A program made the position numbers and the translations under genes. The notes beneath the pieces are model-generated. The model saw only the letters and a program-made list of their open reading frames with translations. It searched no databases and was not told where the DNA came from. From Moniliella sp. 'wahieum' (Eukaryota), in the NCBI GenBank assembly GCA_003971905.1, contig RSEE01000046.1, positions 186,001-250,000 of the forward strand: 64,000 nt of DNA, given 5' to 3'. Positions 1-64,000 of the stretch are shown here, in pieces. Each line of letters begins with the position of its first letter. Position 1 is the stretch's first letter.

Positions 1-1449
1 AAGCTTGAAGCTGGAATATCAGAGTGATCTCGGAGGTGGCTGACCTACTGCTGGCCCTCACAGGCCTCAGACCCTTTTGGTCAACATATTGAGTGCTGCA
101 AGAATGTACTGAGAGTGCACTATCGAGTGTTGAATATTCACACTGCTACTCTCACCGAGTTGGGTTTACAGGCGCCACACTAGTATAGAAGTGCTAGGTC
201 TTCTACCGAGTAGCCCTCAGGAAAAGGCCTCAGGCCCTCAGGCCCTCAGACCGGTCACCGGTCACCGGTCAAACTTCAATTGAGCGACTGAGGGTGAGCG
301 CGCACGTGAGCCCAAAAGCTTAAAGCGACGTGTGATGCATGATGCATAATGCATGTGCACGTGCATGACAGTGAGTACACGGAGTACCTGATTCAGATGC
401 TCACAGAGTGCGTTGCTGCGGGCTGCTACTGAGTACCTAAGGCGTAAGTCTGGACGTTCAATCTAAGCGTTCTGCACGCCTAAACGTCCTAAATGTAAGG
501 CGTTGGCCAATGATTAACAACGCATTACTAACTAGGGACTGCGTTATAGCTTTGGAATGGCCACTGGCACACTCTTTCTTCACACAAAGGGAGGGGGTGG
601 GTCTGGCGAAGATCATCGATTCCGGATTCTGATACCCGGCCGGGGACGCAGACTGGACCCCTTCCAGGGCGCGCGCTCCCCCAGCTCGCCTGCTCGCCGG
701 AAGAAGCAGGTTCTACATAGATACTGCTGCGGGCTACTGTTGCGGCCCGCGGCCCGCAGCCCTCCGCAGCAACTGCTCCGTCTATTCAGAGCACATATCT
801 ATCCACTGTAATGTAACTGCGGCCCTGGTGACCGGTGCTGAGACCGCTGACTGCTGACCGGTGAGTCCGTGAGGCCGGCGAAGCCTGAAGCCTGAAGCTC
901 ATTGTTGCGTTGCATGTCTAGCACATTCCTGCTGGAGTGCGACTCGGGAGAACTCGACGATCCCATCGACCGACCAGCTGCAAAAACAGCCTTCGGATAA
1001 ACGGCGTGAAGGCAAAGTGGTGAGCCACAAGTCTTCCACCGTCCCAAGGGAAGGAGACAGGAGACAGGAGATAGAGTAGAGGGAGATGCAGATGGAACGA
1101 GCAGGGAGGGGTGGGCGGCGTGCGAGCGGGACTTTTCCGCCCGGCGAGGCGAGCATCACGGAACAACTTGAGGGCCGTGCAGGGACACCCTAACTAGCAC
1201 TACGGGGACCCTAGCACTACCCTCCGGCATCGTGACCGGGCGACCAGCCGTCCGCTTGATTCGGGGCTCTGCCGCGCGCATTCCGACAGGTTGAAATTGC
1301 CTGTACATGGCTCATCGACACCTAGCATGCTTAGGCGTCACTCCCACGGTCTAGCAGCACCGTCTGTTGCTGCTGGAACCGCCATGGGGCGCTGAGCGTG
1401 CTGAGCACTGTCAGCAAAGCTCCAAAACGGGGCGTTGAAAACACATCTT

Positions 1450-2400
1450 ATTGGTCACCGGGCATGTGGCTTTGGGCCGGAACAATAAATGGAAAACGGG
1501 CCGGCTATCATAGAAGGCAGACCGACGACCACATTTGTTGTGTGTATACCGCAGTCAAAGGTGGCCTTCGATGGGTTGGCAGGAGGTTTGGGAGCAGGCA
1601 CTCAATGCGCTGTGGCAGGACGAGAGTGCTGGTATAGCATTGGTAGTGGGAGACTCACAGAACTTGAGCTACGTTGAGAGAAGATCCAAGGGAGACAAGC
1701 TTTTTCAATTGATGAGCTAACTACCTGCCTGCCCTACCGATCGTCGCTGTGCTGCTAACTTGCCCAGCATGCACCAAAAGCTTGCACCCCACCACGCCCA
1801 CCCTCCTCACACCTACGCCCAGGCTGAGACTCAGGAGTCGACCTTTCGCCCCTGTTGCAAATTAATGTTTCCGCGAGTCGTGCGCCGCACACATGCGCAT
1901 CCCAGAATGCTCAGCACTGAAGTGCCACACCCGCCGTACTGTGTTGCGCGCCTCGGCTAATAGTCGCAAGTCGCAGAGCCCTTGCTTTTGAACGGCAGGT
2001 GGAAGCCACTATATACTGCTACCACCAGCTACCCCTTTCCCAACTTTATGGCCGCCTAGTGCAACATTCGTTCCAACTGAGGCCTGGCCCTCCCAACCCA
2101 TACGCCAATGTTGGAAGATGTCCCCCATATGGGCCTCGAACGTGGGAGACGGAGGGATTCCTCACGGCTCTGGCTTCGGCCCCTACACGGAAAAGGGGGA
2201 GCAAAAGCTAATCCAAAATTGGGCTTGGTGCTAGCAGTTGGGCATCGGTTATATAGGGCTCATGAGGACCCTGCGCTCGGTGGTGCACGGTGGCATAAGA
2301 CTCCCTACTAACGGCTGTCTAGATCCTGCCGTTCAGCAAGTAAATATAGGGTCCCGTTTTGACGCCTTCATGCTCTCCTTCCCCCACCGATCACCTCCAT
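1450..2400 (+). pseudogene. Possible highly decayed APE-type non-LTR (LINE) retrotransposon remnant
   Basis: Broken frames give LLCVYRSQ...ALVVGDSQN...KGDKLFQLM (resembles APE endonuclease xVYxP...GDFN...G..L), then GIPHGSGFGP (RT GVPQGSxLGP-like) and VNIGSRFDAFMLSF (YLGVxFDxxLSF-like), in the expected order. Motif similarity is weak and stops are frequent. Confidence 0.3.
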
Positions 2401-3127
2401 CCCGCCTTTTCGGAGCCCCACCCGTTGTCAAGCCATGTTGGACAGGCAGCCCTACCTCGAGCCAACATATGCATTAGCGGAATCAGAGGATGAGGAGATT
2501 ACAATTGATGGCACGCCGCCGCCCAGAGTACCGACTCACCTCTGGTGCCCATGTTCGCCAAAACTCCCTTTCCTCCTATCTTGATCTTCTCGTCTGTATC
2601 CCCACAATAAATTAGTAACTTACCCCCTTCCACCTTCCACCCTCTGCCCCCAACCTCAGTCTGTGCAGCAGCAGGACTTTCCACACCCCTTGGCCACAAG
2701 AGCGCGCTAACCCCCCATTATGGTACATGCATCAAATGTGTCGAGTCTATGGCATTTCTGCGGTGTCCTCGCCCGCTGATCAGCTTGATCTGTGTGCTGT
2801 CGGCCAAGCTGACGGATCACGCTGATTGGTTCTTTTGGCTTTGCCATCATGTATGACACTTCAAGGCTCAAGACGAAAGCACTTCTTCTTGCTGTTTTCG
2901 CAGCGGATGGAAGCTGGATCAACCGTGACAGTGGGTGCGTCCTGCAGCGCAAAATACCAGGAAACGCGCACCAGAATTCGATAACAATGTATCGGGTAAC
3001 CCAGTCGACCAAGCTACACGAACAGTGCTGGCTTTTGTCCCGATCCCATAGTGCTGGCGAAGTAGTACGTTGCCAATCCAAAGGAATGGACATAACATGG
3101 GAATTATGCATCATCCCACAGGCAAAA

Positions 3128-3230
3128 CCATCCCATCCCATCCCATCCCATCCCATCCCATCCCATCCCATCCATCCCATCCCATCCCATCCCATCCCAT
3201 CCCATCCCATCCCATCCCATCCCATCCCAT
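3128..3230. repeat. (CCATC)n pentanucleotide microsatellite, ~20 units
   Basis: Directly visible tandem ccatc/cccat array. Confidence 0.95.
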
Positions 3231-4589
3231 GCCACCTTCCTCATTCTGACCCGCTCTTGCACCAGCCGCTTGGCCCTCACCACGTCGCTCTCCCCTACCA
3301 TTACCCCCATCTCAACGCTCGTCACGGTCATGGTCAAGATCGAGTTGCCCATGAGCAAAAGTACAACGTGGTGCTCTGTCTGACTGTCTCGTCCACGCTT
3401 GCGCTCGCCCGGTGGTAACGATGGTTCAACCTTGTATCAGGCGTCTCCAAAAGCTTGTGCCGGCCATGCCCAAACATGCCCCGCCATTTCCAGTCCTGTA
3501 CTTGCCATGCGCTTGTGCCCACCGTTTTTGAGCTTGTGCCCGCTATGAGCAAACGTTTGCCAACCACCTCCATGTTTGTGCTCGCCATCCCCAACCCTGT
3601 GCTCGCCGTCAAGCCTGTGGTCGTCATCCCCAAGCCTGCGCTCCCCATCAGGCCTGTGCTCGCCATCTTCCACATCAAGCATGTATACGAAAATAGTAAC
3701 GCATATCATCGTTCAGCCTATCTCTCCGCCCACTCGAGTCTATTGGGAACATGCACCACCGAAGCATCTGAGCACCTGTCATAGATGTTGAGGCGGACAA
3801 TGACTGTGACGGTGGTGGGTCTTTGAAGCGAACATAAGAACGACGACTGCCCCAGTTGATCCAGCGCATCAGAGTATGCACTTTGAGAGATGATCAACAG
3901 GCGTACCTCAGCAAGTATCAAAGGTATTCAAACAGAACAACAGCATGACTATCGGATGGTATCAATGTGATCATGTTGAATGCAATTGTCGGTACTGTTT
4001 AAGCAGCAAATGCACATTGTTGGGACATGCGAACTGGGAGTATACCAGCAACTTCTGTACATTTTTCGAGGCATCGTCTGACCAACGTTGGAGATGTTTG
4101 AGCTGGCAATCATGTGGCGCGTGACAGCTCTTCTCCAACGGTGTAACGACAAATCTTGCACTTGTTGGCAGGCTGCGGTGTATGACCGAATTGGTGAGAT
4201 GGTCACGACGGTGCTGTCACCAACTGTGGCACCTCAACCGTAGAGAAACAACAACGACTGTCATGGATATTTGAGCGCCTAACCAGGGCATCCGTGGGAC
4301 ATCTTTCGGCCGATCAAAAGTACGATTGTCGAAACGGGTGTAACGGACATGAACCAAATGCACTCTGAGGGAGGCACCAGAGAGGCAGGCCGCCTCGGCA
4401 ATACATTAACTACCAAGCGTGAGCGCTATGGCTCTCTCAGCGAGCAACAGAGAGCAGACCAGCTCGGCAGTACAGTGACTAACTAAGCGTTAGCACAAGG
4501 GACCTGGTCTCTCTCTGAGCGTTACTCGCCAAGGCGCTCTATTATACCTTCGCCCCCCATCTCCTCTCGTTGGTTCGATGGATCTATGG

Positions 4590-6330
4590 TTCCTCACCCA
4601 TCTTTGGGTTGCTTCGGCGGAAATGAGTCCAGGGTTCTGTGGGCAGAAGGTGTTTGTCAGCGCGACCCCCTCGCCCCCTTTTACTTCTCCATCGCAGTGC
4701 GGCCCGCGCTGGAGAAGTTGCAAAAGGATCTGCAGCTGGTGCACCTGGTGATGGCTGCGTTCCTGGTCGACATTCCTATCTTCGGGCCAGAGCCAGGCAT
4801 TACCGGCCTAGCCGGGGATATTTTGGAAGGACGCGTCAGGCCTCACGCTCAACCTGCGCAAGGGACCGGGACCAGATTCGGGAGGATGGGCTGCAGGCCC
4901 TGATGGGCACTTGTGTGGGAGGGATAGACTGTCGTCGAACGTGGCTCCGGGACTAACTGGCCTGAGAGAGAGCAGCCCAAGTTTGATGGCATCACCCGCC
5001 AAGGACGCCTCTTACTATGGCGGTACAGTACTCTCCAAGCTGCATCACCTGCTCCGCACCATGCAGATGGAGGGTGATGAGCTGGACGATATGCTGGCCG
5101 AGATCGACGCCTTCATCTGTATTACGGAGTTCAGAGGGATCCGGGGCGACAGAACCCCCACAGGCCAGGGACGACCACTTCGACATGCTCATGAGCCTGC
5201 TTCTCCGGATGGGAGGATGCGACGCAGCCCGCTATACTGGTAGATTGGCGCCCCACGCCCGTGCCGCGGCCAACGACATCAATGGCTTTCTTATTACTAC
5301 TTATGTTGACCGATCTGGACCTCAAACGGCTCCGGCCAAAGCATTCACGAAGCAACGCCAGCGCTGCCGGGCGAGGTGGGAGCAGAGTCAACAGGAGCTG
5401 CTCCAGCAGCTGGACGCTTCGATGGTCGCCTTGTGGTTGAGCACAGCAACCCGCTGAGCCACAACATTAGCTCTTTGCCATTCCATCCGTCCCGTGTCTC
5501 AAAAGCTCTCTGACCAGCAGGTTCAGGTTGGTCTCCAGCTCCGCACACTGTGCCGCTCCACGCGCAGCATATGCAGTGCGGCGTCATGTCCTCGCTGGAG
5601 CACATCATAGTGTGCGTCCGCTCCCAGGCCAAGTTTAATGCGTTGCATGAGGTAGTGGGGAGCCCATTCTCCAGCTCGTGCGCTCCATCCACGACACCAC
5701 ATCCACAAACCTACTGTGGAAGAAGGGGATGGGACGAGGCGCGGACAAGGACACAGCGCACTGACTACCGCGTGATGGGGCCCGGAGCACTAGGAGGATC
5801 AGGAATGGAGGTAAGACCACACGCTGCGCGACACGGGATCGCACAGGAGGCGCGCAGAGCGCGTACCGGAGAGTGGTGCATGAGAGCACCGCGACGCCCT
5901 TGGAACGCCGGGAGAAGGAGCTGCTCCGGCTGCTTGAACAATCAGAATGCGACAAGAACGCCACCAGAGACGCAATCAACAGTCGTTTTCCCCCCTGGTT
6001 TTGACGACGCGAGGATACTATATATGGCACCAAGACAGCGGGCAAGATGTTTGCGCATTGGAAGGATTTGGCTACTGAGTCTCAATGGAAATGGTTCCTC
6101 GCTCGGATGTCAACCACGTTCATCCGTGTCCACACGCGCACCTAGGGTACGGGACCGGATGGCGAGAACCAGAGGGTCCTAATATCCTGGCGATCCCTTG
6201 GTTCCTTAACCTTGGTGGCGCTTCCACTAGTAACCCCCGCAAGATGAACGGTTCGGTTTAGACGTAGCGTTTCCCCTGTCCCAGCCTTAAGCTCTGTCAA
6301 TGATATGGATGCAGAATAGATATATGTGCA
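4590..6330 (+). mobile_element. Degenerate CRE-clade (Cnl1/SLACS-like) non-LTR retrotransposon with RT and a C-terminal restriction-like endonuclease
   Basis: EGVCQRDPLAPFYFSIAVRPALE resembles RT GVxQGDPLxPxxF. AAFLVDI is a mutated (A)YLDDI. LLLRMGGC resembles the LPxRxGGLG motif. Across frameshifts: C-x2-C...EHIIVC...ALHE (CCHC knuckle) and QRTDYRV (RxD REL motif). Many frameshifts and stops; ends approximate. Confidence 0.65.
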
Positions 6331-8639
6331 CTCTCATCAGGCTTTCGGTGTGGTGACCACAACTCAATGATACAAAGGAGGGTGTCGGTGGGGTCCACAG
6401 AGTGATAGGAAGGGCCCTGGCCTAAACCATAATAAGCGTACGGGACCGAGGTCCCGCGACAGACCCAACTCAACCAAGATCAACACCGAGATCTCGATAC
6501 ACATCCACCGGTCCCTTCCAGGTGTCATATAGGGAGAGTGTTTTGGAGATGGTGAAAGCCAAAATGCTTTTGCGCCACAATGCGGCAGTGGCTATTACTA
6601 TACTATTACTCCGAACTATACTCCGTCGATACCAGATGGATCACGGTCGATTTTTCCTCATCGTTTTCACTAGTATATACCCTCTTGATCGATGATCTCA
6701 CTGTCCACACTGATGATGTCACCCGGTTTTCTTGGCGTAGCGAGTGACTAGTGACGAGAGGTGTCATAGTTTGGCTGATCTCGCACCCATTTCCAATTTT
6801 CTTCGTCTCGAGCGTCTCGTTCCTTCCCTGTTCCTTCCACTTCGCACCATGTCCTCTGTTCTTGCTTCTTCCCCACGAACGATTGCTACACCCTTGGCCT
6901 AGTCCGATTCTGGTCTCCCTCGCCTTAGCCCCGACTGTGACAAGAGGAATGCAGGAGAAGGTAGTAGTAGTAGTAGTATTTCAAGCGGAGCGCCATATGA
7001 GCATGATTAGTGGTCGAGTCCAAAATGCAGTGGCATGTGGGCCCTGCGTGTTTGCCATCCTGCATCCGTGGCTATTGGTGTTTTGGCGCAACACACTACA
7101 CCAGCCACATCGCATCAACGCCAACATGAGATTACCCTGAAGATACAGCAACTTCTAAACGAACCGCCTCTGTTGCACAACCGCACGCGGGCGGGGCGTT
7201 GCGTGACAAGTCACGGTGACGGGGTGACATGTGAAATGTGGCATGAGCCGATGTGATGGTGATCCCCTCTTCCTGTTCATCATCGACATGTCAGCTGCCC
7301 CTGCTGCTTGCCGATGCTGGTTCGAACCATGCATGTGGTCCAGCACGAGAGAGGCGGTAGCTGATGATGGTAGTGGGAGGGGGGAGTCAGCGGTCGTGGC
7401 GGGGCTAACGCGCTAACACACGAAAAGGGTCGGGGATATGCGTACGTAGGTCCGGGGATTAATGACGTCCGTGGCTGCGGGGAGTGTGGTGCGGTTGGAA
7501 ATGGATCCCACACAGGGCACCAGCAGACGCCGCAGGGTCTGGAAAGCGCCGGCTTCCATCGCGGCCCCGCCGCGGCGGCTGCTGGTGCTGGCTGCAGCGC
7601 TGGGGCAGCCGCCGGAAGCGAGCAGCACTGCTGCTGCGTCGGAATCTGCCAAATCCAGAAGATGCATAATGCATAATGCAGAAAGGCCGACGACCTCATC
7701 GGTGAGTGCGCGCAGCCTGAGCGCTGACCTCCCCCGGGGCCGCTGCCCGGTTCCGATGCTGGAACAAAACCCACCACCCGGCCGTTGCTGTTCTGCCACC
7801 ACCTCTGGCGCTGCGCGCAGAGTTGAGTGCTTGCTGGTCCGCGCCTGGCTCTCGCGCCTCTGCCCGCCCTCGGGACGTGTGGCCTCGCATCGGGCATCTG
7901 GCAGCCCCCTTCTGCTCCTGGCTCCTGCGCGTGGCCCCCTCCCTCGGCCTCGCCACTCGGCGGCGGTGGCGCCATGGATCCCGCCAGCCCCAGCCCCATC
8001 CCCAGCCCTCTTTCCAGCCCCAGCCCCGGCCCCCATGCCGGCCCCAGTGCCAACCCCAGTCCGGGTGCCACCAGCCCAAGGCTCTCCTCGCTTCCTCTCC
8101 CGCCTCTCGTCCCCTCCGCCTCCCCGCCCCCTTTCCGCCCGCCCAACACACCTCCCCAAGCCCTCACCCGACCGTTGCTTCGCTCAGCACTCGCTCCACG
8201 CAAAGCTCCGAGCGCACCTCTTCACCTCGTTGAGCTCCCTGAACTCTTGCCCCTCCCGTCTCAGTGGCTCCTCCTCCTCCTCCTCTCTTCCTGTGCGCCC
8301 CAAACTTGGTTCAGCCCGTTTCTCGAGCCCAAACGCTTCGGCCCACAGCTTGCCCAGTACTTCGTCTGACTTGCTCCTGCGCCCGGCATCTCGCACCCAT
8401 CTGGTTCCACCTGTCCCAGCTGGACGCGCCACGCCGGACCCCTGCCGCGCAATGCACCAGATGTATCCCCACATCGATCGTTCTCGCGATCGCCGGTACC
8501 GGATGCACCCAGACCCGCATCTTCCAGTTCGGGCAGGGGAACTACTTCAGCTCTTCCCACATCAAGCTCCTTTTCTACCACCTTCCCTCCCCTCCCAATG
8601 CCCAGCAGGAGATTCACCTTCACAGCGCACCCTCCTCGC

Positions 8640-10020
8640 ATGGAACAGAGCAACAGCGCCCCTCCTCCCTTTATCTCCGGAGGGCCTCGCCATCTTGGTT
8701 TCATTTCAGGGCCATCGAGCAGCCAGGAGCTCCTTTCCTCTGAAGGAAGGCTGTCGCAGCCTGTTTACCCTCCGCCTGCCAGGCCAAGGCTCTCCAACCC
8801 GATACAGTACTCTCTAACTGGTCGGACTCAGACCACATCCCACCCGAGCCGCCCCCTCCGTTGGCCTGTGCAAGGGCTGGGGGGACAACAATCTCTCTCT
8901 ACTAGTTCATATTTTGCGCCTGAAACAACGATGGAAGAAGACCAGCGAAGACGGCGTTTGCCCCCCCTAGAAGATGTTGCTCCTCGGGGCGCACCATGCC
9001 CGCATTCCCACCTCAGCAGTCTGTTTCCCTACCGAGCATGGTCGCCTCTCCCCTCTCTCCCCGACATCCTGGCTCCCCGTCGAGCCATCCCTCCCCAGTG
9101 GCGAATGGCCTTCCCCTCAACGAAGAGCCATTGCTGGGCCTACAGCGCCTAAGTCTCAATCGTTATGGATATCCGCCCTCAGCCCCTTCTTTCCGGCAGC
9201 CACTCTCCTTACCCAGTGATCAGTCGGGATCCTGGAGGGACCCTCGCCCTCAGCTGTGGGCCTATCTGACAATGCTGGCGCGTCGACTGCAGGGGGTACC
9301 TCTGATCCGGTTCGGCCCAGCCTGACCCCATAGCCACTTCCACCTCGGGTCCCTCGGGGACGTCAGATTCTGGTCCGGAAGACAAGGGTGTACATCCTCG
9401 AACTGGGCGAACGGCCAAGCGCGCTCGTCGTGGTGAAAGGAAGCAGACACATTCTACCTTTTCGACCTCCTCTTTGCCTGTGCGAGGCAAGAGGAAATTG
9501 GGTCGGCCCCGCAACCTGTCGCGAGACCGCCAACTGACGATTTTGTCAGCCCAGGATGGGGGAGACCAGTGGGAGCAGACCCCTGGGAACACGCCTCCGT
9601 CCGAATCGGCTTCGTCTCACGTTACCACTGGGCCGGTTCTGGCTGCCTCTCGCGAGGGAGACAAGAAGGCCCTCTTGCGCCTGGCACTAGCATCTGTACT
9701 TACCTCCATCCCCTGACGGGTGCGTACTGTGGCACACACTGCAATCGTCTTTATGACCTTGTCCGCCACCGCCAGATTCATGCGCGAGATGAACTGCGAG
9801 CGATCGAGTCGGGAACGCTCTCCCCGACCAAGCGCTAGTCTGGGGCAAAGAGGTGGATCCAGCCTCGTCGAGTATCAACAAGGAGTGGATGTGCGGCTGT
9901 GGCAGTGTATTTTCCCGCAAAGATGCACTGCTGCCACAAACGACTTCGTGGCCACTGACCGCTCCCTTTGCAGTATTGTCACCTGGCTTTGCGAAGATGA
10001 TACCGGTCATATGTTGTTGA
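8640..10020 (+). CDS. C2H2 zinc-finger transcription factor (frameshifted; boundaries approximate)
   Basis: CTYLHPLTGAYCGTHCNRLYDLVRHRQIH (~9695-9781) followed by WMCGCGSVFSRKDAL (~9886-9930), a fungal FSRxDAL finger. The upstream region is Pro/Ser-rich. Confidence 0.55.
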
Positions 10021-11923
10021 TGGTATACCCATGCTTCTGTGGGGCTTATTCACTTCCTACCCCCCCCCCCACTCCCACCCTCCTGCGTGCCCCTCCATTC
10101 GCGTCGGATCTCCGACTCTCTTGCCATGGCCGTGCCCTCTCGCGGCCTATGGTGTCCATATTGCCGTGTCTCTCCTCCGCCCTTCTTGCATTTTTGTGGC
10201 TCTCCTGCGACCGGTAGTTGTACTTCAACCTTTTTATATCTGTGCTTACTCACTTGAAGGTCTTGAGGTTGGCCAATGAGTATAACGGAGTGTACTGAGT
10301 GTACTGGGTGCTACTGGGTGCTTGGCCAGAGGGAAGGTAGTGAAGCAGACGAGTGCACCCTGTGTTCATAGCAAACCACCAAATCTCAGCTTTCGCAACG
10401 ACCTTCAGGCGGCCATAGTGTCCGCCAAGGGCTAAAATCACATATAACGTCTCTGACGCTGGCCCGACCGGCTGAGGGGATGGGTAGGCAGAAACGGAGA
10501 TGTGCAAAAAAAAAGTGCACGCCGTTTTCATAGGAAACTATCACGGGCGAAGACGGGTTGACAATCCCGGCGGAACCTACGCGCGCCCTTGGCCTTCCTA
10601 TAATCCCGTCCCCAGGTTGGTCACAGTGGGCCAGATTCGATCTTATCCGATCTCAGCTGAGCTGAGGCGCTGAGGCCCGTCCGCTCTACTACCACAAGTT
10701 ATAGAGCGCGCCCCATATTCAGTTCGCTCGCCACGGCTGGCAAAAGCCCGCCAGCGTGATTACCAGTTGTACGTATCCGCGCGATAATAGTAGTGGCCAC
10801 CGCATGGCCACCCAATTGTGAGGATTTTCTTTTGCCACATTAGTCGCCCCGTGCCCGTTTACCTTTTACCTTTCTAGGTTGCCCGTGCGGCAACCGCCTC
10901 TCCCTGTTTTCCCCTGTCTCCCTAGTTCATACTCGTCCGGAAGTCTTTTTGAGCAGCGGATGCGTATAGCGCGCTAGGCGGCAATCGGCTCGGCTCCGTT
11001 GTGACTAGGCCAGTGCCTGAAGAGGCAGCAGTGCGGCGCGGCTACAGAATGACTAACTGGGCGAGCAAACTAGGGTCCAGTGCGCCTTCTGAGGGAGGGC
11101 ACCAGGCGGCAGTGCGGCTCAGCTACCGTCTGTCCAAGGGAGCGCCCCACGTTTCAGTCCGTCCAAGCGCGTGCCAGGCCGAGGCCGGCGGGATCTCCTC
11201 TCGAACGCGGAGAGAACGAACCACCGGGCGGCGGGGCCAGTTCGCACACTGCATGGCAAAAGCTGCCGTGGGGTAAATAAAAATGGGCATGTGGTCCGTG
11301 CGCCCCTCCCAAGTAAGCAAGTTGTCAATATGTAACCGCCGAAGTACACACCCCTGTCCGCCCGATGAAACCGGGCGACGGCAACGGGGCGGAGTGTTGC
11401 TGCGGCCCACTGCGTCTCCATCGCCATGCTCGACCGTCTTCCGCCCGAGTTGGTCGTCCCCGAACCCCGCACGCCCACCTGCACACCACCACCGCCGTGA
11501 CCATGACGACGACTAAGACTACGACTACGACCAAAAGAGAAAGTGATAGACGAGAGAGTGTCAGTGGTGTTCGACGAGGGTACGCCCGTGGTGGACTTTG
11601 ATGGGACGCGGTTGAGGTGCGCAACGTGGGCCAAGTCATGCGCATGGCAGGCGCGCGGACCTGTCTCGCCCCTCTGGGACCCTCACATCTTGCTTCTCCG
11701 CCCCCGCCTCCGCCTCCGCTTCTGCCTCCCCCTGCTTCTCGAAAGTCGGCCACCGTTGTCCATACACACGGTATCGGGAGAGTCCTACCCTCCAGCACCT
11801 TTCGTTTTGGACTATTACCATACCCTCATTCTTTGTCCACAGAGTCACAAAGGGTATACGTTCGCAGAGGCAAGACAGTTTTCAAAAAAAGGTCCGAGAA
11901 AGAGCGTTCAAAAGCCACCCTGC

Positions 11924-14900
11924 TTAATCTTCCTCTTCTTCCTCTTCGATCGGCACATCCGTAAAGGCTGGCGCAGCGACAGTACGCATCCTTGGGCCCG
12001 AGGGTACCGTGGCGTTGATTCCCCCAAGCGGGCCATGCGGGTGGCCCGTAGGAGGTGGGTGCGAGGCGACCGAGGCAAGATGATGAGTAACTGTCTCCAA
12101 CTGCGCCGCTACTCCATCTTCCGGTGGCGCGAGAGCTAGGGGCGCATGCACCATCATCCGACTAGCATACGGCGAGTCAGGCTTGCCGCGAGACTGCGTG
12201 GGGCGCCACCGGTTCCCCTCAGGTGGCACAAGCGGACGTAGCCCCGCAGCTTCCGGTCCATACCCAGGGAACGCATCCTCCTCCTCTTCCTCATCCACCC
12301 AGTCCTCGTCTTCGTCTTCTTCCGCTGCAAACACATCCCGCAACTTGGGCCGGAGCAGCGCCAGCAGCTCCTTTCTCTGTACCATCGAGGGAGACACACC
12401 CGAATCTACCCGTCCCGCCCAATCCGGGGGCAGTTTGCCCCAGCTCTGTAACCAAGTCGCGACTTCCTTGGGTGGTGGCGCTTCGTCCGACGCAGAGTCC
12501 CATCGACGGGGAGGTTTGAAAGAGGAACGTTTGCGGTGAGCAAAGAACTGTGATCGGAGCGGCCCTTCTTCCCCATCCAGGAAGGGTGATCGAGGAACAC
12601 GGAGTTCACTGACCCCATCCGAGTCCGCTAGGGAACGACGTCGCTGTGACCAGGTTCGACGGACTACAATAGTATGCGACTCGGTGGAGGAGCGCGACGA
12701 TGACGATGGCGTGGGGTGGACGTGGGCCTCGCATGGATCGGACAGATCTCGGCCGGGGACGTAACCGAAGAGATTGAGTCGACTCGGCCTAAAATACTGG
12801 ACGGACGCGAAGCGCTAGTACGGGCGCGCATGCGCGGTGTAGCAGTTCCCGCACCACTGGTCCAGTCCCCTGGACCCGGAGGCGCTGAGGAGCGGCTGGC
12901 CAGTGTGCTGCCACTCCGACTTTGGCGGCGCGTGCGCACCGTCCGCGCCGGGCGGGCATAGCTGACACTACCTTCACTGGTCCGGGTGAGGGCGGACGAC
13001 GCGCACTAGACTGTGAGGTGGTGGAGAGCCGGCGCGGGTTTCTTCGTGGCCGCACCGGGGTGCGCTGACGGCTGTTGCTCCGGGGTGCCAACGGTTCACC
13101 CGTACTAACGCTAAGATGGTCATCCCGCGGCAGATGGGTCAAACTGGATAGAGGGAAGCTAAGTGGGGTGTTGGGGTGGGGACGGTTTCTTGCGTTTGCG
13201 AAGTGGCATACTCAAACCTAGGCTAGGCTTGGAACTTGACCGTCTCTTGGTGATGGGGCTGACGCCTCAGATGGGCCTGGAACGAGAGAGGCGGAGGATG
13301 TCATCAGGAGCGGGAGACTCACTTCCCCGTTATGCGGGGAAGCTATCTTCTTCCCTCCGCCCGGCAGGACCGGCGGTTTTGGATCGGTAGTGCCAAGCCA
13401 AGTACGAACAGTGCTCAAACTGTTCAAGAACCGATTCTTATTTTTGCGCCCCTTCTTCCCATCCCGCATCTCAGCCGAGTCAGGACCAAACGCCCCGGAG
13501 CTGGAGCCGGGGTTGCCTGAGGGGAGCGATACAGAGCTGTCAGCCGGGTCGCGGGATGTTCCTGTCGGCTCCGGTTGAATGTGAAGGCGATCAGTCAGGT
13601 CGATGGGGGAGGCTGAACGGGAGGAGAGCGCCTGCCCAAGAGAAATGGTTGAAGTCGTTTGCTCCGTCTGCAATGTGGGTAGAGAGGGCCGCACCAGCAG
13701 AAGGTGGGGAGTGGTATGCGTCCGTTGATGGCCCCAACTTTCATATTCATCCCCTCGAGATGGCAATAGAGGTGCCGATAGGTTACGCTCCCCATCTGAC
13801 AGGCTGGGGTCTCTAGGGACATCGGCAGGCGAAGGTGAATAAAGCAATCGGTTCCCTTTTTGCGTCCAAGGAGACCCGGAGGAAACCTCCAAAGGCGGAC
13901 GGGTCGTAGGGGGTTGGGGCATATCGAATATTTCGCCCGGGGGGCACGCCCAGGGAATGCTGTGATCAGGCGGTTCCTTTGGTGGGGACGAACCGGGAGC
14001 GATAACGATTGCTGGAGGCGATTCCATACGGCGAGGTTCCGGGACGTCGGGAAGGGAAATGGGTTCCGTCTTTACGCTCGTCGGAGGCAGAGTGATTGAA
14101 GGCCCAGTGCTCTTGTGTTGTGGCCCAATATCCCGCCTTGGAAGAGAGAGAAGAAGGCGTTCCTCATTCTCTCTCTCCTCGGCGCGCGGGCAGCAGCAGC
14201 CACCAAATAGCACTGGCCGAATCACATGCATCCCGTCGGACTGAGCTGACGATGGAGCCCACGTCTAAGCCGAGCGTGGACATAGTGCTTAGAAGGTGTT
14301 GTTCAACTGGACGACTAAAGTGGGCACGGACACCTCTGGCGCTCTTGCTCTGTAGCAAAAGGAGCGCATGCCAGTCCGTCTCGTCATTTTCTGGGGGCAC
14401 GGTAAATGGGTCGGTGCTAATCGAGGGAAGCAGCGGTTCAATGGCGTGCATCAACGGGGAAGCAGGCAGACTTCTGTCTGTTAGTTTGGGCCAATGGGCG
14501 GGTGTGATATCAGCCTCATCCGAGGCAACATCAGTATCGACGGGGTCACCGGGGACCTCGTCCGGCGTAGCACCATCATCGACTGTGCAATCGCATCGTG
14601 GAACACGTCTGTGTCAGAACCAGAGTCATCCAGAATGCCCGGCGCTTCAGGAACGGGGGCCAAACCCAGAGCAAGGCCTGCGTGGTGGTCTGCGCCAATT
14701 TCTTCGATCGAAGGGGCAGTATACGAGTGGGCTCTACGGGGGAGACTGCGAATGCTGGCGTTTCGAGAAGTGGGTACCGCGAGTGGTGGCGGGGACGTGG
14801 TGGAAGGAACGGCGTCCATATTCATGTGAAACCAGGGGTGCTGGAGGATCTGGGGAATGGTAAGTCGTTTGGAAGGGTCGCGGACGAGGATGGCGCGCAG

Positions 14901-15780
14901 CAAGTCAGCGGCCTCTGAAGATGTTGTGATGTCAGCCGAGGTTAAAAGGAAGAGAGGGGCATAGTATAGCGTACCGGCGGAGACGTGTTGGGGCATATCG
15001 AACGAGCCGAGTAGGATCTTGGCGCGCATGATATCTTCACTATCGTCGTCAAACGGGAGGGAGCCAGTAAGAAGGGCATAGAGAATGACCCCGAGAGACC
15101 AGATGTCCACCTGGCGCCCACGGTACCGCTCGCCAAGGATCATCTCGGGGGCAGCATAACCGGTCGTGCCACAATACGTGTCGAGCAGCTCGTCGTCATC
15201 GAACTGGGACACAAAGCCAAGTCTGCAAGCTTGACGTTACACCGCTCGTCCAGTAGCACATTTTCCAGCTTGATGTCGCGGTGCACAATGCCCGCATCGT
15301 GCACGTACGCTACAGCCAAGCACAGCTGGCCAAGAAGGCGCCGCGCCTCGCGCTCCTCCAACCGGCCAGCGGCTGCTCCACCAGATAGTCGTATAGCCCG
15401 CCGGGGCACAGCTCACACACAAGCCAGATGCTGCCCTCTGTCCTCACAACCTCCAGCAGCTGCATCACGTGGCGGTGGCGCAGACGAGCATGCAGGTCCA
15501 CCTCACGCGCAAGCGCTGCCAACTCCTCGCCGCCGGTAGGCGCGCGGGATTTGTTTAACTGCGACGGCGCAGTGGGGAAGAAGAGAATGATGGGCCAAAC
15601 GGACGCGGCCAAAGGACCCTTCGCCAATGGTACGCCCCAGGCGGTAGTTGCCGAGAGCGCGAAGGCGGCGTGCGCCGAGAGCGCGGACACGGCGTGCATG
15701 CGCATGAGCAGCAGCGCCGTCGCCGTCGCTGCGGGGGCGGAGCTGCGCTGGCGACGGACTCGCCCGTTGTTCACACTCAT
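11924..15780 (-). CDS. Ser/Thr protein kinase, CAMK/CAMKL group (Ppk16/Kin1-like), with a long low-complexity C-terminus
   Basis: YRLGRTIGEGSFGRV, VAVKQI, HRDIKLENVLL, DTYCGTTGYAAPE, DIWSLGVILYALLTGSLPFD, RLTIPQILQHPWF. Intron at ~14919-14973. Acidic tail EDWVDEEEE...IEEEEEED* ends at 11924. Several frameshifts. Confidence 0.85.
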
Positions 15781-16847
15781 CGGCGCATCCAGCGGGACGC
15801 AAGGCCGGGCGAGAAAGTGGTGGCGGGGAGGAGGGGCACCCCGAATCAGTTGATTCTCCTGTGCGCAATCCAATCGAATCATTTCGACTGCGCACGAATT
15901 TGAGATGCGCTCACTTGCCACGCAAACGCCACCACAAATGCGCGCAGCAGCCGTGGCGCGGCGGACGACGCATACGCTTGCCGACCCGCTCGCCGCGTAC
16001 CACACCCGCGTTGCCGCCGGCCATCTCGCCCGCAACGGCGCTCAGATCCACGCCCTCGTCCTCCTCCGCCGCCTCGCCCGCACCCTCGCCGCCCAACACC
16101 AGCGCAATCCGCCGCCGACCCTAGTTCGTACCCAGACCCAGACCCACACCACACCCCCACCCCCGCCTCGTCTCCCGCCCCCACCAACCCATCACCAAGC
16201 CCTCGAACTCGAGAAATGGCTCGTGGCCTCGCCGCCACCTTCTCCACATGCTCCCCCCGGCGCGCTCCTGACGGGCTCCCTGGTGCGTAAGACCTGGTTG
16301 CCGACTGTTCCTCGCCTCCTCCCCCTGGCTTGGGCTTTCGACGGCACTACCATCACCTTTTACTCGAGATTTACGCAGTTGTCAATAGGGAAGCGGCACG
16401 AAGGGCCAAAGAGGCCCGCGCTGCCCGCACCGGGGCTCCAGCGGGTCCCATGGCACTACTTCATCGTGTTCGTCAGCTGGCCCAGCCGCACGCCAGCCGC
16501 CTTGCAAGTGTCTTCCGCCCTCCGGTCCACGACCGTGCCGTGGCCGCGGTCAAGCGCGCGAAGCAAGACAAGCTACAGTAGAAACGCAGGAAGTGGTGCG
16601 TGCGTCCCCTGCCACAGGGAGCGCCGCCTTGGCATCTGCCGCATTGGGCACGTCCACACTCGCCGAGTACGCCGCTGCCTGGCTGCTGGTATCGCAGGGC
16701 AAAGTGATGCTGGTGGATGAACTGCAGCTGCTTGATATCGCCTCGGCGGGCCTGCTGGCGCGAGTGTTGGCTGCATACTGGCGCCTCGGCGGGACGGTGG
16801 TGGGCACGTCCAACCGTGCGCCGCAGGAGTTGTATGCGCGGGCCAAC

Positions 16848-18047
16848 TGTTGGCCTAGGGAGCCGGACGGGCAGAAGGATGAGGAGAAGGTGATGGATTG
16901 GAGCCAGAGTTGGGTCTGGGTACAGAGGCATCTATATAGGAGGCTGGACTAGGCACAGGGACAGTGAGTCACACAGGAGAGAGTGCAGGGCACAGGGACA
17001 GTGACACGCAGGGACGTCAGCGTGGAAGCCGATGGAACCGAGGCGAACCTGGTCTACCGACTGGGAGCCAGAGGATCACAGTCAACACCCCCGCTGGCCA
17101 GGGAACCCGGAGACGTCGGTTGTGGATGAGCTCCTGCCAGTGGATGTAGAGAGGGGAGGACTTGAGTGGCAACCGGGACGAATGGCCTGGAGTTGTGCAT
17201 GGCCACACGACTGGCCTACACCCCGCTGTCCAGGATGACACCTGAACGAGCCGAGCGCTTGTGGTTGGTGTATTGTGCGACCGCCAGATGCTTGTAGAAG
17301 TCTTAGAAGTAAAAGTAGTAGGGGTTGCGCCCCGAACGATTTGGTGGGCAAAAGTAAAAAGCACCAGTTATAGGTGTAGTGAAAGAAAATTGGAAACTTG
17401 GAGTAAATGCGGTCCAAGGTCGTTTGGCATCAAAATTGGATGCGTTTGGTAGTTGTTTGGTTCCGCATGCCTGGTGCCAGTGGGGTCCATTGGGCATGGG
17501 AAATGAACGGGCGCTATGCGTCAACCGTCTTGATCTGTTTGGGTTCTCTTTGTTGTTGAAAAAGAGGAGTGGAAGAAGTTGGGTGACCACCCCCCCCATC
17601 CTTTCCCCAGGTGCCCCGGATGAATTGGCAATCCGGGGCGTGTAGCCGTGGGTGGGGCACTTGATGAGCAGCCACCCCCGCTTTCTGCGATTCGCCTGCG
17701 CCGTTTTGTCGTTGGAGGAATTTCGTCTCGTTGACGATACCCGACACGTTTTGTTCCGTCGTGTGTTGTCCCTAAAAATCATTGCCCCATCTGTGGGGGA
17801 CGAGTGTGCCGATTGTGGCGGTAGTATGCCGATTGTGGCGGTAGTATGCCGATTGTGGCGGTAAGGGAGTTGGGTCTGGGTACAGAGGCATCTATATAGG
17901 AGGCTGGACTAGGCACAGGGACAGTGAGTCACACAGGAGAGAGTGCAGGGCACAGGGACAGTGACACGCAGGGACGTCAGCGTGGAAGCCGATGGAACCG
18001 AGGCGAACCTGGTCTACCGACTGGGAGCCAGAGGATCACAGTCAACA
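16848..18047 (-). mobile_element. Non-autonomous LTR retroelement (TRIM-like), copy A, minus orientation, with a ~196-bp deletion removing the 5' LTR end and PBS
   Basis: 3' LTR at 16848-17087 (240 bp, TGTTG..CAACA termini). Internal region 17088-17866 is the reverse complement of copy B. Truncated 5' LTR at 17867-18047. Confidence 0.9.
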
Positions 18048-18270
18048 GAACCTTGTGGCCGTAGACGCCGATCGACATGGGTTCCCATTGCCGCCCTGGA
18101 GCAGCTCCTGAACACGGGTGTGGAAAGCGGGTAGATCGGATACAAAGTAGTTGCTGTTGTCAGCCAAGGGCCCAGACCGACGAAAGTCTTTACTACCTGC
18201 CATTGCGATTTGCGGGCAATGCAGTTCGAGCGCGTCGAGAAGGGCTGGAGCTGATTGCGCTGCACGTTGG
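18048..18270 (-). other. Inverted 223-bp internal segment of the AFG1 coding sequence
   Basis: The reverse complement starts CCAAC GTG CAG CGC and ends GGC CAC AAG GTTC. It joins ...ELYARA-N on the left to V-RIPHAC on the right. Confidence 0.93.
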
Positions 18271-19656
18271 TGTTGACTGTGATCCTCTGGCTCCCAGTCG
18301 GTAGACCAGGTTCGCCTCGGTTCCATCGGCTTCCACGCTGACGTCCCTGCGTGTCACTGTCCCTGTGCCCTGCACTCTCTCCTGTGTGACTCACTGTCCC
18401 TGTGCCTAGTCCAGCCTCCTATATAGATGCCTCTGTACCCAGACCCAACTCTGGCTCCAATCCATCACCTTCTCCTCATCCTTCTGCCCGTCCGGCTCCC
18501 TAGGCCAACAGAGCTACAATCTGATCCCCCCGGAAGGGAGCGCTCTTCAAGCAAGCCCACCCCCAAGCCTACAAGCCCAAGCTAAGCCGCCAAGCCCACA
18601 AGACACACCCGTCCTCCCGCCCAACAACACCACCGCCACAATCGGCACCTTACCGCCACAATCGCATACTACCGCCACAATCGGCATACTACCGCCACAA
18701 TCGGCACACTCGTCCCCCCAGATGGGGCAATGATTTTTAGGGACAACACACGACGGAACAAACGTGTCGGGTATCGTCAACGAGACGAAATTCCTCCAAC
18801 GACAAAACGGCGCAGGCGAATCGCAGAAAGCGGGGGTGGCTGCTCATCAGTGCCCCACCCACGGCTACACGCCCCGGATTGCCAATTCATCCGGGCACCT
18901 GGGGAAAGGATGGGGGGGGTGGTCACCCAACTTCTTCCACTCCTCTTTTTCAACAACAAAGAGAACCCAAACAGATCAAGACGGTTGACGCATAGCGCCC
19001 GTTCATTTCCCATGCCCAATGGACCCACTGGCACCAGGCATGCGGAACCAAACAACTACCAAACGCATCCAATTTTGATGCCAACGACCTTGGACCGCAT
19101 TTACTCCAAGTTTCCAATTTTCTTTCACTACACCTATAACTGGTGCTTTTTACTTTGCCCACCAAATCGCTTCGGGGCGCAACCCCTACTACTTTTACTT
19201 CTAAGACTTCTACAAGCATCTGGCGGTCGCACAATACACCAACCACAAGCGCTCGGCTCGTTCAGGTGTCATCCTGGACAGCGGGGGTGTAGGCCAGTCG
19301 TGTGGCCATGCACAACTCCAGGCCATTCGTCCCGGTTGCCACTCAAGTCCTCCCCTCTCTACATCCACTGGCAGGAGCTCATCCACAACCGATGTCTCCG
19401 GGTTCCCTGGCCAGCGGGGGTGTTGACTGTGATCCTCTGGCTCCCAGTCGGTAGACCAGGTTCGCCTCGGTTCCATCGGCTTCCACGCTGACGTCCCTGC
19501 GTGTCACTGTCCCTGTGCCCTGCACTCTCTCTGTGTGACTCACTGTCCTGTGCCTAGTCCAGCCTCCATATAGATGCCTCTGTACCCAGACCCAACTCTG
19601 GCTCCAATCCATCACCTTCTCCTCATCCTTCTGCCCGTCCGGCTCCCTAGGCAACA
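18271..19656 (+). mobile_element. Non-autonomous LTR retroelement (TRIM-like), copy B, structurally complete (~1.39 kb)
   Basis: 5' LTR at 18271-18510 and 3' LTR at 19421-19656 (TGTTG...CAACA, internal CTATATAG TATA-like box). Putative PBS at 18511-18524. G-run (AGCGGGGG) immediately before the 3' LTR. No recognisable gag/pol motifs. Confidence 0.92.
18632..18708 (+). repeat. 20-bp tandem repeat (ACCGCCACAATCGGCATACT) x~4 inside the LTR element; partial mirror copy at ~17806-17862
   Basis: Directly visible in both element copies. Confidence 0.9.
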
Positions 19657-20879
19657 GGTTCGGATCCCCCACGCGTGTCTTCCGTCCCAGGGGAAAGAAA
19701 GTATGGGAATGATATCCTTCGGAGCTCTCTGCGCTGATGAGCTTGCCGGGCAGATTATCTCTCTTTGTGCTCTACCTTCTCCATTTTGGCCATCAAGCAC
19801 GTTCCTCAACTCACGTTGGACGATAGTAAGCCTGGCGAACAAGGCGCACGCGATCAAACACGCAGATTCATCACTCTGATTGACGCTGCTTATGAGACGC
19901 GTACGCGTCTTCTCATCTCGGCTGACGTGCCAATTGACTCACTCTTCGGTTCACGCGGACCGACCACACACACTGAGCTCAACTCTCCTCAGCTTATCCA
20001 ACCGAAACGCTCAGCGAAGCGCGGCAGGACACGATGAAAACTTCCGTCCTAATGTGGGATGTATGACCGTGTGCAGGACCATCGTCTGAACCCTACTGCA
20101 TCTTCACTTCCAGAAAGCGGAGGCAAGCACTCTTCCCTTTCTCTAGCGAAGCGGAACAGTTTGCCACGGCCCGTGCCCTATCCCGGCTACACGAAATGGC
20201 CCGACCCACCTGGCCAACCGACCCATGGACGCCGCTTCCACCGGCTGTTCTGGCCCTCTGGGGAACTCGTGTCAACTGGTCCTCCGTCCCGCCCACCAGT
20301 GTGCTCCCAGAAAACTCGCAAGCGGCAACCAGGGAAGCTACTGGTCCGCTCCCTAGGATAGAAGAGCTACTGGAGGCGCCCGACGACCTCGCATCTACCG
20401 ACTATCAGTCCACCATCGTCAGGGCGCCCCCCACGCCATCCGCGCCCATCATATTTGGGGGGTGCGGGAGGACTGGGGCCGCGGGCCGGGCGCTGGGGCA
20501 AGGGCGCGGCTGTGTACGAAGCGAGTCACGAGGAGGCACAGGATCCGAACAAGTGACGCTCTAATGGATATTCTGTCAGCACTCGTTGAATGTAGGACGA
20601 GGTTTGGACAGAGGCATATTGGCCAAGTCCCAAGCTTGCCATTGCTTAATCAAGTGGCGGGTGTAGCAAAGCCTACCTAACCTTCACACAGTCCGTAATG
20701 ATAGAAGACCGTGTCTGCCTTTAATTTACTTGCACTCGATCAATAGCCAGTTGCCTCTCTGATCCTCCGGCCCCAGGGCCCGAACAACTCATCACTATCA
20801 TCAATGGGAGGGCATACTACTACCCAGTAGAATGTTGTCGCTGTGAGGAATGCATTGATACACAAAGAACGGGATGGAA

Positions 20880-22523
20880 TCAGAAGTGAGCCAGAAAGTT
20901 TGTACTTGTCCCCGGGTGTACCTGGGGCTTCTTTTGTGGCTTTTCATCCTCAGGCTCAGCCTTACGCTTGCTCTTACCCTTGGCCTTCTTTGGGATAGCA
21001 GGCTCCTCGATGACCTTCTGCTCAACCTCCTCCTCCTCCTCCTCCCCTCGGACGCGCTCTCGGGGTCCACCTCTTCCCAACCCTCCGACTCGTCATCGGT
21101 CAACTCTGCCCTCTTCTTCATCCGACCCATCCGGGTCAGCAAACTTGACCGCCTTTTTACCCTCTTTAGCGGGTCGCTCCGAAGGCGGGACAAAGAACAT
21201 GTACTCCCACTTGAGGGTACGGGGGTCAACGGGGCCTGGAAGCAGGCGGAGCTGACGGGGGGCATACTGCGCCTTCCATTCCGAGATGGGGAGGACGGCC
21301 TCATCCAGTCCGGCCAAGGTGGTGGGCAAGCGGTCGCCCAAGCTCGCGGCCTGAGCACTGGCGTCAGACCGCGAGAGCGGGGGCATGGCATAGTACATCA
21401 TCTTTTCATGACACCAATCAAAGATGAGTTTACGCATGATGGGTGTGATGGACGGCGCGCCACCGCGAGCAAGGTGTCCAATGGAACGGGCGAGATGAAC
21501 ACAGAGCTCATCAAACTCAGTCGCGGTGAGATCTGCACCCGAACGTGTCTCGGCACCAGCAGCAAAAGCCGGGAGACGGTAGAGAAGCTGCAAGTCCAAG
21601 ATGCGAGCGACGCGGGTGATGAGTGCTCGTGCTAGGGCTTCGATCGTCTTGGATTTTTGCATGGGGCCCTTGTTGCGTAGCAAAGCACGCAGCATCGCCG
21701 CCTCGTCATCCTTTCCTGGATCCTCGGAAGAAATGAGATGGGCCGTGTCGTAGACTGTGACAGGTGCGCCATCCCTCGCTTGAGCCAACATCCCCAGCGC
21801 AGAAGCCAAAGAGGAGCGGCCGGCATTTTCCATGCCACAGACTGCAACGCGGTTCCCGTCCTTGTTGCCCCAGGCTCGTATCTGCTCCAAGATTGGCGCG
21901 AGACCCAAAGGCTGCTCGCCTAGAGACACGGGAAATACTGGTGCCGAAAAACGGTTATGGAGGACAGAGGCCCAGGCATTAACCACCTCTCGTGGCACGA
22001 GATCGGTGCGTGTCAGGACATAGGCGAAATGCTTGCCCTTGGTCTCGACGTTCTGTTGCAGCGACGGCGTGACCCACGACAGGGGATCACGTGCATCAAT
22101 CGCAACAAGCACTGAAGCCACTTGGGCGTCATCAAGCAGCTCCGCAAGAGTGGCGCGGTACACGGGGGCCTGGAGTAGAAGAGCTTGTGCGGCATCCACA
22201 AACTCCTCCTCCTCCTCTGCCTCGTCCTCGCTCTCCTCAGTGGCAGCAGCACCCTTGAGTGCGCGCGCCTCCCTCGCACGCTCCTTGGCCTGAATCTTAG
22301 CGGCCTCTTCCGCGACGCGCTTTTGGCGGATCTCTTCGAGGAGCTGTTCCTTGAACGGATACGAGTTGGGGATGCCGGGGTCCTTCTTGATGCGACTGGT
22401 CCACTGCGGGTTCTTCTTGGCGTCGCGCCGAGCCTTGCGGTGGTGCTCGGCAACACGCTTCTTGATCTTGACGCGCTGCTTGGTTGACTGGCGCTTCGAA
22501 GGGGTAGGCTTCAGCTTGACCAT
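20880..22523 (-). CDS. NUG1: Nuclear circularly permuted GTPase of the NUG1/Grn1/GNL3 family (60S biogenesis)
   Basis: N-terminal GN3L_Grn1 signature SKRQSTKQRVKIKKRVAEHHRKARRDAKK...KKDPGIPNSYPFKEQLLEEI. Also DARDPL, a G1-like GMENAGRSS, ARSIGHLARGGAP and an acidic/basic tail. One frameshift near 21095. Confidence 0.85.
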
Positions 22524-22663
22524 GGTATGGGTGGGGCGGAGGTGGTAAGCAGGGCGAAGCAATGCCCAGTATCCGCAGTGTGGATGTGGATAGCGAAAAT
22601 TTGGCGGAACGCCCGCAGGCCCTATTCCGCCCTGCGAGCTATTGCACCGACAGACTGGGAGCA

Positions 22664-22767
22664 TCACGTGACATATGGTGCCAGTCGCGTTCTCCAGCGT
22701 GTCACTTGAGGATGCAAGATCCCATATATATTGCGGAACCCTAATAAATTTCTGCTGCGGAACCCTA
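22664..22767. promoter_or_regulatory. Candidate Cbf1-type E-box and paired Tbf1/telo-box-like sites in the divergent NUG1-RACK1 promoter
   Basis: TCACGTGA at 22664-22671. TGCGGAACCCTA direct repeat at 22732-22743 and 22756-22767. Confidence 0.4.
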
Positions 22768-22940
22768 TTGACCACCTGGTCGCGGTTTCCCGCTGGGCTC
22801 GTCGTCGTTGCCGCCGACACAGATCTTCCACCTCACAACCGATCTTGTGAGTATTCTGCAGAGACCGTGACTCGTGTCGCTCCATTCGGTTCTGTTAACT
22901 CTTCCTCCTCCTTCGTTTCTCTGGCCTTCAGCATCCAAAC

Positions 22941-23864
22941 ATGAGCGAGTCGCTGCAATTCAAGGGCAGCCTCACGGGGCACCAAGGGGGTCACGGCGCT
23001 GGCCACGTCGAGCGAGAACCCTGACTTGCTCGTTTCGTCGTCGCGCGACAAGCATGTGATTGTGTGGAACCTCAAGCGGGGTGAGGACGACTTGGGATAC
23101 CCCAAGAAGATCCTTCACGGCCACAACCACTTCGTCTCGGACGTTGTCCTGTCGTCCGACGGCCAGTTTGCCCTGTCTTCGTCGTGGGACAAGACCCTGC
23201 GTCTGTGGGACCTCAACACCGGCAACACTGTCCACCGCTTTGTCGGCCACCAGGCTGATGTCCTCTCGGTCTCCTTCTCGGCTGACAACCGCCAGATCGT
23301 GTCGGCTTCGCGTGACAAGACGATCAAGCTGTGGAACACGCTTGGTGAGTGCAAGTTCAACCTCACCGACCACGGTCACACGGAGTGGGTGAGCACTGTT
23401 AAGTTCTCCCCAACCCGCAGCTCCCTCATTGTCTCGGGTGGCTGGGACAAGGCTGTCAAGGTGTGGGACCTGTCGCAGATGCGCCTCAAGGCCAACCACT
23501 TTGGTCACTCGGGCTACGTCAACACGGTCACCATCTCCCGATGGCTCGCTTTGCGCGTCCGGCGGAAAGGAGGGCACCGTCATGCTCTGGGAGCTGTCTG
23601 TCGACAAGCACCTCTACTCGCTCGAGGCCGGTGACAATGTCAACGCCCTTGTCTTCTCGCCTAACCGCTACTGGCTCTGCGCTGCCACCTCGTCCTGCAT
23701 TAAGATCTTTGACCTTGAATCGCAGTCCATTGTCGACCCTTGTCCCTGAGATTGAGGGCAACGGCAAGGCTCCCGAGGCGCTCTCGCTCGCCTGGTCGGC
23801 CGACGGCCAGACCCTCTTTGCCGGCTACTCGGACAACGAGATCCGCATCTTCTCTGTCCTCTAA
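22941..23864 (+). CDS. ASC1: RACK1/Asc1/Cpc2/Gib2 WD40 40S-ribosome-associated protein
   Basis: [14 protein letters not shown]...SSSRDK...[32 protein letters not shown]...[12 protein letters not shown]...[12 protein letters not shown]...[18 protein letters not shown]. Several 1-bp frameshifts. Probable 5'UTR intron at 22847-22931. Confidence 0.96.
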
Positions 23865-24220
23865 GTCTGCGCACTATGATCGTTGGGATCGTTGGGGGGT
23901 CCACTTGGGTCCTCCCTTCTGCCCCTTCCCGCTTGGGCGGTCGCACAAAAATGGATGGCTCTGTTGTCCTTGCTATGCCCGTGAAAACTACTCATGGTTT
24001 TTGGTTGCTGTATAGTATAGATTCCAGAGATGTGAATAGTCGTAGATTGGTACGCGAAGCGTGTGCCCAGATGCGACTAGGATGGACGAGGTCGATGCTC
24101 AAATCAATGGGCAGAGACGCCCCGAGCGGAGGTCCGCTAAGGCGGCCCAAAAGAGGGGACGGGATCGAGCAATCATCCAATCACATGTTCTGCGGGTAGT
24201 TGCTAGGTGGGCCGTCAGTA

Positions 24221-24733
24221 TTAGTATTGACCACTGCAATGGTGTAGCAAAGCATACGTACCCGTACTGCCCGGAGAACCCGCCCTGAGTGGCGGGGTAT
24301 TGGAAGCCCTGGGGGTAGGGTTGGGCAAACGCGGTAGGCGGAGAGGCATACGGAACCTGCCCATTGACACGTCAGCAAAGCCCTGTTGTTGGTAGCCGGT
24401 GAAGCCCTGGAGGGCGGGCGCAGGGTAGGGGTTGCCGTACCCTCCGCCGTAACCAAACGAGGGGGGGTGATCACGCGGGCGCGAGTTGGCCATGTTGACA
24501 CGGATCGTACGGCCGTCGAGCTGGGTGTCGTTGAGCGTCTGGATGGCCGCGTCCGCCTCTTCCTGAGTGGTGTAGGTAACGAAACCAAACCCGCGCGACC
24601 GCCCGGTCTCGCGGTCCTTCATCACAATGTAATCCAACAGCGCTCCCTGGGTCGCAAAGGGAGAAAAGGCGTGAGCCAGACCCTCGTCGGTCGTGTTCCA
24701 GCTGAGGTTGCCGACGTAGATTTTGGCCGCCAT
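24221..24733 (-). CDS. Single-RRM glycine-rich RNA-binding protein (GRP/CIRBP-like)
   Basis: RNP2 IYVGNL, RNP1 RGFGFVTY, LDGRTIRVNMA and a Gly/Tyr tail. A probable 5'UTR intron (24871-24734) ends right at the ATG. 3' end uncertain. Confidence 0.88.
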   Translation of the reverse strand: MAAKIYVGNLSWNTTDEGLAHAFSPFATQGALLDYIVMKDRETGRSRGFGFVTYTTQEEADAAIQTLNDTQLDGRTIRVNMANSRPRDHPPSFGYGGGYGNPYPAPALQGFTGYQQQGFADVSMGRFRMPLRLPRLPNPTPRASNTPPLRAGSPGSTGTYALLHHCSGQY

Positions 24734-25357
24734 CTGCGGATCAAGGGGGAGGGACGAGAGCAACCGCCACAGAATCACGCCCGGGCAAGTCAGTACATGC
24801 GCATGCGTTACTGTCTTCAGAGCATCCAGTACGGACACAGCCAGCCAAGGGCAAGGCAGCGGGGGGCTTACGGGGAGAATTGCTGCCGTTCGGGGGTGAC
24901 AGGGGTGGAGGTCGAGGAGCAGGCGGGCCCACTGACGCCACGCTCCAAGCAACGGGGCCAGCTAACGAGGCCCGCGGAATGAAAATCTGATGCGTATGTT
25001 CCGCTGTGACTTTGGACAAGCTTCAGCCTGACCTCAGGCTGCGGGCTTGAATGGCTTGAAGCTTGAAGCTTGAAGCTTGAAGCTTGAGAGAGGCGCTGAG
25101 GCGCTGAGGCTTTTCCAGGCTACCCCGTCTGGCAGGACTAGCTGGACTACTGCCTGGGGTGCATGTGCTAGTGAAGCTAGTGGCTAGGGCTAGCGACTGG
25201 CTGCACTCGGTAGTGACTAGTGACTAGTCTAGTTCGCCTGGGGCCAGAGGACCGAGTGAGGTGACTGACTCCCAGTATACTACAGCAGACGATCGCCCGC
25301 CGGTTGCGTGTCGGTTGATGTGGATCTGAATTACGGGCCGAGGTTAGTTGTCGCGCC

Positions 25358-27355
25358 CTACCCCATCGACCTGGCCGCCGCGGGACCATTAATCATTCGG
25401 CCATCTGGTCCGCTAGCCGCAGATTCAAAAGCCAACGCGCATCGCTCACCAAGAGCGGCGCGACCAACGACGCATACCACGCGCTGACTCGTTCCAGGCG
25501 CTTGCGAAGCCTGGTACAGGCGCGGAGGAAGCGCCGTATACGGTGCATCTTCCATCTTGCCTTGCAGCGCACTCATGTGACGTACCAAGACAGGCACAAA
25601 GTCGGCGAGCGTACGCACGTGCGCCGCGTACGCCTTGGTCGATCCAAGTGCCTGCGACGGCACCGCCCCACGCGCCTCTCGTTCTCGGTGGGTCACCCGC
25701 TCCAGTGTCGCTGTCAGTCGGTGGCTGACTCGTCCCAAACTGCCCAGGGAGGAGACTGGTGCCTCTTCCCCCGTTGGAGACGGAAGAGACGGCTGCGATA
25801 GCTTGCGCCCTGACACAGAGCCTGTGCCTCCCGCCCTGCAAATTCCACTTCGTCCAGGGCCACGAGGAGGGCCTGAGCTCCTTCGGGCCCGGCCCCATCC
25901 AGACCGGGGGCAGCCATGGCCTGCCCTTCTTCTCGCAGTTCCTCGGCAGGCCACAGATCTTCAGCAGCATGCACGACGCGCGTCAGCGCGCGCACCAGCA
26001 CACCCAGGCTCTGTGCCTTGTTCTCCACCCGGGGAAGTCGGGCATGCTCCGCCCCCCCCCAGAGTGGCGCAGTGAGCACGAGGCTCGGTGTCAGGTACAC
26101 CCACCGTTCCTCTGTAGGTGTCTGGGCCAGCCGTTGAACCAAGGAGAAGACGTCCGATCCAGGCAGAGGATCCGCCTTGTACTGTGGCACCTCCTTGGGC
26201 TCCCGTGCTTCAGGCAGAAGCGACAGCGAGGACAAGATCACGTTGCGCGCCTGGTGCGCGCGGCGCGGATCCAACCCAGCCTTTGGGAACGGCACACGGT
26301 TTCCCCCCACCCTTCTAGTCCAGAGAAGGAGGACGAAGGGGACCCGCCGCGCACGCGTCCCCGCGCACGCACTCGTCCTGCTTCCCCCTTGACAATGGAA
26401 GGCGCAGAGGTGCAGCGGCGAATGTCCTTGCCCTCTGTCGGGATGGGAGGCAGCTCTACATCCGGCGGTAGGCTCGGTGGTGGGTTCAGGCTTCCTATCG
26501 GCGCGGGAGCGGCCGACTTGGGTGTGAATGTGGAAATGTCCGAGTGTGCGGTCGGGATGGTAGTGGTTGCTGTCGATAATGAACTCTCCTCTGCCTTCAA
26601 AGTGGCGGCGCTGAGGTCCATCTGGGTCGGTGATTGGCCGCGTCGCCGGCGGGCCAGTGAAAGAAAGGACGTGTCGTCCGAGGAACTGGGAATGGATATC
26701 TGAGAGTGAGTGGGGAGATGGGTTGGTGCAGGTGGTTGTTCGGGGGTGGGTTCCGACTTGAACGTCGCTGCTGTTGATGTTGTTGGTACGGGAGCTGGTG
26801 CAGGTGCGGGGGAGGCGAAAGTGTGTCTCCGCGTGCTGTGAGTAGAGGCGCTGCTCCATTTCTTGGGGCAGATGTAGCCGTAGCCGAGTTTGAATAGGTA
26901 GGTGTAACACGTCGCCAGCGTCATCAGCGTGTTCGTCCTGGTCCTCGTCTTGGTCCTCGTGCATCTCATGCAGAGAGGTGAGGAACCAAATGCGTTCTTG
27001 GTATGTATCGCGAATGCCACGTAACCTGCTGGCCTCAGCTTCAAGCAGAGCCAACTGCTCGCCGTCACGCGGCTCAGAGGCGTGCCGGCGGGCTTGGCGA
27101 ACAATCACTTCTTGAAGGAGACGTACAGCGTCGGCATACGCCTGCACAGCATCCGCCTCATTCGCATTGTCCCGGGCCACGGCGTACTGCGCCTTTGCCA
27201 GCGCAATCTGCAGCACCCGATGCATCGTCAGCGGGCCAGCAGGTAATGGACCGGCTAGGTCAGCCCCGGCACCCAACAAGGCGACCTGGGTATCGGTGAG
27301 AGCTCCCCCTCCTCGACCCCGCCCCGTCTGTGCTGGACCCAGTAGTGGTAGTCAT
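25358..27355 (-). CDS. Fungal MIT-domain protein (frameshifted; ends approximate)
   Basis: VLQIALAKAQYAVARDNAN...AVQAYADAVRLLQEVI...RLRGIRDTYQERI (MIT three-helix pattern), a Ser/Pro linker, and a C-terminal YLTPSL...W...KAQSL block. Confidence 0.65.
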
Positions 27356-27689
27356 GGGGCAAAGACACATTAGGGCCAGCAAGATGGTGTTACTCTTGGA
27401 TTAGATGTGATCTGCTAGGGTTGTCTGTTTTTCTCGCGGCAATCGATTATCTTGATCCACAGCAGGCGCAACCAAGCAGCCATTCGCCAGCCATGGCTGG
27501 GGACCGGTGACCTGTGACCATGTGACCATCGATCGCAGCTCCTCATGGACCAGTGCCACCTACCAACTACGATCCGCACATCCTACCCAGCATTCACCAC
27601 CTCTGCATCATCATCATCATCATCCCTTCTCGATTTTGCAAAGGAAGACAATAGAGCCGAAGCTGGTCGGGGTGCGTGGACAAGCGCGT

Positions 27690-28559
27690 TTACTGTTTCG
27701 CCTGGCGCGGAGGCTGGACCCGCCGCTTCAGGTGAGAGTCGGGCTGGGGACAGAGCAAAGTCAGTATTTGGCCACCTTCCCCACCGCCACCGCCAGCGCC
27801 ACCACCCCAAACACAGAACCCGAGAGTGAACGTACAATCCAGCTTTCGTCGTATCCATCCTGTTGCACCGTTGCAGCCGTCGCCTTGAGCTGCTGTTGCC
27901 GTGCCACCTTGGCGGCCGCCGCATTCTTCTTGGCCTTCTGGGTATGCAGGTAGTACCCAGCGCCTCCCACCAAGGATCCAAGGAGCAGCGCGTAGATAAA
28001 CAACCTGCATGTCATAGTCAGTCGCCCGTCAGTCTGGGTTCTCGTACCACCGAGAAAATACATACACCTGCGGGTCAAGCCAGTTGACCGGTGGCTCGAC
28101 TACGGTCACCTGTCCCCGGTAGACAGGAATCGTGTACAAGCGCGACGTCTGACCGTCCCGCACGCCCAGCCGGAACTCGACATCCAGTGGCTGGGGCTTG
28201 AACTCGGAGAAAAAGTCGAAGGTCTGGTGCGTGGGCTGGCCACCAACAGCACGCAGCGGCTGCGGCTTGGTGAGAGTGTAGGTAGTCATGTTACGCACCA
28301 CCCGGCCACGCTGACCATCAGACTTAGCAGGGTTGAGGAAGGCACCGTGACACTCTCGAGGCTGAGCACACGCTCAGCACCAGGGGGTGGCTGATGGCAA
28401 ACGCCACGCGGTTGGCCGCGCCATTGTGGACGACGTGGGCGTCGTTGTCGGGGAAGGTCGTGGCCACTTGGAGGGTGGGGGTGTCGTCGCCCTGAGCAAG
28501 GGGGGGAGCGACGCGCCCAGCACGCCGAGCACCAGAGACAGAATCGGGGCGAGACGCAT
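27690..28559 (-). CDS. IRC22: Translocon-associated protein alpha (TRAP-alpha/SSR1, IRC22-like)
   Basis: Signal peptide MRLAPILSLVLGVLG, a VHNG motif, FFSEFKP, VTVVEPPVNWLDPQ followed by a TM helix (LFIYALLLGSLVGGAGYY), and YDESWI|PDSH. Two introns (~28005-28065 and ~27745-27835). Confidence 0.8.
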
Positions 28560-29157
28560 GGCAACAGTCGTCGACGGCTGCTAGTGGACCAGGTTCGCTG
28601 GGAGGTGGGGGGGGGGGCATGCTGGGCCGCCGACCAAGAAGGACGAGGAGGGGGCACCGTGAGGCTCACGCGTCAGGTGAAGGGTGTGAAGCGGGTACCT
28701 GACGCGTGAAGCCACGTGGACATTTGCGTCTTACCTCAGCGCACGTGATCATCGAAACGCGCCTGGAACTGGGCTGCTCTTGGCACGCACTGCCCTCGTG
28801 CGTCGTGTGGCGGGGGGGGACACGTGGCGGGGATGCATGCAGCATCCAAGCTCAAGCTTCAGGCCGCCTGGCCAGGCCACCAAGAGAAACGATTTCAGAT
28901 TTGCAGTGGCCATGCGCCAGGGTGGAGGGCTGGCTTTGAAAGTTGAAGCGTCAAGCCTAGCTTAAGTAAGTGATCGCGTGTCGTCCGGGGCTTCATTAAG
29001 TATTTTGCTGGCGGAGGTGCCTCCATCTGGCTGTCCATCCGGCTGCGATGGCCGATGCTGGGCATGCGTCTGCGCCCAGCCGCCCGCGCCCCTCCCCGCG
29101 CCCTCGCCCTCGCCCCCGCCCTCGCCCTCGCCTTCGCCCCCACCATCCAGCGCGCTG

Positions 29158-32108
29158 ATGGACCATGTCGTCTACTATGTCCATGCCGACCTGCCCCCGC
29201 CCACGGCTGCCCAGGTGGGTCTTGGTGCCCCGAGCCCAATTGACGCGCCCGAGCTGACTGCCCTTCTCTCCAGATCCGTTCCCTCATGGCCCGTTCAGGA
29301 GCCCACGAGTGGGCTGCCACGCCGTCCTGGAGGCAGGCATACAAGCATCGACGCCGCGCCTCGGCCCCCAGCCCTGCCCCGCCTCTGCGGCGGTGTTCCC
29401 CCCCGACGCCCCTCCGCCTGGCGGTTTGACCCCGAGTTGGTCACGCATGTCATTGCCTGCTCCACCAACTTGCCCGAGTACGACGCCTGCCTCCATCCTG
29501 CTACTGACGGCATTGCCGATGACGCCGCTGCTCGCCGTGCCATCGTGGTTAGTGTATGTCCCCCCCCTAGCCCTCGTCACCCACGTGGCCCTGACCCCCC
29601 CCCCCCTCGCTCTCTAGCCCCAATGGGTCCTTCGATCGGTTCATGTAGGTACACGCCAGGACGAGCGCTACTTTTCTCCGGACGCAGCTATGATTTTAGT
29701 GTGTGTGTTCGTCGCGCCGTCACGGCTGTCTGTGGCCGAGGCCGAGCTGATCCTGTCTGCCGTCACATCCTTAGGCGGGCACTTTCGCCTCAACCTGACC
29801 AAGGAGGTGACCCATGTCATCACCCCCGTTGAGGATTCGCCCAACTGCACGCCCTCCGCGCGCCGGAACATCGTCACCTCGGCATCGTGGCTGTCCACCC
29901 CGCTTGGGTCAACGAGTGCATTCGCCTGAATATGCGCGTCAACTGCAACCCTTTTGCTTGGCCCTTGACTCATATGGGCCAGCCTGCCTATCTCCAGTTT
30001 GGAGCACACGCCGCTGAGAAAGGCGGAAGACCTAAGTTGCCTTAGCATGCACATTTCCCCAGATGATGTGGCCCAAGAGCAGGAAGTACACCCTCCCCTT
30101 GTCCTCAAGCGCGACATCAACGAACTTTTCAGCCACGCCCCCGACGATCGACGCCGCACCCGTTTCTATCAATTCCGGGACGCGTTCAAGGGTCTCAAAA
30201 TTCTCTTTGTGCCAGAAAAGACGGTATCCAACGAGATGGTTGAAACACTCTCGTACAACGTCAAGGACCATGGCGGGGTCTGGATCCCCCTCCCCTCGCA
30301 ACAGAACAGCCTTCCGCATGCCGTCGCACGTGCGGATGTGGTAGTTGTGGCGCATCGCGACACTCCTGCGGCCTACTGGGCACTGTACCTGCACAAGCGC
30401 GTAGCTACCCTAGCCTGGCTCTGGGGGTCGCCACCTCGGGCCGGATCGAGGAGCCCAGCGAACGGTTGCTCCATTTCCCTCCACTCAAAAGGCCATTCGT
30501 CACTTTGAACATTACACTGTCAGCCTCAGCAACTACACGGGCGCGACACGTAGCTACCTCAAACTCCTCATCGAACATACTGGTGCCACCTGGACCCCGA
30601 TATGACCGCTAAGAATACCCATTTGATCGCTGCCCTGCCAAGGGCGACAAGGTGGCGCAGGCGCAGAGGTGGCAAGTGACGGGTCAACCATCTATGGCTG
30701 GAAGCCTGTTATGCACAGTGGGACAACGTCCCGCCTCCAGGACCCAGTCTACACTGACCTTTCTTCCATCGTGCCCTGGAGAGCGGATGGGACACACACG
30801 CGTCCACCCGAAACGCTGGCCGCTTGCAGAGCAGAGCAAAAATTGGGTCCTTGCGCTGTCCCAGGAAGAGGGCTATACCTTCCTGCCGGCTTGAGACGTC
30901 CCTGCCACCTGCACCGGAACCGGTCTTGATCGCACACCCTCCCCGCCCTCTACCTGCAACACAGCTGTTCGCCAGCCCCGTCGTTCTCCCCGCTTGCTCG
31001 ACCTGCCCCTGCCCCTGCTCCGGCTTCCCAGCCACCCACACTTCCCTCCAACCCTGCCCGCACCCCCGATCCCCGCACCACCCCTGCTGTCCCTCTGGAT
31101 CTCACGTCCAGACCAAAACCGCCTGCGTCAGACGTTGTCCCCACCCTCTCTGCACCGTCGATTCCTCCTCCCCAACCCGCTCCCACTGCCTCCTCACGGC
31201 CCAGCCGGCCCCCCAAGCCCCCCAAGCCCAACCCCGGTCCGAATCCTCTTTACCTGCACCCGCTGCGCTCCCCCCCTCGCACCCGCCCGCACCGGTAACG
31301 CCAAAGGAAACGACGACGGCCGCCCTCTAGCCCTCCGCCCCTCTCCTCCTCCTCTTCCTCCTCCTCCGCTGCCGTCTCTGCCCCAACCCCCTGCCCCAGC
31401 TGCCTTCTCCCGCTACCACGTCCGTGCCTGCGGGGAGAAGGAACGCGGCAAACGCAAACGGGCACGGCACCGCATTTCGACCGATCGTTCTACAGGCTCT
31501 TCCCGCTTCCCGCGCGTTGTACGCCACCACAGGCTCGAGCTGAGTTGGCGACAAGAAAAGCAGCTCCGACGAGCGGGGTGGGACCACTACTCAGCTGGAC
31601 CAAGCACAGGTCGTCCTAGCCCGCACGCTTACTCGGACAGAAAAGATGTTGGGCGCAGTGGGACGCGGTGTGCCGGTGTAGGTCTCACGTGGATCTCTGC
31701 GCCTCACTCTCCCTGGGACCATATCCTCTCTGACCCGTCGGCTGAGCGTGCTCGTCACGTTCATTTGCGCACTAGCTTGGCACGTCGACAGCGCCATGGT
31801 CCCCTGCTAAAAGGGCACACGTTTATTTTCACAATGCACGTGAGGCCGGCTGTAGCGGTGCTCCGTGCCGTGGTCCAAGCTGCTGGTGGGTCGGTGCAGA
31901 CTTGCTCCCCCGCCGCGATGGAGTTGGTGCGTACCACACCGGATACTGTGCACCTCGTCTCTGGCTCGGAGGACCGCGCGGTATGGAGCGCTTGGTCGGC
32001 GTGCGCGATCCAAACGGACAACAGCTGCCCGTATGGAATGCCGAGCTCATCTTGGATGGCGTCCTGAGGCAGCAGATGCGCTGGGAACGCAATCGTCTCC
32101 TAGGGTAA
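29158..32108 (+). CDS. Multi-BRCT DNA-damage scaffold, Rtt107/Brc1-like
   Basis: VTHVI motifs, VATLAWLW, VSLSNYTGATRSYLKLLIEHTGATW...NTHLIAA, NHLWLEACYAQW, and a C-terminal BRCT pair LLKGHTF...VVQAAGG...NAELILDGVLRQ. Many frameshifts. Confidence 0.78.
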
Positions 32109-32128
32109 GTAAGGGGTAACTAGGAGTA

Positions 32129-32185
32129 ACTACTACTTGCTACTACTTGCTACTACTTGCTACTACTTGCTACTAGCTGCTACTA
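32129..32185. repeat. (TACTACTTGC)n decamer tandem repeat downstream of the BRCT gene
   Basis: About 4-5 visible units. Confidence 0.9.
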
Positions 32186-33436
32186 CCTCCCCACACCTTC
32201 AAGCGCCATATGATCGACATGCGATCGACAGTGAAGCTTGAAGCTTGACGCATCCATTTCAGTCTCGGGTATCTTTCCGATGTATGATGTGTGGTGTATG
32301 ATGTGTGTGTATGTATGGGGCGTGAGCGCGTGAGGGACGCTGGGGACATGGGACGAGAGAACGGACGAGGGCATGCTCGCGGAGCCAAAAAGTGGATCAG
32401 AGCTGTATGCATACGTGGAGAATGAAATGAGGTTCATAGGATTGATGCGTTCCAGGGGTCCTACGCTCAACGAGGAGCCATGATGAGCAACGAGGAACGA
32501 GGAACGCTGAACGGGCCATGAACATACGTATACGTATACGCCTAGTACACCGCCAGGAACGAGCCAACCAGGGGGAACAGGTTGCATCCAGGCCGAGGCA
32601 CGAGGCACGAGACGGATCCGGGGAAAAGAGGAACCTTAGAAGAGGAACGGGTGGGGGGGGGGGGGGACCTCGCGCGGCAAATAACAGCTACCCGGTACAG
32701 GGGTGGGGAACACAGTGACTAGTGACTATAGTGACTAGTAATGGACGAATGGTCCACAGGACGAGCGGGGGACCAGGAGACAGGCAAGCAATAAAGTGGG
32801 TGTGGGACAAGGACCAGCAGGAGGGTTCAATGGGATGGACAAAATGGAACTTGGTGCCCAGCGCCAAGTGTGAGAAAAGGGTATGGAAAAGTGTGAGGGA
32901 GAACATCGCACAAGAAAGACAGGGTAGGAAGGTATAGTATAGGGGAACGATCAGGATGGGATATGAGATATGGGATATGGGTGAGGGTGCGGGTGGTGAA
33001 CTTAACCCCCTTGGACGCATAACGCAAAATGCATACGCATCGAACTCAGGGCGGGGAGGGATAGCAAAAGGCGCGGACGATCGGATGAAAGGAAAGCGAA
33101 CCTGTCGTACGCGAACGGGACGAGTGGGATGGGACGCGGGCGGGCGGGAGGAGGAGGGAGGAGGGGCGACGACGGTTTGATGGCCCTGCTACCCAGAAAA
33201 AGGGTTCAAGAGAGTCAAAACGGACTTGAAGAAGGGAGTAGGTTGGTCATGGTGTGGGGGGTTGAACGTTGAGTACGTTGAACGTTGGTCCCGGGATCAT
33301 GCATAGCACTAGCATAACACGAAGGACGATCGAAAACCCCGGACTGGTCAAGGTGCGGGAAACGAAATCAGGATGAATGTATGTGGCCAATAAGGACGAT
33401 CGAGGGTCGATGAAAGGAACCAAAGCGTCAGTTCCT

Positions 33437-36400
33437 AGTTACCGCTGCCCAGCCTGAACCGGTAGGGGATGCAACACGATCCGACCGGGCGAACACTTAT
33501 CCCGCATCACATGGAAGGGAACATAGACTTGGTAGAGTCAGGGGAGAGGAACTGTTGTCGAAGTGGGGGCAGTTTGCGCGCGGCCACGTCCGCCTTAGGG
33601 TCCAGCACTGCAGCTAAGATCGATCGCGTTTCCGTTGACGAAGCATGTGGACCAGCACACCGTACAATCAGATCGTGTAACGCTTCGGCCGTGCCTTCCA
33701 GCTCCAAATGCAGTTCCCCGTCCCACCCCGCGTCGAACGAGGCGATCACCTGGGCAAGGTGCGCAGCAGGCGTGCCCTTGACGGGTTCCTTGACGCGTTC
33801 CTTGACGCGTTCCTTGACGGGTTGCTTGGCTGGTTCCTTGACGGGTTGGGGCGGGGGGACCGAAGCTTGCGCATGCGCCATCCACTTGTGCAACGCGTAC
33901 CGCGGACCTTGCAGGAGCGATTGCGATAGTTGCAGGCTGGCTATCAGTTCCTCCCGGAACGGAAGTAAGTCGAGAAACACTACGGGACGTAACGCCGTCG
34001 AGGGCTGAATCACATTGTGGTACCATCCCGGCGGTAGGGTCATCGCATTCAGCCACGAGGGCAGATGCCCCCATAGATCGTACGTGAACGATAAGTCGCT
34101 GTATGTCTTGTCAGCAACGCGCATATCCCCCTATTCCTTTAAGAAGCCGCAAGACGCAAGAAGCAAGAAGCAAGAAGTATAACAAAAAGAAGAGAAAAAC
34201 GTACCGAATAAAGGTACCGTCGTAAATTGACTTGCCCTCGTTACGCTCCGTGCCAACAGCCACATCCCACACCACGTCTCCCGCGGCCATCAGGTGATCC
34301 GCCTTGGCGTGCCCTCGGACCCCGGAGCGAGACAGCTCTCCTTCCGCCAAAGCCAAGTCCTCATCTTCCAGCCACCCAGCCGAATTGGCCACGGGGACCC
34401 AGACCCGCCACACAGGTGCCCGCCCAGGCCGCCAGGGCACACGCACAGTCAAGGCTTCCTCCGCTGCGACCTTGCGCAGAGCCTGTGGGCGCGACAGTCC
34501 CAGTTGTTGCCACGCCCACACTGAGCGCTCCGACACACCTTCCAACACGGAGGGGACGCATGGTTGTCCAACGGCCCGTGTCGCAGAATGGGCAGGAGCG
34601 GACCTAACGTCGTGCCCTGCACTTGGTCCAACACCCGAGCCCGCGCCGGCTCGCGCGGACTCGGGTCGTAGTTCGCTTGCGCTCGGAGACGAGCTAGCGC
34701 ACGGTTATGTGCCCGAGTGGTGCAGCGAGCAAAGCGCGGCCAACGGCGGTCCACCCCACCCTTTTTCACCGCCGCAGCAAGAGCAAGGTACTCGTACCGC
34801 ACCTCATTGGCAAGGGAATAGTTCATCACATCCAGCGCCGTCAGCTCCACTGGTTCCTCGCCCAACCGAGGCACAACGCCACACTGCCCGGCCCACCCGC
34901 CGCCGCAGCATCCAGCGCAGCTAGTTGCCCAGCCCAGGTTTGGTACCCGATCGAACCAAGGAATCGATGCAACACCAATTCCGCACCCAGGGCAGATGAT
35001 AAGGTATCCCGGATCGCACGACACGTCATCCCCAGTTCCACTACATCGTCAATATCGAGGTAGTGCAGGAGCGTCGCCAAGATCACCGGAGACGCGGCGG
35101 AGACCACAGCAGCCAAGCCCCGGGCGTAGGTCCGCTTTTCTCTCTCTCCGACGGGGCCGACGACTGCTAGCGGCCGGCAAGGGCGAATGTGTGGTCTCAT
35201 CAGGGGCAACAAATGACTCTTCCTCTCCCTCTTCCTCTCCCTCTTCCTCTTCCTGTGACGGAGGCAAGTGTTGCATGCCCGTGTTACTGTGTGCGTAGCG
35301 AAGGATAGTGTGGGAAAGAATAGGCACCACTTGGCCCAAGCGCTGGATCGTCGGGTCCACCTCCGGAACGGGGGTGGGAGCACGAGGAGGCGGCTGCTGC
35401 TGTTGTTGTTGTGCGTCCTCGTTTTTCTCATTTGCATTTTCTCCCGACTCCTTCTCGTCCAGTTTGGTTGCCCCCTCTTGTGATCCGTCAAAGCGCTCTG
35501 AAGTTTCAGTGGACTCGGACGAAGATTTGACCGCAGGCGGGGCGCCCTTGCTTTCCTCCTGAACTGACACTGTAGTGTTGGCCGAGGTAAGGGAGCTGCT
35601 GCTGCTCGGGTTGGACAGCGGCGAGACGCTCCTGGTACCCGACGGGGAGGTCACCGTCGCTGCAGCATATTTGGAGCGGGCTGAAGGAACACTATTGTTG
35701 TTGTTGTTGTTGCTATTGTTGTTGTTGCTACTGTTGTTACTGGTGATGGAGTGGAGCGCGATCGGGGTCGGGGGTGCATGCGAGAGGGCGCGCGCACCAG
35801 GGTGGGGGGCACGTACATGTGCGCCGCAGAGTAAGAGGCGTCCTTCCCCGATCTTACAGTGGGAGAGACAGAGACGGAACCTAAGCTTTGGCCAGGTCGG
35901 TGCAGTGGCGAAGCCAAAGCCAATGCTGACGCCGAGACGGGGGGTACGGGTTGCGGGGCGGGGTACGGGGCAGGGCCAGGCCTAGACCGGTAGTCCGAGT
36001 CGTGGAAACAGGGGTGAATGCATCGAATGCATCGTGCGACGGTCTATCAGGCGCAGCCGTGGCGATGACAGGGGATGAGGCCGGGGCAGGGCATTCGTCT
36101 TGCGCCGTCGGTGGAAGAGTTTACCCAGACGGCTTGTGGAGCTCCTGGGGCCATTGCCGCCAGCGGAGAGGCTGGTTTGGGAGTGGGAGAGGTGGCGGCT
36201 CACCCCAGGGCTGCGTGCGGCAGCAGCCGCAGCCGAGGGCAGCTGGTCGGAGGCAGTGAGGGAGTGAGTGGGGGCATGTGGGGTGGGGGGATGGGCTCGC
36301 TTGCTCGTGGCAGGCGCGATTGGGGTAGCATGGGAGCGGTCCAACACGATTGCCAGTGTGGATGTGCCAGTGGAGGGAAAGATTGGATGAGCGCCGAGGG

Positions 36401-36942
36401 ATGGAACGCGCGGGAATGAGGCGTTGGCCCGAGACGTGGGCAAGGCCACTTGGCTAGCACTCTTGGATAGACCTGAATGGGTGTGAACATGCTTGGGCAA
36501 GGACGCGTAGCTTGCGCTCTTGGGTATGGGCACCAGCGTGGGCGGGCCACCTAGTTGCCGACGCGCATCCGTCGGGATGGCAGAGGCGGCAGGACGGACA
36601 TGCGGGCGTTCGCGCGGGTGGCCCTGGAGTGGAGGAGGCTGGGGCTGCGGGGCGGTCAGGCGTGGCTGCGGAGAAGGCCGCTGGGGGGAGGGGGTGACGC
36701 TGACGGGAGCGATGGTAGTGTTGCTGGGTGCGGCTGGGGCAGGGGCCGCATCGAAGGCTTGGAGCGCGTCGGCAAGATCGAAGCCGACGACGGAGTAGTG
36801 CAGCATGGGCAAAGCGTCGGGCGAGGCGGCGGGCAGAGCGGCGGGTGGAGCGGCAGGCGGAGGGGGGGGCGGGGCGGGGTGGGGGCGGGGATGGGGACGG
36901 GAGAGGAGGGCGGGAGGTGGGCTGGCGGCGGAAGAGACCCAT
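33437..36942 (-). CDS. Hypothetical protein with an F-box-like segment and an apparently structured C-terminal domain
   Basis: Low-complexity N-terminus; ILATLLHYLDIDDVVELGMTCRAIR (F-box-like); GDVVWDVAVGTERNEGKSIYDGTFIR, an intron at ~34110-34203, then DLSFTYD...PPGWYHNVI...DAGWDGELHLELEGTAE. Ends approximate. Confidence 0.6.
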
Positions 36943-37463
36943 GGTGTGTGGTGATGGTGGTGGTGGGCAGGGCAGAACGCAGCCGAGCAATGCAGACGAC
37001 GCGAGGGGGCTGTGTGCTGCGGGGGGGGGGGGGCTAGGCGGAGAATGGCGGGAGGATGCTCTTCTGCTGTAGCTGCTGGTGCTATGCTGCTGCTGGGCGT
37101 TCCCATCGGCGTGCGCCCCCACTGAGCGCGGGGCAGCACGGGGCACACGCGTATATAGTAGGCGCTGCTGCCCTTGCAGATCCCTAACCCCCGCACCTGA
37201 TGCGCCACAGCGCCCCGATCGCCACCCACCTGTCACACCAGCAGCTGCCCCGTGCGGCTGATCGATGATGGATGCGCTGGGCAGCCGATTGCCAGGCGCA
37301 TCTGCGGTGGGGTGACTCCTGGGACAGGGTGCCTAACCGAACCGGCCTACCCAGCAGCTGCGTCCCATCGCCGTCCGCCTGCCTCTTCTGCTATCACACA
37401 TGTATCACACAGCACTAGCACTCGACCATATATATGCCATCCCCCATGCCCCCGCCGCCCGCC

Positions 37464-40400
37464 TCAGGCCAGGTACCCGTTCGTCTTGAGCCAGTCCTCC
37501 ACGTCCCCCCGCGCGCGCGCCAGCCAGCCTGCGCGCGCACGCACGCTCTCCAGCCCCTGCGACAGCGCCATGGCGTAGCGCCTTACGTCCTTGGTCCCAA
37601 AGAACGCCTCCACCGCCTCGGCGTCCTGCTCCGTCGCCAGCCCATCGAACGACGACTGGATCAGCCGGCCCAGGCCAAAGTTGCCTGCGAACCGCTCGGC
37701 CAGCACGTCGTACCTTGCCTGCGTGCATGTCCACAGCGCACGCCGCGATTTCGGTCTGATCGACATCCCCCGGAAGTAGTGCAGAAAGTCCTGCTCCTTC
37801 ACCTCCCCCGAGTACAGGAACGCCACTGTCCGCTCCAGCAGCAAGGCGTCCTCCGTCGCACACATCCCGTACATGCTTGCCACCTTGTGCGCCGGCGTCG
37901 CCGGCGTACGGTAGATCCCCAGCAACGCCTCGTACTCCTTCTCGCCACCGTACTTGACTGCCGTCATGTACACCGGCACAAGCAGATCCGACGGGATCGT
38001 ATCCTTGCCCTCGAGCATGGCCGCGTACAACTTTTGGATCTCTTGGACCGTCCATGCGTCGCCAGCACTCGCTGCACCACCATCGCCTGTGTTTCGTCCT
38101 CGCGTCAGTTCTCTGCATCCTCCCACATCCAACAGGGAAGGGGCAAGGGGGGATTGCGGGATCCAGATCCAACGTACCAATTCCCGTAGCTGCTGCACGT
38201 CTACCGAATCGTCTGCTTTGCCCTCAAACCCGAGCGCGTGCGCCTTGGGCCCCCAGAACTCGGCCTGGAACTTCTTGATTGCCTTCTGGACCGGCTCGGG
38301 CTCCTCATACCACACCGAGCTCAGGTCCGAGAAGACCTTGAGCGCAGCCGAGTTGACCAAGAAGGATGCCTCCCGCTCCATCTTCTTGAGCAGCGTCAAC
38401 GTTCCACTGGTCGTGGCGTACCCGGCCCGGGCGAGCGTATGCGCATCGTTCACTAGCCCCACCCGGTCTTCCAACGAAACACCGACTCGGCCCGTGCTGC
38501 TTCTTCGCCCAGCAGAGCCAGACGCCCAGGCGTATACGCAACACGGTACACACCCCACCGTATCTGCGTTTCAACTTCCACGGCACACTCGACGCCCCCT
38601 TGAGCATGATCTTTGTCTCTCGCTCTTCCTTCAGCACAAGACTAGTGTCCACCCGTGGCGCTCCGTCGCTGCCCACCGTCTTGAGGTTGAGCGGCACGTA
38701 CCACAACGTTCTCGTCCTCCTCGGGTTTCACGTCGCCCGTAGCGAGGAACCGGTTCTGGCGCACCGTGATCTCATCCCCTCCTCGGTCACCGTCAGAACG
38801 GGGAAACCTTGCTTCAACACCCACTTGCTCATGATCGCTGCAATGTCCAGCCCGGACGACTGGGCAATACCTTCCCACAAGTCCTCTGGATTCGCGTTCC
38901 CATACAAGTGCTTCTTGAGGTACAACGAGGTGCCCTGGAGGAACACTTGTTCCCCGACCATCTTCATCAGCATGCGCAGAACCGATGCGCCCTTGGAGTA
39001 CGAAATCGCATCGAAAATCTCATTGATCGCAGCTTCCACGTTCTCCCCCTTGAGAGGGACCTGGATCGGGTGCGAAGACCGCTTGGCATCCAACTCGAGT
39101 GCACGCGTTAGGTGCGCCACAATGAATTCTCGGTTGGACGTCCACTCGGGCCAGCAGCGGTCTAGGATGATCACTTCCCCCGCCAGCGAGGCCCAGGCCT
39201 CATTCAGATACAGACTACCCATCCGTCAGTGTCAGACTAGCTACCCTTTCTTGGGCATCAAGAGAGGGGAAGAAGGGGGGGGGGAGAAGCAGGTTAGGGG
39301 GGGGGGGAGAACCGGTGGGGTACGTACCTCTCCCAAGAAGCCATGGTGGTGATATTGCCAAACCATTGGTGAGCGCATTCGTGGCTTTGCACGCTGGCCG
39401 CGAGCTTGCGTGCGCTCAGTCCGCCCTTTTGTTCGTCGACGAGGTAAATCGAGGTGCGACCAGTGATCAGTCCCCAGTTCTCCATCGCGCCCGCATCAAA
39501 GTCACTCGCAACGAGCGTGTCGAGCTTGGGCAAAGGGTAGGGAATGTCAAACACCTTTTCGTACTCGGGCATAACGCGCGTGGTTACCTCGAGTGCAAAG
39601 TGCGCTTGGTGGATGTACTCTGGCGTCGTGTACACTTTCACCTCTCACTGTCTTCCCTGTCAGAGGGGAGGTGTAGCTCGAGCCAAGGTGGAGGAAGGCT
39701 CCATTGGCAAAGGCTACCAGATACGTCGACATGAGCGGCGTCACGTCAAAGCTCGTTACCGTCCATTCGGCCTTATTGTTGTTGTTATTGTCCACCTTTG
39801 AAGTAGCTTCGGGGAGGGGGAGTACCTTGTCCTCCTCTAGCTCCAGCTCCGTGGCGCGCAAAAGGTCCCGCATCTCGCTCTCTGACACGCTCGTCGTCTT
39901 GATCACGGGCATGTTGCCTAGTGCCACGGTCTGGGCACGATGGATGAGACGAACAGCAAACGTCGCTTTCAACGCTGGCTCATCAAATGAGGGAAACACC
40001 TTGCGCGCTGACGTGGGCTCAATTGCGTCAAGGCATAAAACCCTTTTTCCCCTTGTGCTCCCAGCTGGACCGGTAGTACCCCCCCCGACCCGCCATCGAC
40101 TTATCAATCTCCCCGCCAAACGCAATGGTCAAGCGCACCTTGGTGCCTGGTGGAACAGCATGGGGAAGACGTAGCGTGTGCCACGTTCGTGCTCCGTGTC
40201 AACTCTCCGCGAACAAGGATAGAGCCCGCAACAGCTGCAGCATCACTACTGGTCAACCCATCGCTCTCCACTAGCACCTTGCTCACGACGAGCTTGCTCC
40301 CCACATTCAGCGTTAGCTCCGCGTCTCCACCAACGTCTCCACAGCTCACGCCACCACACCCCGTAATGTCAGCTGCCCAGTCCGACTTGACAAGCAGCTC

Positions 40401-40523
40401 GTAGTGCGTTGGCTTGGCCAGCGCAGGTAACGTCAGCCACGGGTTCGTCGTCGTCGCCGTCGCCGTCGCGCTCTCGGTCGCAGTCGCAGTCGCAGTCGCA
40501 GTCGCAGTCACTGTCGGTGCCAT
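37464..40523 (-). CDS. APE2: M1-family zinc aminopeptidase (Ape2/Aap1, puromycin-sensitive type)
   Basis: EPTSARKVFPSFDEPALKATF, TPLMSTYLVAF, YPLPKLD, GAMENWGL, HECAH-x18-E (across an intron at ~39216-39326), IFDAISYSKGASVLRML, and an ERAP1-like C-terminal domain. Confidence 0.93.
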
Positions 40524-41164
40524 GGTTGCGAGCTGTGGTGAGCGGATGGGCGAAGCGAAGGTGGTCGAGCGAGGTAGAGGACCACACGGCATGTCGCAGT
40601 TAAATACCAACAATACGCCAGTCTCTCGTCGGCCCACTGGCTAGCCGACCGCGCGTCTGTGGTCGCCCAAATAATCTGAAGCTCGAAGCCGCATGCGTTA
40701 TGCATTCGTACACGCGGAGCCTCGCGGTCGAGTCAAGCTTCAAGCTTCAGGCCCTTCAGGTTAGCTTCAAGTGTTCCTGTTGATATCGATCGACGATCCC
40801 ACACGCTTTTCGTCACGCGTCACGCGTCACGCTCCCACCCACGTGGCTCGCACGCCGCCACGCCATGTGCCACCTCTACTAGTCCCCAGCAACGCGGTAT
40901 AAACCCACGCGCCGGTCCACGGTCCGCCTCGGCGCCGGCACCAGCACCAGCGCGGGTTGCAACCATGCAACCATTGTGCATTGAGCATCGAGGGTATTGC
41001 CGGGTACCACGTACCACGTCGCGCGCACCGCGGCCGGCGTGCCTCGGCGCAAGGCACGTTGCAACCGACCAACCAACTGCGTGATGGCACGGGCGGATTG
41101 AATATTGGTTAGGGTGGGGAGTATCCTACTGCCTTCTGCTCCCGGCCTTGGGTCTCTTGTTCTG

Positions 41165-41240
41165 AGATGTGAGGGTGAGGATGTGAGGATGTGAGGATGT
41201 GAAGATGTGAGGATGTGAAGATGTGAGGATGTGATGATCT
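41165..41240. repeat. (GATGTGAG)n octamer tandem repeat
   Basis: Directly visible, ~8 imperfect units. Confidence 0.85.
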
Positions 41241-42718
41241 GATGATCTGAGGCGGGTTGGGCGTTTGGCGTTTGATGGGTCCAGGAAATTACCCATTTGG
41301 GTTTCGGCCATTTACCGTACGGGTACCGGATACCCAAGGCGCTGCAACCTGCAACCTGCACTGTGGGCACCAGGTACTAGGTACCAGAGACCGTGTGCCA
41401 CGTGTGGGATGCAGCGAGACTGTTCCGATGTCCCGACGTTAAACGTTAAACGTTAACGGTGCAAGCTTGAAGCTTGAAGAGTCCGCGTGCACTTCCTTCG
41501 GCCCTCTTCCAGCCCTCGTCCGAGGCTAAGCGCCAATCCCTCTACTGTGACCATATGATTGGCAGAGCTGGAGGCTGGGACAAAGAGACACTGTGAAGAG
41601 ATGGTTGTAGAATGAGATATCTTCTCCCTCCTCTGCCCTCCGCCTGGTCCCTCCCCCCTTTCGTTGTGGACCTTAGGGTGGTTGTGTGGTTGTGGCCCCG
41701 ACGCATGCTTGCGATAGGAGTTCAATATTGCAATCCGGAAAGCAGGGCTTCGTGCGACGTTTGTCTTTTTTTTTTTTTTTTTTTTTCGGGCCAGTACGTT
41801 AGGTCTGGCGGAGAGCAAGGTGGAGGGCGTCCACGTCCGTCCAAGACTCCAGCTTCAGGTTGAAGCTTGAAGCTTGTAGGGTGGTTGAGTCGGCGAGGTT
41901 GAGGTTCAAGGTGAGATTCAAGGTAAGCGTTGAACGTATTGAGCCAACGACCAACGAACACCCTTTCGTCCCACTTCCACCTCCCATCTACCGCAAACCA
42001 TGCCGCCCCCGCTCGCCCCTGCCACCTTCTTGGCCCAGCAGACGCGCGAGACCCACCCGTCTCCCGCTGGCCCCGATGGCTGGCTAGGATTCGGGCCGGA
42101 CCCCAGTGGCCCCGATCCTCACCCTTCCCCATCCCAACCCCGATCCCGATCCCCTGGCACGACAGCTCCTCCCTCGCTGCCGTTCCGCCCCCCGCGCGAC
42201 GCGCACGACCAGCGCACGGCACACGTCCCCGCTGCGTACCAGGGGTACGAGTTCCATCCCCTCCTCCTTCTTCTTCTTCAACAGCAACAACGTCTGCTGC
42301 TACTGCGCCACTGCTGCTACTGCTGCGGTTGATGCTACCGCTCTCTCTGCCCTGGGCCTTCCAACCCAGTTGGCTCGACCAAACCCGCCTCACCGGCAGG
42401 GACAGGGCGGCAGCCGCGTCGGCGTCGACCCAGCGTCCTCGCGGTCGTCGGGGTGGGGCACATCCGATCCGATCGGACTCGGCTTCGCATTCGGATTCGC
42501 ATTCCCATGCACTGCACCATGCGTCTGGCAAGTCTACCTTATCTACCTCGTCTGCACCCTGTGGCGCAGGGACTGGCGACCGACCTCTCACCGCCCCCTC
42601 AGGTCGAACAGATCCAGAAAAAAAAACGCAACACACTAAGCCTAACCCGCTGTCGTACGACCCGGTCCCGGTTCCCGCACAGGGCTTGCCCAGTAACGTC
42701 ACGCTCAAAGTCGCTGTG

Positions 42719-44525
42719 ATGCGTGTGCCAGCTTGGCAGTTGCCTTCCGTGCAGCGCAAATACGATGCTGACGTTCAATCGGTTGCTTCCCCCCCTCGGA
42801 ACTCAAGGAAGCGAGCCAGGTCCCCCGCGCAACCGCTGCCGCCTTCCAAGCGCCCACCGCGGCTGGGGCGGGACATTGAGCTCGCGTATTTCCCGGACGA
42901 AGAGACGCGCGAGGCGGAGCCGGGCAGGAGGAACGAGAGGAGCAGCATGTCGGTTCTTCCGAGGACAAAGAAGCACAGGATGGAGAAGAATCCCAGCACC
43001 AACAGCACAACTACAGCAACAAGGAATGGAAGAAGAAGGAGAAAACAACGAAGACGAGGAAGCGTACTGGCTTGGTCTTCCCAAGTGGGTCCGGCCGCAC
43101 GTGCTGATCCGAAAAGAGATATGGAGGAGGAGATGCACAAGTACTGGTATGCGCGCTACACTCTCTTTGCTCACTTTGACCAGGGCTACGTCTTGGACCG
43201 CGAAAGTTGGTACAGCATCACACCCGAGGGCGTGGCCAAGCACATTGCGCGTCGGATGGCGACGATCCTCCAGGCCCAGCGGGGTACACGGGACGCTACC
43301 ACCACGCGCACGAGCGGTGCGGGCGGCGGGACTCAAGGGACCCAACCCACTGCAGGACCCGGGTGGGTGTTGGATGCGTTTGTGGGGCGGGAGGCAACGT
43401 GGTAAGCTTCGCTAGACACTTTGATCATGTGGTAGGCATCGATGTCGATCCTGTCAAGGTCGAGCTGGCTCGACACAATGCTCGTGTGGCTGGTGTGGAG
43501 GATAAGGTGACGATCGTTTGTGCCGATGTGGTCCAGTGGGCAGCCACGTATGCAAGGTTACGTGCGTCTGCGGATGCCAAGCAGCAGCCCAACAACCAGG
43601 AGGAGAAGGAGAGGAGAAGGAGAAGGAGAAGGAGAAGGAGAAGAGAAGGAAAGGAGAAGGAGAAGAGAAGGAGAAGGAGAAGGAGAAGGAGAAGGAGAGG
43701 AGAAGGAGAAGGAGAAGGAGAAGAAGGAATAGGAAAAGGTGGAAACAGAGGCCGATTGGGCCACTTGTCTCAATGGTCGTTTGATGCCATCTTCCTCTCC
43801 CGCCTTGGTGGGGTGGGGTACCGCACCAACCCGCCCCCCACGCCCCAGAAACCAGCGGGGAGGACACAGCGCCAGCCGAAGCAGCTAGTACAGCCTTCCA
43901 TGCCGAAGATGCCGCTGCCCGCCGTCGCCACCACCTCTGGTGCGACGAGCAAGCCGAGGCCAAGACCAAGACACCGGCGTGGGCACAGGCAGAGGCCAAG
44001 GTCGCCGAGCTGGAACACGCGCTGGCCGCAGTGCCGGGCGGGACGGAGACCAAGGCCAAACGCAAGCGCCTGCGGTGGAGGCTGAACCAGGCGCGCACCG
44101 AGCTGCTGGGGCTGTATGATGGGGCGCTGGCGGGGGCGAGGCGGGGCGAGGCGGGAGGCACAGCCAGAGCCAGAGGAGGCGGTGGCGGTGCCAGAGACCG
44201 AGCCAGAGACGGAGAGTGTCTACCGGCTGAGCCGGCTGGCGCCGCTGAGCGGGACGGGGCTGGTGGAGATGTGCTGGCGCAGCTGGGGTCGGCGAACGTG
44301 GCGCTGTTCCTGCCGCGCAACACGGGGTGGGAGGATGTGGGGCAGCTGGGCGCGGCGGCGCACCGGCTGGGCGGGCGGGCGGAGGTGCTGGTGGAGCGCG
44401 AGGTGAATGGGCGCAAGCTGGTCGCTGTCACGTGCTACCTGGGGGGCTGGTGGGGTAAACACCAAGAAGGACGAATGAGTATTGAATGTGCGAATGGAAT
44501 CAAGTGCAAGCAGCGGCGCACGTGA
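42719..44525 (+). CDS. TGS1: Trimethylguanosine synthase
   Basis: KYWYARYTLFAHFDQG...LDRESWYSITPEGVAKHIA, VLDAF(V)GAGGN, IDVDPVKVELARHNARVAGV, FDAIFLS(PPW)GG, and ALFLPRN. Frameshifted; start uncertain. Confidence 0.88.
43601..43735 (+). repeat. (GAGAAG)n purine microsatellite within the TGS1 coding region
   Basis: About 135 bp of near-pure A/G hexamer repeats. Confidence 0.93.
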
Positions 44526-44617
44526 GTAGCTGGAACAGACGGCCACGTGACTGGCTGTTGGCTGGCACCCCTGAGCAAAGCAACGGGGCGGCTGCTGGCC
44601 ACGCTACTACACCACCA

Positions 44618-47600
44618 ATGCCCGACAAGGAGCCTGGCGCCGGCACGCTCTGGCACTTCAGCCGCCAGGAGACGCCCCTCCGCCCCGTCTTTGCGCCCGC
44701 CGCGCCCACGCCGCCGCCGCCTGCGCCCCGCCGCCGCCCCCCGCACACCGCCGCCGGCCCTCGCACCGCGCCACGCCTGTCCTCCTCCCCGCCTCCTCCC
44801 CCCCCCCCGCCCCCGCCGCCGCCCCTCATACGACGCCCCCACCGCCGCCGCCTCCCATCGCCCGCCCCCGCCCCGCCCGCCTTTCCCGCACCCCCACCCT
44901 CCATCCCTGGCCACCACCCCTCCCCCCCCCCCCGACCCCCACCACCGACGCCAATGCCAATGCCGATGCTATCGCCCACGCTGACCCGCGATGCCGACGC
45001 CCGCGCCCACACCCTCTTTTTCCGCTCGCTGCCAGCCTTGGCCTCTCTCCCCCCCAGCCTCTTTCACTCCGCCCGATTCTGTGCCTTGTCTGTGCCGCAC
45101 ACGCACTAGCACACCCGCACCTCCTCGGCTGCCGCCCCGCTCGCCTCCCCCCTGCTCACGCGCCAGACTACCCCCCCGCTTCCTTTGCGTCCAGTTCCCG
45201 CCGGTCTCGGCCCTGTCCCTCCGCCCAAACGCGAAGTGGGCAAAGTAAAGGCCCGCGTGCGAGAGGGCAAGGAGCCCAATGAACCTAAGGTGGCCAAGAA
45301 CCCAGGGAACTCAAGGGAACCAGGGAACCTAGGGAGACCAAGGAGGTCAATGACCCAATGAACCTAAGGTGGCCAAGGAAACCCAAGGAACCCAAGGTGG
45401 CCAGGGAACCTAAGGAACCTAGGAATTCAGGGAACCCAAGGTGGCCAGGAACCCAAGGAACCCAAGGAACCCGAGGAACCCAAGGTGGCCAGGGAACCTA
45501 AGGAACCTAGGGTTCAGGGAACCCAAGGAACCCAGGAACCCAAGGAACCCAGGAACCCAAGGAACCCAAGAAACCCAAGGAACCCAAGGAACCCAAGGAA
45601 CCCAAGGAACCCAAGGAACCCAGGAACCCAAGGAACTCAAGGAACTCAAGGAACCCAAGGAGGCCAAGATCCCAAGAAACTCCCTCAGGAGCGCACGTCT
45701 GAATCGTTTCCTCCACCGCCAATAAAGGGCCGCGCATCCCGCCCAAAATCGCCCCACGGCGCTCGAAGGGCGAGGGAGTACCGTACCTTCTACAGCGTCT
45801 ACACCCAATGAGCTTTCTTTTTGCCCGTCCCCACGCTCCCATCAAGGGGAAAAAGAAGGCCAAACTTCCCATTGTGGACGCGGGTTCGAATGAGGGAGAC
45901 CGCACAGCCTTTCTCAGGAGACCGATGCAGGAGATGACCCCTTCTTCCAGTCGTGCGCGGTACGAAAGATGCGCCATTCCCGACCCGTTCCCGAGAAAGC
46001 ACCGGGAAAAAGGAAAGAGGACAACCACAGCCATGAGCGGGCTTGGGAACAAGCGTACCTCGCCGCCCACGATCTGAGCTCGCTGCCCTAAGCAAGGCCG
46101 TAGCCAACAATACGACCCGCCCCCGAACACACTGTTCGTCCTCCTCGCCCGGTTCCGGGGCCCATCCAGATCCCTCAACTCCACCTGTACCAAGGCCCCA
46201 CCTCCTCCTCCATCACTCCCGTCGGCCGCGGTCCCGAACGGTCGTATCGATATCCCGACCTATCCCTTGCCTGCTGGCCAGGAGTTTGATCCCCTTTTCC
46301 CCTGAAAGCTTCCCACCCGTCCTCAGATGCCCCCCCGAGCAAGCTCTCGCCTTATGCCAGCAAACTCCACCCCCATCTTGGGCGCCCGCCCGCTCCGACC
46401 CGAAACGCGTTCTCCTCCGAGACCCTCAGCACTTTCAGGGCCGTCAGGCCGCCAGTATTTACGGGGTCTTCCGGCCTCCTCCAACACCTGCACCGACGGG
46501 GTCATCCAGGCACCAGGACCTATGAACATGCCCCCACAAGCACCTAGTTGGGAATGCCAGCGCAGGGTAGTACCGCTTTCTCCCCGCCGTCGGCCCTGCC
46601 GGAACTAGGAATGCAACGATCGAGAGTGCCCCAAGCCAGATGCCGTCCGCGTTGCTTCCCTCCGCATCCCCCGCCTGTTGGACCGGGACAGGCTTCCCAC
46701 TTTCACCCACCAGGTCACCCGGGGTACAACCATGCTACCTCTCCAACCTTCCTCGTTCATCCACACCGACCACATGCGATGCGCATGCCCGTCCATCCGC
46801 ATCCGAGCACTATGGCCTCGCCCCTCCCAGGAACAGCAGCACACGGGCCCTCGGTGGCGCTTTGACCATCGAGAAGCCACGCAAGACGCGGTTGGTTCCC
46901 CTCCCTAGCGCTGGACCGCCGCAGCTTGAGTCAACATTATGCACTTGCTGTCCCTGCTGTGCTGCCTGTGAGCCCGATGGGCTCGGAGATGAACCATGCA
47001 TACCCTTCCAGCGCCCCTTCCCATGCGCCTACTCATGTCCCCTCTCATTCCGTACCTCGCGAACGAGACACGTTCCTCTCGCCCCATGCGCCTGCTACCT
47101 CGAGCCTGTCCAACTCGCCTGTATCCGAACAGTCCATCTCCGGTCCTTCTTCCCCATTCGGCACGCCCGCTCATCCCAGTGTCCCTCTCCCTCACGCCGA
47201 GGCGACGAGGCACGGACACATCTCACTTCGACCTCTAGTGCGCCGCCCGTCGGACTGGCATCGCGGAAGACTCGTCGGACGAGTCGGAAGACGAAACTGG
47301 GTCAGAAGAGGAAGATCCAATTGGTTCTGCCAGCAGTGCCGCAGCCTCCCGTCGCCCGCCGAGTACGACACGGGCGCAGGCAAAGATTCCAAGATTGCTT
47401 GGCCTTGGCGCCACTTGACCCGGGACATGTTGGATTCCAACAAGGATCGAGAAGACGAGGCGGAGAACGGATCGAGTTTGGTCATTCATGCTCGTTTTAC
47501 CGTCTTTGCCGTATCGGGTTCCACCATCTTAACCGCACACACCACAAGGTTAAAATTTTTCCGTGCGGGCACCGTCCGTGCTGAGGTGGCGGGACTTACG

Positions 47601-50529
47601 GAAGCGCCTGCCCCCCCCGAAGCTCAAGGTACCGAAAAGGTAGCCACCGTGGCGGACACGCCGGGCGCACCGGGCCGTGTGACGGCGCTGTGTTTTTTGG
47701 AAAGCGACGAGGGCGAGACAGGTCGCTTTGCCTGGGTTGGCACGGCGAGCGGGATCGTATGGGAGTTGGATGTGGTACGGGAAACCAGGTGGCAGTCAAT
47801 CGCTTGGTTCACAAAGCTATCCTCCACATTGCCCGCTTGGGCCGCCAAATGTGCATCGTCGATGAAGGCGGCAAATTTCGGTCTGGACACCTTCCAGTCA
47901 GGCCAAGAGTTCTTTGTCGACGGATGCACGAGGCCCTGGCGCAGGCGGCGGGAACGCGGGGACAGGTCCATCAATGGCCTCAGGCGCTGGTGAAAGTACA
48001 GTGTCCCTCGCCATCCCTTCCTCGGACCCGGTCTCTCGCCCTTCCTTTAGCGCTAGCGTTTTGTCCGATCCCGATGACACCCCGGGCCTGTTGGGCACCA
48101 AAGCCATTACCCACCGTGTCTCGGTCGAGGGCAAGTCGGTACCGCTCTTGGTCGGGGACCAACTCTGGGTCGCCTCGGGCGGTGTCTCCTCGTTCTCCTC
48201 CTCCCAGCCAGTCCCGGCCGGATCAAAGAAACATGGGCACATACATCGTTCCATTCGACGCAGCGTGCGGGTCGCAGCGGCGTAGCGGCAACCGCTACGG
48301 GAACAGCGGTGGAACCTGGATCGGGGGAAGAGTTCCACAAATCGGTACGCGTGCAGATGTACAATCCGTTCGCTGACGATCGACCGTTCGTCGCGACCAT
48401 GCTTCCCCCCACGTTGCCCCCACAGTTTTCCCCCACCCCCGTGGCGGCGTGACTGATGCGGCGATTGTGCCGGCTTCGACAAGCTCGGTCTTTCTCTCCC
48501 ATGCAGTGGTCATGTACGTCTCTTTCTTTCTTCCTCTCCTTTTTTTCTGTTTTCTTTCGTCGTCATGGGCGTCATGGATTTGCGCTCGAGACACCGCAGC
48601 AGCACGCTAACCTTTCCCTCCAAACCCACAGATTTCTGAATGGTCACGCAAAACGCATCAGTGTGTTGGTGTGTACCACCAATCGCTCGAACCCATCTTG
48701 TGCATGACCGCTGCGGGACGGTACTCTGGGCCGGCACCAAAGGCGGGACGATGCTCGTGTTTGGTTTGGGCGACGGAGCTCGCAAGGGTAAAGGATCGCG
48801 CTTGGTGCTGATCAAAGCGTGGCCTGCGCATGCGGGCGCCGTCAGCACCTTGGTCACCGACGCCGATAGTGTCGCTCATGGCCGTTTGCAAGTGGTCAGT
48901 GGTGGGTTGGATGGGGCGGTACGGATTTGGGATGGGTTGTTAACCCACGATTGGTTTGAACGTCGATTGCAACGTGCTGCATCTGACTTGACTACCCGCC
49001 GTACCATTCGTACCCTTCAGGTCACCTACAACATTGATGCTGCCGATCCCAGCGAGTTGGAGAGCGGGACGAACGGATCATTTTTATCTGAGTTGCTGCG
49101 CAGTGCAGCGCGCGCACCGCCCGTGTCGAGGGCCCAACGTCCAAACTGATCGGGCCTGAGATCCTCGTGTTGGCCTACAAGACTGATTGATTGGAAGACA
49201 AGCGCTTGACGGCGCGCAGCCTCCTCCTCAGCAAAAAGAAAATCGGTAACGAGTTTGGGGCGAACGTATCTCGACCAGTACGCAGCTGGCGGAGTAAATT
49301 GCAAGGCGCCGTCGACGATACGTTTGGTACGGGCGCGTACGAGTTGGTGGAGAGCGAGTTGCTAGTAGGTCTAATGACGTGCCTCTTTGTTTCGTCACGC
49401 GAGGTGGAGGCGGGAAGGATCCGCGAAGCTGCCGTCGGCACCGTCAAGACCGGCCTGTTTGGTGGTCGGTACGGCAACAAGGGCGCCGTCGCCGCTCGCT
49501 TGATCGTGGACGATTCGAGTTTGTGCTTTGTCAATTGTCATTTGGCCGCGGGTCAACACCACGTCCAAGCGCGTAACAATGATGCTGCTACAATCTTAAG
49601 TGCCACCAAGTTGTTCCCCCGCGCGGCCCTTTCCGCACCCGAAGACGGCGCGATTCCCCCGCGGCTACGCAGGACCATGACCTTTACCCGTGGCGGCGAT
49701 GGTGAACAAATTTTGGACCACGAAGCTATCTTTTGGAGTGGCGATTTGAACTGTACGTCGTGCTTTGGTTTCTATGTTTCTTCCTTGGTTGGTTGGTTGT
49801 TGCTTTGGTTTTGGGTTTTTTTGGGGTTGGTTTTTTGGGAGTGGGAAGGAACTACGCGCTATGCGCTACGTTGAGTTGGGTCAGAGCCACTGACGCGTAT
49901 GCCTTCCTGCAGATCGGATCAACGCCACCCGGGGCGAGACGTTGCGGTACATTAACAGTGGTAACATTACTGCTCTTTTGGACGAAGACCAATTGACCCA
50001 ACAAGCCAATACGAGTGGATTTGCCCTTCGTGTCTTTTCCGAGGCGCCCATCACGTTCCCCCCCCTACAAGTTCAACCGCCGCAGTAAAACGTACGATAC
50101 CTCCCCCAAACAACGCACGCCCTCCTGTGCGACCGCATCTTATGGTGTGACGCTCCTTTGACTTACCCCAGCGCTTTGGTACGCGCACACGACACTATCG
50201 ACGATAAGGCGGAACACGCGCTGGGCTCAGTGGGCCCGTCCTCCTCTTGCTCCAGCTGGCTCGGACGAAAAGACCAAGATCGAGATCGAGATCGAGATCG
50301 GGAACGGGAACGGGAACGGGGTCGAATCGGATCGCTCGCATACCGCGCTTGGACCCCAACCATCTCGGACCACCGCCCCGTCTCGGCCGAGTTTGAGGTC
50401 AGTGTGAAACGGTTGGATTCCCAGCGCCTCCTCGACTTCCTCCCCCGACTACGTCAAGAGTGGAACGCGATCCAGCGTGCTCAGCTCGATGAGGCCCGAC
50501 GGTACTTCCACACGACCATTGTGGGGTGA
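44618..50529 (+). CDS. Inositol polyphosphate 5-phosphatase with a Pro-rich N-terminus and a WD40-like region
   Basis: VTYNIDAADP, KTGLFGGRYGNKGAVAARLIVDDSSLCFVNCHLAAGQ, WSGDLN|YR (intron ~49753-49911), EAPITFP..YKF, YDTSPKQRTPS.CDRILW, SDHRPVSAEF. WD-like WPAHAGAVSTL...SGGLDGAVRIWD. Start uncertain. Confidence 0.85.
45267..45675 (+). repeat. 9-bp minisatellite (GGAACCCAA)n with GGTGGCCA variant units
   Basis: About 400 bp of imperfect 9-mer and 8-mer units. Confidence 0.93.
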
Positions 50530-50759
50530 TGCGGTCACGCGCTGACGCGCTGATGCGGTGCTGCCGGGGATGCCGGGGATGGTACAGGATACACGAAGAG
50601 TGCTGTTATCGTTTCACCGGTCCCTGGGGCCACCAGGGACGTATTGGACCCAGACCCTCACTTCGTTGTCTTCTCCCTTCAAGCTTCAAGCAGCTGCAAG
50701 GCGGTGTACCAGCCCCGCCTGCCTCTGCACCACTGCTTTTGTATATCCATGCCCCCTTT

Positions 50760-50950
50760 ATTCCCTCTCTTCCTTTTCTTCCACTTTTCTTGGTATCTTC
50801 ATCTTCTTTCTTTTCATCTTCATCTTCTTTCTTTTCATCTTCATCTTCTTTTTCTTCCCCATCTCATTCTTCATCTCCATTTTCATCTCACTCTCACTCT
50901 CCATCTCCATTTTCATCTCCATCTCGATCTTCGTCTCTGTTTTTGTCTTC
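50760..50950. repeat. Pyrimidine-rich (TTCATC/TCCAT)-type low-complexity tract
   Basis: Almost G-free C/T-rich stretch downstream of the 5-phosphatase. Confidence 0.8.
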
Positions 50951-52259
50951 GGGTTGTGAACTTTTAGGGTGTGCTTGGGCTCGCGTCCGGCCCACATTCT
51001 CAGTAACCACAGGACACAGGGCATACTATCATGGTACTTGTTCATGGAAGTAGGAGTAGGATGTGGGTGGTGTAGATGCAGTGTGGAACCCCCCAGGGTG
51101 GCTCATGTGCTCATGCGCCGTGTAGCCAAGGTCGTTTTAATCCCTCCTCAGGCCCAGAAGCTCGGCTGTTTTCTCCTTTCGCCTTCTCTTCCGCAGCCCG
51201 GCGGTGACTGGCTACTTGACTAATGTCCGTCTGTATATAGAGGTCGCTAGCTGGCTTAGTAGAAGTAGAGGTTACAACTACCACCACTAGTTCGATTGCA
51301 TCAATCAACCTCGGCTTCAACGTCCATCAGGTCTCGGTTTCATCATACAATGCCTGGCTATGGAAACAAAAGGTGAGAGGCAGGGGGACATGGTGGTATG
51401 TAGGTGCTTCGATCAGCAGGTGAACGGTTCAGTTCAACAGCTGAGAATCGGGATCGTTTCTATACCTTAAAAACAATGTATCCTGTTCTCATTGTGACCA
51501 CCCAGGTTGGAAGTTACAGGGTAGAGGTGTTGGCCCGTTTTGGGGAGCCTGACCCCTGACCGGGCCTGACCAGCCCGGGCAGGCAGCTATCCGTCAAAAG
51601 CAATGCCCCCCCGATTTACAGGCCTGGGGCGAGTATCCTTCTGTGGCTCCATGGTCTCTGCTGCACCGTGTGGCTGCGGTGAGTGTTGGCACTTCCCTAC
51701 GTAGAGGTTTGGTCTAGACTTGACTTGAGCCGCATTCCACATGCGCCCCCACCTTTTGTTCCAATTGTACCAAGCCGCACGTATAGTCGACACCGTGGGC
51801 GCATTTCGCATCTCTCTTCGCTTAACTCATTACCTCGGTTCTCACTCATCTGCTTCTGGAAGTTCAGACCATGCGGGCTACATCCGACTCAATGATTCAT
51901 GCATGATCCTGCTCGGCACGTACCGAAGGGGTACTAGCATGCAAATGAAATGAAAAATGCAGAAGGTGATGAGGGGGGACCAATCATACTGGTCCCCAGT
52001 CACGTCACGGCCTGTGGGATCTCCCCCACAAAGGAGGCCCTACCCTGCTATACCAAGGGGGCCCTACCAGGGCGTGAGGGTGGGCGGTTAGACCCCGGCG
52101 GCACATGACGAAAGAAGGAGGTAGAGGAGACGTGAAAGGTGAGAGGAGGGCAGGAACGGCGGGCATGCAAGCCAGCTTGCGTGCATGCAATACGAGGCAT
52201 GGCAGGCAGAGAGACGGAACGGAGGCCGAGCAGCAGGCGGTGGAGGCTTGGGATGGTAT

Positions 52260-52604
52260 CTAGTGCGCGTGGCGGGTAGGAACAAGGGGAATGCGAGTGC
52301 GAGATGAGCGAGTACGAGAGGATAAAGCGAGTGGGCGTGCGATGCGAGTGCGAGGCGAGTGCGGGGCGTGCGCGAGGGGGGGGGGGTACTTGGGGAGAGG
52401 AACGGAGGAACGGAGGGAGAAGAGAGCTAGTGATGATGGTGTGCGGGATGGTGCTGGGGGGGCAGGGGTGGTACCGACGAGGACCGCGCGCGGGCGGCGG
52501 CTGACGGGGGTGGCGTTGTCCAGCTTGGCGTCGCAGAAGACGCAGTAGCCCGTGGTGGGGCGGGTGACGCCGTTGCAGGAGGGGCAGAGGACGTAGGCGC
52601 TCAT
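52260..52604 (-). CDS. Small hypothetical protein with an N-terminal C4 zinc ribbon
   Basis: MSAYVLCPSCNGVTRPTTGYCVFCDAKL (CxxC-x10-CxxC). A TATAAATA lies ~55 bp upstream on the minus strand (~52659-52666). 3' end uncertain. Confidence 0.5.
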   Translation of the reverse strand: MSAYVLCPSCNGVTRPTTGYCVFCDAKLDNATPVSRRPRAVLVGTTPAPPAPSRTPSSLALFSLRSSVPLPKYPPPLAHAPHSPRTRIARPLALSSRTRSSRTRIPLVPTRHAH

Positions 52605-53899
52605 GGGGGGGGGGGGGGGTTTTGGGGGGCGGGGGGGCCAGGAGCGGGCGACAGGAGGTATTTATACGCGGGGGCCGGTGCGAGCGAGGCAACTGGCGCG
52701 TGGGAAGCAGCCCGCCGAGACGGCCAGAGACAGACGCGTTGCACTCGCCGGCTCCACTCGTCCCCATTCAAGACGGGGCTGGAGTCCGGCCTGGATCGCA
52801 TCTGGGGCGAGCCTCCTGCTGGAGAAACGCCCGGCGCGCTTCAAGCTTCACACTGCAGACGTTCCCCAGCCACAGCGCCACACCAGCGCGATGATGTCAT
52901 CCTGACTCAGACGCCGCGAGCGCCGCTGCGGGGAGTCGGCCTTCCGCCGGCTGCCCCACACATTCCGGGGGGTCAGTAACTAGCAACTAGCAACTAGCAA
53001 CCAGCAACCCTCATCCATGCCCATCCCCATTTCTCTTCCGCCGCCCCTCCACCCCACTGCCCCGCATTCGGCCCAGCCCGAATTACCACATCTGCCCCGT
53101 GTCTCCGGTGTGCCCAATGCGCCCACGCACTCACCCTTCCCACCCCACCCCCCACCGCCGAGACCATCTCGAACCATCCCGTGCGGACACACGCCTCCGC
53201 CGCCCTTCCCCATTCCATACTCAGCTCAACGTTCAACTTGAACGTACGTTGAACGCTGAACGTTGATGACGTGGATGCATTTTGTTCCTACATTTTGTTC
53301 ATACACGTGACATACACCCCTCGCCCCCCCCCCCTCTTGACCATGGGGTGTGGGTACGACTGATCAAACAATGCAACTAGGCCAGCCCAGCGCGGTTATA
53401 AGCTGTCTACATCTCCGGCTTCGCCGCCCGCTTCGTTCTACTCCGGGGGCGAATCAAGAACCCGTCAGAGCAAGCGCACGACGGGTCAAGGAAAGGGCAT
53501 GGCGACATCTTGTTTCATGGCAGATCGCCACACGGCATCATCATGTATCACGAAGGGGGGGAAAAGGGAGAAGTGCAAGAGGGGGCAGAAGGAGGGGGGC
53601 GGGGTATCGGCGTGCATAGCAGCTTTAAAGGAGTCAAGCTACTGGGGGTGGGTGCGACCGAACAGTCACACCAGTTACCGCAGTTTGCTAGTTACTAGTC
53701 TTGATGCGCAATTAAACCAACAAGGCTCAAGCGATCAAGCGTAGCCAAACGGAGCCAGGGCCAACCAAAGTCGATAGACAAAGCCTTCACATGGATCTTG
53801 CAAAAAACGAAAGACGATCCTCCTCAACCCTCTCGATTCTCGATTCTCGGCTTAGGTTCAATCATTCCGCTAGACCTTGCTTCGTCTGCGAACAGCGAG

Positions 53900-55328
53900 G
53901 CCAAGAACCGTTTTTTGGAGAGAGTTGGCGCTTCTACCCTTTCTGCCGGGAGTACGTTCCTTCCCCCGAGGGGTAAGCGGAGGGCAAGGGTGGGAGGTGC
54001 GGAGGCACATGCCTAGAAGATGGGTTCGTGGGATGATGGACATGGACATGGACTGGACCGGGCGGGGTCGGGTAGATGGGAGCCTGCACCGGTTTGACCT
54101 TGCACGTGGACGTGGACGGGGTAGGAGGGCGTTGTGGTGCGATGGCTGCGGTGGCACAACGGAACTGCACTGGGTTACGCGTAGTCGTTGGGTTGCAGGT
54201 CGGTGGGGGTGGGGGTACCGACACGGGCACAACAGATGGCTTGGACGCGACGCGGAACGGGCTAGCGAACGTAATCGATCCATCGATGCAAAGGAACGAA
54301 GGTTCCGTCTGGACGGACGAGTGGGAAGAGGATCGGGTGGGGAGGTGGATGCCAATCCGATTGGGAGCGGGAGGAGAGAGAAGGGGCCCTGCGTAGCCAC
54401 TGGACGCACTGCACCGGCACGGCACCGGCCCGGGCCCCCCTGGTCCCGCCGGCGTAGAGGTGGTGGCATAAGGATTGATGGGAGGGTCCAATTGCGCTCC
54501 TTGTGCGGACCAAGAGAGGTAAGCGGCGGGGGTGGTAGGGATAAGATTCGCCGATTCGCTCAAAGCGCAACGGTGGAGCGGTTGAGCTCGCTCCTAAATG
54601 GGGTAGGGGTAGAGTCGCGGTGGTGGAATGCAGTGGCATTCGAGGCGGGCCAGAGAAGGAGCCGTACGACGGAGCTGGCCATTGTGTTTCACAGGGTGCA
54701 GCGCGAGAGGGTAGGCGCCCTGGTCAGGGAGGATCCGGGGGGATAGTCATAGTCATGCTCCGGGTAGACGGGCGCTTCATCCGCATCATACTTTCTCTAG
54801 ACCGCTGGAGCAGCCTTTGGGAGAGGGAGATGAAAGGGTGGGGCGTACGCGTGAGCGGGGCGTACAATCCCCCTCGGCCCTCTCCTCCGTCATCGTTGTG
54901 TTCGAACGTCTCAGTATCAACGTGTGAAACCGGGTGGAAAAGAGGGGGGGAGAAGGTGGGTGGCATGCGAGTATTCAGCAAGAAAGTTGTCGCCCACTCC
55001 GATAGCTCCACGGGGTCAGAGGTTGCTGCCTGTGGTGGTCCGACACGGCTTGCAGCGTGCATCCGACAAGAAACCATTTGTCACACCCGCGCTTTCTTTT
55101 CTCTTTCGGGCGCACTCATTCTTTGTCCTCCCTCTTCTCGCTCACATTCGCCCCGAACGTAACTCGAGCATGCTTTGTCGTCTCCCTTGAAACGGAGCAT
55201 AAGGGCGAGACGGTCCCTCTTCCCCCCTAGAGGAAAGCGGCAGCGGTCCAGACCCAGCCCGTTCAGGCCCTGGTGCCATGGCTCAAACGAAGACAGAAAA
55301 GCGTCCTGCTCTCCCGTACTCGCCCATT

Positions 55329-55362
<34 letters not shown>

Positions 55363-58300
55363 GAAGGCCAAGGCACGGCCGCTGCACATCCCAAGGTTCA
55401 ACATGGCTCGCATCCTCCATCGGACGGTAGAATGGGGTTGACCACGTGTCTACTCGGGGCACGGAACGGTGGTCAGAGTGGTGGTCCAGAGGGGGGGTGA
55501 CACGGAAGCGAGCATCGATGCAGGTCTGGCATGGTGCCCAGGAGGATGACGGGACAGGGTGGAGAGGAGCCTGCGTCACCTGAAGCAGAACGGTGCAGAG
55601 GCCAATCCGACGGGTGCATCACGTCTGCTCATCGCTCGGGTGACTCCTCTTTACGTCCGTTCTTGTTCCTGCTCTTGTTCTTGTTCTGCTTCCTTTCCAT
55701 GCAGCTGATCCACGACCAATGTGGCGCAGCGGTCTGGCGAACCGTGGGAGCGGCACCCGTCATCTCGCAATCGGTTGAGACACCAAGTCCGGGGGCGGGA
55801 TCTGAGACTGAGATTGAGATCGAGATCGAGACGACTGCTGCGGCTGCTGTTGTTGTTGCTCACTTGGAGCATAGATGGTTGCCAGCCGGGTTCATGCGAG
55901 GTCGGATGATAAAGTTGCCATGAGACCGGGCTGGACGCAAGCGCCCGCTCGACCCCATGGCAGGTCTTAGGCTCTGGGGCCGGTACGGGCATGGGATGGA
56001 ATGCAGGACCGAAGGTATCTTGTGGTCGGGTCCCCCGGTAACCCATACGTCATACGTGTCATACGTGTTCCGCGGGGCAGAACTGCCTGTCGGTGCAAGG
56101 GAAGAGAGGGGAGGAAGCCATGCCAGCGAGAAGGCTTTGGCACAAAAGGAGGTTCTAATGGGCGGTGGCGTGGTTGATTGGATTTGACCCCACTTTTTCC
56201 TCTCTAGTACTATCAGGGAGCACGGCGGGTCTACGAGAAGGCTTGGTACACTCCCCTCTCCTGCCATCGGTTTTGCGCGGGGGGTTCCACCTCTGAAAAG
56301 GAACAGGGTACTGTGGAAGCAAGTCGTTCGTCATGCCAGCAGGGGGGGGTCGACCTGTGGCAAAACAGCGGCTTGGGGAGGTGCGAACCGGTAGACGGGT
56401 CTTTAGCGTGTTGCAGTCCTGGCAATCCTTCGGGAACCATGGTAGGCATAAAAGGATCCGAGCGGGGGCGGCGGTCTTTTGTGCGCTCCTCTTGCGACGA
56501 GGGCATGCGGCCAAAGTGGCTGTCGGTCCAAAGCGGAGGGTTGGCACGGGGAAGCAGGGCACGATCGAAATCCGATGTGGCACGAGGCCTTGGCCGGTGC
56601 AAGGGAGGGGATGGTGTGCGAGGCAAAGAAAAGCATCGGCAATCTCCTCTTCCTCCTGCTCTCTCCGTTCTGTCTAGGTTTTACCGAGCGAGATGGGGCA
56701 TGGCGAGCATCTGGAGTCGTTGCGGCGACCCGGGTACTCCCAAACCGGGCGTGAGGGGGGATGCATGAGAACCGGACTGCCCCGTGGATCGCTGGTTCGA
56801 CCGAGGGGGCTCTCTTGTGATGACACCAGGGACCGCTTGGACCAACTGGGCGAGGCAGACATGTACCGCCGCGTACGCTTCGTCTTGGCCTGGCGCGTGG
56901 CTTCAACGCCCACGCACGATGACGGTCCAGAGCAAAGACCGAGATTGGAACCCGTGCCATGTGAGCTGCAGCCGTCCCGTCCTGCTGTTTGCTCTTCAAT
57001 CGTATCCCCTCCTCGCATTCGGTGGTGCTCGAGTGCGTTGCCGTCTCTTTCATACAAGTGGATGAGGGTGGCTCGTCGGCCGAGGCGAGGGAGGGGGTGA
57101 TGGCGCCGCTCCGGCGTGGCATGACCAGCATGTCCCACCGGTTTGTCTTGCACATCAAGCTGATAACAGAAAAACGTCAGTATAGATCCGGCGGAGCAGC
57201 TAGCTATACTAGGAGGGGGACACACCATTCGACAATGTTGCGACAGTCTCTCAGACGTCAAGGCATAGCTTGGGGCAACACGGTGCACGCGACTTTGCCC
57301 CCGGCAAACATTTTGCATTTGGGAGGCTGCGCAGCGCAGCACCCCCCCCAACAAACGTAGCTGCCGCGCCTCAATCTCTGCTTCGACATGTAAGGCTTCG
57401 AGAAAATCAGCGTCGGAAGCACGGGCCCAGACTGCTGGCCTATCACCTCCACCCCCACCAGATCCGCCTCCCGCTCGGCACACTGCGAGCAGTCCGCACA
57501 CCCTGCCCCCTCCTCCACTCTCCAAGTGTCATCGCCAGTCCCATCATGCGTCTCGTGGTTGCGAGTCGAGTGAGGCTGGAGAGCGGCTGAGCAGTTTCAA
57601 ACGTGTCACCGCTCGAGGTGCACGAGGCGCTGTGAGTAGAGCGCAGACCGCGCATGCCTTGCCGTACACCCTCTTTCTTAGTGGAAGCAGGACGCTGCAG
57701 GGACGCGTTCGGTGATGGGGCGTGCAGGTCCAGCTGCAGCGAATGCGGCGCGCGCATCTCACGCGTCGTCTCAGTTGTGGCACTTGTCGTTCGGTTGGAA
57801 AGTGGGAAGGGAATAAGGTGGAAATGGAGTCTGGTTGCCTTTCCTGCCAGGTGGGGGGCTTGGGGGACACCGCCCAAACTGAGTGGGATCGGGAGATGGT
57901 GGGAGACAGATGAAACAAGAGCAGTTGAAGGGGCAGGAGAGGGGAAAACTCCACCACTGTATGCAAGTGGGTGGGATGTTTGGCATGCGGCTCAAGGCCG
58001 GTTGCGGCTGGGGCGGCTGGGGCGCCCCACTGCGCGCAGAGGGGGAGCACACCCGCGCCGGGTTGCTCATCCGCAAGGCCGATGAGCGAGCGGAAGTGGA
58101 GCGGATATCCGATTCTTTCTCCTCCAGCGCCTCTGCGTCGGCTTCGGCTTGTGCTTCCACCGAGGAGGATACCTCAAAGGCGGTAGAGAGCGACGCGTAT
58201 GGTATCCCACCTACGGTCCACTGGTAGATGCCTCCTGGCGGCTGTTGGTCCAAGTGAGATGGTAGGCTGTGCTGAGCGCCAGGCATGACACGCTGGCGGT

Positions 58301-58840
58301 GGTGCTAAGGGAAGGTGCAATCTGGCCCAAGGGATGAGGGCGGGGGCGACGGGAGAAACGCCGCACGAGGGCAGCCACAGCCGGTACGTAGAAGCAGAAG
58401 CAGTACAGTGTAGATCGTGCCGACCACTGATGTTTCTCACTTGCATTGCCGGGAGCTCCGATGATATGGATATTGCATTGCGCTCCGCGCAGCCGTCTGG
58501 GACGGACGAGGGACTAACGTCCAACGTGCCTAAGGCCTAACGCCAGGTGGCTGGCCGATCAATACGTTCCCAGATGGCCGTTGGATGGATGGCGCTGCGT
58601 GCGGGGGGGAGGCCGACGGCTTGCGTTTCCATCGGCTCCGCCCCGGCCAGCGCGTGTCTGAGGGTGTGAATCGGAGCCTGAGCGCTGAGTGGCTGAATTT
58701 CAATTTCAAGTGGGACAGCGTTCAACCAACGTTCACACGCCTGAGTCTGCCTCAGCGCCTCAGCCCGTCTTCGCAGCATAGCAAGAACGATGGGGTTGCG
58801 GCCAACCCTACTTGGTTGCAAGGCGCGGGGTGGCCGCAAG
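53900..58840 (-). CDS. One or more hypothetical Ser/Pro-rich proteins (unresolved)
   Basis: Overlapping minus-strand ORFs with coding-like composition (e.g. ASDADFLEALHVEAEIEARQLRLL) but no recognisable domain. Confidence 0.3.
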
Positions 58841-59505
58841 CCACCTCCAGGCCACCCAGTGGCCTTCTAGCTTCTGCGCACACCCTCCTCCGGCCAGCCA
58901 GGGCCACCATGGCAGCAGCACCGTCTTTCGCAGACCTGCGAATATCAGCTGAGATGCTGAGATCGCTGAGATCTCAAAGGTCTGGACCTGATCGACCTGA
59001 TCATGAGATGATTCATCTAACGCCGCGTACAGTGGCCGGCCCTGCCCAACGGGGTTGTGTGTTCCAGTCGGCCTGAGGCCCTGAGGCCTCCTGAAGCTTT
59101 TGCGTTCAAGCTTCAAGTTGAAGCTTCAAGTTGAACTTCAACGCCCAACGCCCAACGCCCAACGGTAGATCCTGGGCCTGGCTGTTCTACACTGGTGAAA
59201 ATGAGACGAGGCTCTGTGGGAAGGCCGAGCCACAATTCCAAGCACCGAATTGGGAATACCTGTGCCACCCTGGGGTTCAGATCTCAGAGCAATACTCAGT
59301 TGTAGAGAGTCTCCACCAACTGAAGCCGTTGGGCATAGCTGCCCAGCGGACTGAAATCCCCGCTGTAAGCAGCATTGCTGTTCAATTTGGATGTGTTGGG
59401 TATCTGCCCCTGTGATAAACCGCTGAATAGGCATGTACCCACCGCCGCTATCAGTTTCTGTACGACCTCCAACGAGACACACACCCCACGCCAGTGGCAC
59501 GTAAT

Positions 59506-60372
59506 TCAATGAATGTACCAAAAGGGACAGTAACGTGTCGGAGCGTAAAAGTACAGATCGCCCCCGCCAGAAGAATGGCAAAGAATGGGCGAACCAACTA
59601 GAAGGGTGGGGGTACTGAAGTAGAGAAGAAGATGTGATACCCAAGAGGTAGAAAAGGGGATAGGGGCGAAGAAAAAAGAAAGAGGGTGATAAAGGGCCGA
59701 TATACCATGAAGACGACGAGAACAAAAAAAGAAAAAAAGAGAGCGTGTCGGAAGAGATCTAGTAAGGGTACGGTAGTACTCCTTATCCTCGAAGCGAGGG
59801 TACGCCACGTCGGATTCACGCAACTTCTTTTCCTGTCGCGTCCAACCCAGTGTCTTCAACAGCACAGGCAAGGCCAAGTGCGCGACCAGAGTGGAAAAGA
59901 CGGTAGCCAAACCAAACCAGGTGCAGATCAGCTCCGCACGATAAACTGGATCTCTTCGTACTTGGGGGCCAGCGAATTGACCTGGTCGATCGTCGTTGCA
60001 TTTCCCCAGGGACCGAGGGTATCGCGGCGGAGATCCCCAGCTGCTGCAGCGAAGAAGAATAAACAGCGGTTGCGCATACCCTTGGCGGAATGACTGGGCA
60101 ATCTGGAAGGTGAGGGCCTGCATTGGGCCACTGAGCGGTTCTTGTACCCCCGAGGCCGACAGCGAATACTTCTGGTCCACGGCATAGTACGTGTAGGCCA
60201 CCGTGAGCGAGAACCACAAGATCAACACGAGAGGAAGTAAACCAAACCCACCGGGCCCCAGAGGGCAGTTCCCTTGCCAGTATAACTGCCCTTGCGTCCC
60301 TTGAACTGCGCACCACCCAGACAGACAGTAGCCACGCCCCAGACCATGGTCATAGCACCCACCACGATCCAA
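59506..60372 (-). CDS. Hypothetical multi-pass membrane protein
   Basis: Hydrophobic segments LLPLVLILWFSLTVAYTYY and ELICTWFGLATVFSTLVAHLALPVLL flank a luminal-like loop. Frameshifted. Confidence 0.5.
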   Translation of the reverse strand: MDRGGCYDHGLGRGYCLSGWCAVQGTQGQLYWQGNCPLGPGGFGLLPLVLILWFSLTVAYTYYAVDQKYSLSASGVQEPLSGPMQALTFQIAQSFRQGYAQPLFILLRCSSWGSPPRYPRSLGKCNDDRPGQFAGPQVRRDPVYRAELICTWFGLATVFSTLVAHLALPVLLKTLGWTRQEKKLRESDVAYPRFEDKEYYRTLTRSLPTRSLFFFFCSRRLHGISALYHPLSFFFAPIPFSTSWVSHLLLYFSTPTLLVGSPILCHSSGGGDLYFYAPTRYCPFWYIH

Positions 60373-62662
60373 GCGCTATGAAGAGGTCAGTGGTGGTGGA
60401 GGCGTCATTTAGAAGAACAGGACATACACATCAATGTTGGTCATTCCGTTGGACTCAATCTTGAGCGTCGAGGCGGCCGAGGTGGGAGAGATGCTTGCGA
60501 AGCATGTAAAACGTGCGATGTTGCGAACTCATGACCATGAGAATGAGCCCCCAGCTCATAACAGCCAGGTGCAGGGGCAGTTCGATCAGGTTGGAGGGCA
60601 CGCCCCGCCTGGAAACTATGCTGCGCTTGGACATGGTGCCGAGGTGGAGGTCGAGATGGTGAGGCAGCAGGTGGGAAGAGGCCAGCGTCGCAAGCCGATC
60701 GGATCTACCCCATCGCCCATGCGGGGAAACGGGAGGTTTCGTCCCCGCAATGCTGACCTAAGCCAGCGCGCCTCAACTCGGTTTCAAATCGCATTTCAGC
60801 CGGACGACCGGTGATCATCGATTCATCACGGTGAGCTTGAAGCCAGCCGCATCTACGTCACGCGTCACGCGTGAGGTGTATGTGTACGTAACAACAGAAA
60901 TGGTGTTTCATGGCCTTTCGAGGTCATCTTAGGAGAAAAGTGGGGATGGGATTTCTATAGTGCCAGCCCCCCCCTGGCCTTGCGCCCTAGGCCTTACACC
61001 TTAACCTGGACATCACTAAAACGCGTCGCACGCCCCGAGGGACATCGTGACGGCCGTACGTAGTATATGAGCGCCTCTCGCCCTTCAAGTTCATCTTCAG
61101 TGTCGCCCCACACCGCGTGTCGCCAATAGTCTCCATCCGCACTACCAGGCTCTCTTACACAAACTTCCTTTCCTGCATATTCTACCGGCGCTCGCTCGCA
61201 TCTAATATAATCTGTGCACTCGAATTTTTACCCTCACCGCCTCTATCTCGGCGACGTACTTTGTCTACCGATCTTTTCCTCCCCTCCCCTCCCCTCCCCT
61301 CCCCCAGAGCCCACGAAATTATATATTCTCATCGCACAATATGTTCTTCATTATGGCTTTACAATCACAATTCCTCGTTTCTAAGATCATAGTATTCTCC
61401 TCCCGTGGAAAACACAAAACAACTTTTGACTTCAAAAATGCTATGTACCTTGTAGGATCCTAATCGTCCGCGAGTAGCCACTCTTCTGGAGATATACGAG
61501 GGATCTTCGGTCGGAAGAGAACCGCCCCTATACATCTGACACTGATTATAGAGCCAAACAGCGTTTCGTTTTGATCGGATGTCAGGATCAGACCCACCTG
61601 ATCAAAACTGTCGCTAGATTGGCTGGACCCTGATCTGTTCTAGACCCTGTTTCTGCTCCCCTTTTTTCCTTCTCCGTGGGACTCATTCATGTCCTCTTCT
61701 CGTCGGAGGTACATATACCTCGCCTCCTTTCCTCTCGATGAAAAAGACATGTATCCTGATAATTATCTTTTCCATCTGCTTTCATAGCACCTGTGCAGTG
61801 GATACCGGACGAGCATACCAGGGAGCATCTACCGGCATACGCTCTCCAAACCTCTTGTGCCATAGAATTACAACTATATTATATGGTACAAGCTAATGGG
61901 AGATGGAGGAAGAAGAAGAAGAAGAAGAAGAAGAACGCTGGCTGCTATAACTACAGTGCCATTGATGGCCGTGCCGCTAGTGTAAGCCGCAATTCATCCG
62001 TGCAACAACCTCACATGTGTGGGTCTCTTTTTGTGGACACAAGCAGAGATGACCAAACTTGTCCCCAACTGAAAAGCTGGCTATATCCTCCACCGCCACA
62101 TCGCTCTCCGTCCGCATCCACCTTTTGGGACTGCCAACCTTACAACTAACCACCACACTGAACCTGAACGCGGTATTTCCTGATTTTGTAACACGGGCGG
62201 AGATTGGTGCCTCTCCAAAGTCCCCATGTATCTCACTTCGCCATTTTTATACTTCCCTCGCATTTCAACAGGTCTTCTTACAAGTTGCGTCTGTTAGGAG
62301 TGAAAGATGGCCAGAATCTCCAGAAGCTTGGAACTCCTCGCCCAAGATCCTGACCAGCGTTGTTACGGGGCGCTCCGGTTATCGCCGGGCGCTGAGCCCC
62401 GCATGTCGTAGACATCTCAGCCCAACATGCGTCAGTCCGGTTAGACTAGCGAGTGAGAGCCAGTCGACACCTTATCCTTGCTGCGGATATCATCCGCGGC
62501 CCGCCATGGCCGCATGGGCTTATCGGTACGATGCTTTGTGCCTATTGCGTCCAGTCTTGTCAGAACCCTTCCTGCTGCGCCCGACTGCGCAGTGTCAGCG
62601 CCTTGGGAAGCAAGGGCTGTGCATTTACCTTTCTGGGAAGTGCCCCGCATTCTGTCTATACC

Positions 62663-63209
62663 TGTCATGAGGCACTTGAGGCCTAGTTCCTTCTGCTGTA
62701 TATAAGCAGCCATGTCTAAGGCTTGCTAGCTGTGGTCCTGGTCGGCCATCCTGTCTATTACCGTTGGTCTCCCCGACTACCAGTTCCTCTCTCGCCCTTC
62801 CACCTTCTACCATCCTTACGCTTACGAATTTACGACTTACGTCGAGTGCACTGCAAGCCGCGGTTACTCACATCAGTAGCGCTTGCTCTTTAGGACTCTG
62901 TCTGTTCCCGCCAGCTACAGCGTACCAAGTGTGGTAACGCTGCGAGGAACAGAGTAATTCCGGAGCTCCTGGACCCCTTCAGCTGGTCTAACGACCTACG
63001 TACGCGGCTCCTACCTCGGAGGGTCTGGACTGCGGCCTTTGCACGCAGGCAGTCACCCAAACTAGAGGGTCTCTCCCTAGCCTCTACACCCGCTCGGTTC
63101 AACCAGGATCTGGAGCAGGACCTAACGTACGAGCCACCGATTGATCTGTCCAAGGGTTTATACCCCTAAACTACAGGAGGGGTCCCACCTCGGGACCCCC
63201 CCCATGACA
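62663..63209 (+). mobile_element. Candidate solo LTR (~547 bp)
   Basis: 7-bp terminal inverted repeat TGTCATG...CATGACA, GTATATAAGCAG TATA box near the left end, and a GGGGTCCC/GGGACCCC hairpin near the right end. No matching TSD. Confidence 0.4.
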
Positions 63210-64000
63210 AGCGTGGCGGTACGGGGGAAAATGGTTTTGTGCCAGTTGCGTGGCGCGGTCTCTCTTCAGCCCTAGATCCAAAAGGTGAGGGGTGACTCGC
63301 ATGCCACGAGAGCCCTCTAAATCCCTTTCATATCCATACTCTCAAGAATGCGTTCACTCTCGCATCACGCCTTCTCGCTCAGGAAATTAAAAGCATTGAG
63401 TTCGTCCCGCACACTGAGATTCGGTTTGCGCACACAGAAGCCCAGCGACACCAGTAGTAATATTCCCAATGACCAAAGGAGGAACAAGATCAGCACAGCG
63501 AACGATCCCCTCTCGACAAGGCAAGGGAATATGTATATCCTTTGTTAAAGTAAACCCTTTTGCACCCCCGGGATGGAAGCAGTCTCCTTATCATGGGACT
63601 GAGGACGCGCCAGTTGGATGTAATAAGGAGCGCGTGAGAAATCATGAACGAAGGCGAGCCGTCGGCGGGTCCGACAGAGTCCAGGTGCTTCCTCCGTCAT
63701 TGTTCGGGCCCCAACCTAATCTACTTAACAAGACACCCCATCAGGTCTGAACCCAAACGAGCCGACAATAGTTCAGTGCTAAATGCCCTAACCCAATCCC
63801 GTCCGCGAAGATCGTTGGACGATGATGCCATATGCCCGATAGCCGAGACGCGGTGGCCATTCATCCAACCTATTCCTTGTTGTGACAATAATCGCCCTTG
63901 ATGGCCTATGGTTTCCCTTCCCGCTCAGCGTACACTCTGTTTCCATTTGAAAACTGAATGCAAGTCGCTGCTTTGTTTTCCTTCCTCCTGTTGAAAAGAA

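Follow-up and report, generated by a model that had tools for sequence, protein, structure and literature searches.

The coding sequence of an AFG1-like ATPase gene of fungal type is interrupted here by two almost identical retrotransposon copies in opposite orientation, and the short piece of gene that lies between them, the spacer, is carried on the opposite strand to the rest of the gene. The locus thereby raises the question of how a gene comes to be broken in this way: by separate insertions that were followed by an inversion, by a single event in which two copies were joined crosswise to two nearby sites, or through an assembly that reports only one of two possible orientations of the spacer. 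The question is addressed below within one window, which is the whole stretch of DNA that was analysed (64,000 nucleotides), by means of the elements themselves, the 5-mers that flank them and the reading frame of the gene.

Anatomy of the locus

Read directly, the order of the whole structure is CCAAC, element A, GAACC, the remainder of the spacer, GTTGG, element B and GGTTC; the elements stand head-to-head, with insertion sites 213 bp apart (table 1). Reverse complementation turns CCAAC into GTTGG and GGTTC into GAACC, and the structure contains two 5-bp target-site duplications (TSDs), CCAAC and GGTTC, each present twice and in exchanged arrangement. The chance of both 5-mer matches is approximately (1/1024)^2. 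A sequence-only reading of the stretch had placed both elements, the spacer and all four 5-mers at the coordinates given in table 1 and had described the TSD pairs as swapped; direct reading of the sequence confirms each of these positions and bears out the exchange. An inverted duplication or fold-back artefact was considered and is ruled out, since the spacer occurs only once and both 5-mers occur exactly twice.

Table 1. Features of the interrupted AFG1-like gene, with positions counted from the first nucleotide of the window.
Feature	Position	Strand	Evidence or remark
AFG1-like ATPase gene, 5′ part (left flank), ends ...ELYARAN	15908-16847	+	Pfam, tblastn
Target-site duplication X, copy 1, CCAAC	16843-16847	.	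read directly; reverse complement GTTGG at 18266-18270
Element A, non-coding LTR element, 1200 bp	16848-18047	-	direct reading, repeat and alignment comparison
Element A 3′ LTR, 240 bp	16848-17087	-	
Element A internal part	17088-17866	-	
Element A 5′ LTR, truncated, 181 bp, adjoining spacer	17867-18047	-	
Inverted AFG1 segment, 223 bp, including GAACC (18048-52) and GTTGG (18266-70)	18048-18270	-	AFG1-like representatives on minus strand
Element B, non-coding LTR element, 1386 bp	18271-19656	+	direct reading, repeat and alignment comparison
Element B 5′ LTR, 240 bp	18271-18510	+	
Element B internal part	18511-19420	+	
Element B 3′ LTR, outer, 236 bp in the assembly, four one-base gaps	19421-19656	+	
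Target-site duplication Y copy, GGTTC	19657-19661	.	read directly; reverse complement GAACC at 18048-18052
AFG1-like ATPase gene, 3′ part (right flank), begins (V)RIPHAC	19657-20600	+	Pfam, tblastn

On the plus strand element A reads TGTTGGCC...GTCAACA and is thus in minus orientation, and element B reads TGTTGAC...GGCAACA. The long terminal repeats (LTRs) of both are direct repeats of 240 bp with TG..CA ends, TGTTGAC...GGCCAACA, which are bounded by the terminal inverted repeats TGTTG/CAACA. The LTR length of 240 bp that had been proposed from the sequence holds with two corrections: the outer LTR of element B has 236 bp in the assembly on account of four one-base gaps, and the spacer-side LTR of element A measures only 181 bp, owing to an overlooked 196-bp deletion relative to element B, in which A lost the end of its 5′ LTR together with adjacent internal sequence. 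Three of the LTRs are identical over their common length; only the outer LTR of element B departs from them, by its four gaps. A repeat finder recovers perfect inverted arms on either side of the spacer (17867-18047 and 18271-18451; 181 nt, 100% complementary, 223 nt apart) and a second arm pair, 16847-17089 and 18269-18511, of 243 nt at 100%. Over 1021 aligned bases the elements are approximately 98.5% identical, gaps included, and they differ by one substitution, 14 one-base indels and the single 196-bp deletion.

Judged by these sequence features, A and B are copies of one small, non-autonomous, TRIM-like LTR retrotransposon family. Among 12 open reading frame translations from both elements there was no match to any Pfam family (E up to 0.1-1). 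The motif TATATAGA lies at LTR position 150 of element B, and a G-run, AGCGGGGG, stands directly before both 3′ LTRs, where the final 15 bases include no more than 9 purines. With respect to priming, no TGG start follows the 5′ LTR of B, the corresponding region being deleted in A, and a search for self-priming of the Tf1 kind found no stretch of at least 8 nt in the sequence after the LTR that is complementary to the LTR itself. As far as the excerpted descriptions of TRIMs and other non-autonomous LTR elements extend, the resemblance lies in short length and in two LTRs around a non-coding interior, such elements presumably being moved by the proteins of an autonomous partner; in contrast to TRIMs, neither an autonomous partner nor a primer-binding site nor a further copy besides A and B was identified here in the 64-kb window. 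With its 1386 bp and LTRs of 240 bp, the element is among the largest to which the term TRIM is usually applied. Scans of metagenomes with a 31-nt pattern from the LTR start and with a 32-nt pattern from the spacer each returned 0 matches.

The AFG1-like gene and its inverted segment

The gene is recognized on both sides of the elements by the Pfam family AFG1_ATPase (PF03969). In the left flank (16389-16847, plus strand) the match covers profile positions 122-173 with E = 1.7e-8, and in the right flank (19741-20034, plus strand) positions 276-333 with E = 3e-8; with 34.3 and 33.4 bits, respectively, the two matches exceed the curated cut-off of 27. High-scoring segment pairs (HSPs) of AFG1-like representatives in tblastn extend from 15908 to 16841 on the left and from 19750 to approximately 20600 on the right, in plus frames throughout. 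Homologues for 19741-20034 were obtained by exhaustive search; a word-index search with the same segment, directed at longer proteins, scored nothing. The approximately 100 profile positions that are missing between the flanks are accounted for by the spacer, once flipped, together with the first part of the right flank.

The strand of the spacer was determined by running 150 AFG1-like representatives against 18000-18320 in tblastn with relaxed settings. The best 25 of 390 HSPs all lie on the minus strand, for example residues 361-420 of P0001 at 18239..18078 and residues 282-303 of P0014 at 18108..18043. Pfam finds no match in the three frames of the spacer; the coding pieces are short and frame-broken. 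When the locus is restored by script, that is, when the two elements are taken out together with one of the two copies of either 5-mer and the spacer is re-inverted, in-frame HSPs span both junctions in all six of the representatives printed, with the readings ELYARAN|VQRNQ and VYGHKV|RIPHAC. The spacer is colinear with the AFG1 flanks only once it has been flipped. In-frame continuity across the restored junctions indicates that neither 5-mer was duplicated before insertion, the state expected for two true TSDs. The restoration of AFG1 that had been proposed from the sequence thus holds in frame over both junctions, but two frameshifts persist inside the re-inverted spacer.

These frameshifts have to be read against the quality of the assembly. 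Both the neighbouring kinase gene and AFG1 contain frameshifts that leave no space for introns, and 11 of the 14 one-base indels between A and B fall in homopolymer runs. We attribute the extra AFG1 frameshifts and most of the A/B differences to many one-base indel errors in the assembly rather than to decay. The idea that AFG1 is an old, decayed pseudogene was rejected on the same grounds, given frameshifts of the same kind in the kinase gene and a ratio of 14 indels to one substitution. Homopolymer-type deletion errors, together with an N-free 64-kb contig that passes through two repeats of 1.2-1.4 kb, suggest that the assembly was built from long reads.

Routes to the exchanged arrangement

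The best reading of the locus, and in our judgement a likely one, is that two separate insertions in opposite orientation came first and that the inverted copies then recombined and thereby flipped the spacer. Two copies of one family would have entered the coding region of the AFG1-like ATPase separately, each integration duplicating 5 bp of its own target, CCAAC on the left and GGTTC on the right. The two 1.2-1.4-kb copies would then have stood as the arms of a long inverted repeat, with only a very short spacer in between, and an exchange between the arms, by crossover or by a template switch during replication, would have inverted everything between the exchange points. The outcome would be a spacer on the opposite strand and elements that each carry one 5-mer from either site, with the 196-bp deletion in element A as a separate event. 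The layout of the locus, the exchange of the 5-mers, the colinearity of AFG1 after flipping and the close resemblance of A and B are observed; we infer the order of events, the independence of the insertions and the recombination step. Of the two routes that the sequence-only reading had put forward, opposite insertions with subsequent recombination fits everything seen. Replicative intramolecular transposition, as performed by some bacterial elements, was also considered and is ruled out, since LTR elements, here with a TSD at each of the two sites, move via cDNA.

According to the excerpted account of Galileo inversion 2z3 of Drosophila buzzatii (PMC2775673), an inversion that arose through ectopic recombination of two transposon copies is diagnosed by their opposite orientation and by exchanged TSDs, and both features are found here, A being in minus and B in plus orientation. 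As that excerpt describes 2z3, two copies of one family likewise stand in opposite orientation at both breakpoints, the TSDs are exchanged, and the target sequences are single where the elements are lacking. Unlike 2z3, in which a cut-and-paste transposon inverted a chromosome segment, the present case involves LTR retrotransposons and a 223-bp piece within one gene. The excerpt also relates that chimeric copies excluded hybrid element insertion for 2z3; A and B, unlike the Galileo copies, carry no informative markers from which chimerism could be read, their LTRs being alike apart from one-base gaps that look like assembly errors.

A second point of comparison is the yeast fragile site FS2, an inverted pair of Ty1 elements approximately 280 bp apart and a known recombination hotspot (PMC3778018, in excerpt). 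The two loci have in common an inverted pair of LTR retrotransposons, a spacer of a few hundred base pairs and a hairpin-prone inverted repeat, the hotspot itself being a feature of FS2 in that excerpt; unlike the 6-kb autonomous Ty1, the copies here are non-coding and 1.2-1.4 kb long. In the predicted fold, the central 585 nt form a perfect hairpin of 181 bp at -295.7 kcal/mol, against -98.2 ± 4.5 kcal/mol for shuffled sequences, and such a hairpin-prone inverted repeat may be an unstable spot in the genome.

What speaks against two independent insertions is their closeness: sites 213 bp apart in a gene-rich and otherwise repeat-free 64-kb window look unlikely under random insertion. No other repeat family was found in the window, and a search for markers of an integration hotspot returned 0 tRNA genes and 0 Rfam families at the gathering score. 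The sequence-only reading had leaned towards concerted integration, with the closeness of the sites as its one ground. The argument is weak, given that inverted Ty1 pairs at a comparable distance are known from the excerpted FS2 report (PMC3778018). A second insertion would also be tolerable, because the gene was already broken and no further cost was incurred. The closeness has in addition to be weighed against the origin of the case, which was picked out of very many windows.

In the concerted alternative, two cDNAs, for instance from one particle, would have had their ends paired crosswise and been joined at two nearby sites in one event; we consider this highly improbable. One complex would hold cDNA 1 by its right end and cDNA 2 by its left end, a second complex would hold the remaining ends, and the tethered complexes would cut two near sites with the usual 5-bp stagger, which would yield an inverted spacer and exchanged 5-mers directly. 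Such an event would be to retrotransposons what hybrid element insertion is to DNA transposons; the latter process, according to the excerpt of PMC2775673, produces the same TSD pattern and an inversion between inverted copies in a single event. There, however, transposase cuts the ends of DNA transposons in the chromosome, whereas LTR elements insert as free cDNA, and a hybrid-type event would therefore need two cDNAs paired crosswise. The concerted event would give the exact sequence observed, each site having one element end of either kind, left and right, and a duplication of 5 bp, and it would account for the closeness of the sites without a hotspot. Near-identical copies also match the prediction for hybrid insertion, unlike the chimeric copies described in the excerpted Galileo account (PMC2775673), but near-identity is equally expected from two recent insertions of an active family, and nothing at the locus favours the concerted event. 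At least one more event would still be needed for the 196-bp deletion and the single substitution present in one copy only. Flipping between close inverted repeats is frequent, and the exchanged state accordingly requires no special origin; since the concerted and the ordinary routes share their end product, the locus cannot back the former over the latter. A literature search found no report of two-donor concerted integration as a cause of inversions in retrotransposons, and we know of no in vivo case in which two retrotransposon cDNAs integrated crosswise.

The remaining alternative concerns the spacer alone. Its orientation may be a choice made by the assembly, or one of two coexisting isomers, so that the real genome would have matched TSDs or a flipping mixture; this we regard as very unlikely. 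The arms beside the spacer share 181 bp without a difference and approximately 1.2 kb with few differences, and inverting the spacer changes none of the four junction sequences, because the same LTR start bounds the spacer on both sides. The spacer is therefore tied to a flank only by reads that exceed one whole element, in an assembly that the indel excess and the frameshifts described above mark as error-prone. Against this, the long reads to which the assembly points would cover the whole 2.8-kb structure, and the arms can be told apart by the 196-bp deletion. A misoriented or flip-flopping spacer would alter only the last step of the preferred reading, and the double insertion would stand.

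Consequences for the gene and the element family

The broader form of the concerted proposal is that small non-coding LTR elements are packaged several per particle, that their cDNA ends are paired crosswise and that two tethered complexes strike sites a few hundred base pairs apart. Although we give this little credence, it would have consequences if true: such events would either flip the spacer or remove it, in the latter case with a single copy between unmatched 5-mers as the result, and they would be a new way of producing small inversions and deletions in one step. The locus would gain weight in this respect only if pairs across the genome exceeded the expectation for independent insertions, an excess that would speak for two cDNAs integrating as a pair. 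With two insertions and a subsequent inversion as the preferred origin, the locus flags a recently active non-autonomous LTR family in this genome, and on a small scale it cleanly illustrates a textbook process, in which a gene is destroyed by two retrotransposon insertions and is then scrambled by recombination between them.

Two LTR elements in the AFG1 gene

Two LTR elements, A and B, lie in opposite orientation within a gene for an AFG1-like ATPase and enclose a short piece of that gene, the spacer (see table). Coordinates were obtained by direct reading of positions 16500-20000, and those proposed in the sequence-only reading for elements, spacer and 5-mers agree with it throughout; the bases at the ends of element A on the plus strand place it in minus orientation. 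The exchange of 5-mers claimed there was likewise verified: reverse-complementing CCAAC gives GTTGG, and reverse-complementing GGTTC gives GAACC. The chance of both matches occurring at fixed places is about one in a million. A repeat finder returned perfect inverted arms of 181 nt (17867-18047 and 18271-18451, 223 nt apart) and of 243 nt (16847-17089 and 18269-18511).

Features of the AFG1 locus and of the neighbouring genes
Feature	Position	Strand	Remarks
Protein kinase gene adjoining AFG1	14484-16041	minus	two frameshifts in catalytic domain, near 15370-15376 and 15176-15230
5-mer left of element A	16843-16847		CCAAC, read directly
Element A, 1200 bp	16848-18047	minus	plus strand starts TGTTGGCC, ends GTCAACA
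A outer (3') LTR	16848-17087	minus	full
A inner (5') LTR	17867-18047	minus	stops at LTR position 181
Spacer between A and B, 223 bp	18048-18270	minus	AFG1 sequence
5-mer, spacer left end	18048-18052		GAACC, read directly
5-mer, spacer right end	18266-18270		GTTGG, read directly
Element B, 1386 bp	18271-19656	plus	TGTTGAC...GGCAACA
B 5' LTR	18271-18510	plus	
B internal part	18511-19420	plus	
B 3' LTR	19421-19656	plus	
5-mer right of element B	19657-19661		GGTTC, read directly
GNL3L/Grn1 GTPase ORF	21096-22832	minus	
WD40 ORF	22945-23631	plus	
RRM ORF	24224-24961	minus	
Peptidase M1/ERAP1_C ORF	37467-40128	minus	
Cap guanine-N2 methyltransferase ORF	43180-44082	plus	
Endonuclease/exonuclease/phosphatase family ORF	49191-49871	plus	

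Both elements have 240-bp direct terminal repeats that start with TGTTG and end in CAACA, with TATATAGA at LTR position 150 and a G-run, AGCGGGGG, immediately 5' of both 3' LTRs. Element B is complete. Alignment of A with B opens a 196-column gap in A that covers the remainder of the 5' LTR and 137 bp beyond it, where a primer-binding site would be expected. The LTR length of 240 bp put forward earlier holds for the B 5' LTR and the A outer LTR; the truncation of the A inner LTR had been missed. After the B 5' LTR, neither a TGG-type primer-binding site nor an adjacent self-complement to the LTR of at least 8 nt was found. None of 12 ORF translations from A and B matched Pfam. A and B are thus, by sequence, TRIM-like LTR retrotransposons, small and without coding capacity, and they would have to rely on a partner element located outside the window.

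The first position lost in the A deletion (17860-17870, against 18452-18647 in B) is LTR position 182, some 25 nt past the motif at LTR 150-157 and near a plausible U3/R border. The deletion extends to the edge of the first 20-bp internal repeat unit, its 196-bp junction shows no microhomology, and it may have arisen during reverse transcription or after insertion. The tandem units of this repeat, with core ACCGCCACAATCGGCA, number four in B (18629-18710) and three in A (17803-17863). At 16841-16855, the target flank on the left, GGCCAAC, is identical to the LTR terminus (..GGCCAAC-A), and flank and element end together form a 15-nt near-palindrome, GGCCAAC-T-GTTGGCC; this may be coincidental or may reflect a slight preference for targets resembling the LTR end.

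The surroundings are gene-rich, with no repeat nest. A blastn search of B against the whole window matched A and B only (7/7 HSPs inside 16847-19657), all 13 inverted repeat pairs in the window belong to A and B, and a window-wide repeat search found no other dispersed family. Direct repeats elsewhere in the window comprise one (CCATC)n microsatellite at 3108-3257 and one 9-bp-period tandem array at 45251-45695 (about 21 overlapping 110-nt matches). Metagenome scans with the LTR-start pattern and with the spacer pattern gave no matches.

Orientation of the spacer

AFG1_ATPase (PF03969) was matched on the plus strand by the left flank (16389-16847; profile 122-173, E 1.7e-8, 34.3 bits) and the right flank (19741-20034; profile 276-333, E 3e-8, 33.4 bits), both above the Pfam cut-off of 27 bits; the other nine of 11 translations searched gave no AFG1 match, including the three spacer frames, which are short and frame-broken. 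An exhaustive homologue search with 16650-16847 as query returned 213 relatives at E <=0.001. In tblastn, the 12 relatives shown of 30 run matched the flanks exclusively on plus frames, and none of the 30 matched elsewhere in the window. A relaxed tblastn of all 150 listed relatives on 18000-18320 gave 390 HSPs (251 minus, 139 plus); every one of the best 25 (E 1e-8 to 1e-4) lies on the minus strand, and P0014 residues 282-303, for example, align to 18108..18043 (minus). Residues 288-350, 361-420 and 461-518 of P0001 align in that order to left flank, spacer (18239..18078, minus) and right flank, so the gene is colinear only with the spacer flipped.

A locus was restored by script: A and B were taken out, together with one copy each of the two 5-mers, and the spacer was re-inverted. 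In-frame HSPs then span both junctions in 6/6 relatives shown (for example, P0010 at 16620..18239 and P0008 at 18096..19771), bearing out the earlier claim that re-inversion restores AFG1, along with its junction readings ELYARAN/VQRNQ and VYGHKV/RIPHAC. Since the junctions are restored in frame, each 5-mer was single before insertion, and CCAAC and GGTTC are thus two genuine target-site duplications (TSDs).

Origin of the inversion

The structure probably arose by two insertions followed by recombination between the inverted copies. The starting order would have been left flank, CCAAC, minus element, CCAAC, spacer, GGTTC, plus element, GGTTC and right flank, from which a crossover or replication template switch at any point between the copies would give exactly the present sequence. 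PMC2775673 names three hallmarks of an inversion that arose by ectopic recombination between copies of a transposon: the copies lie in opposite orientation, their TSDs are exchanged and, if markers are available, they are chimeric. The pair shows the first two, and this route, the first offered by the sequence-only reading, matches that signature. As a recombination substrate the pair is extreme, with near-identical arms of about 1.2 kb around the spacer, and folding of the central 585 nt gives a perfect 181-bp hairpin (-295.7 kcal/mol vs -98.2 +/- 4.5 in shuffles). PMC3778018 describes yeast FS2, an inverted Ty1 pair about 280 bp apart, as a break and recombination hotspot. With two inverted insertions so close, a flipped spacer would be expected about half the time.

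Crosswise joining of two cDNAs to two nearby cut sites in one event, favoured for testing by the sequence-only reading, would yield an end product identical base for base, in which every site has a left element end, a right one and a 5-bp duplication. In DNA transposons its counterpart would be hybrid element insertion, which, according to PMC2775673, mimics ectopic recombination but leaves identical rather than chimeric copies; A and B lack markers, so this test is silent here. The lean towards this route came from site closeness, which, together with the lack of a hotspot marker (tRNA gene, Rfam family or repeat nest) in the window, is its sole argument. This argument is weakened by chance: by our own estimate, N recent copies spread over G bases of genome should give about N²d/G pairs within d bases (some 0.1 pair if N is 100, d is 250 bp and G is 20 Mb), and any site preference raises the figure. 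A second insertion into an already dead gene also escapes counter-selection, and the case was selected from very many scanned windows. Nothing relevant turned up in a literature search for retrotransposon inversions produced by concerted integration from two donors, and we regard this explanation as very unlikely. It is also very unlikely that the contig has the spacer orientation wrong or shows just one of two forms that coexist; either orientation gives identical junction sequences, and it takes reads exceeding the length of one element to discriminate.

Leaving the deletion aside, the alignment of A with B shows a single substitution against 14 one-base indels (12 bases absent from B, 2 from A), 11 of the indels in runs of at least 2 identical bases; only four one-base gaps set the B 3' LTR apart from the remaining three LTRs. 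The ratio of indels to substitutions is unlike a natural mutation spectrum and resembles uncorrected long-read consensus. In the adjoining kinase gene, consecutive Pkinase profile positions 91/92 fall at 15376 and 15370 in different frames, and positions 142-156 are covered twice around 15176-15221, with space for an intron at neither site, which suggests that one-base indel errors run through the whole assembly. Given both observations, the extra AFG1 frameshifts (two within the spacer, one near 19750-19771, others upstream) are best read as assembly errors and not gene decay.

The structure is a neat yet ordinary case of a known process, and its elements belong to a new non-autonomous LTR element family that has apparently been active recently.
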